This document shows positions 1 to 64,000 of a DNA stretch of 64,000 nucleotides, one piece after another. The number at the start of each line of letters is the position of its first letter. Positions within the stretch are counted from its first letter, which is position 1. This stretch comes from Marsupella aquatica (lineage: Eukaryota > Plantae > Marchantiophyta), in assembly GCA_973895155.1 (NCBI GenBank), contig OZ316892.1:1006917-1070916 (forward strand), written 5' to 3'. Both the position numbers and the translations under genes were made by a program. Below the pieces are notes generated by a model. That model saw nothing but the letters and a program-made list of their open reading frames with translations, had not been told where the DNA came from and ran no database searches.

Positions 1-1056
1 TGATTGTAATCTAGCAAGCTACCTAACATGTATAATAATCTAGCAAGCTACCTAACATAATGCGGTCTCAATTAGATTTTCTGATTAATTGATTAGTTTA
101 ATGATCCTAATAATTTGTGTAACGGTAGTGCAAGAGTAGTTCTTGGTCAGTTGGTCCAGAATTGCACCACCTTATATTCTAGAAAAACGCTCTCCCACGA
201 TAGAGTTTCACATATCACTCCTTGATGAGCGGATTAAAGACTATGTAAATTGACTATGTCACTACGTGATTGATTGTCCAGGAATCATCAAACCTCTCCT
301 TAGCATCCCTTTAGGAGCTCAATCTTGAACCTTAATTAGCGCTCGACAAAAGGCCAGAACACATTGTCCTGAGCTGAGAGCACTCGTTGTCCTTCGATCA
401 AATTGAATCTCTATTGCACTGGATATTGGAGACCTAGCTCACCTAAGTGATATGTGACTTCCTTGTCCATGTTTTCTCTGTTGCTTCCTCGGTCCCGTCA
501 TTTAATTCTAGACAATCGATACGGAAGTCTCAAATGTGCTCTGCTCGAACACAATGTTAACCTCACGAATCGCCAAGAATGTAGGCAACATGTTCAGCAG
601 TCACTTTACAGTTCCACAATCGATCACTTCAAGGCCTAGCCTCTCTCCGGCCAATCAATTTGACATGGATTAATACTTAACTTCTGTGGACCTCAATCGT
701 TTCACGTCCATATTCATTGAGGGTAGGTGCGTACTCAATGGAAACTGACACGGAGTTTGCCAACGGAATTTCCTTACAAGCGGTACGGCCCTGCCAGATA
801 GACTTTCCCAATAACACAGTTGTGACCTCTTACGAAAGTTGTTCCACGGAAGACATTGCCGGATTTGAGAGCTCTTCAGGTTAGGGTTTACTGAAACGCG
901 TGTACTCGATAAAAAATGCCACGGGTTCCTAAGTTAATCCTTAAATACTGTCGAGCTCCTCAAAATGGAGTAACTTCAAAATGGAGTAAATGGAGTTCGC
1001 ATGTGAATTTCACAAAATAAAACCTAGGTAAAATCAAGAAAATCCAGGCCCTGACA
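1..1056. mobile_element. Possible terminal part of an LTR, truncated by the window edge
   Basis: Non-coding segment with short tandem duplications (TAATCTAGCAAGCTACCTAACAT x2 at 7-58; TCAAAATGGAGTAA x2 near 960-990). It ends in ...CCAGGCCCTGACA at 1056, a CA end typical of LTRs. No partner LTR, PBS or PPT is visible. Confidence 0.25.
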
Positions 1057-1950
1057 TTTTAGGGTTAAGGGTTTAATTTGAATGAGAGGGATGGATCAGT
1101 GTGAGATCACCATTCAGTAGAATTACAATTATATATGTGAGCTGCCGAAGCTAGCTAGGAAGAGATGCTTTGTGAAGCTAGTCCTAAACTAGCTCTGCAC
1201 CAATGAGGACCTGTTCGTAGAGCTGTTTAAGTAAAATTGAAATAGGTCCACCATAATGTAACTGGACGGAGAAAGATGACAGGAAATATATCACAGGTAG
1301 TCCGACAACGTCAATTGTACGCGGTGTTCTTGTTCTACCAAATTAAGAGGAATTGGATTGAAGCCTTCGCTGGTCAGTAACACTTCAGTCACATGCATGC
1401 CAGGCAGCTATTAGTCAGTTACTCCACTGTCAGTGATTAGCGCGCTTGCCTGACTATTGAAGTACATACGTTACTTGTCTGAGAAGCCATGGCAATCCAA
1501 CTAGCCAACCCATCCTTTCGCCAGTCCAAAACTCAGTACATAAGAATCTGGTGGTAGATTATCGCCCTAAAGCTGAAGGTGTTGGTGACTGAATGAGTAA
1601 CGATCGATGAGCAACACACAGCCCCGCCGGCGCCTACAAATGTTGCATTGCTAGCTGTCTCGTTCATACTGGAGTCAATCGCCTCGTTTCCCCGTTCGTT
1701 TCTTGATCCGACTGGAGGTAGCTCGGATCAGAGTAGTGGTCCATCGTCTCACAAAGTGTGCTGGATCGATTTGTGTGAATTGCTTGTCGCAGATAGGGTT
1801 TAGGATGCATGCCTGACGCACCTGTAGTTTGGGTATATCTACGAAAACTGACTGAATGTTAAGACTGTTTCTTGATAAGAACCGCAGGGAATTCAGTACT
1901 TGACTCTACCGGATTACTTCGAAGGCTGCATTACTTTATAGCTAGACAAC

Positions 1951-2520
1951 ATGTTTTCCTTTCTGCGGACGGCCTTGGTGTGCTGCAAATCTCCAAGTCC
2001 AGCCGTTCCGAAAAGCTCAGAATACAACATAACTGATCAAACTCAGCTTGAGGACGAGTTGAGGCCGATTTTGCGAAAGGACTCAAAACCTCACAAAATG
2101 AAACAGAAGCTGAAGATGGTGAGATTTGCTTTACAGGACAGCGCCCAAGATGACGATGTGATTACAGAAGGAAGAATTGAGCAAGACAATCATTTGGTGA
2201 GAATGGATACGGGAATGACGTTGGATCCATCCATGAACCCCGCCAAGTACAAAGCTCTGGACCGATCCAATTCATGGCTGAAACTGCCAAAACTAGGCAC
2301 TCACTGGAGTTTCTCGAGGCCCCGAGTTCATCTCTATGTGAGAGACTTTTCTTACACAGAATTGACTCTTCGAAGGAGATCTTCTGCGCGGGTTTCTACA
2401 TGGCGAAAATATTTACTCAGAGCTGAGTGCAGTTGTCAGACAACTCCCGAGAAGTTCCTCACCAGGGACAATCCACTCTTTGTGCCTGTGCAAAATCCAG
2501 GATCTATCTACCGACGGTGA
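1951..2520 (+). CDS. Hypothetical lineage-specific 189-aa protein with N-terminal CC and an RVxF-like motif
   Basis: Open ORF with good ATG context (ACAACATG). Plausible 5'UTR intron at 1718-1887 (GAG|GTAGCT...CCGCAG|). No recognisable domain. Confidence 0.5.
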   Translation: MFSFLRTALVCCKSPSPAVPKSSEYNITDQTQLEDELRPILRKDSKPHKMKQKLKMVRFALQDSAQDDDVITEGRIEQDNHLVRMDTGMTLDPSMNPAKYKALDRSNSWLKLPKLGTHWSFSRPRVHLYVRDFSYTELTLRRRSSARVSTWRKYLLRAECSCQTTPEKFLTRDNPLFVPVQNPGSIYRR

Positions 2521-5500
2521 GCAGTGGACAAATTCACTCAAGGCCGGAAGGAGATGCCACCTCTCCCTAAGTGATTGCCTGCAAATATCACCCATCAAGA
2601 TGTGGTGGCTATTCGCCAAATTCCACATATCGATGTGATGTATATATAGAGACTGTCGATCCCTTCCGCCATTGCAGCCAGCCAAAGCCCATGGCTGCTC
2701 CTAACGTGACGGACTCGTCTCTGGACTCGAAGACAGTAACGGATTCACAAAATCTTGGTAACCTTGGCGTCAAACGTGAGCTGACGAGTGGAAGGTCTTT
2801 GATATGTGTGCCCGGGTATGTGTGGCGGTGAGGGTTTTTTGTGAGGAGAGTATTCTGAGTTGGAGCGGAGTAAGACTAATTATGGAGCTTGACTGACCTT
2901 GAGTTGGCTCATGAAAACAATTTCCCTTTTCAGAAGTTTTGGACTCGTATATAAAGTTGTGTTGTCTACTTTTCCCGTAAGATATTGTAACAAGAATTTC
3001 TCAAGAGTAGAGTTTCGACAATGCATGAAAGGTTTGCAATATGCTTCTTTAGCTTTAGATCCTGTGTTGTTTACAGAAAGGGACATTGGTCGATCGTATT
3101 AATTCATAGACTACCAAGGGCGAGGAGCTGTATAGAGTAGTCTTTATTAGTGGTCACATACCTTGTGACTTTCACCATTGATTGTTCAATACATTCCCAC
3201 TAGTTTTGTTTAGAACACCCGCCGAACACCCGCGCCGGAAAACTCTTCGAAGGCAAAAACATAATTATTGGATTTGCATTCAAGAAAACGAAAGAAAAAA
3301 AAACCCATCAAAGTCTGGGTCAGTTTCAAGATTCAAAACAACTGTCAACAAGTTTTACGGTAAACTAACCATCATGTTACTACTGGACAAATTAAAACCT
3401 TTATGTTTATACTTTACCATGGTTAAGTTTAACACAGTACAATGATTACAAACTAACCATCGTTAACCTCAGAACATATTAAAGATCGTGCCGTGCCCAA
3501 ATCATTCTTGGGAATTCCAATTGGTATTATTCTCTTGCACTAACCTGGCTTTGGAAATAAAATTACCCGCCACAGCCATTTTCTTGGGGGTTGCACTACA
3601 TGGCCTGCAATGTTTTGAGGTCTTGTATACTCTAAAATTTAAGGAAAAAAGTATTTAAAAAAAATTCTATATTAGTTTGAAATATATTTGGAATATTCCA
3701 AAATTGGTCCTAAATTGGTTAAAATATTGATCTGTACTAGAGGAGTTGGCCTTGTGTTACCATTAGTAGTAATTATAGCTTCAAGGCCAAGCCCTCTATC
3801 CAACTACCTTCGTCAGCCCATACCGTTCAAGCTCTGTTCATTTATGGTTGATCTTTAATTTGATGCTAGCTTGAATGTGTGCTGATGAATATACTCAGAT
3901 AGGGAGAACTCTGACTTCGTTTCTTTAGGAGAGTCTACACCTATGTTGAGAACAGTCATATATAAAAGTTCCCTTAAATCAACAGTTGTAAGTTTCTATC
4001 ACTCTTTCCATATCAAGAGTTGGTGACATCAAGAGTTCTCTCTAAACATCATCAGTGTGTGTATAATTATCAAGAGTTGCTGATATCGCTCCCCAGCCTT
4101 CCTTTGACATCATTGATGGGAGCCGTCCTTTAAAAGACACAGGGAATTGTTTTAGCTGACTCTGTCCCATTTGCCAACCTGTAGCCTCTTGAGTCCCAGT
4201 GTACTTGGATCTTCTAAGTAGAGTATTCTCTGGCCGGGAAGAAGCGTGATGCAAATTCCGTAAAGCTTTACAGAGTAAGGATTTACAGTTTTCTCGTACG
4301 TACCTTCCCACACAAACAAGTAAACTAGTGCCGAGCTCGGTTTGCAGGGAAATATCATAAAGAGTACTAGTTGCGATCTGCCCTGATAGAACTTCGTGCG
4401 CCATCATCTGGCTCATCTTCTGTGTCCGGGTCTCGATAGACAGACCCTCGGCGTTATTAGTATTTCCTGTACTACGTACTTTTATGCATGATCGTACGAG
4501 AATTCTCTTGCACCGTCGAGACAGTGTGGTCCCCAGCTTCGATTCCCCGTCGTCACCTAATTAAGCCATCTGAGTTGAGCAGGCCACCGCAGTGGACAAA
4601 AGCAGGTACCAATGTGAAGTGCGGGGTGAAGTGCACTCCTGTTTAGTGGGTTGAAGACATTATCGTCAAGATACTTGAATTGTCATAAACTAGTTTCCCC
4701 TAGCTGATTGAGCATTCCGTCAGCTATTTAGAATTTTAGAAAGCTTTGTAAGTCCTCTGATTGTACTCCTCGCGGCTGCCCATGAACTCCGAAAAACATG
4801 AATGTCTCAGTCTCCCCTTTGTCTATCTGCATCCTCCATTCAGGGAGGTGTCATATCTGTGTTGATTCTTCTGAATTGATTCCCGGCCCCGTACGTTACA
4901 CACGGGGTTTCGCTCGGCAATTGAAGCTGGATGACAACTCTAAAGACGTTGTTCGGGTGATCAATAATCTATAAGGAGTTTCTTTCAAAATTTCTCGGTG
5001 CCATCGGACGCTTGCCAGCTCTGGTCGGTCGTCGTGTCCAGATCAGATCTATCAAGGCCGGCAAAGCAGCGTTAGCGCGTGAGTCATCTTCATTATTGGC
5101 ACTTCCTCACGCTGGGGTTCATGCATCACGCGGCCGGACATTGCGGGATGTGGCCTTGTAAATTTTGGATCCTCGATACTGTACAATTAATAAGTTGTCC
5201 GCTTTTTCTCTGCTGTTGATTGCACACGCAGAAATTCGGCAGCAACTACATCTACGGTAGACTCATCCTCCCTCTTTGAGATATCAAACTGTTAGACAGA
5301 TGGTAAGGAAGCTTCTTAGAGAGAAGTACCACATGCACCCACGCATGTTGTCAAACTGATGAAGACAGTGCCAAACTCATCACAAGAACACAGTACCGTA
5401 CATATAAGAAAAAGACCAGGGGTGGGAAAAACGAGAGCGGACCACCAATATGGTCCCACCATATGTGGAGCGCTTCTTCTTCTTATATGCTCGAGCCATT

Positions 5501-6821
5501 TGACTGGGTCCTCCCGGCCCATTATCCATGTTGCACATTCGGTCAAGCTCCTGTATTATTGAATCGTTGAATGCAAGGGACAGATTCGCCACGCTGGGAG
5601 GTCAAGTGGCCCTCTGCCCCCTTCGACCGGTGGTTTTACGATTGTGACATTAATTACCATGTCAAAGCACACACAGTACTCCAAGCCGCACAAACCCTTC
5701 AGAAACAACGAATTTTGGAGGATAGTCTCGGGGATACTACTGTAGAGGAGGTCTCAGTAACTTAGGCCCGTCGTAAGCTTCAAATGGCCAATATTGAATT
5801 AAGAGAAAAAAGTCGGGAGATTACTAAAAATTAATTATATCAAAGAACAGAAAGGGACATCCTTCTAGTGTAGTTAGATCTGTGGACTGTGCTAACTCAA
5901 ATTGGAGCTTTTGCCTTGCAAATGATTTGACTCCGGAATTATTTTTTTCATCTTGTCGAAAAGGCAAATGAGCTAGGATGAAGAAAACCTGGAATTTCCT
6001 GAGCTTGAAGCTCCCCAAGAATATCTAGGCTGAGATGCGACGAACTCTGTACGCCACATTGTAGTTACCAACAAATAACTGAGTGACGTTCGATGATCGA
6101 AAACTTAGGGCGTAATGTAAGTTGACCAGTACTTTAAACTTAGCTTTGTAATTTTAGCTCAATACACTCCCTCAACTCGATGGAATATCCACATTTGTGT
6201 GTGAATGAAAATCTTCAAAGTTGTCCAACCTCATTAGACTTCTGACTCCTTGTCATGTATTGAGGTGAATTATATTTCAAGAACGACTTGTTCTTAGGTG
6301 CACTCTAGTCGATCCCTGCCTTAACTACAAAGTTCTTGTACGCACTTACTAAAATTCGCACTTCAGTAAAAGCTACGGTTGCATGAACCCAGATTGCAGC
6401 TGAAACAAATGACGCACACAGGAATAAGACTCCGAAAGCTGGAAGACTCCCGACTTGAACTTGTATTTCCTTTTTAATATATCAATGGAAATCAGGAGGT
6501 CGGGATACAGAGATCAAGTAATATGAATCATTTGGAAAATTTGATCATACGTCGATCAATCCTTTCAATATATCTCACGTGAAGTGAGAGGTGAAGAGTC
6601 AGCATTTGCCAGTCAATACCAACTAACGTGGAAGGGAAGCCTGAGACTTTGAAGTGTCCGCATTGGAATAAGGGCAGCCAAGAGGAATTGTTTCATTGTC
6701 ACTTGGCAGTCCTAGGTGTCCATTAAGTCGTAGATTACCGCTGCTATATACGATGTCCCGACAACTTTAACCAAGGAGCTGGGATGAAACATAAGTGAAC
6801 TTGAAACTCGGAATTTGTCAT

Positions 6822-7071
6822 TCAAATTCTATTCACTTTCAATTCCAGAGTGACAAATTTGCGTTTCAACTTGTGATCAGGTAAATTATCACAAATTGAA
6901 ACTCAAATTCTATTCACTTCAAATTCCAGAGTGACAAATTTGCATTTCAACTTGTGATCAGGTAAATTATCACAAACTGAAACTCAAATTCTATTCACTT
7001 TAAATTCCAGAGTGACAAATTTGCGTTTGAACTTGTGATTAGGTACATTATCACAAATTGAAACTCAAATT
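6822..7071. repeat. 81-bp tandem repeat, 3 copies
   Basis: Unit TCAAATTCTATTCACTT..AATTCCAGAGTGACAAATTTGC..ACTTGTGATCAGGTAAATTATCACAAATTGAAAC starts at 6822, 6903 and 6984. Confidence 0.95.
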
Positions 7072-7596
7072 TGTCAAGTGTCTGCCAATTTTTCCGGGTG
7101 AAAGACGAGACGAGTCCCAGGCACTGTTTGTGGTTTTGTAAATTGGCTGGAACATAACATCTACACCGTGCACTGTTCCTATATTGCAGAAGCAGACAAA
7201 TGCAATACTTAAACAAAGTCTCGCAAAAATGGGGTATTAAGGAAATGCAAAATGCGCCCCCGGAATTTCAAGTAGAGCAGAAAGGAAACTTTATTGCGAC
7301 TCGCAACGCATTGAAAACGGTTCCGAAAGAAAATCAAACATTTTTACAAGTATTCCATCTGAGGGTGTCTTTCATCGATTCATTCTGGATTTTTCATCCC
7401 TCAACGCAAGTTCTCAGCTAACAGTGAGCCCTCTAAACGGACTTTCGACGACGTTCGGGCTAGAAGACTTTGCTTAGCTATTTATCTACCTCTTCCAGTA
7501 GTAATTGAGGTCAATTTAACAAGCTTTCAAGCATACTTCCCGCTATCCGGGACCATCAGTTCGTGACCCCGGCTGTACAGAATCTCGTCCGGTTAT

Positions 7597-8621
7597 TCAC
7601 AATTCGCTACCGGTATGTCTAGTCTCTTTTGCATAGCCACTCTTCTTCTTCTCCTTACGTTCCTTGCGTCTCATCTGCTTCTCCTCCGTGTCCTCGCCTT
7701 CAGATTCGCTGGAGCTGGATGAATGGCCATCCTGCTAATACCCAACAGGCTATAAGACTTTAGCTATTTATCTCCTTCGTACAGCAGTAACTGAGTTCGA
7801 TACTCAGAGATTATCTCCAAAATCTGATCTAACAGGAGCACATGAAGCCTGAAAGGTTTCCAGTTGTGGACAATGACACTCGACCTTATGAACGTCAACC
7901 GTAGCTGAGAAAGGAAGATATCCTTGGAATGAGTACAGATTAAAACAGTCAAGAAGAGTATCTTGACTATCGCTTCAAATCTACATAGGTAGGATTGTCT
8001 CTCTCTTCGATCACGACTTAGCAAAATTGTAGGCATTGTACAAACCTCTCTTCCTAGAAAGTAAAGTACGTTCGTGAGAATAAATGGCAACCAACCTTAT
8101 TTTTCTTCTTGTGACCGAACAGACCGGTCTTTCCTTCCTCTCCTTCGTGTACCCCTTGCTTCTCTCCGTCCTGGAAAAATTCAGCACTCAAACGTAAGTT
8201 CCCGATCTCGTTCCTGGTCAGACACTCAAGATACAGAAGTACATTCATGTTGCGTATCGGAAATAGGACAGCATTGTAAGTTTTGTCGAGACTTATGTCC
8301 ACCCGAACTATCTCAGCACAGACACCAAGCAAGCTCTCGACATTCATTCCTCCTCGCTATAGAATCATTTCAAAAGCTCCTCAGACATTGTACGTCAACC
8401 TGGAACCAAAAATAACACCGAGTAATACCAGCAATCATCAGAGTGAGGCTACTAACCTTGTGTCCACCCAGGCCGAAGAATCCTCCATGCTTCTCCCCGC
8501 CCTCATGATCATGCCTTACTGCTTGAACTTGACCTTGCTCCACACTGCTATGGGGCCGCGCCTCTCCATGTGTCTCCTCTCCTTCCTTCTTGTGTCCAAA
8601 CATAGAGGTAATCTTCTCCAT
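7597..8621 (-). CDS. KS/HIRD11-like dehydrin or LEA-type hydrophilic protein, 124 aa, 3 exons (8621-8457, 8170-8096, 7731-7597)
   Basis: Phase-0 GT-AG introns join MEKITSMFGHKK...GGFFGLGGHK | DGEKQGVHEGEEGKTGLFGHKKKNK | DGHSSSSSESEGEDTEEKQMRRKERKEKKKSGYAKETRHTGSEL*. G/H/K/E-rich with no W or C. It has an S-segment (DGHSSSSSESE) and a poly-K tract. Probable 5'UTR intron at 8627-8797. Confidence 0.8.
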
Positions 8622-8863
8622 ATTAACTGCAGGATATCAAATCAGAGAGCTATACAAATGCCTGAATCTCTTGTGACAGGATTACTGAGCTGAATCTCGA
8701 TTGTGGGCAGTCTGAATCTTGCGAGTAACAGTTGTAGTGATCGAAGTCTCAAAGAAATGGACACGACTTTATAGCTAGCACTTCCAAGTGTACGCACCTG
8801 CCGAGTCTGTGAGACGCAGAAGGACGGCAATTCTTTGCCAAGTAGACATGGGTGATTTGCTCT

Positions 8864-8871
8864 GCCACGTA
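8864..8871 (-). promoter_or_regulatory. Canonical ABRE (TACGTGGC) upstream of the dehydrin-like gene
   Basis: GCCACGTA on + reads PyACGTGGC on -, about 70 bp upstream of the inferred 5'UTR intron donor. Confidence 0.55.
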
Positions 8872-10049
8872 CCTTTTCTTAGAAACTAGCAGCCTGGCGA
8901 ACAGATCGAGTGTGACCAGCTGAGCCTGCATGGGAAGCTTATCCATAGGCGAAGGTATATTTTTCGTTGCCAATCTTTGCCAAAATCTCACCTACTCTGG
9001 CGAATGATACACTATTAAAGTCGGGGGGAAAATGATGCAAATTTGGCTAAAATCTGCCATTAGCTTGCAGTTGATTAGCCAGCTCTTCGAAGAGGTGACT
9101 GGTAATGATCCCAAAGATCAAGCATAATCCACTGGCTTCCACAATTTTAATAATACTTTTTCAGCGATATAAGGCGGGTCCCATCTATTTTCCCTCCTAG
9201 ACTCTTGAGGCATCCTCAGTTCTCCCTCACAAAATCACTGTTGGCCGTGTGACATCAAACGATGATTGTGGGTACACCCACCCACCTTCCCAGGTTGGGG
9301 AAATCTGACTTAATTTTGATCGTCCTTCTGTATAGAGTGCTGAGAGGCCTTACCGATACCATCAAGGAATTTCATGGAACACACAGATTCTATATTGTGT
9401 GCTTACTTTTGCTATGACCAAAGAGAGGGGAGCCCGAGTTTATTGCTCTTGTTCAGTACCTTTGTAACATAAACTTTGTAACAACTTGTACTTTACTCTG
9501 CATGTGCTGTACTTCTACTTTCTTATTTTATTCCACCCATTCAATCTTAACAAATACTGTGCTTTGCATGATTGTGGTACTTGTACTCTTGTATTTTGTC
9601 CCACTCAGTCTGAACAAAGCAAATACTATTGATTTCACCAGCCACAAAGAAATTAGATTGCCTACTCATCACTCCAAGACGAAATTGAAACACGGTCTTA
9701 GATGAACATACTACATATGGAGTATGTACATTAATTTGAGAAGATTTTGCCTTACATTAGATGAGATTTTTATTTTGGGTCCGCTGGCCCCCTCTTCACT
9801 GACGGAGTTTATATTAGGGCGTCTCAAACTAGGTGTCCCGCGGAACTTTTCAGCTGCCGGGAATCCGCAGGGAGGACTCTGACCGCAAAATAGTCGGTGC
9901 CCGAAATTGGTGACCGTCAATAACCCGGCCGGTCATCTTACCGTTACCGCAACCGGAAGTTGACTACAGCCGGGTTACGTGAGGCGTTTAGGATACGTTT
10001 TGACGGGTTTAGGTTACACTTTGTTCGGCCTCGTAGTTCAACGCTGCTT

Positions 10050-10215
10050 GTGACGCTGCGGCTTTGCGTGTGCGAAATTCCTTCGACATTGTGAATGTGA
10101 TTGTGCAGCTTGCAGGGCGTCCATCAAGGAATGTGAATGACGCTGTGGCTTTGCGTGTGCGAAATTCCTTTGACATTGTGAATGTGATTGTGCAGCTTGC
10201 GAGTGTCCATCGACG
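10050..10215. repeat. 87-bp tandem duplication inside the PHIS element
   Basis: TGACGCTG(C/T)GGCTTTGCGTGTGCGAAATTCCTT(C/T)GACATTGTGAATGTGATTGTGCAGCTTGC occurs twice, 87 bp apart. Confidence 0.9.
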
Positions 10216-10291
10216 TTCAACATTCTTGCTTTTCCTGTAAGTCCTTATCCTTTTAAGTCGCCTCAGTCATTACTACTCGCTCTCTTCGCCA

Positions 10292-10951
10292 ATGTTCAAT
10301 CGCAATCAGGATATGAAAATGCCTGAATGCTTGCTTGTCTGCCAGGAGGCCATGGCTCAGTGGATGTCTCTATCAGACGTGGAGGAGAAGAGGGCTGAAG
10401 GGATCAGTATGCATTTCCCACCGTCTTTAGTCTGGGCAGCGAACTACACAGCCCAAAATCCCTACCCGAGGAAATTTATTTACTCTTCTTGCCCCCACAG
10501 AGACGATGATGGTGAGTGATGTAACAAGTCCCTGGAATTTGGCTCAAAATGTGGGCATCACCTACCTGGAGAGCCTGCCTTCCGATTCCAATTGGTTCTG
10601 TTTGATGCCATTCATGGTGGTGTGCAGCCTGTGAAGGTTCTCCTTTGGAATTGTGCTAGCATTCTTCTAAAACATACTCCACTTGAATTCAGCGTTCTGC
10701 CTGAATATGAGCAATGTACAGTAGTCCATGACATTCTCAAGCAATCGCCCAAACTCCAAGTCTCACTTGAAGTGAAAGGTCTTGAGATGCACATTAAAAG
10801 ATTGACTTTTGTGGATGCTGGAATTCCAAGGACACCTACTCAAAGCTCTATCAAACCAAAGTCCTCTCCCGGGAAACAACAGAGTGCAAAGAAAATTCTT
10901 GCAGACCTTGTGCTGCAATTGAGGAATGCAGATTTAGAGGACTTCGAATAG
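10292..10951 (+). pseudogene. RPA70 C-terminal-like (Zn-ribbon OB-fold) ORF, ~219 codons with one in-frame TGA at 10517-10519
   Basis: Track ORFs 10292-10519 and 10592-10951 share a frame. Reading through gives FIYSSCPHRDDDGE*CNKSLEFGSKCGHH...FRFQLVLFD...VKVLLWNCASILLKHTPLEF, matching the RPA1 DBD-C pattern YxACP..CNKK..C..C..RY.L.+.+.D...+.+F..A..+LG.+..E. Confidence 0.6.
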
Positions 10952-11134
10952 GGATAGAATAGTCTACTTGCTTTGGACAACAATAATGTACTTGGTTATT
11001 ACATGAGAAATACATTTGTTTTGCACTTATTCTTGTGAAGGACTATGCATGACGATTGTTGCATTGTGTTCATAGCTTCATCTGTATATGCACTGACTTT
11101 CTTCATCTCTGGATGACAGCTCTTGCGCTCGAAA

Positions 11135-11533
11135 ATGCCTCGATTTTCTGAAAGGCAGAGAGGCTTGAGACAAGTAAGGCAACACCTCGAATTGGCCATT
11201 GTTGTACAGAGTTCTGAGAGTTCTGAAGATATTGGATGTGTGGACCTTGACCTAGAACAATTCTCAGACTTTGACAAAGACAACTTTAGTACTGACATTG
11301 AGTCCGACTTGGCTCTGGATAGCTCATCTGATGATGAGAAAGGAGAAGAGTGGTCCGACTCTGATGAGAATCCAACCGACCTGTTAGAGCTGTACTTTGT
11401 GATGTACAATACTCGTTATTTTGTTGATTGTCATGTCAGCCTTAAATCTAAAGAATTTGCACAACAATTCTTCCATTGCTTGGCCGATCCTTTGTTTAGG
11501 CAGCTCACTAGGATGGACAAGTCTTCGCACTAG
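11135..11533 (+). pseudogene. Harbinger transposase N-terminal remnant (DDE domain deleted)
   Basis: MPRFSER..., an acidic tract, then ...TRYF...LADPLFRQLTRMDKSS, the conserved FR..RM.+.+F motif that precedes the HTH of HARBI-type transposases. The ORF stops immediately after it and no DDE residues follow. Confidence 0.7.
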
Positions 11534-11610
11534 AACCAGCCTGACATTCCATAGTCTGCGAGGCTGAAATTTACATTGTAAACACATAGATCATTCAAAG
11601 AACCTAATAG

Positions 11611-13071
11611 TCATTCGTCGTCAATGTTGATTGGTTGGTTGTCATAAGGTGGCATAGTAGTAGTGGGTGGACGAGCCCTGCGAGGAGGGCCAGCATTGAC
11701 ATTGGAAGGAATAGGGGGAATAAGATTCAAGAGGGATTTCATTTCATCCTGAGATCGATTACCCCTAAAGAGCTCTGTAAGCAACGCTGCGTGCTGCTGG
11801 TGATGGATCAAATCTACCTGGTGTTGGTGCTCCAACCGAGCCCTCTTCTCCTCATGCCTCCTTTGTATTCGATCCTTCTTGTCTTGCTGAGCTGCTGCTA
11901 CTTCTCTAGCCTCTTGCCTATCAAGTAATTCTTGGGTTCTCCACTTGTCCTTAGTTTGAATCATCTCTCGTCTGTACATAGACTTGTCACCAATCTTGTC
12001 TAGGTAAAGGTCGGCCATAGATGATCTAGACTGTGCCTGCGCTGAAGGCGGGGCAGCCCTCTTATTAGGAACACGCCTTTGCCCATTCCCAGGTGGAGTA
12101 GGAATAGGCCTAGATTGCGACTCCTCTTCGACACTGCCTGGTGTGCCGGTGTTAGCAGTGTTTTGCTCAGTCGCTGCGGGTTGGGCATGAGTTTGAGTTC
12201 CACCATTCACTTCAGAAGCAGTGTGGGGAACGTCTTCTTGCTGCGTTGGTGCTCCATCGTCGACAGGAAATTCAGATTCATCCTGTTGCAGCCCAACATT
12301 GTCATAATCTTGTGCTTCATCATCAGACGTTGGATCACAAATGAGCTCAGGCTGGCCAGGTATCCCACATTGAGCCAACGCTGGAGGTGCCACATTAGCC
12401 CGCTCCCCATAAAGCTGACTCATCCGTTCAAAATGTGGGAAAATCTTCTCGAGTTTGTCTTCCAGAGTAATCCCCACCCTCAGCTCAGCCAAGGTTAGCC
12501 CAGCGCCAGAGTCACTTTTCATTGCCAGGGCCTCCTTCCACTTGGATGTGTATCTGTTAAACCTCTTTCCCAGATTCTCTCCTGTCGTCACAAACTTGGC
12601 AAATCCGTTAGAATGCAGGAGCACAAGCATCAGTTTGAAAACTGTTTTCTTCAAGGGATGCTTCTCCCCAACTGCTAGCCGAGCTCGCGACCCATGAAGC
12701 ATGGCATAGTTGTTAGGATCTTCGAGCCAATCTACTATCTTTGATAAGTCATCCCTTGACAACTTTATGTTCTCAGCAAGAGTGCTTGTTGCCGGACGAG
12801 GTGCAGATCTAGCTTGTGCTCCACCGGATGCACCACCTACGACCATAGCTTCGACTGCTTGAGAATCCTGCACGAAGTCAGTTGGTCCAAACAAATTCTG
12901 AATCTCAAATTGCCGTGCTTCGCCAAATTCATGTGCAGAGTCATGCTCACAAGGGTCCATGGTATCCTCTATAACAGGGGCTAGCCTCTCACTCGGATCC
13001 CAAAATTCTGCGTCAAGTTCTGGGGGGGGAAGTTTGAGACTTTCAAATGTTTCGACGAAGTGGCTGCACAT
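11611..13071 (-). CDS. Harbinger-associated Myb/SANT-like DNA-binding protein, 486 aa, intact
   Basis: IVDWLEDPNNY...KWKEA...SGAGLT...LEDKLEKIFPHFERMSQLYGERANVAP is the pattern of the second ORF of fungal/oomycete-type Harbinger elements. It is followed by an acidic/disordered middle and a C-terminal coiled coil, and lies inside the TIRs. Confidence 0.75.
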   Translation of the reverse strand: MCSHFVETFESLKLPPPELDAEFWDPSERLAPVIEDTMDPCEHDSAHEFGEARQFEIQNLFGPTDFVQDSQAVEAMVVGGASGGAQARSAPRPATSTLAENIKLSRDDLSKIVDWLEDPNNYAMLHGSRARLAVGEKHPLKKTVFKLMLVLLHSNGFAKFVTTGENLGKRFNRYTSKWKEALAMKSDSGAGLTLAELRVGITLEDKLEKIFPHFERMSQLYGERANVAPPALAQCGIPGQPELICDPTSDDEAQDYDNVGLQQDESEFPVDDGAPTQQEDVPHTASEVNGGTQTHAQPAATEQNTANTGTPGSVEEESQSRPIPTPPGNGQRRVPNKRAAPPSAQAQSRSSMADLYLDKIGDKSMYRREMIQTKDKWRTQELLDRQEAREVAAAQQDKKDRIQRRHEEKRARLEHQHQVDLIHHQQHAALLTELFRGNRSQDEMKSLLNLIPPIPSNVNAGPPRRARPPTTTMPPYDNQPINIDDE

Positions 13072-15659
13072 TCATGGCTCCTTGTCAAAATGTGCGTGGA
13101 AGTCTCATGGTGGCGAGAGTAAAAAACGGCAGCATCAGTGACGATTTCGAACTAGATATGGGCGGGGGCGAGTTTTATTAGTCCGGCACACCCGCGGTGG
13201 GCCCTCTCAAAGTAAGTACCCCGTTGGTCCTGCGCACCCGGGACTTGGGTTTCGGTGACCGTCTTGGCCGGGAATTTAGGGGGACGGCCGTCCGGGAAAA
13301 AGTTCCGGGTGCCTAGTTTGAGACGCCCTATTAGTGTGACGGGAACTTTTCCAACACAATATCATATACAGGCCAATGCAGTGGGGCTGTGGCGGACTAG
13401 CTACTGTAGTAGGGTTTGTAAATGAAACTGTGCCAGATGTCCACCCACAGTGAAATGTCACCTCAGGTTAGCATAGTTTACCTAAGTTAACCTATATTGC
13501 AAATGGGGGCAGATTTCTAATTACCATACAGTAGTTCTGGAAGCAGGTTTAATTCAGAACGAAGACTACAGTAGTGAGTAGTCTGGGGAGTGGGATAGTA
13601 AAACATGGTAAAACATTGCCATGTCAGCTATGGGGAATGCTCGTACAATCGAGGAGCTCTGCATGGAACGTCTGTAAAGTTGGCGGGACTTTTAATTTAA
13701 GTCCTGATACAGTGATAACTCATAAGGGAGGTGAGATTGTGAAGACAAAGGTCTCCTGACCCAACAGTGTCATTCCCAGGTTGACAGGAAAATTAGGTTC
13801 GAGCCATGCCCAGGATTCCCTCTTTTTTCGGGTGGTCACTCCTTTTTCTATTTTAGTTGTCACTTAACGCCCTTAGTGATTTTTGTCTTTGTTCTGGGCA
13901 TCTGTGGAAAGGTATACACAGTCAAGATTTGTATCTGTCAGCTCATTCTGAAAATTCTACTCTCTTTTCACACAACCAGTAAACCTATAAATCTCTTAGG
14001 CCTTGAATTAAGCGTACTATAAGTAGTACTACCCCGAACAAGAACTTAGGCTAGTTCTATCTTCAGCCAATATATAAAAGTGGTGCAGGGGCAAGTTACT
14101 GATTAAAATAGTTTTGCCACCATGTTAGAAAGCGAGGACTACAGTAGTTTGGGGACCAGGTTAGTAAACTTTGTGCAATAATAGCACCTCAAAACTCGAG
14201 CTGAAATTTGATGGGTACGTTATGGCACACAATACCTTGTAAAGTTGTAATTTGATGCTGTCTGCTGCTTCAGGGAATGGGATTTTTTGAAATGTTCGAG
14301 GCCCAATACCAACAGATATCTCTCGATCCAGATCGAACGAACAAGTGTGGACTGATTTATGAATTCTGTTCCAATTTACATGGAATGAAGTGCAATAGTA
14401 AGTTTTCAAGGCGACAAGTCCTGACCAGACCAGATGATTTATGAATGACCTGAGTTATTTAACGTGAGACTACATGACATGGCAAATTAACCACTGTTGC
14501 CCCTATCTGGTACGAAACAGTAGTGTACTTCACTCTAGAGTCGTCACTCGTCACCCACTTCCCACATTTCCCACATACCCACGCCTCTGGCCAGTCTGTG
14601 GCGTGATGAGGTCGGTCCCTGCACGCGCACAGCAAAGTGCATGAGCCTGGGCTCCGCTGGCTCTGCCATTCTGCCAATGTGTGAAGCGATGGAATAGATC
14701 GAGGTCATAAAACTCCAAAAATAGGAGGTGATCAGGTGACCTAAGGGTGTGCGCACATTCCCACAACTCGTCAGAAGAAGGTTGGTCAGATATTGTTGGA
14801 CCAATAGTCTAAGATAGCCTTACGGTTTTATTCTCTACTTTTTATATTAGGAGAGAAGAGTCAAGAGTACATGAGAAATAAAGTGCCAGCGGAGGACATC
14901 TCATTCGTATGGTGGGTCACAGCCATTTATTTAAACAGACCGAGAAAACCTGGAGCCCTGGAGGGACCACTTCCAAGAATAGCAAAAGCCCCAATCCAAG
15001 AGCCCCTTCCCCAGCTGCACAAAGAGCACACCCGAGATCAAAAAGGACCCAAATACTTGGGACTCTCGGGCTCTTTGGTCTGACTCCTTCTTTGTGGTCT
15101 CTCCTTTGATAGGGTCTCATGCATGTGGGCTCAAGTCTCCAGGTTGCGCACCTCTTGTTTTTTTTGCAATGTGATATATAGCAGGTACCTAAGACCCCAA
15201 GCTAATTAACACACCAGAAAGGACCCCAACTAAGACGGGATTTATGAGTTCATTTTGATTAGGTGAAAATCTTACAGAGGACAAAAACAAGAAAAACCAC
15301 AAGCAACACATAGTTTCAGATTAAGGAAATATTTGACTGTAGAAGAAAGAAAGGTGGGTAAATGAAAATAATTAAGAAAAATACTGAATCAAGTAAGCAG
15401 TCACGTAAATCATCAGTTGAAAAAATGATTAAACATAAGCTCAAAGTTAATTTGTAAACAGGGAAACACTAGAACGACCCCTCCAAAATTATTAGAGTAC
15501 CTTAGAATTGACTATATCAATTGTTAAGTTCTACCAAAGAGTTTTGGTCAAACTGACTAAACAAACACTGACTTTTGTCAATCTTTCATACCATAGTGCT
15601 TGTGACAAAGAGACGCAAACACAGCTACCTGAGACACTGTACCGTTTAGTGAAAATACC

Positions 15660-15833
15660 CCCTCTAAGTTGTCTACTGCACATGCTTCCGACCTCCACGG
15701 CCTCTAAGTTGTCTACTGTAGTGCGAGCTGTAGTGTATCTTACAGTGAAAATACACTATAACTTGTCTAGTGTACATGCCCCCTGACCTCTACTATAGCC
15801 CTCTACGTTGTCTAGTGTTATGCCCCTGACCTC
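15660..15833. repeat. Degenerate ~40-bp tandem repeat
   Basis: CCTCTA(A/C)GTTGTCTA(C/G)TG...ATGC..C.GACCTC recurs about 4 times. Confidence 0.6.
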
Positions 15834-18800
15834 TTGGAGAAGGCCATCACTCTTTGGAGATGCAATGCCCAGATCTGTGACCAGGGAATTGTGAAACATG
15901 ACACTAAGTCACCCTACATGTTGTGTAAAAATGACTCAATCCCCAAAAGCATTTCGAGTTCCTATTAACAGGTGATTTTGGAGATAGAAATTAAATTTGT
16001 TTTTGAAGAATGTCACCCTTTAAACCCATTTCATGCCCCCATCCGCTTCGATTAAAAGACAATATTGCCCCACTCAACTCAGCCCCGCCCCCCCATCCGG
16101 CCAGCCTCCCTCGGAAAAACAAAGAAACCAGTTCCTCTCAGTCGCTCCCATTTGCAACTGCCGGCCCAACGCCGCCTAGCCTCTCGATCCCCCAAATAAT
16201 AATAATCCACATCCCAAATAACTTTCTCTCGTCCCTTACTCCCTTTCCTGCGTCGTAAGTGCAAAAAACAGGTCGCCCTTTCCCACCAAAAGAGTAAAAT
16301 ATGAAATGGTCTCCCAATATAGAAAATAAATGCAAATTTTAATTCGCTCCCCTACTGTAGAATGCAACTTGCGTATCCTGCTGGAATAGTACTCCACTCC
16401 GTAACAAATACGGAGGCGACGCCGGTCAGTGCACGTCGAACGGTGAGGCCTGACGGCGACGGTGCGGGCCCTCCGCGAGTCCCGAACTCCCGATCGTGCG
16501 ACTGCCAAGTCGGACTACACAGTCCCCCGGTACACAGTGGACGGTCCAGTCAGCATGGGAGCGAGTTAACCATAACTAGTGCATTGGCTGGCCGACCAGT
16601 CTTTGTCGTCTTTGTCTTATCATGGAACCGTATCAGGTGGCCCCCCACCCCCGGGCCCCGCTTGCTGGCTCGCCTGCGGCTGGGTTCCCGCTTCCTGCCT
16701 GCCTGCCCGCGTGCTTGCTTGTCTGCGCGCAGTCAGCCTTGAAAATTGTGGGAATGCACTTTTGGTCGGTTCCTTTCGAGACCAGATGTAATGATGAGTA
16801 ACCACTGTGACACCGATTCTCCTTTTTTTTAATTTGTTGTTGTCCTCCAGAAACGGTAAGTTTTGTTTTGGTTTTGAATGCAGTTGTGGTATGGGTCCTA
16901 TACTCCTATGGGATGTCGAATGTCTTGCTTATGGGACGATGCCCGAGTGAGCGACCGTTGTTTTCACCCACACCGCTGCTAACCTACATCAAAATCAAAT
17001 TCTGCAGCAGTTCAAGTATACCCAGCATGCCTAGATCGTTCGTTCGTTCGTGGCGAACGGGCTTGCTGACGTGATGGTGCACTGAAATATATGCTTCGTA
17101 AGTGTGAACAAGCACAGAGTTTCCTAGTATGCTTGTTTGGTCGGCTGTCCGTTACCGCATTGTCAGGACTAGGGACTCTTGAAGAATGAGGATCTCTTGA
17201 CGTCCCATCTTGTCCCATAAAGAGACGTCTAGTGAGCTCAAATTGCGAGTGGATTTTCCAATAAAACGACTCAGTCTTCAAAACTGTAATCACAAGTGGA
17301 TCGTACCAGTCGGTGCCTTGGAACTGTGCCTGGGCCGGAGTAGTGAGCTGTGATCGATGAGCAGTACGGTAGGTCAATTTCGTACGGCATGGGGGATCGT
17401 GGCTTCCAACATCAACCCTCTGATACAATGTCGAGGAAATAAAATCGTAAAAATACTAGTACGATTTCGCTTCATTTGATGTATGTGAGTCTCAGATTCC
17501 TCTTGTATTTGGGGTTAGTTGGTATCCGCACGCCGGTCGTGGATCTGCGCTACCCGCAAAACGGAGGGCGTGCGAAGGTCCGTCCGATTCAGTCGTGGGT
17601 CTTTTAAAATACTTAAGTGGAACTGCAGGCTGGGGGCGTCACGATTCCATAAGAGTGTTTTTCCGCAGCCAAATGAGTCTGGTATGTCAGGATCAATACT
17701 TCGAACCACGTCAATTGACCTTTTTACTTAAAAAAATGGACTCCGAGATCTAGACTCGCACCGCCGGGCACACACCGCGTCACGCACTTTTTGGAATTCA
17801 GATCCTTATCCTTTCCGCTGATGAGCAGCTGCGAGTCCTGTAACAGATTTTGTGGAATTCCATGGATCTTACCTAATTAAAGCTTAAATTGTGTATTCAA
17901 AGGACAAATCTAGCGAGCGATGCCACGACTGCAAACTTGGCAAAATATACAAACAGTCCATCTTAAATGTGTGTACTTGCTTGCAATGCAGCAGTTAGAA
18001 CACGGTTGCGTGGAATTAGCCACTCGGCCACTGACTACAGTATTGCTGTAATTATCACATGCATGTGACGTTTACAACGAATGCATTTAGACTTTCGTCC
18101 TCCACGACATTTACCTATCTAGTTTTTTGGCCCGTCACACGTGAAATTTACAACTATTCCACAATGAATCCTTCGCTGACAATAATTTCACCACATTTAG
18201 TTCATGTTCGTTGAGACCTCAAGTCTTTACAACACTTCCAAACTCCAACGCTTCCAATTGTAGACTTACCCGACAGTACTATTCCCAACTAGGTTAATCC
18301 ATCGTAGATACGTGCGGACGTGCCCCACAGTCGCACTCACTATTAATTGTTGCTGTTGCACTTGCTGTATTTTGTTGTATAGCTTCTTGTTTCGTAGTGC
18401 AGGTTTTAAGGTTTGGCCCATTGAGGGTGCATTTTTTAATTATTCCCGTAGACTGTTCTCTTGTCTTTCTTGTGTTCGTTTGGGCCTTTACCTGCTTTTT
18501 TATTATTTTTGCTGGGGCTGTTCTTTTGTCGCTTTCTCGTTGACAGATTTCCCACCGTCTATTGACTGTAGGTAATGAACATCATCGAGGCAGAGATTTT
18601 CCACCGTTTGTTTCATTGAACGGCACGCAATTTTCAGGCAGCCTGCTAGAGTGAAGGTTGGATTGAACCACTGTACAATTACCTGTCTGACGGGAGAGTA
18701 AACCTGTCAGGTATATAATGATTCGTAATACTGCAGGTCTTCGGTTCACAAATTATATCAGATGTCATGTCATTCTATGGCCAATCCCAACGCTACGTAG

Positions 18801-19214
18801 GTGAAATTCCAAACTAATGTCCAGCTAGGCAAACAGATCCGATTTATTATTCTCAATGAGTAATGAAGAATCGAAATTGATCCCCCGCAAAACAACGGAA
18901 TATTGATCAGAGGTGTACCATCGTCAAGACTAAATTGCACTGCCAATCAGTCCATCCAGAAGACTACAATATGTCATTTGCATCTTCGGACATTCCATCG
19001 GGCAAAGGACCAGTTCATCCCAACGCTCATTCAATCCGGTGATCGATCACCACTGTGCATATTCCGTCCTATATATATGAGCACGTAAATTTGCTAAAAC
19101 CACGTAATTAACTCGACTGAAGTCAAGCAAAAAAAAAGCTTATAGTTTGGAAAAACATTCGGCAGGCAATGAATTGGCCGCTGTTGTAATGATATATCAC
19201 ATGTCACCACTCAA

Positions 19215-21707
19215 AGTTGCGCAGGGATGTCTTCTTTATTGGCAGAATAAAGGGCCGTGTCCATTGCACAGATTAAAGCTTGGTAGTTTTTCATACACCC
19301 ACTGAATTCGGTGGAGAATGTCCAAAAAGACAAGACAAACTTTTGTAGTACGTCTTCGCATACAAACGTGGTGTGGTTAGGTCCGCATTACACACCTGCA
19401 GCGTTGAAATATCTGTCTCCACAACAAGCACTTAAGGTGCTGTGAAACCTGGACGAAGATTTCAAACGAACACACTTATTCAAAAAATGCAATGTAAGGT
19501 ATTGAAGGAAGCAAGTCCCGACATAATTGCGTAATGATCAGCTGTCTGCGATGCGTACATTTCTATAGATTAAAAGTAAAGCACAGAATTACCCATCGTG
19601 ACGCATGATGACTGACTAATTAATTGCCATTTGATCAATTTAAATTAGGACGTGATCGGGGGCACCTAGCAAAGGAACCTGGTAAAATATATTGCGAAGG
19701 AACCGAACAGTCGACCAAACGGGCAGGCAAGTCAAGTTTGATTGACCACAAGGACGGAAGAGGAGAGACCATCTCAGGCCACAGACCTAGAGTCGGCATT
19801 TCCATGAATGATACCCTCAGACAATAATGTCGAAACGATTCACCATCACCGCGTGCACGTTAAGAAGCTTGGCACACCGGAGATGTGGCAACGCCAAGCT
19901 GTAAGCCTTGGCTAATTGGGCTGCCGCATCCACCCAGATCCCATTAGTTCCATTTGCTGCGGCCATAGGCTGCGGTGAGCACCCCAGAAGCCCAATCCCG
20001 CCGAGGCTCACTACCTTTCGAACTCCCGCGGAATTCATTGTCTGCACGCGTCATGATTATGAAGAATTAGTGTAAATATGTGACCGAGATATTTACGGCT
20101 TACAAATTTCACAGCTCAAATATGAATCGGTAATCCAGCGTCAATTCATGTGAAACAGCATAAACGATTCGGAAGGGTTGGCTGTAGTTCTACAGTAAAC
20201 AATTGCCAAATAATTGCCCAAACCCAGACCAGTGTCTCCTAATTAACTTTGAAACATGTAGGTCAAGCTTGCTTCATCGTTCCCGGGATTCATTTCCAAA
20301 GGACAGAAAATACCAGGTCACTCAGATCGATCCATGGCGGATCTACCTGGCCCTTGCACCTTCACATGCGCCTCTAGGTTAAAGCCAGAAAGTATATGAC
20401 TACATCTCAGCGATTTTTAAGAGATCTCTATGGTAGGCTGGTTATGTTTTGCTATCAAGCGCGTCCAACCCATAAGGAGAACAAGTTCGATTCAAGGATG
20501 AAATAGGATTGGGAAATTACACAGCAATGATCCACATATTTGTGAACGAAATGCACCTGAACATGTGCTCGACGCTCAGAAAGAACTCTGGGGACGAATT
20601 TTGTAGAGCTGACAATTTGGTGTAGAGTAGAACTTCTGAAGTATCCCGACAGATCGTTGCTGCCAGTGGCGAAAGAGTGCATGGAGTTGGAGATCAAATT
20701 CCCGGCAGCTGCCGCGCCCAAGTCGCTTGTCAGCTTTGTTGCAACTTGCTGAGACTGACTGACATGAGTTGTCAGAAGAATAACGCCCTGTCGAGATGAT
20801 AGTTTAGTGTCAGTCCTCCGATATTGGAGGGATTACTTGGAAGCGTATTCAAAACTAGTAAGCCCATCATGATATAAGACGAACCACCGTAGGACATCGT
20901 GGTAGATGAAACATTAATGCATGATTGTGGATCCACTATTGGACTTAAACCACCATGACCGGTGGTGGAAAGGACTCCACTGCCTCCAGATGCAAAGTTG
21001 GCATCTATTCCAAAGGCAACTCTCGGTTGCAGAAACGGTGGCACGAAAGGCAGACCAAGACGAGAAGCTGCAAAACCAAAGTTTTTGACGACAGTTTCGC
21101 CACACAAACTGGTCAACGTGTGGTAATCTCCATGAGAAACTGACAGTAATTTCTGGCGACTGAGCAAAAATGCTCTTCCCTCGTTCGGATTGCCTTTAAA
21201 GTAGACGAAAGCTCGATTGAGGGATGTCTTTCGACCACTGAACTATCAACATCTCGATTGAGGGATCTCTTTCGCTGTTGAACAATGAACATTGTAGGTA
21301 ACACCAATACATAAGGGCTGCGGTGGAGCAACTACTGTACAGCCTCCTAAGCTTTTAGACGTACCTTGAGAGTCCAAGGCAAGACATCCACTAGAAAACC
21401 GTCTAATAGCCCTGTGGAAATAAATCGCGCCACAGGGACGACAATCAGCGAGCCGGGTCGAAACCTCGATCATTAATTCGTTGGTTTCAGCGTCTACGAG
21501 CTCTGAGTCTCCAAACGCAAAGGTTGCTGGCACTCTTGTCCAAGGGTAAGCCACAGCAACGTTCGTCCTGCTGCAAAGTCCAACTATAAGAAGCGAGAGC
21601 AGGACCGGCCAGCGCCTGAGTACTGCAGCCAGTTTGCTCCATGAGTCCTCCCCTGGGGGGTTTTGCTCAAGTCTTCCTAGGCTCGCAGATCTCGAGATGC
21701 CGATCAA
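19215..21707 (-). pseudogene. GDSL esterase/lipase pseudogene, 5 exons
   Basis: Exon 1 (21707-21365): hydrophobic signal, VPATFAFGDSELVD...RFSSG. Exon 2 (from 21067): ASRLGLPFVPPFL...ANFASGGSG. Exon 3 (to 20557): ATGSNDL. Exon 4 (from 20041): AGVRKVV.LG.IG.LGCSP. Exon 5 (~19448-19215): SACCG..YFNA..*CG...CED...FW/DILH. Contains in-frame stops, frameshifts and many substitutions at conserved sites. Confidence 0.85.
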
Positions 21708-23430
21708 TAGAAAAGGTTGGAGCAGAAAACAGCCGGAGACGACTGTAATCCACGAGAAAGCTGTCCAACAAAGGTCTCGTAGCCTTTAGAAGGGGGACTG
21801 TTTCTGAAGTAGTCAAAAATCAATCGTGGATGATAGTAGTAGTGCAAAGTCGGTTCGCACCAAAGGTTGTCACTTGAAACCTCCAGACCGGTGGAACTTT
21901 CGAGACCGGTGGAACTTTCGATCGTTAGAATCGAGTTAAAATGTGTGAGAAGAATTGACCAACGAAGGGGAAACTCTTGAAAGCTGTTGTTGTTACGTCG
22001 ACGGTGTTGTAGTAGTTGTACTCTCAGGAGTTCCCTGCAGGCATATAGATAGGACTCTAGGTGATGCATATGGCATCGATTTAGACCTGTGCCTGAAAAC
22101 TTTATCAAATCCAGTCGCCATGGTCCAGCTGCTGCTTCTGCTACTTGTCGAAGGGAGCAATCATAATTATGAAGAAGAGCTCGTTCTGATATCGATCCAG
22201 CATGCTTGTCACAGTATAGCCCAATTGAGCCAATCTGGCAGCGACGAGGTCGATTTTGACTAGGGAACGCGTGCATTTCCTGCTTCTTCCTCCTCCTCCT
22301 CAGGATGCAATCACAATCGCAACTCCGGCACAGCACGCCATCCATTTCGCTCGCTGAATTTGATTTCTTGACAATGCAATCATCTCACTTTGGCTCCGGA
22401 CGTCCACTCGGACTCGGATCCAAAGCATGCACCGGCAGCAATATTGCCTCCCATCGGATCTCCTGCTGCTGCCCTCCCAGGAAGACGAAGACGCCTTCGT
22501 GCTGCGGTCGACACTTCTCACGCAGCCCAGCGGCACCCATCGCCACGATAGCAGCTGTAGACGTGTCCGTCTGTCTGTATAGACTTCAATAACAAGTTGA
22601 GAACTACTCCTACACAGCCCAAAGCACTGAAGAAACACACCCAGGTCAACCCAATTTGGTACTGATTAAAGGAACTGAGGAAGCTGCCCGCCCTCCCGCC
22701 CACCCGCCCAACCCTCCGCCTGGCCAACCATCGATCCGCCCGCAGTTGTCTCAGGCAGCTGAAAACCCAGCAGGCACCTGCTTGCTGCTGCTGCTGTTCC
22801 CCCATTAGTCATCATCCTTCTGTCGCTCTGATGATCATCCCATCGATCTTGGGACTGTAGTATCAGCAGCAGAGTAGAGTGAGGGAATTTCTCAAATCGT
22901 TGGCGTAATTTCCTTTCCTTTCTTTACTGTTTTGGTACAGTGCTGCAACAGAAGGATGCAGAACCACTTCCTGTGCTGCAGGACCTGAGGAAATGACGTA
23001 CCCTAACGATAACTTATTACTGGCAACGATCGTTGGATCTAAGTGATTGACGCTCCTTCTCCCCTTCACCTGCCATGACTGGGCGGCGATTCATCCTGAA
23101 TGAATAGAATTTATTTACGCCTTGAAAGATTCCAGGGAATTCCTGAATGAATATAAATTCGTCAGTCTTTACGCATCACTGGCGTCTCCTTTACTGGCCT
23201 CTTGCTTCTGCTCACAATCCTTCAGTAATTGGAAGTACAACCATGCAATTCTCCTTAGCAGTTGCAGTCTTGCACACAAAGATCCGCCAATTTCCGACAG
23301 GACAGGTTGAGACAATCCAGAAATTTAGACCGGCAGTTGTAATGACTATTATTGAGAGATTTGCACGAGAGTCAATCGTTTGTAGACTGAGACTCCTTAT
23401 CCAGGAATTTTGCGTTTGACATCATTACCT

Positions 23431-23483
23431 TTCCAAAAATGTGCACAAGGTCTGACCAGTAGTACTTGTGCACATTTTTGGAA
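23431..23483. repeat. Perfect 19-bp inverted repeat with a 15-nt loop
   Basis: TTCCAAAAATGTGCACAAG (23431-23449) / CTTGTGCACATTTTTGGAA (23465-23483). Confidence 0.95.
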
Positions 23484-26400
23484 TGAGTGCATTTATGGTA
23501 ACTCATACACTCCAGAACAATGATGCTTCATAGTTTGTTCTTTCTCTCCAAACTCCACAACATCATCAACTACAGTAGACTAGAAGCCCGACCTCACCGA
23601 CCTCACAGCTCAAACCCAGCTGAGCTAGGATATGGCAATAGCAGTTGAATGAGAGAGTTGAATGAGAATACTCGTGGTTGTTTACATATATTTATACCCT
23701 GGCTAATCAATTTAAAAACAAGCACCTCCAAAACAATCGTGTGATGACAAGTGACGATAACTTTCATATAAAATTTGAATGTGAAAATCTTATTATTTTT
23801 CGCAAGTGTTGGTACCCTAGCATAGAAGCGAGGCACCCGAGTCCTAAATTTGGTTGTGAGACCGTTTCTTAAAGACATGGTCCACTCCCCATTCTTCTTA
23901 TTGTTTTTGGGTGTTCTTACATCTGCATTTGCTGATCTTACAATTTTCATGAGTTGGGAAACTTGAAGGGTGGGCAGAATAATAATTATCTGGTATAGCG
24001 AGGAATTTTAAACTTTTCATTTGTTAGTTGACATTTGTCCAAGTCCCACTACTTGTAATTGTGTTTTGAAATTTTGTAGACATGTCAGGATGTGATGATC
24101 ACTCTTGAGGTTCATCCAAGGCTAACCATTACAGAGACCGTGCGAAAGGGGTGCCAAAAGATGCCGAGTACAAACAAGTGGGAGAGTCTGGGCAAGCCAA
24201 GACCAAACAATCCCTTGGAGGTGGTTCCTATGGACCCCAAATTACATGTTAATGAAGAAAACTTATGAGATTTATATAGTCAATGGCTCTCCCCTCCCTG
24301 CCCGAGACCTCCCATTGGTCGTGAGTGGTTGTTCTGGGGGGATTCCCCCTGGTTAAAAGAAGCAGAAGAAGAAAAAAAAACCTTGATACAATTGGCAATA
24401 GAATGGACTTGGTCTTAATGTTGTCTGAAGGGCCCATCGCTTGGTGTGATTGTGTCAAACTGCATACAAGTTTCTGGTAAGAAGCGCTGATTGTGCAGTT
24501 AGCAAGAATTTCAAACAAAATAGGAAGATCAATCTATTAACAATTTCGGCTTTATGTTCCAGCATGAGATGTACTGGATTTTGAAAGGCTGTTGTTTAAT
24601 CAATACATTCCAAGCAATGAATAAAAGTGGGAGGCTACAGTTTCACATTTGTTCATTATCTATTGCATATTTAATACACTTTGACTAGTGAAACTTCCGC
24701 CCATTCAAAATTGGCGACAAACATGTGATTCACATGCATTTCAATAATTCTCTGCAAGACGGTGGCAAACTTGAAAAGAGTCTTTAAATTGCTCGTGGTT
24801 GGTAAGTGTAATCAACTTTGTTATGTAGACTAGACTTTTGAACGGAGATCTTTAGTCGGCGATGTCAATCAAAAAGTCTTTGAAATGTACTCTTTGGACC
24901 TCTCTTTCTTTGGACCACCTTTTCTTGCCTTTCATTGTACTTTGTGTTTTTTGGGGTATATAATCTTTGGTGACTTGTTTCGAGAGTTCTACTCTCTATT
25001 ATCACTCAGTAAAGTACCCAGCCTTCAGGGCAACCTGTTTGCAAGATGTCGGTACTGTTGGTCAAGGGAAACCACAGATTACAACAGTAACAGGTCATTT
25101 GTTCGTCGAAGTGTCATTCCAAGGAGTGTACTGTAAGTGGCGTCCCTTAAATTAAATATAAAATTGACTAGTTGTAAGTTGATCCACGTGAAGATTTTGA
25201 CAAGATCTTCAACTACGGGAAGTTCTTAAAACAATCTGTCTAACAATGCCCCGGCAGAAAGCTGCTGTCTAGTCCACTTTTCATAAGAGCGAGGTGTGTT
25301 TTAAAGTCTTTTAGATCAAGACAAGAAAAAACATTATTTTTTTGAGTATTTAGCCGGACAACATGTCAAAGATGGGATAGCAATAATTGTCCTGGGCTAA
25401 AATATGGCAGAGGTCAGACCGAGATTAATTTTGTCCATTTAGAACAGTGAATAGCTGATAGACTTGATTCCAAGCACAACACAACAATGCATTGTTCTCT
25501 CACTTTCCTGGGAGTCTGGGACAGCGTGTAGGCAAACTTAAGATTGCCATAATTGTCTGGGCTCATTTTATATATGTGCACTTGTCATGGAGCGGTCAGT
25601 TTCCTCCTTTTCGAGAGCATTGGTACCACACTCACAACATAAATGGCTTGTAACTTGAGAAAGAACTGTACATAGATAATTGATTTAATTCCGATCATCC
25701 CTCGTTCTGTTGCGAAAGCATTTGAAACTCCCCAGATTTTCGCTAGGCCAGTGTGTAAGGACGGAAAATGCTGGAATAGTGTTACTTTTGTGGCATCCAG
25801 GTGCAAAGACAAAGAGCAATGATGAATTTAACCCAAAAATGTTTTCCCCCGATTGAAGACACCGTCACACTCATTGTTGGAACACACAGTGACCAGAGAT
25901 TGAGAATATATGTGCGTCACACTCATTGCGTTCGCTCGCACACTGGCTTGAGAATTGAAACAATATAGCTGGCTCATGTGGAACATGATTAGTATTATTC
26001 TACTATAGAAAATATATGGGTCACGCTCGTCTTGTTAGAGTACGAATTTAGAGTCGAGAACAAAATTCGGAACTCCTGTTGTCAAAAGATACCGCCAATT
26101 GAAGGTTGAGAGTAAAATTAGGCGACAAGGGAAACATGACATTTCGTCTCCAACCTTCAATCTTCAAAACTTTAGTCCCAGATTCTCAAATTTGCCACAA
26201 AATAATCAACAGAAGCCTTTCTCCATCCCTGCTGTTGGTGAGCATGGTGTCTGCCTACTCTGGTGAGCTGTTATCCTACTAACTGTCCCTTGCAAAAAAC
26301 ATTTCATTATTTCAAACACAAAAAGAAATCCACCAGAAGCACAAGAGTACGTTGGCCCTGTGGGATGAGTTCATTGTATCCATGTTGGAAGGCCATGGAT

Positions 26401-28092
26401 CACAAGACTGTATGGGTCATGTATTTTGTAATTTTCATCTTTCTTAGCAAACCACTAATGGGTAAGTTATCACCTAGAATAGGATCTCCAGCCAGACCTT
26501 TACACTTGGATTGGATCCGAAAATACTATTTTTAAGAAGTTAAAGCCAATTGACTCAGTTTTGACCCCCCAAAAAGGCTACAGTATTTCAATCCAACACA
26601 TGTCATCCTACTTGTAATGCATGTTTCCACAGATCTCATTCACCTTAGAAATCCTACATCACAGATGAGCTTACTCTTCATTGAAAGAGGAAACACAATT
26701 TGGGCACTCAAGCCTCTGAAGAAGTCAAGAGCCACTGCGCAACCACAAAAAGAGCCAGGGAGGCTGGTGGTTGGCATGTCACATATAAACCTTCTACCTC
26801 CAACTTACCTTGCCAACTAAACTAGGCATTGAATTGCCAAAAGACGAAGCACTTTCTAACCAGTTAGCCCAGTGTTTGAAATCAGTGGACATCTTCTACC
26901 AAAACTCGGTGGTACACCCTGATGTCTACCAATAGTCTTGCAGATTGAGCTCAAAATGTGAGCTGATGTCGAGGAGGTAGCCAGACTACTGAGGGGCCCT
27001 GGTAATACGTGGTAGTACAATTTATTACCTTAAATTTATTGTGTCCATGTTGTTTATTGGGACCATAATGACCAAACATGGCACAAAAATGTCCATGTGA
27101 GATAAAGAATTGCAGATGAGGATTGTCATTCTGATCATGAGGTTGTTGGTGCAACAATACCCGGTTGTGTTGCACATAAATCTTGAGGAGAAGCAAAGAA
27201 CCACAAGTGTCACAAGGAAATGCTGTTGTTCCAACCGTGTCATTTTGTGGGTGCGTATGTCTTGTGTTTGGGTTGGATGGGTGCTGTTGGAGTTCTAAAT
27301 GTTATAATTTTTATTAGTTGTTGATATTGTGAAAATGTTTGTTTTTGGCACTGTGAGGGTGATGGCGAGGGTGCACAGATGCAAGGCGGATGACAACTTG
27401 ATAGGAGGGAGAATTTCTGATTAATTTTTGGGTTAATTTTATTTATTCTTCTTTTCTTGTTTTTTATTTATGATGTTTTGAAAAATTTCAATTTGAAAAT
27501 TATTTCAAAGTTTTTCATGACTGGAAGGAGTGGGCAGGGCAGCTTGGGCAGGCAGATGAGGGAGGAGGGGTGTCTGGGCAGATAAAATATGTTTGGTGAC
27601 CAGCTTGGATTTTCTCCCAGAGTCTTCCTTTTTGTGAACAAACAATCCCCATTTTGGGTGGATTATTTATTATACTGTTTGATACAAATCATGAAACAAT
27701 GTTCCTTTATAAAGTATAAATTATGTACCATTTTATCACATGGTTGGAGCACCTATGAGAAATACTGAATTTGTGTTTGTTTCAGCAAGATCCAAAAATA
27801 ACTTTCAAGTCTGTTGTCTATTGCGTAGCAGAACTCATAGGCTACTCCCTCAGAAAAGCCTTATCTACTGTACATCTCTAGTGCATTACCAGTGTTAGAA
27901 TAGATAGAGAAGAGCATATGATATCCTTTTCATACAGTGAACCATGGGAAAAAATTCATGTTCATGTTACATACGTTTTGGGGAATTGTGATGGGTTTGT
28001 AGAAGTCCAATATTCGCCAAACTTATAGGCTTCTATAGATGCTCTATTGGTGTAACATTGTATACCTTTGCATGTGTTATGTATAGTAGAAC

Positions 28093-28413
28093 TTTTTTTT
28101 TTTTGCCTTGAAAACCGAAAGCAGGCCCATCCAACAGAGGATAGACGTCCTGCTTTGGAGCATGCAGTTCTATGTAGGGCAGCCACAAGGGGACAATACC
28201 CAAGGATCCGACAGGGACCCAGACCAGGAGGGAGAGAGGATTAAACCAGAACCCAAAGTGGGCAACCAGGGCTGAGAAGATAATCAATACTCCCACCATT
28301 ACACCCCACCCACACACACACACATACCCTCCACACCCCTTATGTGTGGAGGGAGGATTGAACCTGGGACCTCTCGGTTCTAGGCTCATCCTCTGGCCAA
28401 CTGACCAAAGCCA
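28093..28413 (-). mobile_element. tRNA-derived SINE (~320 bp)
   Basis: On the - strand the head has an A box (TGGTCAGTTGG) and a B box (GGTTCAATCC), followed by a (TG)n tract and a poly(A) tail. TSD TATGTATAGTAGAAC(TTTT) at 28078-28092 and 28414-28428. Confidence 0.9.
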
Positions 28414-29432
28414 TATGTATAGTAGAACTTTTGTCCCGAACAGTGTGTTTGACTATCACTTTTTCCTCCAATCGTACTGAAGTTGTCTCAAAGCCATCTG
28501 CAAGCCCACTATTTAATATCTAATTATATCCAGGATCCCCCTCATGAGGATAATTCAACATGAGAATTTTGAACGAGGAAAATTGAATGAAATCCATAAA
28601 AATACACTACAATGATGACACTATTGCAACACTTATGAGGCCTCGGGGGTTGAGGTCCAATACCTTCACGACACTGTTGCAACAGTTCGGAGGCCTCGAG
28701 GGCTGAGGCTTCCACTCATTGACACGAAACAGTGGCCCCTCATTATTGCTAAATAATGAGCTAGAAATGGTCATGATTGTGCTTTACTGCCAATCATGTA
28801 CAGAACTTTGACCTCTAAAATGAGAATGAGGTTCTTCAAGCAATCGATAGCTTAACTTAAATTCAACTCAGGACCATTTGTGCAGGGACCATCAGATAAT
28901 CGTATTAAGATTTCGAAGGGGCCCCCTTTCAGCGTATTTTCTAAGGATTTTGATTTTTTGCCAGACCGGCTATTTCTCCAAGTGTAGAGGTGGGGGAGGT
29001 GGCTACTGGAAGCGGCCGACCATAGTTTTTAGTGGCGAACCACATGATTAGCGAAGTGGTTCATTACTGGCGAATGATGTTAACTACAGTCGCAGTAGCT
29101 GCGAATGCAAATTGCCGACTGTAGTGGGAGATGGCGAATGAGGTTCAGTGCAGTCGGCCGACTGGCTAATGCAAGATTTGCACTGGTGTGGGAGATGGCA
29201 AAAGAGGAAGTGACAAAAATGGCCATCAAGAAAACGTCAAGAATTTCCACTACGGAGGGGAATTGAACCCGTGACTGTGTGCACACAGTCCTTCCCAGAA
29301 GCCGAAGTCCCCCTACACCCCTAGCCTATGAAATCTAATCCCCACTAAGACATCCATCACAAGAAACACATAATTATCACATATCAGCTTGCTTCTAAAT
29401 GTACTCGGTCTTGCATACACATTTCAATCCCT

Positions 29433-31829
29433 CTAACCAACGACTCCACGCCTTTCCTCCTCCAGCCAATGTGTAATGGCATCCTGGAATGGGAAATCAT
29501 CTAAAGAGAAAAACTTCTGAGTAACATATGCACCGTGCAATCCAAATGACTCCCCAATCTGTTCCTAGGCTTACTCTTCACAAATGACATAGTGGAGAAA
29601 ATTTGTTCATCCTCCACTGAACCTGTCACCATGACCACAGCAATTTCCACAAGCTTCAACCACTCCCCCATCTTTGCCCGAATCAAAGGATTCGCCCCCA
29701 ATCTCTTCCATAGCCGTGTCATGGGATTTTTAATGTCAGCGATAAACTCTTGCTCTCCCATTACCTTGGCAGCATTCGCCTCCATGGTTAGCTTGAAAAA
29801 ACTTTGTTCGTCTCGCAGCAAGCTCTAATTGAGAATAGGATCAATGACAGCACTGTCCTCACCTGATTCACCTGAAGGCACGGGAAATCGCCTTTGGTTC
29901 ATAGAAGTTTGTCTTGATCACTTGAAGGTACCAGCCAAAATTCTCCTCTGCATCGTCTCTGTCCCAATACTGTGGATGGACTATGCCCAAAGTGTTCAAC
30001 ATGTCAACGTTAGGAAACCATGTGTCAAACAGCTTAATCAACTTTGATGTTGCTTCTTTACACTGATTCTTCACAGTATAAACAACATGGTCGAATGCAT
30101 GTTGTGTAACGAACAAGTCATGCCCAAGAATCTCATCAAACCAATGGGTCGGATAGGTGTGGTCACCAATTCCAAAGGAGAGATACTCCATGCTAGTCTC
30201 CAAATCAGTCATCCACTCATGACTAACAGTTTGTGATCAACCAGCTACAATCTCCTGAAATGTATGAAATGCCCAGGGCTGGCCTAATCCACGAAATAAC
30301 AGTGCAATTCTGCCTGATGTACCTTTACAGCACTAATGAAATCTTGGATCATGACATCCCTGGATTGGGCAAACACAATCAGGTCATGCACAGATTTCAG
30401 CAAAGGCAATAAACATGGCAAGGATGTGAACGTCTCCAGGTCCAATAATAGCTGCCTTCGCATTGGACTTTGCAGTTGCAAGTGTGGCCTCATCTGTAGA
30501 TATTTGCACAACAAGTGTCTTGTACTCACATAACACACTCTGCAAGGGTTGTAGAAGGGAAATCCATCGAGTCTTGCTGTTCCGTTCAATCTTCCGGCCC
30601 TCGGTCTCCAACTCAGCAGCTAGCAGTTGAAACTCTAGTTGTTGTTTGGGGCTATGATCAAAATATGAATGCAGGCTGGAGACAAGGGCCTCAGTCTTCT
30701 GTACAACTGGCAAGGAGTCCAATTTCTCCACACAGATGTTAGTCCTGTGAGCGCAACAATGCAAGCCAGTCATGAATGGAGCATGGTGTTTCTGTATGCA
30801 AGCCAAAACCCCTGTTTGATGCCCTTGAAAAATGGCAGCTCCATCTGGTCCAAAGCTCACTAGCTTTGAAGCTACTTCTTTCCAGCCAAGATTACCGCAG
30901 TCTCTAGTCAAGGACTCCACCACATGCAGTAGCAGTCAAGTTCATAGCATCAGTGCCATTGGTCAACTTTTGCAAGGACAGTAGAAAAGGGATTCGTTCC
31001 CACCCTCTCATCACATAAACATGAATGCTTATCCATGTAGTGTTGTCAATGGCAGTTACCTCATTGGCAGACACTGAGATGTAACGAGCTCCAAAACACC
31101 ACTCCCGAGTCTTCAAGCAAATGATGTGGAAAATGCTCTCTGCCATTCCCAAGCCTGAACTCATGCTCCAGTGTGTGGTCGGTGTCTCTAGAACCCTTAA
31201 ATGTTGAAACAACTTCAACATGGCTTCATAGTCAGTCACGGGACGTCCCAACATAAGCAAACTAAAAAGAACAAAAAATTGGACTGCCTTTCAAGACTCA
31301 CTGCCTCTTGAATCTGCCGATGGATGGGGTCTTGTGGTAGCCGCAACAACTTCTCATTCTTCTCATGTTGAGTAGTACCGAAAAAATAGAAGGTGCCCTT
31401 TGCATACTTCTTGCCTTGGATAACCATGGCCTTCTCTGCACGCCTCCTTCCAGCATGTTTCCAAAGACCATCAATCTTTGGAACATATAGCTTTTCCCTC
31501 CCTTCAATCTTAGTGCAGATTGTGCACCGCACTTGGGTGACCACCCTTTCTATGTCCACCGTAGCTGTTGTCGCCTAGGGATGAATAGCTGCCCATCCAA
31601 GCTGGAAGTGGGACTTCATCTCATAGCTACGCTTCCGCATCTTGGTCACTTTTTCAGCCTTCACATCTTCAAGAATCACAACATTGGGGTCTACACCGTC
31701 TGCCTTGCTATTGACAATCTCATTCTCAATCGGAGAAGCACTTGGAGACAAAGACCTAGAGCCATGAAAGACAGGGGAGCCATTAAGATTGCAAGGCTTC
31801 AAACAATTACTCAAAAAGTACTTAACCAT
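29433..31829 (-). pseudogene. ZNF862-like hAT transposase pseudogene; 5' part continues at ~37703-37990 beyond the Copia insertion
   Basis: Motifs ISVSANEVT (DE-like), SFGPDGA, HCCAHRTN, KTRWIS and GSVEDEQIFSTMSFVKSKPRNRL (dimerisation domain), split by multiple stops and frameshifts. Confidence 0.9.
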
Positions 31830-34800
31830 TGTTGTAATAGACAACTAAAGGAACGCTCAAAGATACTCCAACAAGATAGATCCATTACTATTGATGAGGG
31901 GATATATATATCCCCTTGGTTACATGGTAGGCAAATGCCCTTATACTGGTCCTATGGTTAGGAGTTCTCATACTATGGTTAAGGGTTCTCGCCCTATGGT
32001 TAAGGGGTAAACTAGGGTTTACAACACTCCCCCTTGGTTAGTTTATGGAGGAGCATAAAGTAACCACATCTCTTGAACCTAGGGTATAATCCGGTTTAGG
32101 GGTCCACCTGTGTGATGTAGCCTCATTAAAACCTCGCCGCTTTCTTCTCGAGGAAAGAGTGCTACCATCACTTATATAGGTGGTTTCCCATATCTAATGT
32201 CCTGGTTAAGCCTTTTTGCCATGTCTTAGTTAGTGTTAATCGTATGTGCTAAGTGGGGTTATGTGAATGTTCCTAATGGGTGTCTAGTCTCCCCCTCAGC
32301 TCGTTGCCTGGTGTGCGCCTCGTGTTGTTCTTCATGTCGTTTTGCGTATTGCGCTTCGCTTCGTGTTGTGCTTTGGGTTAGTGAGGCCAAGTCGGGCGTT
32401 TTTGCGTTGGTTTGCGTTGTTTCACGTCGGGGATGTGGTGTGGCGCTCGCCGAGTGTGGTGGTCGGGCATCTGGAGGCGGCTTCATCGGGCGACAGCTTC
32501 GTCGTTGGGTAATCCTTTCGAGCTTCAGTGTTATGAGGTGGGCTTGATCGTGGACAATCTGCTCATGCCTATGCCTTCGAGGTGCGCTCTGTGCAATCCG
32601 GCTGGTAGTGGTTTCGTAAACATGTCTGCTCGATTGTCCTGAGATTTGATCCATGCAACATTGATACTTTTCCCTTGTTGTTCTTGCGTGAAGAAATACT
32701 TGGGGTCAATATGCTTGGTCCTCTCGGTCTTCAGGATTCCGTTGGTTATCTGGTCGATACACGCCTTATTGTCTTCGTAGATTGTGGTTGGCTCTGTTAT
32801 CTGTGGTTTACCGGTGCTGGACCTAATATGATTGATAATGCTTCGTAGCCATACAGCTTCTCTGCACGCCTCGTATAACGCTATGATTTCCGAGTGGTTG
32901 GATGACGTTGTGGTCATCGTTTGCTTTGAACTTCGCCAAGATATTGCTGTCGTCCCCTGTAAGAACACGTACCCAGTCTGTGATTTGGAGTCCTGGGGGT
33001 CCGACAGGTAGCCGGCATCAGTGTAACCGGTAAGCGTATCGGGGCTATTCTTAGGAAAGAATAGTCCAAGGTCGATCGTCCCTTGTAGGTATCTCATGAT
33101 CCTCTTGATGCCGTTCCAATGCCTGATGGTGGGCTGTGCGCTGTGTCTCGCTAAGAGACTGACGGCGAACGATATGTCAGGTCTCGTCTGGTTCGCTAGA
33201 TACATAAGGGCGCCCACCGCTGATAGGTACGGTTTTTCTGATCCCAGTATGGGTTCGTCTTCTTGGCGCTTCCGAAACATATCTTTGATCGGGTCTAGAG
33301 ATCTGAGTTCCATCGGGGTGGAGACAGGGTAGGATTTCTGCATGTTGAATTGATGAAGTATCTTCTGCGTGTATGTCGATTGGTAAAGGAATATGCCTGT
33401 TTCTAAGTGTTCGATCTGCAGGCCTAGGCAGTGGTTGGGTCTTCCAAGGTCCTTCATCTCGAAGACTCCTTTCAGTGTATGTATTGTGTCTTTCATCATC
33501 TGTTTAGTCCCGAATAAGTTCACATCGTCCACGTACAGTGCTAGTATCAGGACTTCGTCCATATGCTTTTTGATGAAGATGCAGGGGGCCAGTCCGCTAT
33601 TTGTAAATCCGAGGGCGAGCATCTCTGTCTGGAATTTCTGATACCAGATTCTGCCGCTCTGTTTAAGTCCGTTGATGGAACGTAACACTTGGACTGTAAG
33701 TTTTGTTGTTAATTTCTTTCCTCTGGTATGCATTGCCTGTGTATTTCCACTTTGCATCAAGAGGGCCTTTGTATCCCCATCAGGTATTATTTGGCTGATG
33801 CCCTTTTTAATCTCTGTATTCAGGTTCTGGGACGTCTCCCCCTGAATGTGCTGCTTGACCCTCTCTATCAGTTCCGGGGGGGCAGTCATGTATATCTCAG
33901 TATCGAGTGTGCCGTAAAGGTACGCGGTTACCACGTCCATAAGGTTATTAACCAGTTTATGGTGGACTGAATGTGCTGTGAGATAGCGATATGTAGTAGC
34001 GTCCATTACTGGTGAGTATGTTAAATCGTAGTCCCTGCCCGGGATTTGTGTGTAGCCTTTGGCTACTAGCCGGGCTCGATATCTTACTACTATGCCTTTC
34101 TCATTTCGTTTTTTCAAGAATGTAAATCGAGAGTCGGTGTAATGTGTACCTGGTAATGCCATTTTAAATGGTCCGAATACTTGTCGCTTGATGAGGGCGT
34201 CCATCTCGGTATGTATTGCTGCTTGCCACTTTGGCCAATCTGGTTGTTTCTTTGCCTCGTTTATAGTGAGCGGATCAGGAATATCGTTGGTGATTTCCTG
34301 TATTACGTTATAGGCAAATTGTTCATCAATTTGGGTTGTCAGTCGTTTATATATGTTACCTGTTTGCATGTATGTGATTGACATTTCCTCGTTTTCTTCA
34401 CTCAGTGGGTCGTTTTGATTTATCGCTGTCACGTTAAGTGTGATCGCTGGTTCCAGCGCGGGTGTACCCAAGTTTGCTGCTGGAGTTTTACGTTGGCGAG
34501 GCTGGGAGTCCTTGATCCCTGGTGGTCTGCCTCGCTTTGCTCTGGGGGCTGTTACATTGGCCGGTGTCGAGGAGGTTTGTACTCGCGATGGCGCATTAGC
34601 TGCTAAGTTGTGGGATCTTGTGACATTTGCAGCGTCGTTAAATGAGTCTGGAATCTTTTCGAGCATTTCATGTAGGTGGAGAAGTCTTCTGACTTCTTCG
34701 TCTGCCTGCTTGGTTCTGGGGTCATTTCTGTTTTGGTCTGCTTTCCAATTTATGGGCATTTTCGTTGTGTCCTTGGATTGTGTTGATGCTGTATTCGTGA

Positions 34801-37702
34801 GCTGTGGGAATTGATCTTCATAAAAATGGCAGTCCTGATGTCTTGCCTTGAACAGGTCTGCCGTAGTCGGTTCAAGGTATCTAATGATCGAAGTAGAGTC
34901 AAACCCAACATAGATACCTGCATTCCGTTGGGGTCCGAGTTTTGTTCTCTTTGGTCCTAAGATAGGCACCATTACCTGGCATCCGAAAACGCGTAGGTGG
35001 GACAGGTCCGGTGGTATGCCGAACGCCAGGTGGTATGGTGTCTTAGAGTTATATGCTGACGGTCTATATTGGATTAGTGCAGCTGCGTGAAGGATGGCAT
35101 GTCCCCATGCTGATGTGGGTAAGTTTGACTTCATTAACAGTGGTCTTGCCACCATTTGAAGTCTCTTAATAACCGACTCAGCTATACCGTTCTGAAAATG
35201 AACGTGGGGAACTGGATATTGAGTATCGATGCCCGCTGCCCAGCAAAAGTCGTCGAATGTTCTTGATGTGAACTCGCCAGCTCCATCTACTCTTAATCTT
35301 CTTGTAGGATACTCTGGGAACTGTGCTCTTAATTTAAGAATATGTGCTAAGATCCGCGCAAATGCCAAGTTGCGGGTAGATAGCAATGAAATCTGCAGCC
35401 ATTTAGTTGATGAGTCGATGATTACCAGGAAATATTTGAAAGGGCCGCTCGGGGGGTCTATAGGTCCGCAGATATCTGCATTGATCTGCTCTAGGAACTG
35501 TGGTATTGAAAATATTGTTTTTGGTATTGATGGTCGTATGGTCATTTTTCCTTGTGAGCACGCTATGCAGGCTGTTTTTACCTTTGGCTTGACTGTCTTG
35601 GGGATTCCTTTGGAGTCCCTTATAATCCTGTTGTACATAGTGGTACCCGGGTGGCCCAGTCGACAGTGCCAGATGTATGTCATATCCTCTGATTCTTGGT
35701 GTATATGGAATGTTTGGATACTGGTTGCGTATAGGCCTGGGGGGATCAATGCAAATGTTTCTTTAATGGATGGCTTACCCTGTATGTCTTGTATGATCTG
35801 TAATGTCTCTGTTTTGCCCTGAGTATTCGTGCGCAGTTGGAGGTTATTGGATCTGATATCCTGGAAGCTGATGAGGTTTCGGGTTGCTTTCGGGGCATAA
35901 ATTGCTGACTTCACGGTGATTTTAGTTCCTCCTGGTAGTATAAATGTGGCTCGTCCTTTGCCTTCTTCTATATGATTAAGTCCTGCTATGGTGGTGATAG
36001 CGCGGGATGATGGGGTGATGGCCTCGAAATACTTGCTGTGTTTTAAGATAGTATGTGAGGTTCCGCTGTCGATGATGCCCGTATCGGGGTCGTCTAATGT
36101 CGGGTATTTCCAGTCAGTAAGAGAGGTATGTACTTCTATCTGTTCTTGTGTTTCTTCTCTCTGAGAGGCAATCAATTCTTCTTCTATCTCCATATAATGT
36201 CCTTGGGGGTTTTGTCTGGACTTATTTCTGTCGTTTATGTATCTGTGGGCCTCTTGTTCTGTGGCTGCACATGCGTTTCTAATGTGGCCAATTTTGCCAC
36301 ATCGGTAACACATTTTCTGGGAATTGTTTGCAGTGTCGTATTGGTTGCTTCGTCCTCTTCCTCTATTATTCATGGTGCCTCTGCGCCACGTGTTATTGGA
36401 TCCGGAGGGTCGGTTATAAGGTTTGCCTTGTCCTCTGAATTGATTTCTCCCGCCCCTGAATTGGTTTCTTCCGCCTCTGAATTGAGTTCGTCCGCCCCGG
36501 TAATTTCCTCGTTGTTTGTCTTCATAATTGGTGTAGTGGGTTTCAGGTCGATGTGGTGGGGGGTCTGATCCTGCTGGGCGCTTTCTGGCGTTTTGCAAGG
36601 CCACGATCTGTTGCTTCTCTTCCACAAGTAAGTGAGCAATCAGATCTGAGTACTTAGTGAAACGCATGTTCCTATATTGTGTACCTAATGTGATATTAGA
36701 TTCAGGGAATGTCGATAGTGTCTTATCGATTCTATCTATGTCATTTATTGGATGTCCACACATTTCTAATTGAGATGTAATTCTGCACAGTGCGCTATTG
36801 TAATTGGCAATTGTGGTGTGGTCCATGACGCGCAGGTTATGCCAATCCCTTCTTGCCTCTGGGAGCCATATCTCCCTCATATGATCAAATCGGGCTTTGA
36901 GGAGATCCCATAGTTTTCTTGGATTAATTTCGTTCATATACTCATTCTTTAGTTGAGGGGTTAGATGTTGCCTGAGTAGAAACGCTGCCTTAGCCTTTTG
37001 TTTGAGCGTGACATCGATGTCGGTATCTAAGGTGTCTTCAAGGTCTTGTGATGTAAAGTAAGTTTCGACATCTGTGATCCACGTCAAATAGTTGGATCCG
37101 TCGACTTTAAGTGCTGGCCATAATAATTTTTCGACTGTATTCATTATTCGGGATGTCAGTTGATTTAAGAACTTTGGTGAAGATTGAATCGAGTGAAGTA
37201 TCTCGATTGTACAATTGACCGGTTGGAAGCTTGTATATGGAGCTGAGGGAGCTTTCAATCATGCCAATAAAGTATTAGTCCTTTGGACTCTCGATATGCT
37301 GGTCCCGAATTGATGCTCTATGTGAAATTTCGTGTTTTTTTTAAAAAAAAATTCAACTCTGAGGCAAAAGAATGGAGACCAAGAAAAAAAACGGTTATGG
37401 CAGTTTCTAAAAAAAATGCCACTTTACGAGCATTCTCCTCGTGTAAAACTCGATTGCATCTGCTTGAAAAAAAATGATTTTAGAGACTGGCTCGTGCTGA
37501 TAACGTGTTGTAATAGACAACTAAAGGAACGCTCAAAGATACTCCAACAAGATAGATCCATTACTATTGATGAGGGGATATATATATCCCCTTGGTTACA
37601 TGGTAGGCAAATGCCCTTATACTGGTCCTATGGTTAGGAGTTCTCATACTATGGTTAAGGGTTCTCGCCCTATGGTTAAGGGGTAAACTAGGGTTTACAA
37701 CA
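31830..37702 (-). mobile_element. Full-length Ty1/Copia LTR retrotransposon, Bianca-like
   Basis: 197-bp TG...CA LTRs at 31830-32026 and 37506-37702, identical by eye. 5-bp TSD ACCAT. PBS CGTTATCAGCACGA at 37492-37505. PPT AGGGGGAG at 32027-32034. Confidence 0.97.
32531..37144 (-). CDS. Gag-Pol polyprotein (Gag, CCHC knuckle, PR, GAG-pre-IN, IN, RT, RNase H), uninterrupted, 1537 aa from the first ATG
   Basis: ALKVDGSNYLTW (Bianca-type gag start), CYRCGKIGHIRNAC, IIDSGTSHT, WHCRLGHP, ADICGPIDPPSGPFKYF, HFQNGIAES, LYVDDVN, YTDAGY, ADMFTKPL. Confidence 0.95.
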   Translation of the reverse strand: MNTVEKLLWPALKVDGSNYLTWITDVETYFTSQDLEDTLDTDIDVTLKQKAKAAFLLRQHLTPQLKNEYMNEINPRKLWDLLKARFDHMREIWLPEARRDWHNLRVMDHTTIANYNSALCRITSQLEMCGHPINDIDRIDKTLSTFPESNITLGTQYRNMRFTKYSDLIAHLLVEEKQQIVALQNARKRPAGSDPPPHRPETHYTNYEDKQRGNYRGGRTQFRGGRNQFRGGRNQFRGQGKPYNRPSGSNNTWRRGTMNNRGRGRSNQYDTANNSQKMCYRCGKIGHIRNACAATEQEAHRYINDRNKSRQNPQGHYMEIEEELIASQREETQEQIEVHTSLTDWKYPTLDDPDTGIIDSGTSHTILKHSKYFEAITPSSRAITTIAGLNHIEEGKGRATFILPGGTKITVKSAIYAPKATRNLISFQDIRSNNLQLRTNTQGKTETLQIIQDIQGKPSIKETFALIPPGLYATSIQTFHIHQESEDMTYIWHCRLGHPGTTMYNRIIRDSKGIPKTVKPKVKTACIACSQGKMTIRPSIPKTIFSIPQFLEQINADICGPIDPPSGPFKYFLVIIDSSTKWLQISLLSTRNLAFARILAHILKLRAQFPEYPTRRLRVDGAGEFTSRTFDDFCWAAGIDTQYPVPHVHFQNGIAESVIKRLQMVARPLLMKSNLPTSAWGHAILHAAALIQYRPSAYNSKTPYHLAFGIPPDLSHLRVFGCQVMVPILGPKRTKLGPQRNAGIYVGFDSTSIIRYLEPTTADLFKARHQDCHFYEDQFPQLTNTASTQSKDTTKMPINWKADQNRNDPRTKQADEEVRRLLHLHEMLEKIPDSFNDAANVTRSHNLAANAPSRVQTSSTPANVTAPRAKRGRPPGIKDSQPRQRKTPAANLGTPALEPAITLNVTAINQNDPLSEENEEMSITYMQTGNIYKRLTTQIDEQFAYNVIQEITNDIPDPLTINEAKKQPDWPKWQAAIHTEMDALIKRQVFGPFKMALPGTHYTDSRFTFLKKRNEKGIVVRYRARLVAKGYTQIPGRDYDLTYSPVMDATTYRYLTAHSVHHKLVNNLMDVVTAYLYGTLDTEIYMTAPPELIERVKQHIQGETSQNLNTEIKKGISQIIPDGDTKALLMQSGNTQAMHTRGKKLTTKLTVQVLRSINGLKQSGRIWYQKFQTEMLALGFTNSGLAPCIFIKKHMDEVLILALYVDDVNLFGTKQMMKDTIHTLKGVFEMKDLGRPNHCLGLQIEHLETGIFLYQSTYTQKILHQFNMQKSYPVSTPMELRSLDPIKDMFRKRQEDEPILGSEKPYLSAVGALMYLANQTRPDISFAVSLLARHSAQPTIRHWNGIKRIMRYLQGTIDLGLFFPKNSPDTLTGYTDAGYLSDPQDSKSQTGYVFLQGTTAISWRSSKQTMTTTSSNHSEIIALYEACREAVWLRSIINHIRSSTGKPQITEPTTIYEDNKACIDQITNGILKTERTKHIDPKYFFTQEQQGKSINVAWIKSQDNRADMFTKPLPAGLHRAHLEGIGMSRLSTIKPTS

Positions 37703-38639
37703 ACCATGAGATTGTTTGGCAGCCCTGAGTCACGCGCTGCTGCCTTCAGTTTTGCTTTGGTCATTGCCATGGTATTGTACCCTGTATTGTTCTCAACGTC
37801 GAACGAGATGTTGCTGCAAATGTGCAACAGACTCAATGCAGCAAGAAGATGCTGCCAACCACGCAATAGACTGTAAAAAAGGATGCGCAAGATCAAGTGT
37901 AGCAACGAGATTTTGCTACGGCCAAAATCCAACACTGAAGAAAGAATCCTTCCAAGGATTGACAGAAGCTGAACTTCGAATGAGGACTGATCGATGACAT
38001 AAAGGAAAAGAAAACCCCCTCAGATATTTGTAGGCCATCGAGTCATCAACTCCATGAAAGGCTGATTGCAAAGGTAAGTTATGCTCCCGGTTGTGATGCT
38101 TGAAATTGAAATTCCCGCTTCATCTTGCAATGGGCCATAACTCATCTCCTGCTCACCCTAAACATGAGAAATCATAGCGCAGCAGCCAACGCCCAACTCA
38201 GACTGATCTCAGAAGTCTAAAATCTGAACCCTCCCAAAAAACATCATAAAGATGATCGCACTAAAAAACACAACATTCAACAGCCAATTCCAACTAAAAA
38301 ACAAAGATATTCAAGCCAAGTTCCTGTCGGCACGGCAAAGGAATGGGAGGAATCAAGGCTTTGAGTGCGACAATTTGCATTCCTGCAGGGCCGCAGCTGA
38401 TCATGCCTTCATCTCGTGCTTTTTGCTAAGCACATGAGATCAGGAGGAGTATCGATGGCGAACTGCATGTTGTCCAATGTCGGAATGGTGGCGGGTCGCC
38501 TACAAAGAATTGCGAGTGGAGGCTAATGACAATGTGCTTAGGGCAAAGCAAGGTGGCTAATGCAGGTCTGCCACCTGCCAGATGGGTGGCGAAACCAGGA
38601 TCGACGGTGGTGGATTGCTTAAACTAGGGCCCCCAAAAT

Positions 38640-38970
38640 GGGGTATACCACCATGCCAAGAAACAGGAAAAGGGAAACAAAAAACAGCAAATGGATGACA
38701 GTTTTTTGAGAATTTTTTGAGAATTTTTTTTGGAATTTTTTTTGTTGGAATTTTTTTTGTTTTGTTTCTATTTTTGACAATTTGTTTACTAGCGCCCAAA
38801 GCTAGTAATAGTAACGCCTGGCACTAGCAAAAAATGATTGTTTTTAAAAATGTTTTGAAAATTTTGAGTTTTAATGAGATATTTTTAATATTTCATTTTT
38901 GCTCGTAACAGTAAAGTTTTGCTCATAACAGGAAATAATTTTCCTGTTTCTTGGCACGGTGTAAAGCCTC
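38640..38970. mobile_element. MITE family A, copy 1 (331 bp), inside the hAT element
   Basis: About 31-bp TIRs GGGGTATACCACCATGCCAAGAAACAGGAAAA / revcomp GAGGCTTTACACCGTGCCAAGAAACAGGAAAA. Flanking duplication CCAAAAT. Internal sequence homologous to 55645-55976 in the opposite orientation. Confidence 0.8.
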
Positions 38971-40488
38971 CCAAAATGTAGCAAAATTTTGCCAAATATG
39001 GCAAAGGTTTCTAGGGCCAAGGTGAAATCTAGCAAAAATTTGCCGCTAAAAAAAATGCTGCCCCCTTTACCTTAATGAGGGTGCACTCTTTGGTTAGTTT
39101 GGTAGGGGACTTGTCATTACCTCTCAAATTATTAATAGCCTAATGGCTTAAACAACTTTTCTAGATTTCAGTTTTGCACTTGAAAACACTGGTAATTAGT
39201 GTTTTGCATCAAAATTGTAAGACTATTCCTGAATTTTGCACTGAATTTTTTTTTCAAAATTTCACACGCACTGAACAAATATATACATATATATCAGGGA
39301 CATAATTTTCAATAATAACTTGCTTTTAGTCTAAACCTGATACTCAAGATCAACTGATCTAGGAAACTGAAGCAAGGGTGGACCACCATGTGTTGGATAT
39401 AATAGTGCTCCAGTGAACACATTCACATATTTCCCCAAAATGTTGGGGTGACATGTGTCCTTCCCATTTTGGGTACCCCTTGCATAAAAAATATAGAATG
39501 TATTTAATAAAAAGTATTCTACTTACAATGTGTTGAATGTATACCAGGATTTTGACTACTTAAAAATATTTCATAATTTATTTTTCATTCAATTCAAAAC
39601 ACTCTTGCTTTGTTCGCACATTCTTCTCGCATTAGTTTTGCTAATAAGCATCCAAGGACTGAGGTGTCACCTATTGATTTTTTAATCCCAATTTATAGAA
39701 TTTTGAAGTAATATTTGTCATGCCTGGACAAAATATATAAACCCAACCCAGTCAACATAAAAGCAGTTTATATTGGAGTTGTTATAGTCAATCTACCTCA
39801 TCATCAACTTTTATAACAAAATAAAGATATTTTTTAGAGAAGAAATAATGTGAGAAGAAACTTGAGTAAAAAAAAGGTGACTAAACAACTTACACTACAA
39901 CCCAAATTTTGTTTTGTTAGTTTAATTTCAAAGTGATAAATCAGTAAGGTACTTGTTTTTGTACTACAACTTCTTGGCTTAGTAATTTTAATTTGAAGGT
40001 ATTCTCAAATTCATAGATCATCCTAAGTAACATTGAACAAGATCACACATTGTATTCTCTATTGCTACATTTGTTGAGGACTCAATGGTCCCGATAGAAG
40101 CCAAGTCAATTATATTATATTATAGATATAAGTGAATCATTTGTACTTAATATAATTTGATATAAACTCACTGACTATGTATTATGCATACTTGTTAAAT
40201 TATGAGGATGATCTTTTAGATGTCTAGGTTGTTGAGCATAGACGACGATCGCAACGGCAAGCCCATGAACCATCCAACGCACAATAGTCGACACAAGAGA
40301 TACGTGGTTCACCTCCTTGAGGCTACGTCCACGGGAACACACAAGAGAGTTTTACTGAACTCTAAGCCCGTCGGCTATACCGAGTCTCCACAGTGTAAGC
40401 TCTCCCTATCTCTCAAGTGGCTCCATAACAATGAGCCTTGGTTCTACCTCTCCAAGCACACATGCCTCTTATGATATAGTGTGCAACT

Positions 40489-40670
40489 TAGTTGTACCTA
40501 ACCACATAGTTGTACCTAACCACATAGTTGTACCTAATCACGTAGTTGTACCTAACCACATAGTTGTACCTAATCACGTAGTTGTACCTAACCACATAGT
40601 TGTACCTAATCACATAGTTGTACCTAACCACGTAGTTGTACCAACCCACGTTGTTGTACCAACCACGTCA
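40489..40670. repeat. 18-bp tandem array (~10 copies) in the LTR U3; second copy at 46624-46805
   Basis: Unit TAGTTGTACCTAA(C/T)CAC(A/G). It produces the spurious VVPNHI repeat ORFs. Confidence 0.95.
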
Positions 40671-40895
40671 TACCTAACCTAGACGTAAGAGTAAATACCC
40701 AACAATCTTCCCCTTGACTCTGGTCTAGGGGAGAGTAATACTGCCAATGTATATGATCCCTCAGCGGGAAGTTCTGGACAGAAACCAAACCGGTTTCCCT
40801 CTCTAACTAGAGCAAACCAGAACTAAGCCGTAGCCTAATACATAGGAATGAGGAAGAGCATATATCAGTAATTACAATGAATGTTTAAGAAAACT

Positions 40896-43800
40896 CTACT
40901 TGTGATGCAATTGCAAAACCTGCAATACGTCACGGTGTCTAGAGAAACTCTCCAAAGGAATCACTTTGGTAAATGCGTCAGCCGGGTTGAGTTTACCATC
41001 AATCTTGACTAGCTCAAACAAATTATCAGACACAGCCTGCCTGATAAAATGGTACCTGACGTCAATGTGCTTCACTCTACTGTCCATCACCTGGTTCACA
41101 GCAAGGTGGAGCGCACTTTGACTATCACAATGGAGCTTCACATTCCCCTGTGGCAATCCCATTTCAGTGATAAGTCTATCCAACCAAATCGCTTCCTTTG
41201 CTGCTTCCGCAGCTGCAACATACTCCGCTTCTGTAGTAGACTGAGCAATACACTTCTGCAAAGTAGACCTCCAACTTATGCATCCACCGCCAAGTGTGAA
41301 CACGTATCCTGTTGTTGATCTCCTTCGGTCCAAATCTTGTCCATAGTCAGAATCTACATAGCCAATCAATGATCTAGCATTCTTTGCATTCGCATCAAAT
41401 AAAAGACCATGATCCACGGTACCCTTCAAGTACCTGATAATCCACTTCACTGCTTCCCAGTGTACCTTCCCTGGATTCGACATGTACCTGCTCACCTTGC
41501 CCATAGCCATGGCAAGATCAGGTCTAGTGCAAGTCATCAAATACATGAGACTCCCCACTGCCTTGTCATATGGAACCTTTGACATCAACCCCTTCTCTGT
41601 GTCATCCGTAGGACAGAACGCTGATGATAACTTGAAGTGTGGAGCCAACGGGGTACTTACTGGCTTGCTATTCTCCATGTTGAACCTTGCAATTACCTTC
41701 CTCGCATAACTGCTCTGCGTCAACCATAGCTTTGCCAGCCTCCAAGTCCCTAGTGATCTCCATACCCAAAATCCTCTTAGCTGGCCCTAAGTCCTTCATC
41801 TTAAACTCTGCACTAAGCAGTGCCTTGAGCTTAACAATCTCAGACCTATCCTTGGCTGCAATTAGCATGTCATCCACATAAAGTACTAAAACAATGAACC
41901 CAAAGACAACATTCTTCACCGGTTTCAAATACACACAAGGGTCAAATACACTTCTATGAAAACCTTGTGACCGAATCCAATCGTCAAACCGCTTGTTCCA
42001 CTGTCTTGGTGACTGCTTCAACCCATACAAGGATTTCAGCAATCTGCAAACCAATTCCTCCTGTCCTCTCTTCACAAAACCTAGCGGTTGTCTCATGAAG
42101 ATCACCTCTTCCAATGTGCCATAGAGGAAAGCTGTGACAACATCCATCTGATCTAGGAGCAGACCAAACATTACAACAAGTACACACAATAGTCGTATTG
42201 TAGAGTACTTAGCAACTGGTGAGAAGACCTCATTCTAATCCACACCTTTCTCTTGTGTGAATCCCTTTGCTACCAATCTAGCCTTGTAGACCTTCGATCC
42301 ACCTCCTATGGAATTATCCTTCAGCTTGTAAATCCACTTGCTGTCCACCACTTGCTGACCCTTAGGCAGCTTAACAAGCTCTCAAGTTTTGTTGTCCTTT
42401 AGTGACTGCATCTCTGTTTGCATTGCTGCAGTCCACTTTTGCTTCTCCTTTGAAGCACTTGCCTCATGAAATGAAGAAGGTTCTCCTTCTTCCAAAATTA
42501 ACGCATCACCCTCATCATCAGCTGTAAAATCATCCTCTTGCAGTTGAGATGAATCAACCCACTGTCCATACCTTGATGGAGCGCGTACAGTGCGACCAGA
42601 TGTTCTTCTAGCCGATGACTCCGGTTGATCTGCGTGTGCTGGTACAATTTGAAGCTCAACAGCATCCACTTGCTGCTCACCAGCATCAACAAACTCCTCT
42701 GGTTCCTCTGGCACAGGAACCAGCTCCATAATTGGAGCAACTCCTTCTCTCCGGTCATGCACCTCATAACCAATCTCCCCCTCAACGAGATCCGGGATAG
42801 GAGATTTTCTTTTGTCAGTACGGGAGACCTGAGTATTCTCCCCCTCCTTCAATAATCTGGATTCATTGAAGGAAACATCCCTACTGACAACGAGCTTACA
42901 GGCAATAGGATCCCATAGCCTATAGGCTTTCACACCACTCTGGTACCCAAGAAAAACACATTTCCTGGAGGTAGGATCCAACTTGGTCCTATTCTGCTTT
43001 GGTGTGAGAGCATATGCATCACTTCCAAAAATTACCAAGCCATGATAGTCTGCTTGCCGCTTATAGCGCATCTCAAACGGCGTTTTGAAATTGATAGCAC
43101 TAGAAGGAGAAAGATTTACCAAATAAGCTGCGGTATTGACAGCTTCTGCCCAAAATTCTTGTGGTAAACCTGATTGGCTCAACATACTCCGTGACCGCTC
43201 CAACAGTGTCCGATTGAGCCTCTCAGCGACACCATTCTGCTGCGGAGTATAAACTGTGGTGAGATGGCGAGTTATCCCCTGTTCTGAACAATACTCTTCA
43301 AATTCCATTGAAGTGTACTCCCCGCCGTTGTCTGACCTCAAACTCTTCACCCTTGTATCCAAACACTTGATCGTGTTTCCAGTCTGATTCTCCACCTGGG
43401 CCTTCCATTTCTTAAAAATGGACAAGACATCAGACTTATGCGTCATGAAATAAATCCACACAAATCTTGAGTAATCATCAATAAATGATACATAGTACAA
43501 CTTTCCAGAGTGTGAGGGAGTCGGGGATGGACCCCACACGTCACTATGTATGTACTCAAGAACCGCTTTGGAACGATGAGTTCCAACACCAAAAGCACGA
43601 CGATGCTGCTTTCCAAGAATGCAATGCTCACAAAACTCTAATTTACAAGATTGCAAATCAGAAATGAGTCCATTCTTCCGTAAGATAGCCAAACCCTTCT
43701 CACTCATGTGGCCTAGCCGTGAATGCCACAGTTGAGTCATCTCCTCATGAGACTTGGTTACATTGGCCTCTCCACATACAGTATTGCCCTGTAACACATA

Positions 43801-45210
43801 CAAATTCTTTTGTCTACTCCCCTTCAAAATCACTGTCTCTCCCGACCTGACTTGAAGTTCATCATCAATAACGCTCCATTGATGACCATTTGAATCCAAC
43901 ACACCGAGTGAAATCAGATTCTTACGCATGCCAGGTACATACCTGACTCCGGACACTGTGCGCACAGCGCCATCAAACATTTGAATCTTCACAAACCCAA
44001 TTCCCTCAATTTGACAGGAGTGATCATTTCCCATCAGAACTGAACCGTTTGAAATAGAGTAAGAACTGAAAAACTCACGAATGTAACAAATATGAAAAGA
44101 GCAAGCACAATCAAGAATCCACACATCATCTGCTCTCCTAGATGACGTGCACAGGGCATACCCCCGGCTTCATAAAACATACTCATCATTGAGTAAATCA
44201 GCTTCTCCATCAGCCCTAGCCACATTTGCCGATGAAGTTTCCGCTGCCTTTCCCTTACAGTCTCGCTTGAAGTGTCCAACTTGGTTGCACTTCCAACATG
44301 TCACCTGCCTCCTCTGAGGGGATTTACCCTTGGACTTAGATCTGGATTTAGATCTAAACTGGGTTCTACGGTCCCCAGTTGGTCGCTGCATACTCCTCCC
44401 ACGGTTAACATTGAGGGCAGCACCAGATGATGAAGGCTGTGACGTGATGTGCATCTTCTGCTGAAGATCATCATTAAGCAGAGAACTTACCACGTCATTG
44501 TATGAAATGGTATCCCTATCACGATGCAACAACACTCGTGATAGGGACTGGTAAGATGGAGGCAATGAACTAAGAAGCTGCAGAGCCTTCGTCTCATCAT
44601 TCAAAGTCTCCCCAAGGTTTTCCAAGTCAACGACCATGTCGTTGAAAGCATCCACATGGTCTTGCAACTTCGTACCAGATTCCTTCATCCTGAAACTCAT
44701 CAGTTTGTAGGAAATGTAGAGCCGGTTCGACAACTCCTTGCGGTGATACTTGCTCTGCAATTCCGCAAATAAGGACATGCAATCCTTATGTGCACCCAAC
44801 TGCTTGATGATGGGAGGCATGAGATAGAGTGTAACACACCACACTCCCTGCTCCTGCATGCGGTCCCATTGTTTCTCATCAACATCGTCTTCACGAGGGC
44901 TCAGCAGTTGGCCCATCCCTGACGCATAGAGCACTCCCTTCACCTGCTTCTCCCATAGCAAGTAGTCAGAGCGCCCATCATACTTTGTCACTTCATACTT
45001 GGGTCCCCCAAGCTTGAAAGTCCCCATCTTCTTCTTTGGCACTACCGTGAGCTCCGGTAGTAGTACTGCTTCCTCCACCACACGCCGCACCGGTGATGGT
45101 ATCGGTGTCACGTGCTCTTCCTCCTGCTCCTCTCTCTGCCCCTGAAACCGCCGCGGTGATCCTCGTGCTTCAAGTTCCACGTCTTCGAAAAATTTCTCCG
45201 AATCACTCAT
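40896..45210 (-). pseudogene. Disrupted Copia gag-pol
   Basis: Gag (YEVTKYDGRSDYLLW; CWKCNQVGHFKRDC), in-frame TGA at 44170, PR (WILDCACSFH), IN (HSDVWGP, QQNGVAER), stop at 42382 (KT*ELV), stop near 42236 (GVD*NEVF), RT (LYVDDM), frameshift near 41725, RNase H (YVDSDY, ADAFTK). Confidence 0.93.
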
Positions 45211-48200
45211 ATGAGAAAATCACAAAAATTGTTGTTTTTCACAACTTCTCAAAAAACTCGAAACTCAACACCGCCGCGTAGCCTACAAAGCTAGGAGTCC
45301 AATACTGAAAACCGAAATCAAAATCGAAATTTGACGGAAAAGTTATTCAAATTTCGGTCGAGGTGGGTAAAACCTTGGGAAACTCCCCCGTTTTGACCAC
45401 CTCAGGGAATAACCGAAATACCAAGTACAACCCGTTGTCGGAATTGCGATGTGATTGGTGCGCTGCATTGCCAACTTCAATGGCTACGACCTCGCCGAAA
45501 AATAACCAAAAAAGTTACCGTTCGGCAGATGAAATCTTTGTCGGACGGTCAAAAAATAGCTCTCTGGTTTTTTGGAATATTCTATGACCCTTGTACAGGC
45601 CCTGTGGGAATTTTGGAAGAACAATCGAGGGGCTGACATGTGTCCTCGAACCCCCAAAACCCCCTACCACCCTTCGTCGTCGAAATCTGGTCGCGCGCGC
45701 AGAAAATACACACGGCAGAATGTACCCCTCGACACCAAACGCAAGATATCTCACTCGGGTTTTGACGAAATCAAGATCCGATTTCAGATTTGGAAACTAG
45801 ACTCCGAGGCAATGAAGATCGATATAAGAAGCACCCAAAACGAGGAAAGAACGAGGGAGAAAAAAATTGGTAAAGATGACAGATTTCTCTCAATTGCCAT
45901 AGCCAATTTCGAATCAGTTTTTCAAAGAGAAAAAAATGGTACCTTGTCAACAACGAATGTTGATCAATTGCACTTGGTGTCGTCACCAAGTCCAACAAGG
46001 TAATTGATTTTGCTTAGCCTTCCTCTTTGCATCAAAGAGCCAATCCCGGACTCAAAAACAATCGTCTTGCCTCAATCTCTCCGTTGAGTCAAAACACTTG
46101 ACGCTTCTCCCTCCGAGTCGATTGCCAACTTTCTTCACAAAATCCAGAACGACGAAAACTTAGATCTCTCTGCACCACGAGCTCCGTTCAACGATTTCTT
46201 CACACCGTTAGAAAGCTCTTGCCCTGATCTATCCGTTGAGCCCATAAACTCCAAGTTCCATGCGATGGAACTCTGGAAAATCCACCAACACTCAACGCTG
46301 GAAAAACCGTCATGAAATCCCGTCACGAACACACGTCACCTCCCAAGCATGCTCTGATACCAATTGTTGAGCATAGACGACGATCGCAACGGCAAGCCCA
46401 TGAACCATCCAACGCACAATAGTCGACACAAGAGATACGTGGTTCACCTCCTTGAGGCTACGTCCACGGGAACACACAAGAGAGTTTTACTGAACTCTAA
46501 GCCCGTCGGCTATACCGAGTCTCCACAGTGTAAGCTCTCCCTATCTCTCAAGTGGCTCCATAACAATGAGCCTTGGTTCTACCTCTCCAAGCACACATGC
46601 CTCTTATGATATAGTGTGCAACTTAGTTGTACCTAACCACATAGTTGTACCTAACCACATAGTTGTACCTAATCACGTAGTTGTACCTAACCACATAGTT
46701 GTACCTAATCACGTAGTTGTACCTAACCACATAGTTGTACCTAATCACATAGTTGTACCTAACCACGTAGTTGTACCAACCCACGTTGTTGTACCAACCA
46801 CGTCATACCTAACCTAGACGTAAGAGTAAATACCCAACATAGGTGCAAAGATGTTTCATGATCAAGAACCTTGGTGAGAATTTCATTTTTTTAACTCAAA
46901 ATAAATAAATGAGTCAATAAGTTACTACAATAACTAAGTTATATAATTTGGCTCTCAAGTTCAATTTGAATCAGCACATGAACCCTGAGTCCCTCACTTC
47001 TTTTTGTTTGACCTACCACATGCGAATTAGTTTTTTTATTGACTTTAGTAAAAGACATTTAAATTTGTATGGAAAAACATTATGGGTTGTTCATCATATT
47101 TCGAGAATTATGATAATCATAGAGTTTTCTTAATCAAACATGAAAATATTTATTACTTAAATTTCAAAGTGTTTCCCCAAATCTTTGTTCATGATATGGA
47201 ACCCCCTTGGAGTGATGCCCCCGAGACATGAACCCTTAGGTCATCCTTGTATGCTTTTCTCATCATCTAGAGTATTTTTCTAGTCTTTTTATTGGCCTAA
47301 TTATGCCTTTCCGTTGTCTTCTCCAGTTAAATATGAATTGCTTACCATAATTTGGGTTTTTTTTGTTATTTTAGAGTGTAATATACATACTTAGCTTAAG
47401 CATTCATGTACCTTTAGTTTTTCCCTCTTTTTGCAACTAAAAGTGATAGAACTCAAGTTAATTAAATTGATGAATTTTAATTCTGATATAACATTTTTTG
47501 CTCACATGAATTAAGTTGACTATTATATAGGATGAGTAGATTGAAGCACTTTTATTTTGAAATCATTGATATTATTGTTCTAAACATTCAATTTATCTAG
47601 GTTAAATGTGAATAGAATGATAAATATAACATTAGGTTAACCACATAATTTTGACGGATGATCAATGACTAATGAGCAAATGCGAGAAGGCTTGTTTAAT
47701 TTGAGAATTAAACTTAAAACCAAATACAAATAAGGAATAAGTATCTTGATGTGTCCAAAAGTATTAACAATCATATTTCACTTCTCAATTAATGTTATGC
47801 AAAAATAAATCAAATAACATTTTCAGCCAAATCAAGGTTCATATTGGGAGTTATTTTGTTGAACATACTATAGCTTAGTTTTAGACAAGTGTGTGTAAAA
47901 TTTAATTATGCATTCTATATAGGTTCAAGTCACTAACAATTCACTTACCTAGCCCAACAATTAACACTATAGAGATATGCAAGCTAGTTTTTGAGTAAGT
48001 CATAAGTTGTGTTTTTTTAATATTTCACAAAACCACATTTTTTTCTTAAATAAAATAAAATAAATTCATGAGAATTGGCTCTATTTGTTTGAGATCATGA
48101 CTTTAGATGTTAAGATTTTATAGGCACAAAACAAAATGGATAAAAAGAAATTGTGAAAAAATTGCAACTTAGATACAATTGTCAATCACAACAAACTTTT

Positions 48201-50420
48201 AAGTATACCAACAAACAATTCTAAGCTTGCTATATGATGATTGTTCATATTCTCCAAGTTCAAAAGCACACATTATGCGCATAAAACGGGGCATGAAAGT
48301 GCACATTATGCACTTTATAGTTATTGATAGCAATGGATATAGATATGCATAGATTCCTCTCATAAAACAAACTCACTAAGTATATGATACAGTAACTTTG
48401 ACACCATACACAATAATCCATAAAGCTATATATACAAAATATATTAATTACACACCACAAAACAAACCAATAGAGCTGCATACATTACAACGTATGCATA
48501 AAAGCTCATCCTTTCTACCCATATTTTTTTCTCTTGTATTTGCACCATACCAATTGATCTTCAAAGCCATGTACACAAAATGATGTAAATATAAATCCCG
48601 ATCCTTTCTTCCTATATTGTTGCCCTTTGCATTTGCACCATATAAATTAATTCAAGGAGTTACTTATACTTTGCATTAGCAATTATGACATCATAGAAAA
48701 AACTTCACGATATATGTACACATGTACTTGGATGTCTCTTCATATGGAGTCTTTCTCATCACCCACAACATCTTTAGGTCATAGACCCCTTAAATATAAG
48801 AAAATAATAATAATTAAATCACTATAAAATTAGATGAAAAGTACCTTGCATATCAAAAACAAATTAGGTATTATAGTGTTATATGTACATACTAACAAAT
48901 TCATCCATTATAATTTTTTTTCATTTTTGTTGCAAACTCATCATTAAATCCAGACATGATTGCAAGAGACTAAATCAAATAAAATTCTAATTTTTATGTT
49001 ACTTTTCTTACAAATTAATGGGTTTATTCAAATACTCCAATTATTTTAAATACATATACTCAAAATTAAATGTCCATAAACAATAAATAAAAATAATATT
49101 TGAATAGTTTAAAACCAGCTTAATTATATATATGTGATTAAAAATATAATTGATTTTATATTCAGAGGTCATTTTGGAATGAATACTACAAAAAATTGTT
49201 AATGCATTTTTAAGAAATGAACGTAATTATAATGACTTCTATACAAATAACTTATCTATAAATGTTATAATTATATCAAATTTCTAGCCAATTAAATGAT
49301 AACGTGTCATTATCTCATTATAGTCATGGCCATAATAATGTATCAAATATAGTTAAAATCCCATAAACTGGGACTTTTTTATAACCATTGCTAATATATG
49401 TAGTCAAACTATCCAAAATGGGTGTTGACACACCAATATATTTCAATTCTTAGTGGAATAAATAGGACCAATGTAATAGAAATCAAAATATAGTTGGCAT
49501 GAAATAAGTCATATTCAATGTGAGGTCCAATAGATTGTGCAAGCATGTTTTTTTGTTGATGTCATAATTGACTCTATCCACAATCTTGTTTTAAGAGTAG
49601 TGAAATTGAAGGCCTACAGGTAATCTATTTCATGATACCCAAGAAGAGCCAAATGAATACATGCTTATTTGTTATAAAGCAAAAATTCTGACACTATAAT
49701 ACTGGATGCCGCCAAATCTGGGCTTTCGTCTATTTACGAAATGTGGTTAGGGCGAGAACAAACTATGGCCGCTATAACTTTTGGGGCTTTTTTATAACCG
49801 TTGGATGACAACGACGCCCTTGCCAAGGCTTTGGCATTCTGTTTGCTAGAAGCCGCTGCCGTGGCCGTCGTCGTTTACCGTGGGGGCCCTTCTCACGTTT
49901 GGCCATTGCGTTGTTAGGCAAGGTACTGCCTCGCTCCCTAGAGCTGCCTCGCCCTTGCTGCAGCCTTCCTCCATCCCCCTTGTTGCACCCCATGGCTTGC
50001 CGCTACATTGCCTGGCCATGCCTCGGTCCAGGCGCGCCTCCCTCCATCCCCCACGCCCTTGCCCTGCCTCACCGCTGCGCTGCCTGGCCTAGGCCATTGC
50101 CCTCCCTTGGCCATTGGCTGCTGCTGCCAGCCTCCACCCTGGGGCTGCCATCAGGGTACTGCCCCTCCCTCGTGCCCCTCCTCCTTGCGCTGCTGCTTGG
50201 GCTGCCTCGCAGCCTTCCCCACCTTGGGGCTGCCATCAGGGCGCTCCCCCCTCCCTCGCACCCCTGCCTCCTCTCACCTCGCGTTGCTGCCTCCCTCGCT
50301 CCCATAATTTCTGTCAGGAAGCAAATTCTCCAGTGTGTAACTTTTTTGACTAGGTGCCACCATTTTCATAACCCTTTGCCCAGAAAATGTTCCCGGTAAT
50401 ATTTTCTCCGGGCAGGTATT

Positions 50421-50582
50421 ACGTATGATAATGACAGCTTGGGCTGGGATTACTGTATGAAAATTGTTCCCACGAAGCTCAGAAAAAAACTTCCTCACTA
50501 CCGCCGGTCAATATTTCCTCACTTTCTGGTCACAGGGTTACAGACCAGTAACCCAAGACCAAGCTGTCATTACCCTATACGT
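50421..50582. mobile_element. Small MITE-like foldback (~160 bp)
   Basis: Imperfect ~35-bp inverted repeats ACGTATGATAATGACAGCTTGGGCTGGGATTACTG / revcomp ACGTATAGGGTAATGACAGCTTGGTCTTGGGTTACTG. TSD ambiguous (TA or ACGT). Confidence 0.55.
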
Positions 50583-53500
50583 GCTATTGCCTCCCTCGCA
50601 GCGTGCCATGGCCCCTCCCTTGCGCCCCCTCTCTTGCCACACTCGCCTTGCACACTGCCCTGCCAATCCAGAAGCAGTAGCTGCGCCCCTTACTCGCTTG
50701 CCTTGATTGCCTCGACCTGCCAGTCCAGCTGCGATAGTGCTCACTACCTCGGCCTCACTTGCCCCTGCAACCTGCCGCCATAGCCCGTGACTGATCGCCC
50801 CTGCAACCCTGCCAGCCATTGACATTGCTCCTTCATCACCATGGCGACCCCCTCTGCCCTCAATCTAGGCATGGCCACACTAACCCCTGCCCCTGCCCCT
50901 GCCCTCTGCCCTTCCTCCCCGATCGAGGCGTAGCAGTGCTCGCCGTTCGCCCTGCCGCCACGGTTGCTATGCTCCTTGCTGCCTCAGCCCTCGCTCGCCC
51001 GTGTTTGACTCGCCTGTCTTGCCTGCCAGTCTAGCCACAATAGTGCTCGTCGTGCGCCCTGCGGCCATGGGCTGTTGCGCTCCCCGTTGTCTTGGCCCTC
51101 ACTTGCCCTCTGCAATCCCTCCCGCCCTCCCTCCCAGGTCCAGGCGCGGCGCCTCCCAGCCCCGACCACCTTCACCCTACCGCACCCATTACCGCTTGCC
51201 CTTGCCCCATTGAGATCTGCCGTAGCCCGCACCTGGACCACCCCAACGACCCTGCTAGCACTTCGGCCCCTTCCCACACCAGCGCGCATGGACTGAGGTC
51301 AGCCACAATGGCCTTTTCTTGCCACGGTGCTTGCTCTCCCACGCCGCCGTGCCTGGACTGAGGTGAGTCGCGGCATCACCTCGCCCAAATTGGCCACGAC
51401 CCTTGTGTCAACCCACATCTTGGTTAGTGCTTGCTTGATTTTTGTCCCTGCTACCTTGCCAGGTGTCACTCCGCTGATGGGATTACGAGTACTTTTTGGG
51501 TTATGGGCCAAAAATTGTATGCCAAATGTGGTCTGGGGGTGGCAGGACCCCAGAAGTATATATAAAGGGACTAAGGCTTTCGAGGCAATGAGACGCATAT
51601 TGGCAATAATAGGAACTGATGGCAGCAACAACCCATGGGGAACGGCAATGGCAATGGGCAAGCCTCACATAGGGATGAAGTATTTTTATAGGGTGCCCCA
51701 TATTTGTTTTGGACAAATGGAATGGAATAGACACTCGGGGGTCTCATTGTATGGGGACCTCCCCATCATTTGCGACGTTTTTAGGTATTGGATCCCCTAA
51801 AATGTACAAAAAAATATTATCTTTTAACCCCTATAAAGTTGAAATATTCTTGGAATATACCAAAATTTTGATTAAAAAGACCCTAATTAATGTTCTTATA
51901 AGTCTCAAAATTGAATTTAAAAGACCATATTGTTCTTTTGCAAAAATTCTTAAGTCTTCCCTTAGAACCAATTAAACAACCCTATCCTTCATCACACGTG
52001 ATATGCCATTTTTGTGGAAGTGAAACCCCCGAGAATAGACACCTCCCATGGGTGATGGACACAGGGATGGGGGGCCTTCCGGTTGGGGTCGAACAAGTGC
52101 ATGTCCACCAGATCGGATGGGCCATCATTCTTATTGACCACACAAATAGGTTGTGGCCATCATTACTATTTATTGGAGCCCGGGAGTTTTGACATTTTAT
52201 CGGGCCTTAGTGACATTTTGCCATACTAATCAAATACCAAGGGATACCATAGGGGCAAGAGACATCCCGTAAGCAGGATGATTGCCACCAAGGTTGGGAG
52301 GGTGAGACGAGGGATTGTGGTAAGCAGTATTGTCACCAAATATTGGATCTCCTCACATATCTCGAGTCTCTTGCAAAGGTGTGGCCCAACCGGCGTTCAA
52401 CATAGTATTTACTTAGGGGTTTGTCGAGCTTCATTGCAAGTGCATCCAAAATTCTCATATGTTGTGTTGGTTGGATGCAGATGATGAAGGGGTTCTAAGA
52501 GTTTTTGGACCATGAGAACACCAAGCAAAATATTGGAAGCTGATTGCGAGTGGCATGCCCAAAAAGGGCAGCCATAAATGCAAGGCATCACAAGCGATAT
52601 GCCGAGCGGTGTCTGCAAGAGGTGGCTGAAGTTTGTACAGTGCCACAACCAACCTCCATACCAAGTGTGGGATCTTCGGTAACGGTGGCAAGCATTACAC
52701 CAAGTATGGCACTTTTGATACCAGAATCAAGTGTGCCACCTTCCCCTAGACTTAGTGGCCGACAATTGCGCCGTGAAGCAAGGGCACCGCGGAGAATTCC
52801 AACAACAGTGTAAATGCCCTCCCTTGAGGGACCAGTTTAGGACCAACTGTAGCATCTGACTGCGCAAATAGTTGAAGGGAGCTTCACCGTCAAGCAAGGG
52901 CTACTCAACAGGCGTTGGCCAGATCCATTGTTATCAATAACAGCCATGAGGGAACCCCAAGTGCAGTTTCCACTCATGCAGTGACGCCTGTGAACGGTTC
53001 ATCCAACCCTCCCATGTTTGATGAAGGTTGGCTCATTGATGGTGCCTTGGACACATATAGGGTTGTCCAGCCTCTAGAGGAATTTGCCATGATTTCCCCC
53101 ACCCTACGAGCCCATAGCCAACATTGTGTCAGAACATCTACATGTCTTTGACAAGGATTGGCTCATTCATGGTGCTTTAGAAGATGGGGTTGCCCCTTTG
53201 GCCGCCCCCCTACCTTGTGAATCCATACCAAACAATGAACGGTCTGACCCAAACATCTTTGATGAAGAATGGCTCATTGATAGTGTTCTCCACGAGGGGG
53301 AAACTCCAGCATAGGTCAATTTGACACATTTGTTCAGGGCACCTTGGATGTGCCAAACAAATTTGAGGATGACGAGATGGACCATATCCTCCAAGAAGAA
53401 ATGGGAGGCACAAACATGGCACCAGTTACCCCAGATCAACCCAATCCAAATGACGTGCTACGGGAGCGTCAAAGATTGGAAGAGATCCAACGGTTGCCAA

Positions 53501-55644
53501 AGGCAAGGCAGCCTTTGGACCCTGTAATGAACATCGAGTGCCCACAATGCAAAGCACTTCATTGGATGGAAGAGTGCAAGTCAAGAACACAACACAACCC
53601 GTGCTTCACCATATGTTGCACCGACGGGAAAGTGGGATTACCGCCACTTGGTGCTCCTCCTGAGCCGCTTCGTGGCTTGCTGATTGGTACCAACGCCGCA
53701 GCCTCAAATGTTCCAAAAGAACATTTGAGGCTACAACAAGACACTAGCGTTTACATCCCTAGGTGTTAAAATTGACGAAAGGGGTGGCAATCGCGGTCCA
53801 TACTCTTTTCGTATCCAAGGAGCATTATATCATCGTGCCGGTACCCTCTTGCCACCTGATGGAGCGGGGTCAAAGTTTCCTCAACTCTACATTCATGACA
53901 CAGGGAATGAGTTGGGGAACAGGTAATTTGCATGTGCAACTTTTCTGAAATCAAATTCTTTTGATATAACATGATCTTTGCAATAAGCTATGTCTTATAT
54001 ATGTTTTTTTGTTGGGTTTTAGGATGAATAGGATGCCATAGTTGGATCAGGCTGTGTTGGCTTCCTTGCAAGAGATGCTCAACTGTACGTACAATCCAGA
54101 TGTGAGGGTCTTTAAAAATGCAACGAGCCGCATTGACGACATTGAGATGCCAAACGTATTGCTACGTATTGTAGCGGAGCAAGATATAGACCCCAAGTGC
54201 TACAATAAGCCAACAACAGATGAAATTGGCTTGATAATGGTTGGAGATGAGGATATTGAAACATGTGGGAAGGATATAATCCTACTTAGGAAGAGTAATG
54301 GTGGCCTACAATGGATTTCCGAGTCGCATAGATCCTATGCCCTGCTCCATTATATTTTACTCTTTCCTCACGAACAAGATGGATGGTCTTATGACATCCC
54401 GTTGGCGGGACACGAATTCCAGGATAGGGTCATTGTGGCTATTGAACCAGGAGCCAGGGGTGGACGAAATGGTTCTAAGAAGGTGACCCAACTTCAATAC
54501 TATGCGTACATGTTACATGCAAGGCGGGAAGATGATTGGTTGCTTCATGGAGGAAGATTCCTGAAGCAATTTATCGTTGATGCATATGCGTGTATAGACC
54601 AGACACACCTCATATATATTTGGAACAATCATAAAAAGCCTTGGACCGAGTTATATCAAGGGCTACAAGATGCAGTTCAAGACGGGGATGCACAGGCAAG
54701 CAATGTGGGTAGGACCTACATTTTACCGTCCACATATGGGGGTAGTGCACAACATATGATGCAGGCCTATCAGGATCCCATGGCGGTTGTTTGAACATAC
54801 GGGCCTCCTGACCTTTTCACAACTTTTACGTGCAATTCTGAATGGCCTGAAATCAAAGTGGAGTGCTTCCCCTACCAGACCCCGGCTGACCGCGATGGCA
54901 TTATGAGGAGAGTGTTCAAACTTAAGTTGAAGGCCCTGTTAGCGGATATTTGGGCAGGGGTATTGGGTAGACCTATTGCCTCTATGCATGTCATTGAATT
55001 TTAGAAGAGGGGTCTGTTGCACGCCCACATTCTCATAATATTGGTGGAGCAACATAAGTTGCGCACCCCAGAGTTGGTTGATCAATTGGTTTTGGCGGAG
55101 ATACCGGACGCACATTCAAGTACATCCACAATTATATCAAACTATTATGAAGTCCATGGTCCATGCGGTCGTGGGTATCCAAACTCACCTTGCATGGTCG
55201 ATGGTCAATGCAGCAAGGGTTATCGAAACGGTTTTTAAAGATACATGAGATCTTGCTGCATTGACCATCAACCATCATCCCGACGTCCATACATGGGATA
55301 CCCATCATCCAAAACGGTTTTAAAGATGATGGGTATCCCATGTATTGACGTCGGGATGATGGTCGCAATTTCTCAAAACACCGAAGCGGGTTTAAGTTTG
55401 ACAATAGGTGGGTTGTTCGTCATAGTCCATATATATTTGAGCATGAGATTCAATGCACGGATCAATGTGGAGATTTGTTCCTCCATTAAAGCAATCAAGT
55501 ATTTATACAAGTACTGTTATAAAGGGCACGATAAAGCAATGGTGGAGGTGGAGCAACGAGATGAAGTAAAGGAGCACTTAGATGCCAAATATGTGTCTGC
55601 TACTGAGGGAGTATGGCGCATTAACCAGTTTGAAATGTCTGAGA

Positions 55645-55976
55645 AGGGCATCACCACCGTAACAGCAAACAACAAACAGGTTTAGTGGTACCAGCTAAAA
55701 GTTTCCTGTTACCAGGAAAATTTTACTGTTACCAGTAAAAAATATGATCTAAAAATATATCATTTAAAGCCTTATTTTTCAAAATAATTAAAATCATGGC
55801 ATTTTTTTGCGAGCGCCAAGCGCTGCTATTGTTAGCTCCGAGCGCTAGCAATATGATGATGACAAACCAAAACAAAATCCAAAAAAAAAAATCCAAAAAA
55901 ATTACCACTCACTTTCCTGTTACCAGTAATTGTTTCGTGTTATTGTTTCCTATTTTCTGTCGTTTGTAAATACCCC
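55645..55976. mobile_element. MITE family A, copy 2 (332 bp), inserted in Helitron Rep
   Basis: TSD TCTGAGA at 55638-55644 and 55977-55983. Removing the insert restores FEMSESTTSVQWLQVH. Homologous to 38640-38970. Confidence 0.8.
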
Positions 55977-57480
55977 TCTGAGAGTACTACTTCGGTGCAA
56001 TGGCTGCAAGTTCATTGTGAGGGGGGAACAATCTATAATGTTCAATGAGGATTCTGACATCAATGATGTGGTTCAACGAGAATCTCATAGGGACACGAAC
56101 CTCACAGGGTGGTTCAGAGCTAATGCTTTGCATGAACTGCGAAACAACTTCTCTACAATAATTTCCCCCATGAGTTTGTATGGGATACATCCTCCCGTGC
56201 ATGGAACCCATGAAGAAGAGGGTTTAGCATTGGCAAGATGTATATTGTGCCGCCAGTCGCGGATGAACGGTACTACTTGAGGGTACTTCTTCTTCACATC
56301 AAAGGTGCAACATCATTCATCGACCTTCGCATTTTTGAGGGCACTATATACCCCACCTTTTAGGCAGCGGCTCTTGCTTGGGGTTTGTATAAGAACAATG
56401 AGGAGTGGGATAGATGCCTTCAAGAAGCGACAAGCATGCACACAGGTTCAAAAATTTGACAACTATTTATTACAATATTGTTGTTTGGAGGTGTTGCCAA
56501 ACCATGCGACCTATGGGCACAACATGCATCCAACTGAGTGATGATTGTAGGTATCGTTTGCAATCAATGGGCTTCTTAGATTCTACGGAGCAGCAACAAC
56601 AAAGCTTTGCTCTACATTTGATGGATGAGGCTTTGAAAAGTGTTGGTAAAACATTGGTGGAGTTTGGTCTTCCGGAACCAGGTATAGAGTTTTTCCAAGA
56701 GAAAGAAAATAGAAACCGGTTGATAAGAGAGGAGACATGTTATCCAATAGATGTACTTCTACAACAACTTGCAGAGCAGGAGCCGTTGTTGAACGAGGGT
56801 CAAAGGGCAACATACAGTACAATACTTGCAGCGGTGAGGGCTCAAGATGGAGCGACATTCTTTATTGATGGACCGGGGGGGACGGGCAAAACATTTGTGG
56901 AGAATGTTCTACTTTGAAGAGTCCGTGTAGATGGGGACGTCGCATTGGCTGTGGCTTCCTCTGGCATTGCAAGTCTTTTGTTAGATGGAGGATGCACCGC
57001 ACATTCTTGATTCAAGCTACCATTGAAACCAATCTCGACATCAACATGCGCCATCCAAAAACAATTTGACCTTGTCGGATTATTGCGGAGGGCAACTTTT
57101 ATTTTGTGGGATGAAGCACCCATGATCCATCAACATGGAGTGGAGGTGTTGGATAGAATTTTACGCAACATACAAGATAATGACCAAATCTTTGGAGTGA
57201 TTGTAGTTGTATTTGCAGATGATTTTTGACAAGTGCTTCCAGCGAAGGCAAGGGCAAGTCGTCCGGAGATTATGGGGTCGTGTTTGAAGAAGTCTTATGT
57301 GTGGAGTAGTATACGGACTTTGAAGCTAACTAAAAACATGCGGGCAAGAGAAACTAATGCCTATCCTGAATTTGGTAAATAATGTTACATTTACGGAGTG
57401 GCTACTACAATTGGGCGATGATAAACTCCCAAAAGGAGGGCCTTCAAATAATCTTATTACTTGCCCTGAGTCTATGGTGG

Positions 57481-57768
57481 CTCGGGGGGTTAACTAAGTG
57501 TATATTTTGAGGTACCATGTGCGATCCTAGCCTAATATAAATAGACCTATTTTATAAAGAAAATATTCTAAGAATATTCTCTATTTTTAATATTAATAAG
57601 TTATTTTGCTTTATAAAAGGTATATATTAGAGAATATTCTATAAACATGAGTTTATAATACCTTTTTTCTGTCTCCTACGCTTTTAAAAAATTTAGTTAA
57701 GTTCTATCCAAAATACCTATTTTGGATCGCACGTGGTTCCTAAGATTTTTTATAGTCAACCCCCCGAG
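57481..57768. mobile_element. MITE family B (288 bp, 8-bp TSD), inserted in Helitron helicase
   Basis: TIRs CTCGGGGGGTTAACTA / TAGTCAACCCCCCGAG. TSD TATGGTGG at 57473-57480 and 57769-57776. Internal inverted subterminal blocks. Confidence 0.9.
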
Positions 57769-58981
57769 TATGGTGGTGGATGGAGGACGTGTGGAATCAT
57801 TAATTCATGCAATTCACCCATCTCTTGCTAATGTAGATGATAGGTTCTTAAGTGAGAGAACTATCCTGGCGCCGACAAATGATGAGGCGCTAAAAATTAA
57901 TGACTCTATCTTAGAAGGACTTCTCGAGGAATCAAGTGAGTTTTTTAGCGTAGGATCGTCCGGATCAGCTCGAAGGGGAGAATTTCTACCCTACAGAGTT
58001 CTTGAATACACTCACGCCAAGTGGTCTGCTGTCTCATAAGTTGGTATTGAAGGTTGGATGCCCAATCATTCTATTTAGGAATATAGATCACTCTTTGGGG
58101 TTGTGTGATGGTACTCGGCTAATTGTGAGAGCTATGAATCATCGCGTCAATGTCCTCAATGTGCTAAATAGTGTGGCAAACAACCATTCCCTTAATCTCA
58201 CACACTTGAAAGGAATGGGGCCTAGTGGAGGAGAAGGACTAAGATATATATCAAAAACACAACAATAAGTTTTTGACTATGAAAGCTTAACAAAACATAA
58301 ATTTAAAAATTTGCTTAACATTATAAAAGAATTAATGAAATGAAAATAACTAAAAACCACAAGATAATGTTGGCGTATGATAAACGTGTTTAGAAATAAC
58401 TAAGGTTGCTTTTGAACATCACTATTTGATGTGATGAAATTGATCAATGTATAAGAAAATTTATGAAAATAAATATTTTATTATGATGATTGTTAATTAG
58501 GACCGTAGTAGACTTTGCCTATATCATAGTTACATAAACCACACATAGTAACTAGATGGCGCACATGTACATAAGCGAGACACACGTGTACATAAACGGT
58601 TGTTTCCCAACCGACACAATATTTCATTGCACTAGTGGAAAATAGTATCTTTAAGGACTAGAATGAGGACTGAAACATGAATAATTTGTACCAATATATG
58701 ACTAGAGTTTTCCAGTCATACCTACCTCGTCTTTTAGGATAGTCAATTTATTAAGACAAATGACTAAAACTCTCATCATTCATTTATGGTAGTCCTAAAT
58801 GACATAATATTTTGGAAATGACATGTTATCCAAAATGACTAAATGAATGGCCATCAGTCATTTGGCCTTGTCTTTAATGACACATATTTAAACAAATCAT
58901 ATCACAACATGTGGTAATCACGCACGGTTGTTATTGTGAGTCATATCAAACATATCGTAAATGATACAATAGTAAATTGTT

Positions 58982-59160
58982 TAGGGTGTCATTGAGGGTG
59001 TCATACATGGTGTCATAAAAAATATTATTAAAGATATCATACAAGGTGTCATATAGGGTATAATTGAGGGTGTCATACAGGATGTCATAAAGGGTGTCAT
59101 ATAGGATATCATATAGGGTGTCATAAAAGGTGTCATACAAGGTGTCATTGAGGGTGTCTT
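58982..59160. repeat. 12-bp degenerate tandem array (GGGTGTCATA(C/T)A-like)
   Basis: About 14 copies; they produce the spurious YDTL repeat ORF at 58946-59173. Located in the CACTA subterminal region. Confidence 0.9.
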
Positions 59161-59519
59161 TAAGTAATATCATTTGGGATGTCTCAAGTTTGATGGTCTA
59201 AGGGGAGCTCACAGTTATATTCAAAATCACATACTAACAATGAATCCACTTAAAACCCTACACTTAGACATCACCTTACCCATCATTCATCATGGTATTC
59301 AGAAATTCACACTTCAACATTCACAAGAGCCTCTAATATAGAACAATGGAAAAAACAAAAATCTTTATGATGAAGAGATAGAAAATACACATTTCCACTA
59401 GCATGAGTGAAACAATGGTAACCAATATTCAAAAATTGTCTGTTCTACATGATTAGAGAAAATGTTCAACACTTCCAAAGAAACCTCGTATTCCACAATG
59501 TATTCATTCCTAACACATC

Positions 59520-62230
59520 CCGTAAATAAAGTTGTTTCTCTTCTTTGTTGGGCATTGGCAATGTTGCATCATCACAATACACTGCCTTGACTAATACTTG
59601 CACCCAAGAACTCTCAATCATGACTCAATGAAATCTATCCTCTCTTGGTAACCCTGTCACTTCACCTCTAGCAACATATGTAAAGCGATCCACAACGTTT
59701 CTCAGTTCTACAACATCTTCTTTTAAAAACTACCACACACAATTGTTAGAAAATATCTATAGTATTGGTTCGAACATACCGGCATCAATTTAACAACATA
59801 AGCCAAAAAAAATTCACCTTTGTCGCTGGATTTGGGGAGAGAAGTGGTCCTCGTTCACTAGGTGGACACTGGTAGGGGTTGATTTCTTGAACCTCTTGGA
59901 AGCCCTTGGTGGTGTAGCCTCTTGTTCTGGAATTGGATTTGAGATTGCATTTGACATTATCTGTTCATCTGTGATAGCAATCTCATCACTCTCACCCTTA
60001 CCAATGCTACTTTGTAAAATGTAAGGTTCCTACAATGCTCCCTAATCTGCTTCTCCAATACTTGGCTTTTGCCTTGTTAAGGCATCTGATTTCTCTCGGT
60101 GCACGATACAAGATTCTCTCTTGAAGAAGCTACCACAAAGCAAAACAATGAAAGCTTAGAAAATTTAATTTAAAAGAAACTATTACATAATATATTTAGA
60201 GTATAAGTTTGTATGTTCTTACCATCACCATCACCTAAGAAAGTAAGAGAACACTTTTTGCTACTGCCTTTAGGCTCAACCACCACCTCAGTAGCAATTG
60301 TATTTGATAATTGCATATGAAACTGATTATGCTGATTCTATGCAATGAAAGGAGTCATCATAGATGTCAAATTGTTCACTTTGAACTCAAAGCTTGTTTG
60401 AATTCTCCACACACTGTTCAAGCTTGAGTAATCAAGCTGGTTCTTGAATTGTAATATCCCTGAACAATGGAGTCTACATACACAAACACACCATACAATT
60501 TTGAATCATCAATGACAATTTGAACATCATGGATGTCTAATAATCAAAATTGAATATACACAAATTTTCATATACGTACCGCTGATCCATGTGCAATCCA
60601 ATTCCCCACTGTCCAAAGATGGATTGATCTACATTGGGGGGACTTCGGGAACTACCAGAAACAAATTTTGATATAACAGAACTTGTCATTCCTCTTGCTT
60701 TCAAAAAACATATAATCACATTAAAAACAATTATTGGACTGTTAATGAGAACTTATCATATCATTGTTCATTTGATATACTATACTAGATAAAGACTTGA
60801 ATTCAAAAGACAATGAGATGGACAATCTGAAGATGGACAATCTGAAATCATTCTTACCAATATTTTTTCTGCTCCAACAGTCTCAGTCTCCTCTTCCAAA
60901 ATGCTATTTGTTCACCACTTATGTCCTCCTTGTTTTCATCAGAGCACTCTTTACAAGCAAAGTAGGACTATCAAAATGATCCACCAGTCGTGCCCATTTC
61001 CATGGGTCAACATAATTAGATCCTGGTTTGGAACGGTCATGTTTACAAAATCATTCCAATAAGTATTTAGTTTGTGACGTTCTCTCTTCAATAACGTTCG
61101 ATAGTGACTAATGAATTTTTTCAAAGACATTGACTGGTTATCTGGATACTCCCAATCTGTCTCCATCAATTTTTGCACAACATTAATTTTATTTTGATAT
61201 TTTTTGGTCCAGTAAGGTTTTGATACATCAAAAAGCCTCAAGATATTGGCACATAGCTCCTCCATCCAATATGGTTTATTAGGATGAGAATCATCAATAT
61301 CATTGTGAGTCATGAATCTGAAAAAAAACACCACATTCAAATGATAATCATCAACATTGGGAATGAAATAAACACCCAATTACTTCTGAGTACACTACCA
61401 ACCACAAATATGATATCTGCAATGAAAATCTTATTGTTATCAATTTCCCTTTCTTATTGCCAGCCCTTCTTGCAGTACCAGTTCTATGAAATTGTTTCTT
61501 GGCTTGCCTAGATTGCCTACGCTACGCTATTGCAGTCTTTCTTCTCTCTACATACACAATGAGCATCCAATATTTATCATCCATAATTGCAAAATGATTG
61601 AAAAGAAATATTACAATATAATAAGAGGCTTCATCAAATTTGACTTATCTGAACCCTGACTGGATGTCACTATTGTAGAGTATCTAGATTTTTCAATCGA
61701 TGTTGATGGAACCACCACTATACACATGCAAACCACTGGAATTATGGAGTCCAACATTCATAGAAATCAACATTGAAAATACATTAAAAATCTTTGAGAT
61801 TATTTACATTCAAATAGCTGGCCAGTCACAAGGTATTTGTAACATTGCACCATGTCACTCATGGAAGGCCCAACCTTTGTAGGAGCTCTTTCTACATCTG
61901 CCAAGCTCTTAGTTGGAGGTTGCAAATCCTGTCCAAATCAAATAAAAATCAATGTTATTAAACACAATCACTACCAATGTCTATAGTTTTGTCATAATGT
62001 TGGTGAAATGTAATAGAGAATCTCACCTTGGATGAACTTTCTGGTTTCTCATCTTCATTGTACTCAATGTCACTATCATAATCTGATTCAGAGCCCTCAT
62101 CACTAGACTCTGCCATACTCATTGAGACAATTCTTGATAGGTTGGAGTTTTGTCTCCTCTGTGTGGTAACCTCACTTTTAGAAGTTTGACGTGCACTTGT
62201 TCCCTTCTTGCGCCCTATGGTCTGTGTTGC
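59520..62230 (-). pseudogene. Multi-exon CACTA TnpA (Ptta/Tnp1-like) pseudogene
   Basis: Acidic N-terminal exon. Middle YWMEELCANILRLFD...WEY...LKRERHKLNTYW...YVDP..W..LV.HF. C-terminal YVARGEV...H...WVQVLVKAVYCDDATLPMP, resembling the Tnp1/En/Spm-like domain. Contains stops. Confidence 0.55.
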
Positions 62231-63358
62231 ACCTAGTCTACATCAGAGAATATCAATTTATGAATGACAATGACAAAAACCAATTGATATTGCTGATGAG
62301 TAGCAAGGTGATAAAGAGATAAATGACTATTTACTCCTTAACAACTCGATTTCGTTCCCATTAGGAGTGGATAAGATCGAAAAGACTGAATTAACACAAT
62401 TTGAGAAGTTTACACCAACATTCTTAGGTTGGAGAGATTTCTAGTGATCTCCTTAACATAAGTGTTTAACCACAACTCAAGTGGGTAATCCTTAGGATTC
62501 ACAGTGCAATAATAAAGACTAGAATTAATAAAGATTGAAACTAGAGAGAGAGTAGATAGGAGTTTTCAAAGTGCAAGGAAATTGAATTTCTGACCATCAC
62601 CACTCCTTCAATAAGGATTATGGCCTAATTTAAGATTCAGAAATCAACATTTTCTATGCTTTTTGATTTCTCGTAGCAACTCTTCTCCATCTATTGAATT
62701 TAGAAGACAACAATGTAAATCAACCCGGGACACTTTTCTGGTCTTGTTAAGGACGGTACTCGGATACTCAAATTGGCTTACTCTCCTACAATCCTTAAGA
62801 TTGCTTGTTTGGATTTTGTGCAAATGTCAATTTCCTCTTTGGTGAATCTTCCAAATGTATTGATCACAAATCTCATTGATCTTTCAATATCATTAAGGCA
62901 CACTCTAGCATTCATTGAACACTTCACAACAACTCAAGGGTTGCTAAACTTCTTCCTTTTACTTAACCATGGTAAAAAGGAAGGGAAGAAAAGACATAGA
63001 TTCCTTCAAAGGCAATGAGGAAATCAAAATGTATGTTTTCTCTCTCTGTTGACTTTGGGTTCTCCTCCTTTTGTACTAAAAGTGGAGATTATGAAAAGAC
63101 ATGCCTCTTCAAAACCCAAGTCTAAAGAAATATGTAAATAAAAGTGAACTATCCTGGTCAAAAATGGAGTAGAGTCTCCAATGGATACATCAACAAAATA
63201 CTGGAGTCTACTTACTCATATACTAATCTATATAGATATTTCTAAGTCTAAACTAATGTGGCTCTAACTCTCTAAATATAACTCTATTATGGTCCTAGCT
63301 TTTGGGAAGGAACCTCCTCAGGGTTAGCCATGGCAAGGGGTTCTAGTCGAAGGAAAAC

Positions 63359-64000
63359 TCATTGCTGGCCAGTGGTAAAAGGGATGGACGGGTCAATATC
63401 CATGTTCTCTTGATGGGCACTTGGGTCATGAGAATAGGTGTAAGAATGGGAGTGGAAGTGTGTACTGGGAGTGGGGAAACCAGGAGGGTTGAGGGGTGAT
63501 GAGGGGCCAGTGGAATAGACTCCTTCATAAGGACTAGGGGAGAAAGATCTGGTAGTAAAGGGAGGAATCTCAGTATCAACTAATAGCTCCTCAGTAGTCA
63601 AGTCACTCATCTCCCTTAAGGCTTCACAGGTCTTTGAGAGGCCTGTAAGTGCATCATCCACCTTGGTACTCACATCTACCACTAAATGATTAATCTTGGA
63701 GAAAAGGATGGGTGTGGTGTTCTTGGCCAAATACTCATCATAAATTTGGGCCTTAAGAAGATCCAGAGAAGCTATCTTAGTCAAAGGCTCAATCAGATCC
63801 AAAGATTGAGTGATACTGAGTTGGAGAGTATGCTCAAGCTCATTCTTCTTCTTACTCCTTTCCAACTGCTGTTTGAGTTCAGATACCTTCTTCTTGAGGA
63901 ACTCATTCTCCTTCTCTAACTTCCTCTTATCTGTGGCATCACTCATGGTGGAGATCTTCTCAAGAATCTGCCCTGGTTTCACTCCTAACTTCTGAGAAAT
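63359..64000 (-). CDS. Partial ORF with coiled coil and Pro/Ser-rich tail, probably TE-associated; runs off the window
   Basis: At least 207 open codons including KRKLEKENEFLKKKVSELKQQLE. No recognisable domain. Confidence 0.4.
   Translation of the reverse strand: MSQKLGVKPGQILEKISTMSDATDKRKLEKENEFLKKKVSELKQQLERSKKKNELEHTLQLSITQSLDLIEPLTKIASLDLLKAQIYDEYLAKNTTPILFSKINHLVVDVSTKVDDALTGLSKTCEALREMSDLTTEELLVDTEIPPFTTRSFSPSPYEGVYSTGPSSPLNPPGFPTPSTHFHSHSYTYSHDPSAHQENMDIDPSIPFTTGQQ

Follow-up and report, generated by a model that had tools for sequence, protein, structure and literature searches.

Pangu transposons have been defined by ANT target-site duplications, terminal inverted repeats (TIRs) of 11-40 bp that start with AG or GG, and a length of about 3.5 kb, according to the available text of their description (Han et al. 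2015, PMC4482050). The same text gives TWA as the duplication of canonical PIF/Harbinger elements and states that the second open reading frame (ORF) of Pangu is mostly motif-less, with a Myb domain in 2 of 23 Pangu rows among those listed in Table S3. In the accessible portion of Kojima 2025 (PMC12730594), Pangu is equated with Harbinger2 of Repbase, and HarbingerS elements are described as related to it. ANT elements of Ectocarpus carry two tail-to-tail genes, as far as the available part of that report goes (PMC12477816). Accessory genes are already known from PHIS elements (SET, TET), as are RPA-like genes from Helitrons. Here we describe what is very probably a three-gene member of the Pangu type, in which the additional gene resembles the DBD-C domain of RPA70.

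The locus lies within a 64-kb stretch of DNA, referred to here as the window. The TIR-bounded element occupies positions 9816-13329 (3,514 bp). Its TIRs at 9816-9833 (+) and 13312-13329 (-), AGGGCGTCTCAAACTAGG, match perfectly over 18 bp, with imperfect similarity on the left extending to about 35 bp; a pattern search of the window returned these two matches, against 0.06 expected. Reading the TIR from AGG leaves matching ATT trinucleotides on both sides (9813-9815, read from the sequence, and 13330-13332), whereas reading it from GGG leaves the non-matching flanks TTA and TAT, so the TWA duplication of canonical PIF/Harbinger elements is not found. On account of its ATT duplication, the element fits the Pangu/Harbinger2 type of PHIS transposon (ANT) and not the TWA group. 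An 18-bp perfect TIR that begins with AG and a second ORF of 486 aa in which we recognize no motif are in keeping with this assignment; the restriction of Pangu to two ORFs is not, given the third gene found here and in diverged subfamilies. The original prediction of a three-gene PIF/Harbinger-type PHIS element was thus partly supported: PHIS membership and the third gene stand, canonical type does not, and the underlying observation holds with corrections detailed below.

Neither a second copy of the element nor a further homologue of the third gene was detected elsewhere in the 64-kb window. Other mobile sequences are present. An open 1,575-aa polyprotein frame at 32531-37258 (-) belongs to an apparently intact retrotransposon, which from its motifs we take to be of Ty1/copia type, and a second element at 40896-45219 (-), presumably copia-type, is broken into four frames. 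A decayed Helitron Rep/helicase occupies 53284-56917 (+; Helitron_like_N, E 1.5e-15; PIF1, E 4.7e-7). The frame at 30384-30935 (-) has no Pfam match at 0.01 and, judging from a motif, presumably resembles a hAT transposase fragment. Pseudogene-like pieces lie at 19817-21785 (-), where two frames were tested and gave no Pfam match at 0.01; from motifs, we take them to resemble a GDSL-lipase pseudogene.

Two of the three genes correspond to the pair expected of a Pangu element. About 130 codons at 11135-11526 (+), an acidic tract followed by a helical part, make up the 5' portion of a gene that we infer to be the transposase, an assignment that stays indirect because the DDE core is absent from the window copy. 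For residues encoded from 11135, the Atlas lead is to DUF8418/DUF8040 clusters (0.94), a weak one in that its recognition value of 1796 is below the tool's 2300 mark; DUF8040, we assume, precedes Harbinger DDE domains. ORF2 (11611-13071, -) is open over 486 aa and lies tail-to-tail with the transposase. It has two homologues, one from Calypogeia fissa (CAM6114749.1), and matched no Pfam or PDB domain; a profile of only three sequences gave no match to Myb/SANT.

The third gene lies upstream of the transposase at 10352-10951 (+). Its 199 codons are predicted to encode a single, free-standing OB fold of the RPA70-DBD-C type that includes a CCCH zinc site, followed by a linker and a C-terminal amphipathic helix. 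The frame from 10292 to 10951 is open except for a single TGA at 10517-10519, just as originally read, and the motifs quoted at the time are present. Six public sequencing runs of three organisms (X1-X6) contain the stretch, X1 possibly being its source, and their contigs were compared with the window over 9500-13600 (X1, X2, X3 and X6) and over 10340-10760 (X1, X3, X4 and X5). At T10517, the whole of the covering contig depth in X3, X4 and X5 carries C; in X1 the figure is 45.8 out of 61.2, the other contig being aligned there with two gaps that offset each other. Two homologous proteins, P0004 and P0005, have Arg at the stop position, and P0004 is open. The premature TGA is therefore private to the window copy, and the guess that it arose from CGA proved right. 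The start, in turn, had been placed at 10292; close homologues begin at window M21, so we rejected that position for 10352, the likely initiation codon. An intron spanning the stop, for which the window copy offers a consensus donor at 10512, was also considered and rejected, as homologues are colinear across the region and other copies differ there.

The single-sequence Pfam and PDB searches gave no match for the window OB protein, and assignment to RPA70-C therefore rests on the family profile and the predicted fold. The fold was modeled on the intact relative P0004, not on the window protein, using an alignment of 52 members (pLDDT 90.9; an alignment of three rows gave only 35). All ten Foldseek matches at E<=0.001 are chains of RPA70 DBD-C or Teb1 OB-C, the best being RPA70 DBD-C (8.3e-6), which is the outcome anticipated when a structural search was proposed. 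An independent structure search (VIA) placed Teb1 OB-C first (Z 13.5, rmsd 2.8, 136 aligned residues) and RPA70 next (Z 13.4 and 13.1), these three at rmsd about 3 over 136-139 residues, and then archaeal RPA and POT1C. The family profile matches yeast RPA1 (6i52_C) at E 0.0046, and an Atlas lead agrees with the RPA70-C assignment at 0.88. Pfam Rep_fac-A_C (PF08646) matches 3 of the 52 members at E<=0.05; P0067 scores 30.4 against a curated cut-off of 28.5. A search of a viral fold library gave no match at E<=0.001. The protein is thus predicted to fold as RPA70 DBD-C/Teb1 OB-C with an inserted zinc ribbon; the proposed fit to RPA1 DBD-C stands at the level of profile and fold, but not as a Pfam match of the window protein itself.

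Conservation across the family points to retained DNA-contact features. Yeast F537 is a conserved DNA-contact residue, according to the available text of the report from which we take it (PMC11848354; 6i52_C numbered from residues 442-619), and the column aligned to it holds F or W in 50 of the 52 members. Tyr44 is found in 50 and K/R41 in 48, with a P-x-[KR]-F-x-Y motif ahead of the first Cys. The three Cys zinc ligands are kept in 52, 50 and 50 of the 52 members and the His in 45, and the commonest spacing is C-x9-C-x9-C-x-H, seen in 26 of the 48 members that have three Cys. A zinc site was therefore correctly foreseen, but its ligands differ from the four Cys of yeast RPA1. The domain has a mildly positive net charge (median +1; positive in 31 of 52). 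The C-terminal amphipathic helix follows a low-complexity linker and recurs across clades among the 29 members listed; Foldseek rmsd over the whole chain is 13-16, with the helix placed otherwise than that of RPA70.

Homologues were sought among 1.84 billion representatives, one per 50% cluster, yielding 87 matches at E<=0.001, 36 at 1e-10 and 11 at 1e-30; 27 of the 87 are shorter than 150 aa. Removal of P0090 (1,650 aa, repetitive) as spurious left 86 clusters, from which the 52 near-full-length members of the alignment were chosen. The median length is 209 aa, and the N-terminal DBD-F, A and B domains of RPA70 are absent, with more than 60 residues ahead of the domain in 1 of 88 proteins. 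P0004 and the window protein are identical at 152 of 197 positions. Organism names were obtained for 6 of the 29 OB proteins looked up, three from Calypogeia fissa and three from Riccia sorocarpa, all liverworts (CAM6082296.1, CAM6089791.1, CAM6129755.1, KAL3687891.1, KAL3693906.1 and KAL3696492.1). A tree of 62 members, drawn without an outgroup, distributes the three Calypogeia proteins over three clades. In six proteins of the clade with Riccia members (P0048, P0065, P0070, P0077, P0080 and P0093), the OB frame continues into a common downstream domain; it resembles neither the transposase nor ORF2 and had no Pfam match in the four proteins scanned, possibly marking a different element or gene pair. 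Read-through of ORF2 or the transposase into any OB homologue was not seen at E<=0.1. A word-index search with the family alignment retrieved only three proteins, and neither a PHRPA (plant Helitron RPA homologue) nor a host RPA1 sequence came up in the searches. The homologues define a family of stand-alone OB domains that lacks annotation and goes largely unrecognized by Pfam.

The element is multi-copy, with multiple insertions. Summed contig depth inside it is several times the depth of the flanks in X1-X3, a ratio that is not a copy number, and the right end continues into other flanks in three contigs of X1 and four of X3. These right-junction contigs match the window through the A at 13330, after which their consensus reads A-T, giving A-A-T, again an ANT. 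A single contig of X3 connects 9806 with 13328, with 30 letters on its short side and the join known by coordinates only; the site therefore also exists without the element. A low-depth X5 contig has three short indels at 10712-10716, and other decayed copies therefore exist too.

The same comparison bears on the missing transposase core. Alignment with the window ends at 11523 in three X1 contigs and at 11526 in one X3 contig, the latter carrying on the transposase frame, and one contig resumes its match at 11534. Because other copies depart and rejoin in this manner, the window copy has likely lost the core by internal deletion, at a junction with seven bases between the break points (11527-11533). 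An X3 contig (record 17) has 1,218 bases ahead of 11588, unplaced among the alignments listed. Contigs about 85-89% alike bridge the end of the OB gene and the start of the transposase (X1 records 1 and 2, X2 records 9 and 10, X3 record 16). Records 1 and 9 have 100 different letters in place of the 128-bp spacer, and both coding parts still align. Adjacency of the OB and transposase genes is thus conserved in subfamilies at this distance. Beyond these runs, no locus came from metagenomes scanned with each of two OB alignments, from viral sequences scanned in turn with an OB alignment, the TIR and ORF2, or from prokaryote genomes scanned with ORF2 and, separately, OB.

Substitutions among the copies suggest that the OB gene is maintained by selection. 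The test took in the best-supported 40 of 99 differences, 26 of which could be attributed, from their matching contig depths, to a single diverged subfamily. In that subfamily, 15 differences are silent and 11 replacing, against an expected silent share of 0.29 (transition-weighted; p=0.002), and 15 fall at third positions (p=0.009); calculated by hand, the counts give a ratio near 0.3. Ten differences from the near-identical majority comprise four silent and six replacing changes, including the stop, and the other four listed divide into two and two. A frame kept open with dN/dS below 1 had been put forward as the check to make, and other copies, which read CGA at the stop and show this silent-site excess, point that way; the alternative of a one-off capture, raised at the same time, is disfavored. 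Together, these findings support the view that a multi-copy PHIS family carries the OB gene as an integral third gene, apparently under selection.

How the genes might be expressed is suggested by the ends of the element. The 5' subterminal region (9834-10236, +) and its 3' counterpart (13072-13311, -) are CpG-rich, with observed/expected ratios of 1.24 and 1.06 compared with 0.32-0.53 in gene bodies and 0.39-0.49 in the flanks. The former is likely a promoter and first non-coding exon, and the latter is likely the ORF2 promoter. A 63-bp direct repeat in the 5' region (10051-10113 and 10138-10200) was considered as a binding array, but a deep X3 contig lacks one unit. A candidate 5'-UTR intron (10237-10348, +) begins at a GTAAGT donor, the only one between the TIR and the transposase ATG, and AG is kept directly before GCCATG where other copies stop aligning (loose ends 10346/10347). 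Ahead of the OB start and again ahead of the transposase start (11118-11119) lies an acceptor-like AG; the second of these is more pyrimidine-rich in other copies, and in the window copy the first is not among the top 12 of 69 AG sites by pyrimidine content. As a lead only, the OB gene and transposase may share one promoter and first exon, and the transposase gene may have an alternatively spliced 5'-UTR intron (10237-11119) with the OB gene nested inside.

Its integral role, predicted fold and retained DNA-contact features lead us to infer that the OB protein is a single-stranded DNA (ssDNA)-binding helper acting at transposition breaks; this function and the three-gene architecture taken jointly fall a little short of an even chance. 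Donor ends would be resected after excision, and the ssDNA exposed there is what a cut-and-paste element would meet. The OB protein might coat it, either by forming oligomers of its own or by joining host RPA32/RPA14 in a core-only RPA devoid of N-terminal domains, while its C-terminal helix would dock on partners (itself, host RPA32/RPA14 or element proteins) and add avidity. Such coating could favor sister-templated gap repair, restoring the element and raising its copy number. In the haploid liverwort gametophyte, there is no homologue to copy from. Deletions with few filler bases are typical of gap repair that has been aborted, and the junction in the window copy could be a trace of it. 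Several points count against a helper: weak binding is to be expected of a lone OB domain, the C-type OB in POT1 and Teb1 relatives is used for protein contacts as well, the domain carries no more than a mild positive charge, and the helix sits behind a long linker, positioned unlike that of RPA70. Moreover, two-gene Pangu elements are described without such a gene in the available text (PMC4482050). In its boldest form, which we offer tentatively and consider rather unlikely, an old liverwort lineage of cut-and-paste transposons would encode its own RPA large subunit, pared down to DBD-C and a docking helix; this subunit would capture host RPA32/RPA14 or oligomerize, coat the donor break without checkpoint signaling and turn excision into copy gain, and the 86 clusters would be the footprint of the system across liverwort orders.

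The main rival, itself somewhat unlikely, casts the protein as an anti-silencing or checkpoint decoy, its helix binding host RPA32/RPA14 or another chromatin factor, weakening replication-coupled silencing and keeping the promoters of the element active. Conservation of the C-terminal helix would suit this role, as would retention of CpG in both subterminal regions when genes and flanks are depleted, although promoters rich in CpG are often seen where no helper of this sort exists. RPA2A mutants destabilize silencing in Arabidopsis, according to the accessible part of that study (PMC7687843), and precedents for chromatin-modifying accessories are given in the available portions of two further sources (SET in HarbingerS, TET in PHISTA and VANC in VANDAL; PMC12730594, bioRxiv 2025.02.11.637652). 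A pure decoy, however, would have no use for the basic loop and the DNA-contact aromatic, which are kept in 48-50 of 52 members and, acting in trans, it would be costly and of equal help to all elements.

A further possibility, which we regard as unlikely, is that liverwort transposons in general share the gene as a mobile cassette, which may have begun as an RPA-like gene of Helitrons and was then picked up by this Pangu lineage; it would be under selection here, yet most of its 86 clusters would sit in other elements and its job would not be PHIS-specific. There are at least three members each in Calypogeia fissa and Riccia sorocarpa, those of Calypogeia in three clades, and the Riccia clade has another downstream partner; the family is therefore not tied to the OB-transposase architecture everywhere. 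The ORF2 homologue CAM6114749.1 is not numbered beside the three Calypogeia OB accessions seen, a weak indication given one representative per 50% cluster and 29 proteins looked up. Accessory genes cross superfamilies, as with TET/JBP (PMC12730594, available text) and Plavaka PAGs, and Helitrons are reported to have acquired ssDNA-binding genes at least three times in the accessible part of that account (PMC4683698). Against a Helitron source, the plus strand of 9834-11135 contains no Helitron 3' end (CTRR then T), which also speaks against the nested Helitron fragment entertained originally, and the OB profile found no match anywhere in the window outside the element, the Helitron remnant at 53-57 kb included. 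A mobile cassette is compatible with either mechanism, repair helper or decoy.

That the gene is a passenger, a host fragment captured once (Pack-type) and carried without benefit, is very improbable: the broken window copy, the short database matches and the limited set of differences in the selection test would allow it, but the domain is whole with a common start and end, is open in other copies, shows a silent-site excess, is conserved along with the transposase where the spacer is not, and is too distant from solved RPA70 domains (12-18% identity) for a recent host fragment.

What appears to be new is a selected RPA70-C-like gene as the cargo of a cut-and-paste element. In the literature searched, RPA-like genes were not encountered in any TIR element, although one could be recorded in Repbase Reports, subscription journals or bioRxiv supplements, which lay outside the search. 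The Replitron paper does not mention RPA (PMC10288648). RPA-like cargo of Helitrons is explained by unwound ssDNA, whereas a cut-and-paste element has no such obvious need, and a selected gene of this kind thus suggests that the element itself encodes a factor that intervenes in donor-site repair or replication-coupled silencing. Copy gain by cut-and-paste elements, above all in haploid-dominant plants, becomes testable with one small gene.

Compared with Pangu/Harbinger2, the element shares the ANT duplication, the short TIR starting with AG, a length of about 3.5 kb and the tail-to-tail second ORF without a detected motif, but has a third gene upstream of the transposase and a DDE core that is not seen in this copy. 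It also extends Pangu-type elements to land plants; the 15 hosts named in the available text of the Pangu description include two algae and no land plant (PMC4482050). HarbingerS (SET) and PHISTA (TET/JBP plus a third protein) are likewise PHIS elements with accessory genes, as described in the accessible portion of the source (PMC12730594), yet their cargo is a chromatin- or DNA-modifying enzyme and not an OB-fold zinc-ribbon domain. The plant Helitron RPA homologues (PHRPA) are similarly divergent, transposon-borne RPA70-like proteins, but their carriers are rolling-circle elements reported only from monocots and dicots in the available text (PMC4683698), in contrast to the one C-type domain found here in a TIR element of a probable liverwort. 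The closest structural counterparts are RPA70 DBD-C (4gop/4gnx, 1l1o, 8rk2 and 6i52; PF08646) and Teb1 OB-C of Tetrahymena (3u50), with which the predicted fold (Z 13.1-13.5) shares an equally placed zinc ribbon, the Tyr before the first Cys, the F537-equivalent aromatic and a C-terminal helix. Unlike these, the protein described here has no DBD-F, A or B ahead of it, a CCCH site (9-9-1) in place of four Cys, and a helix set behind a long disordered linker, all at 9-18% identity.
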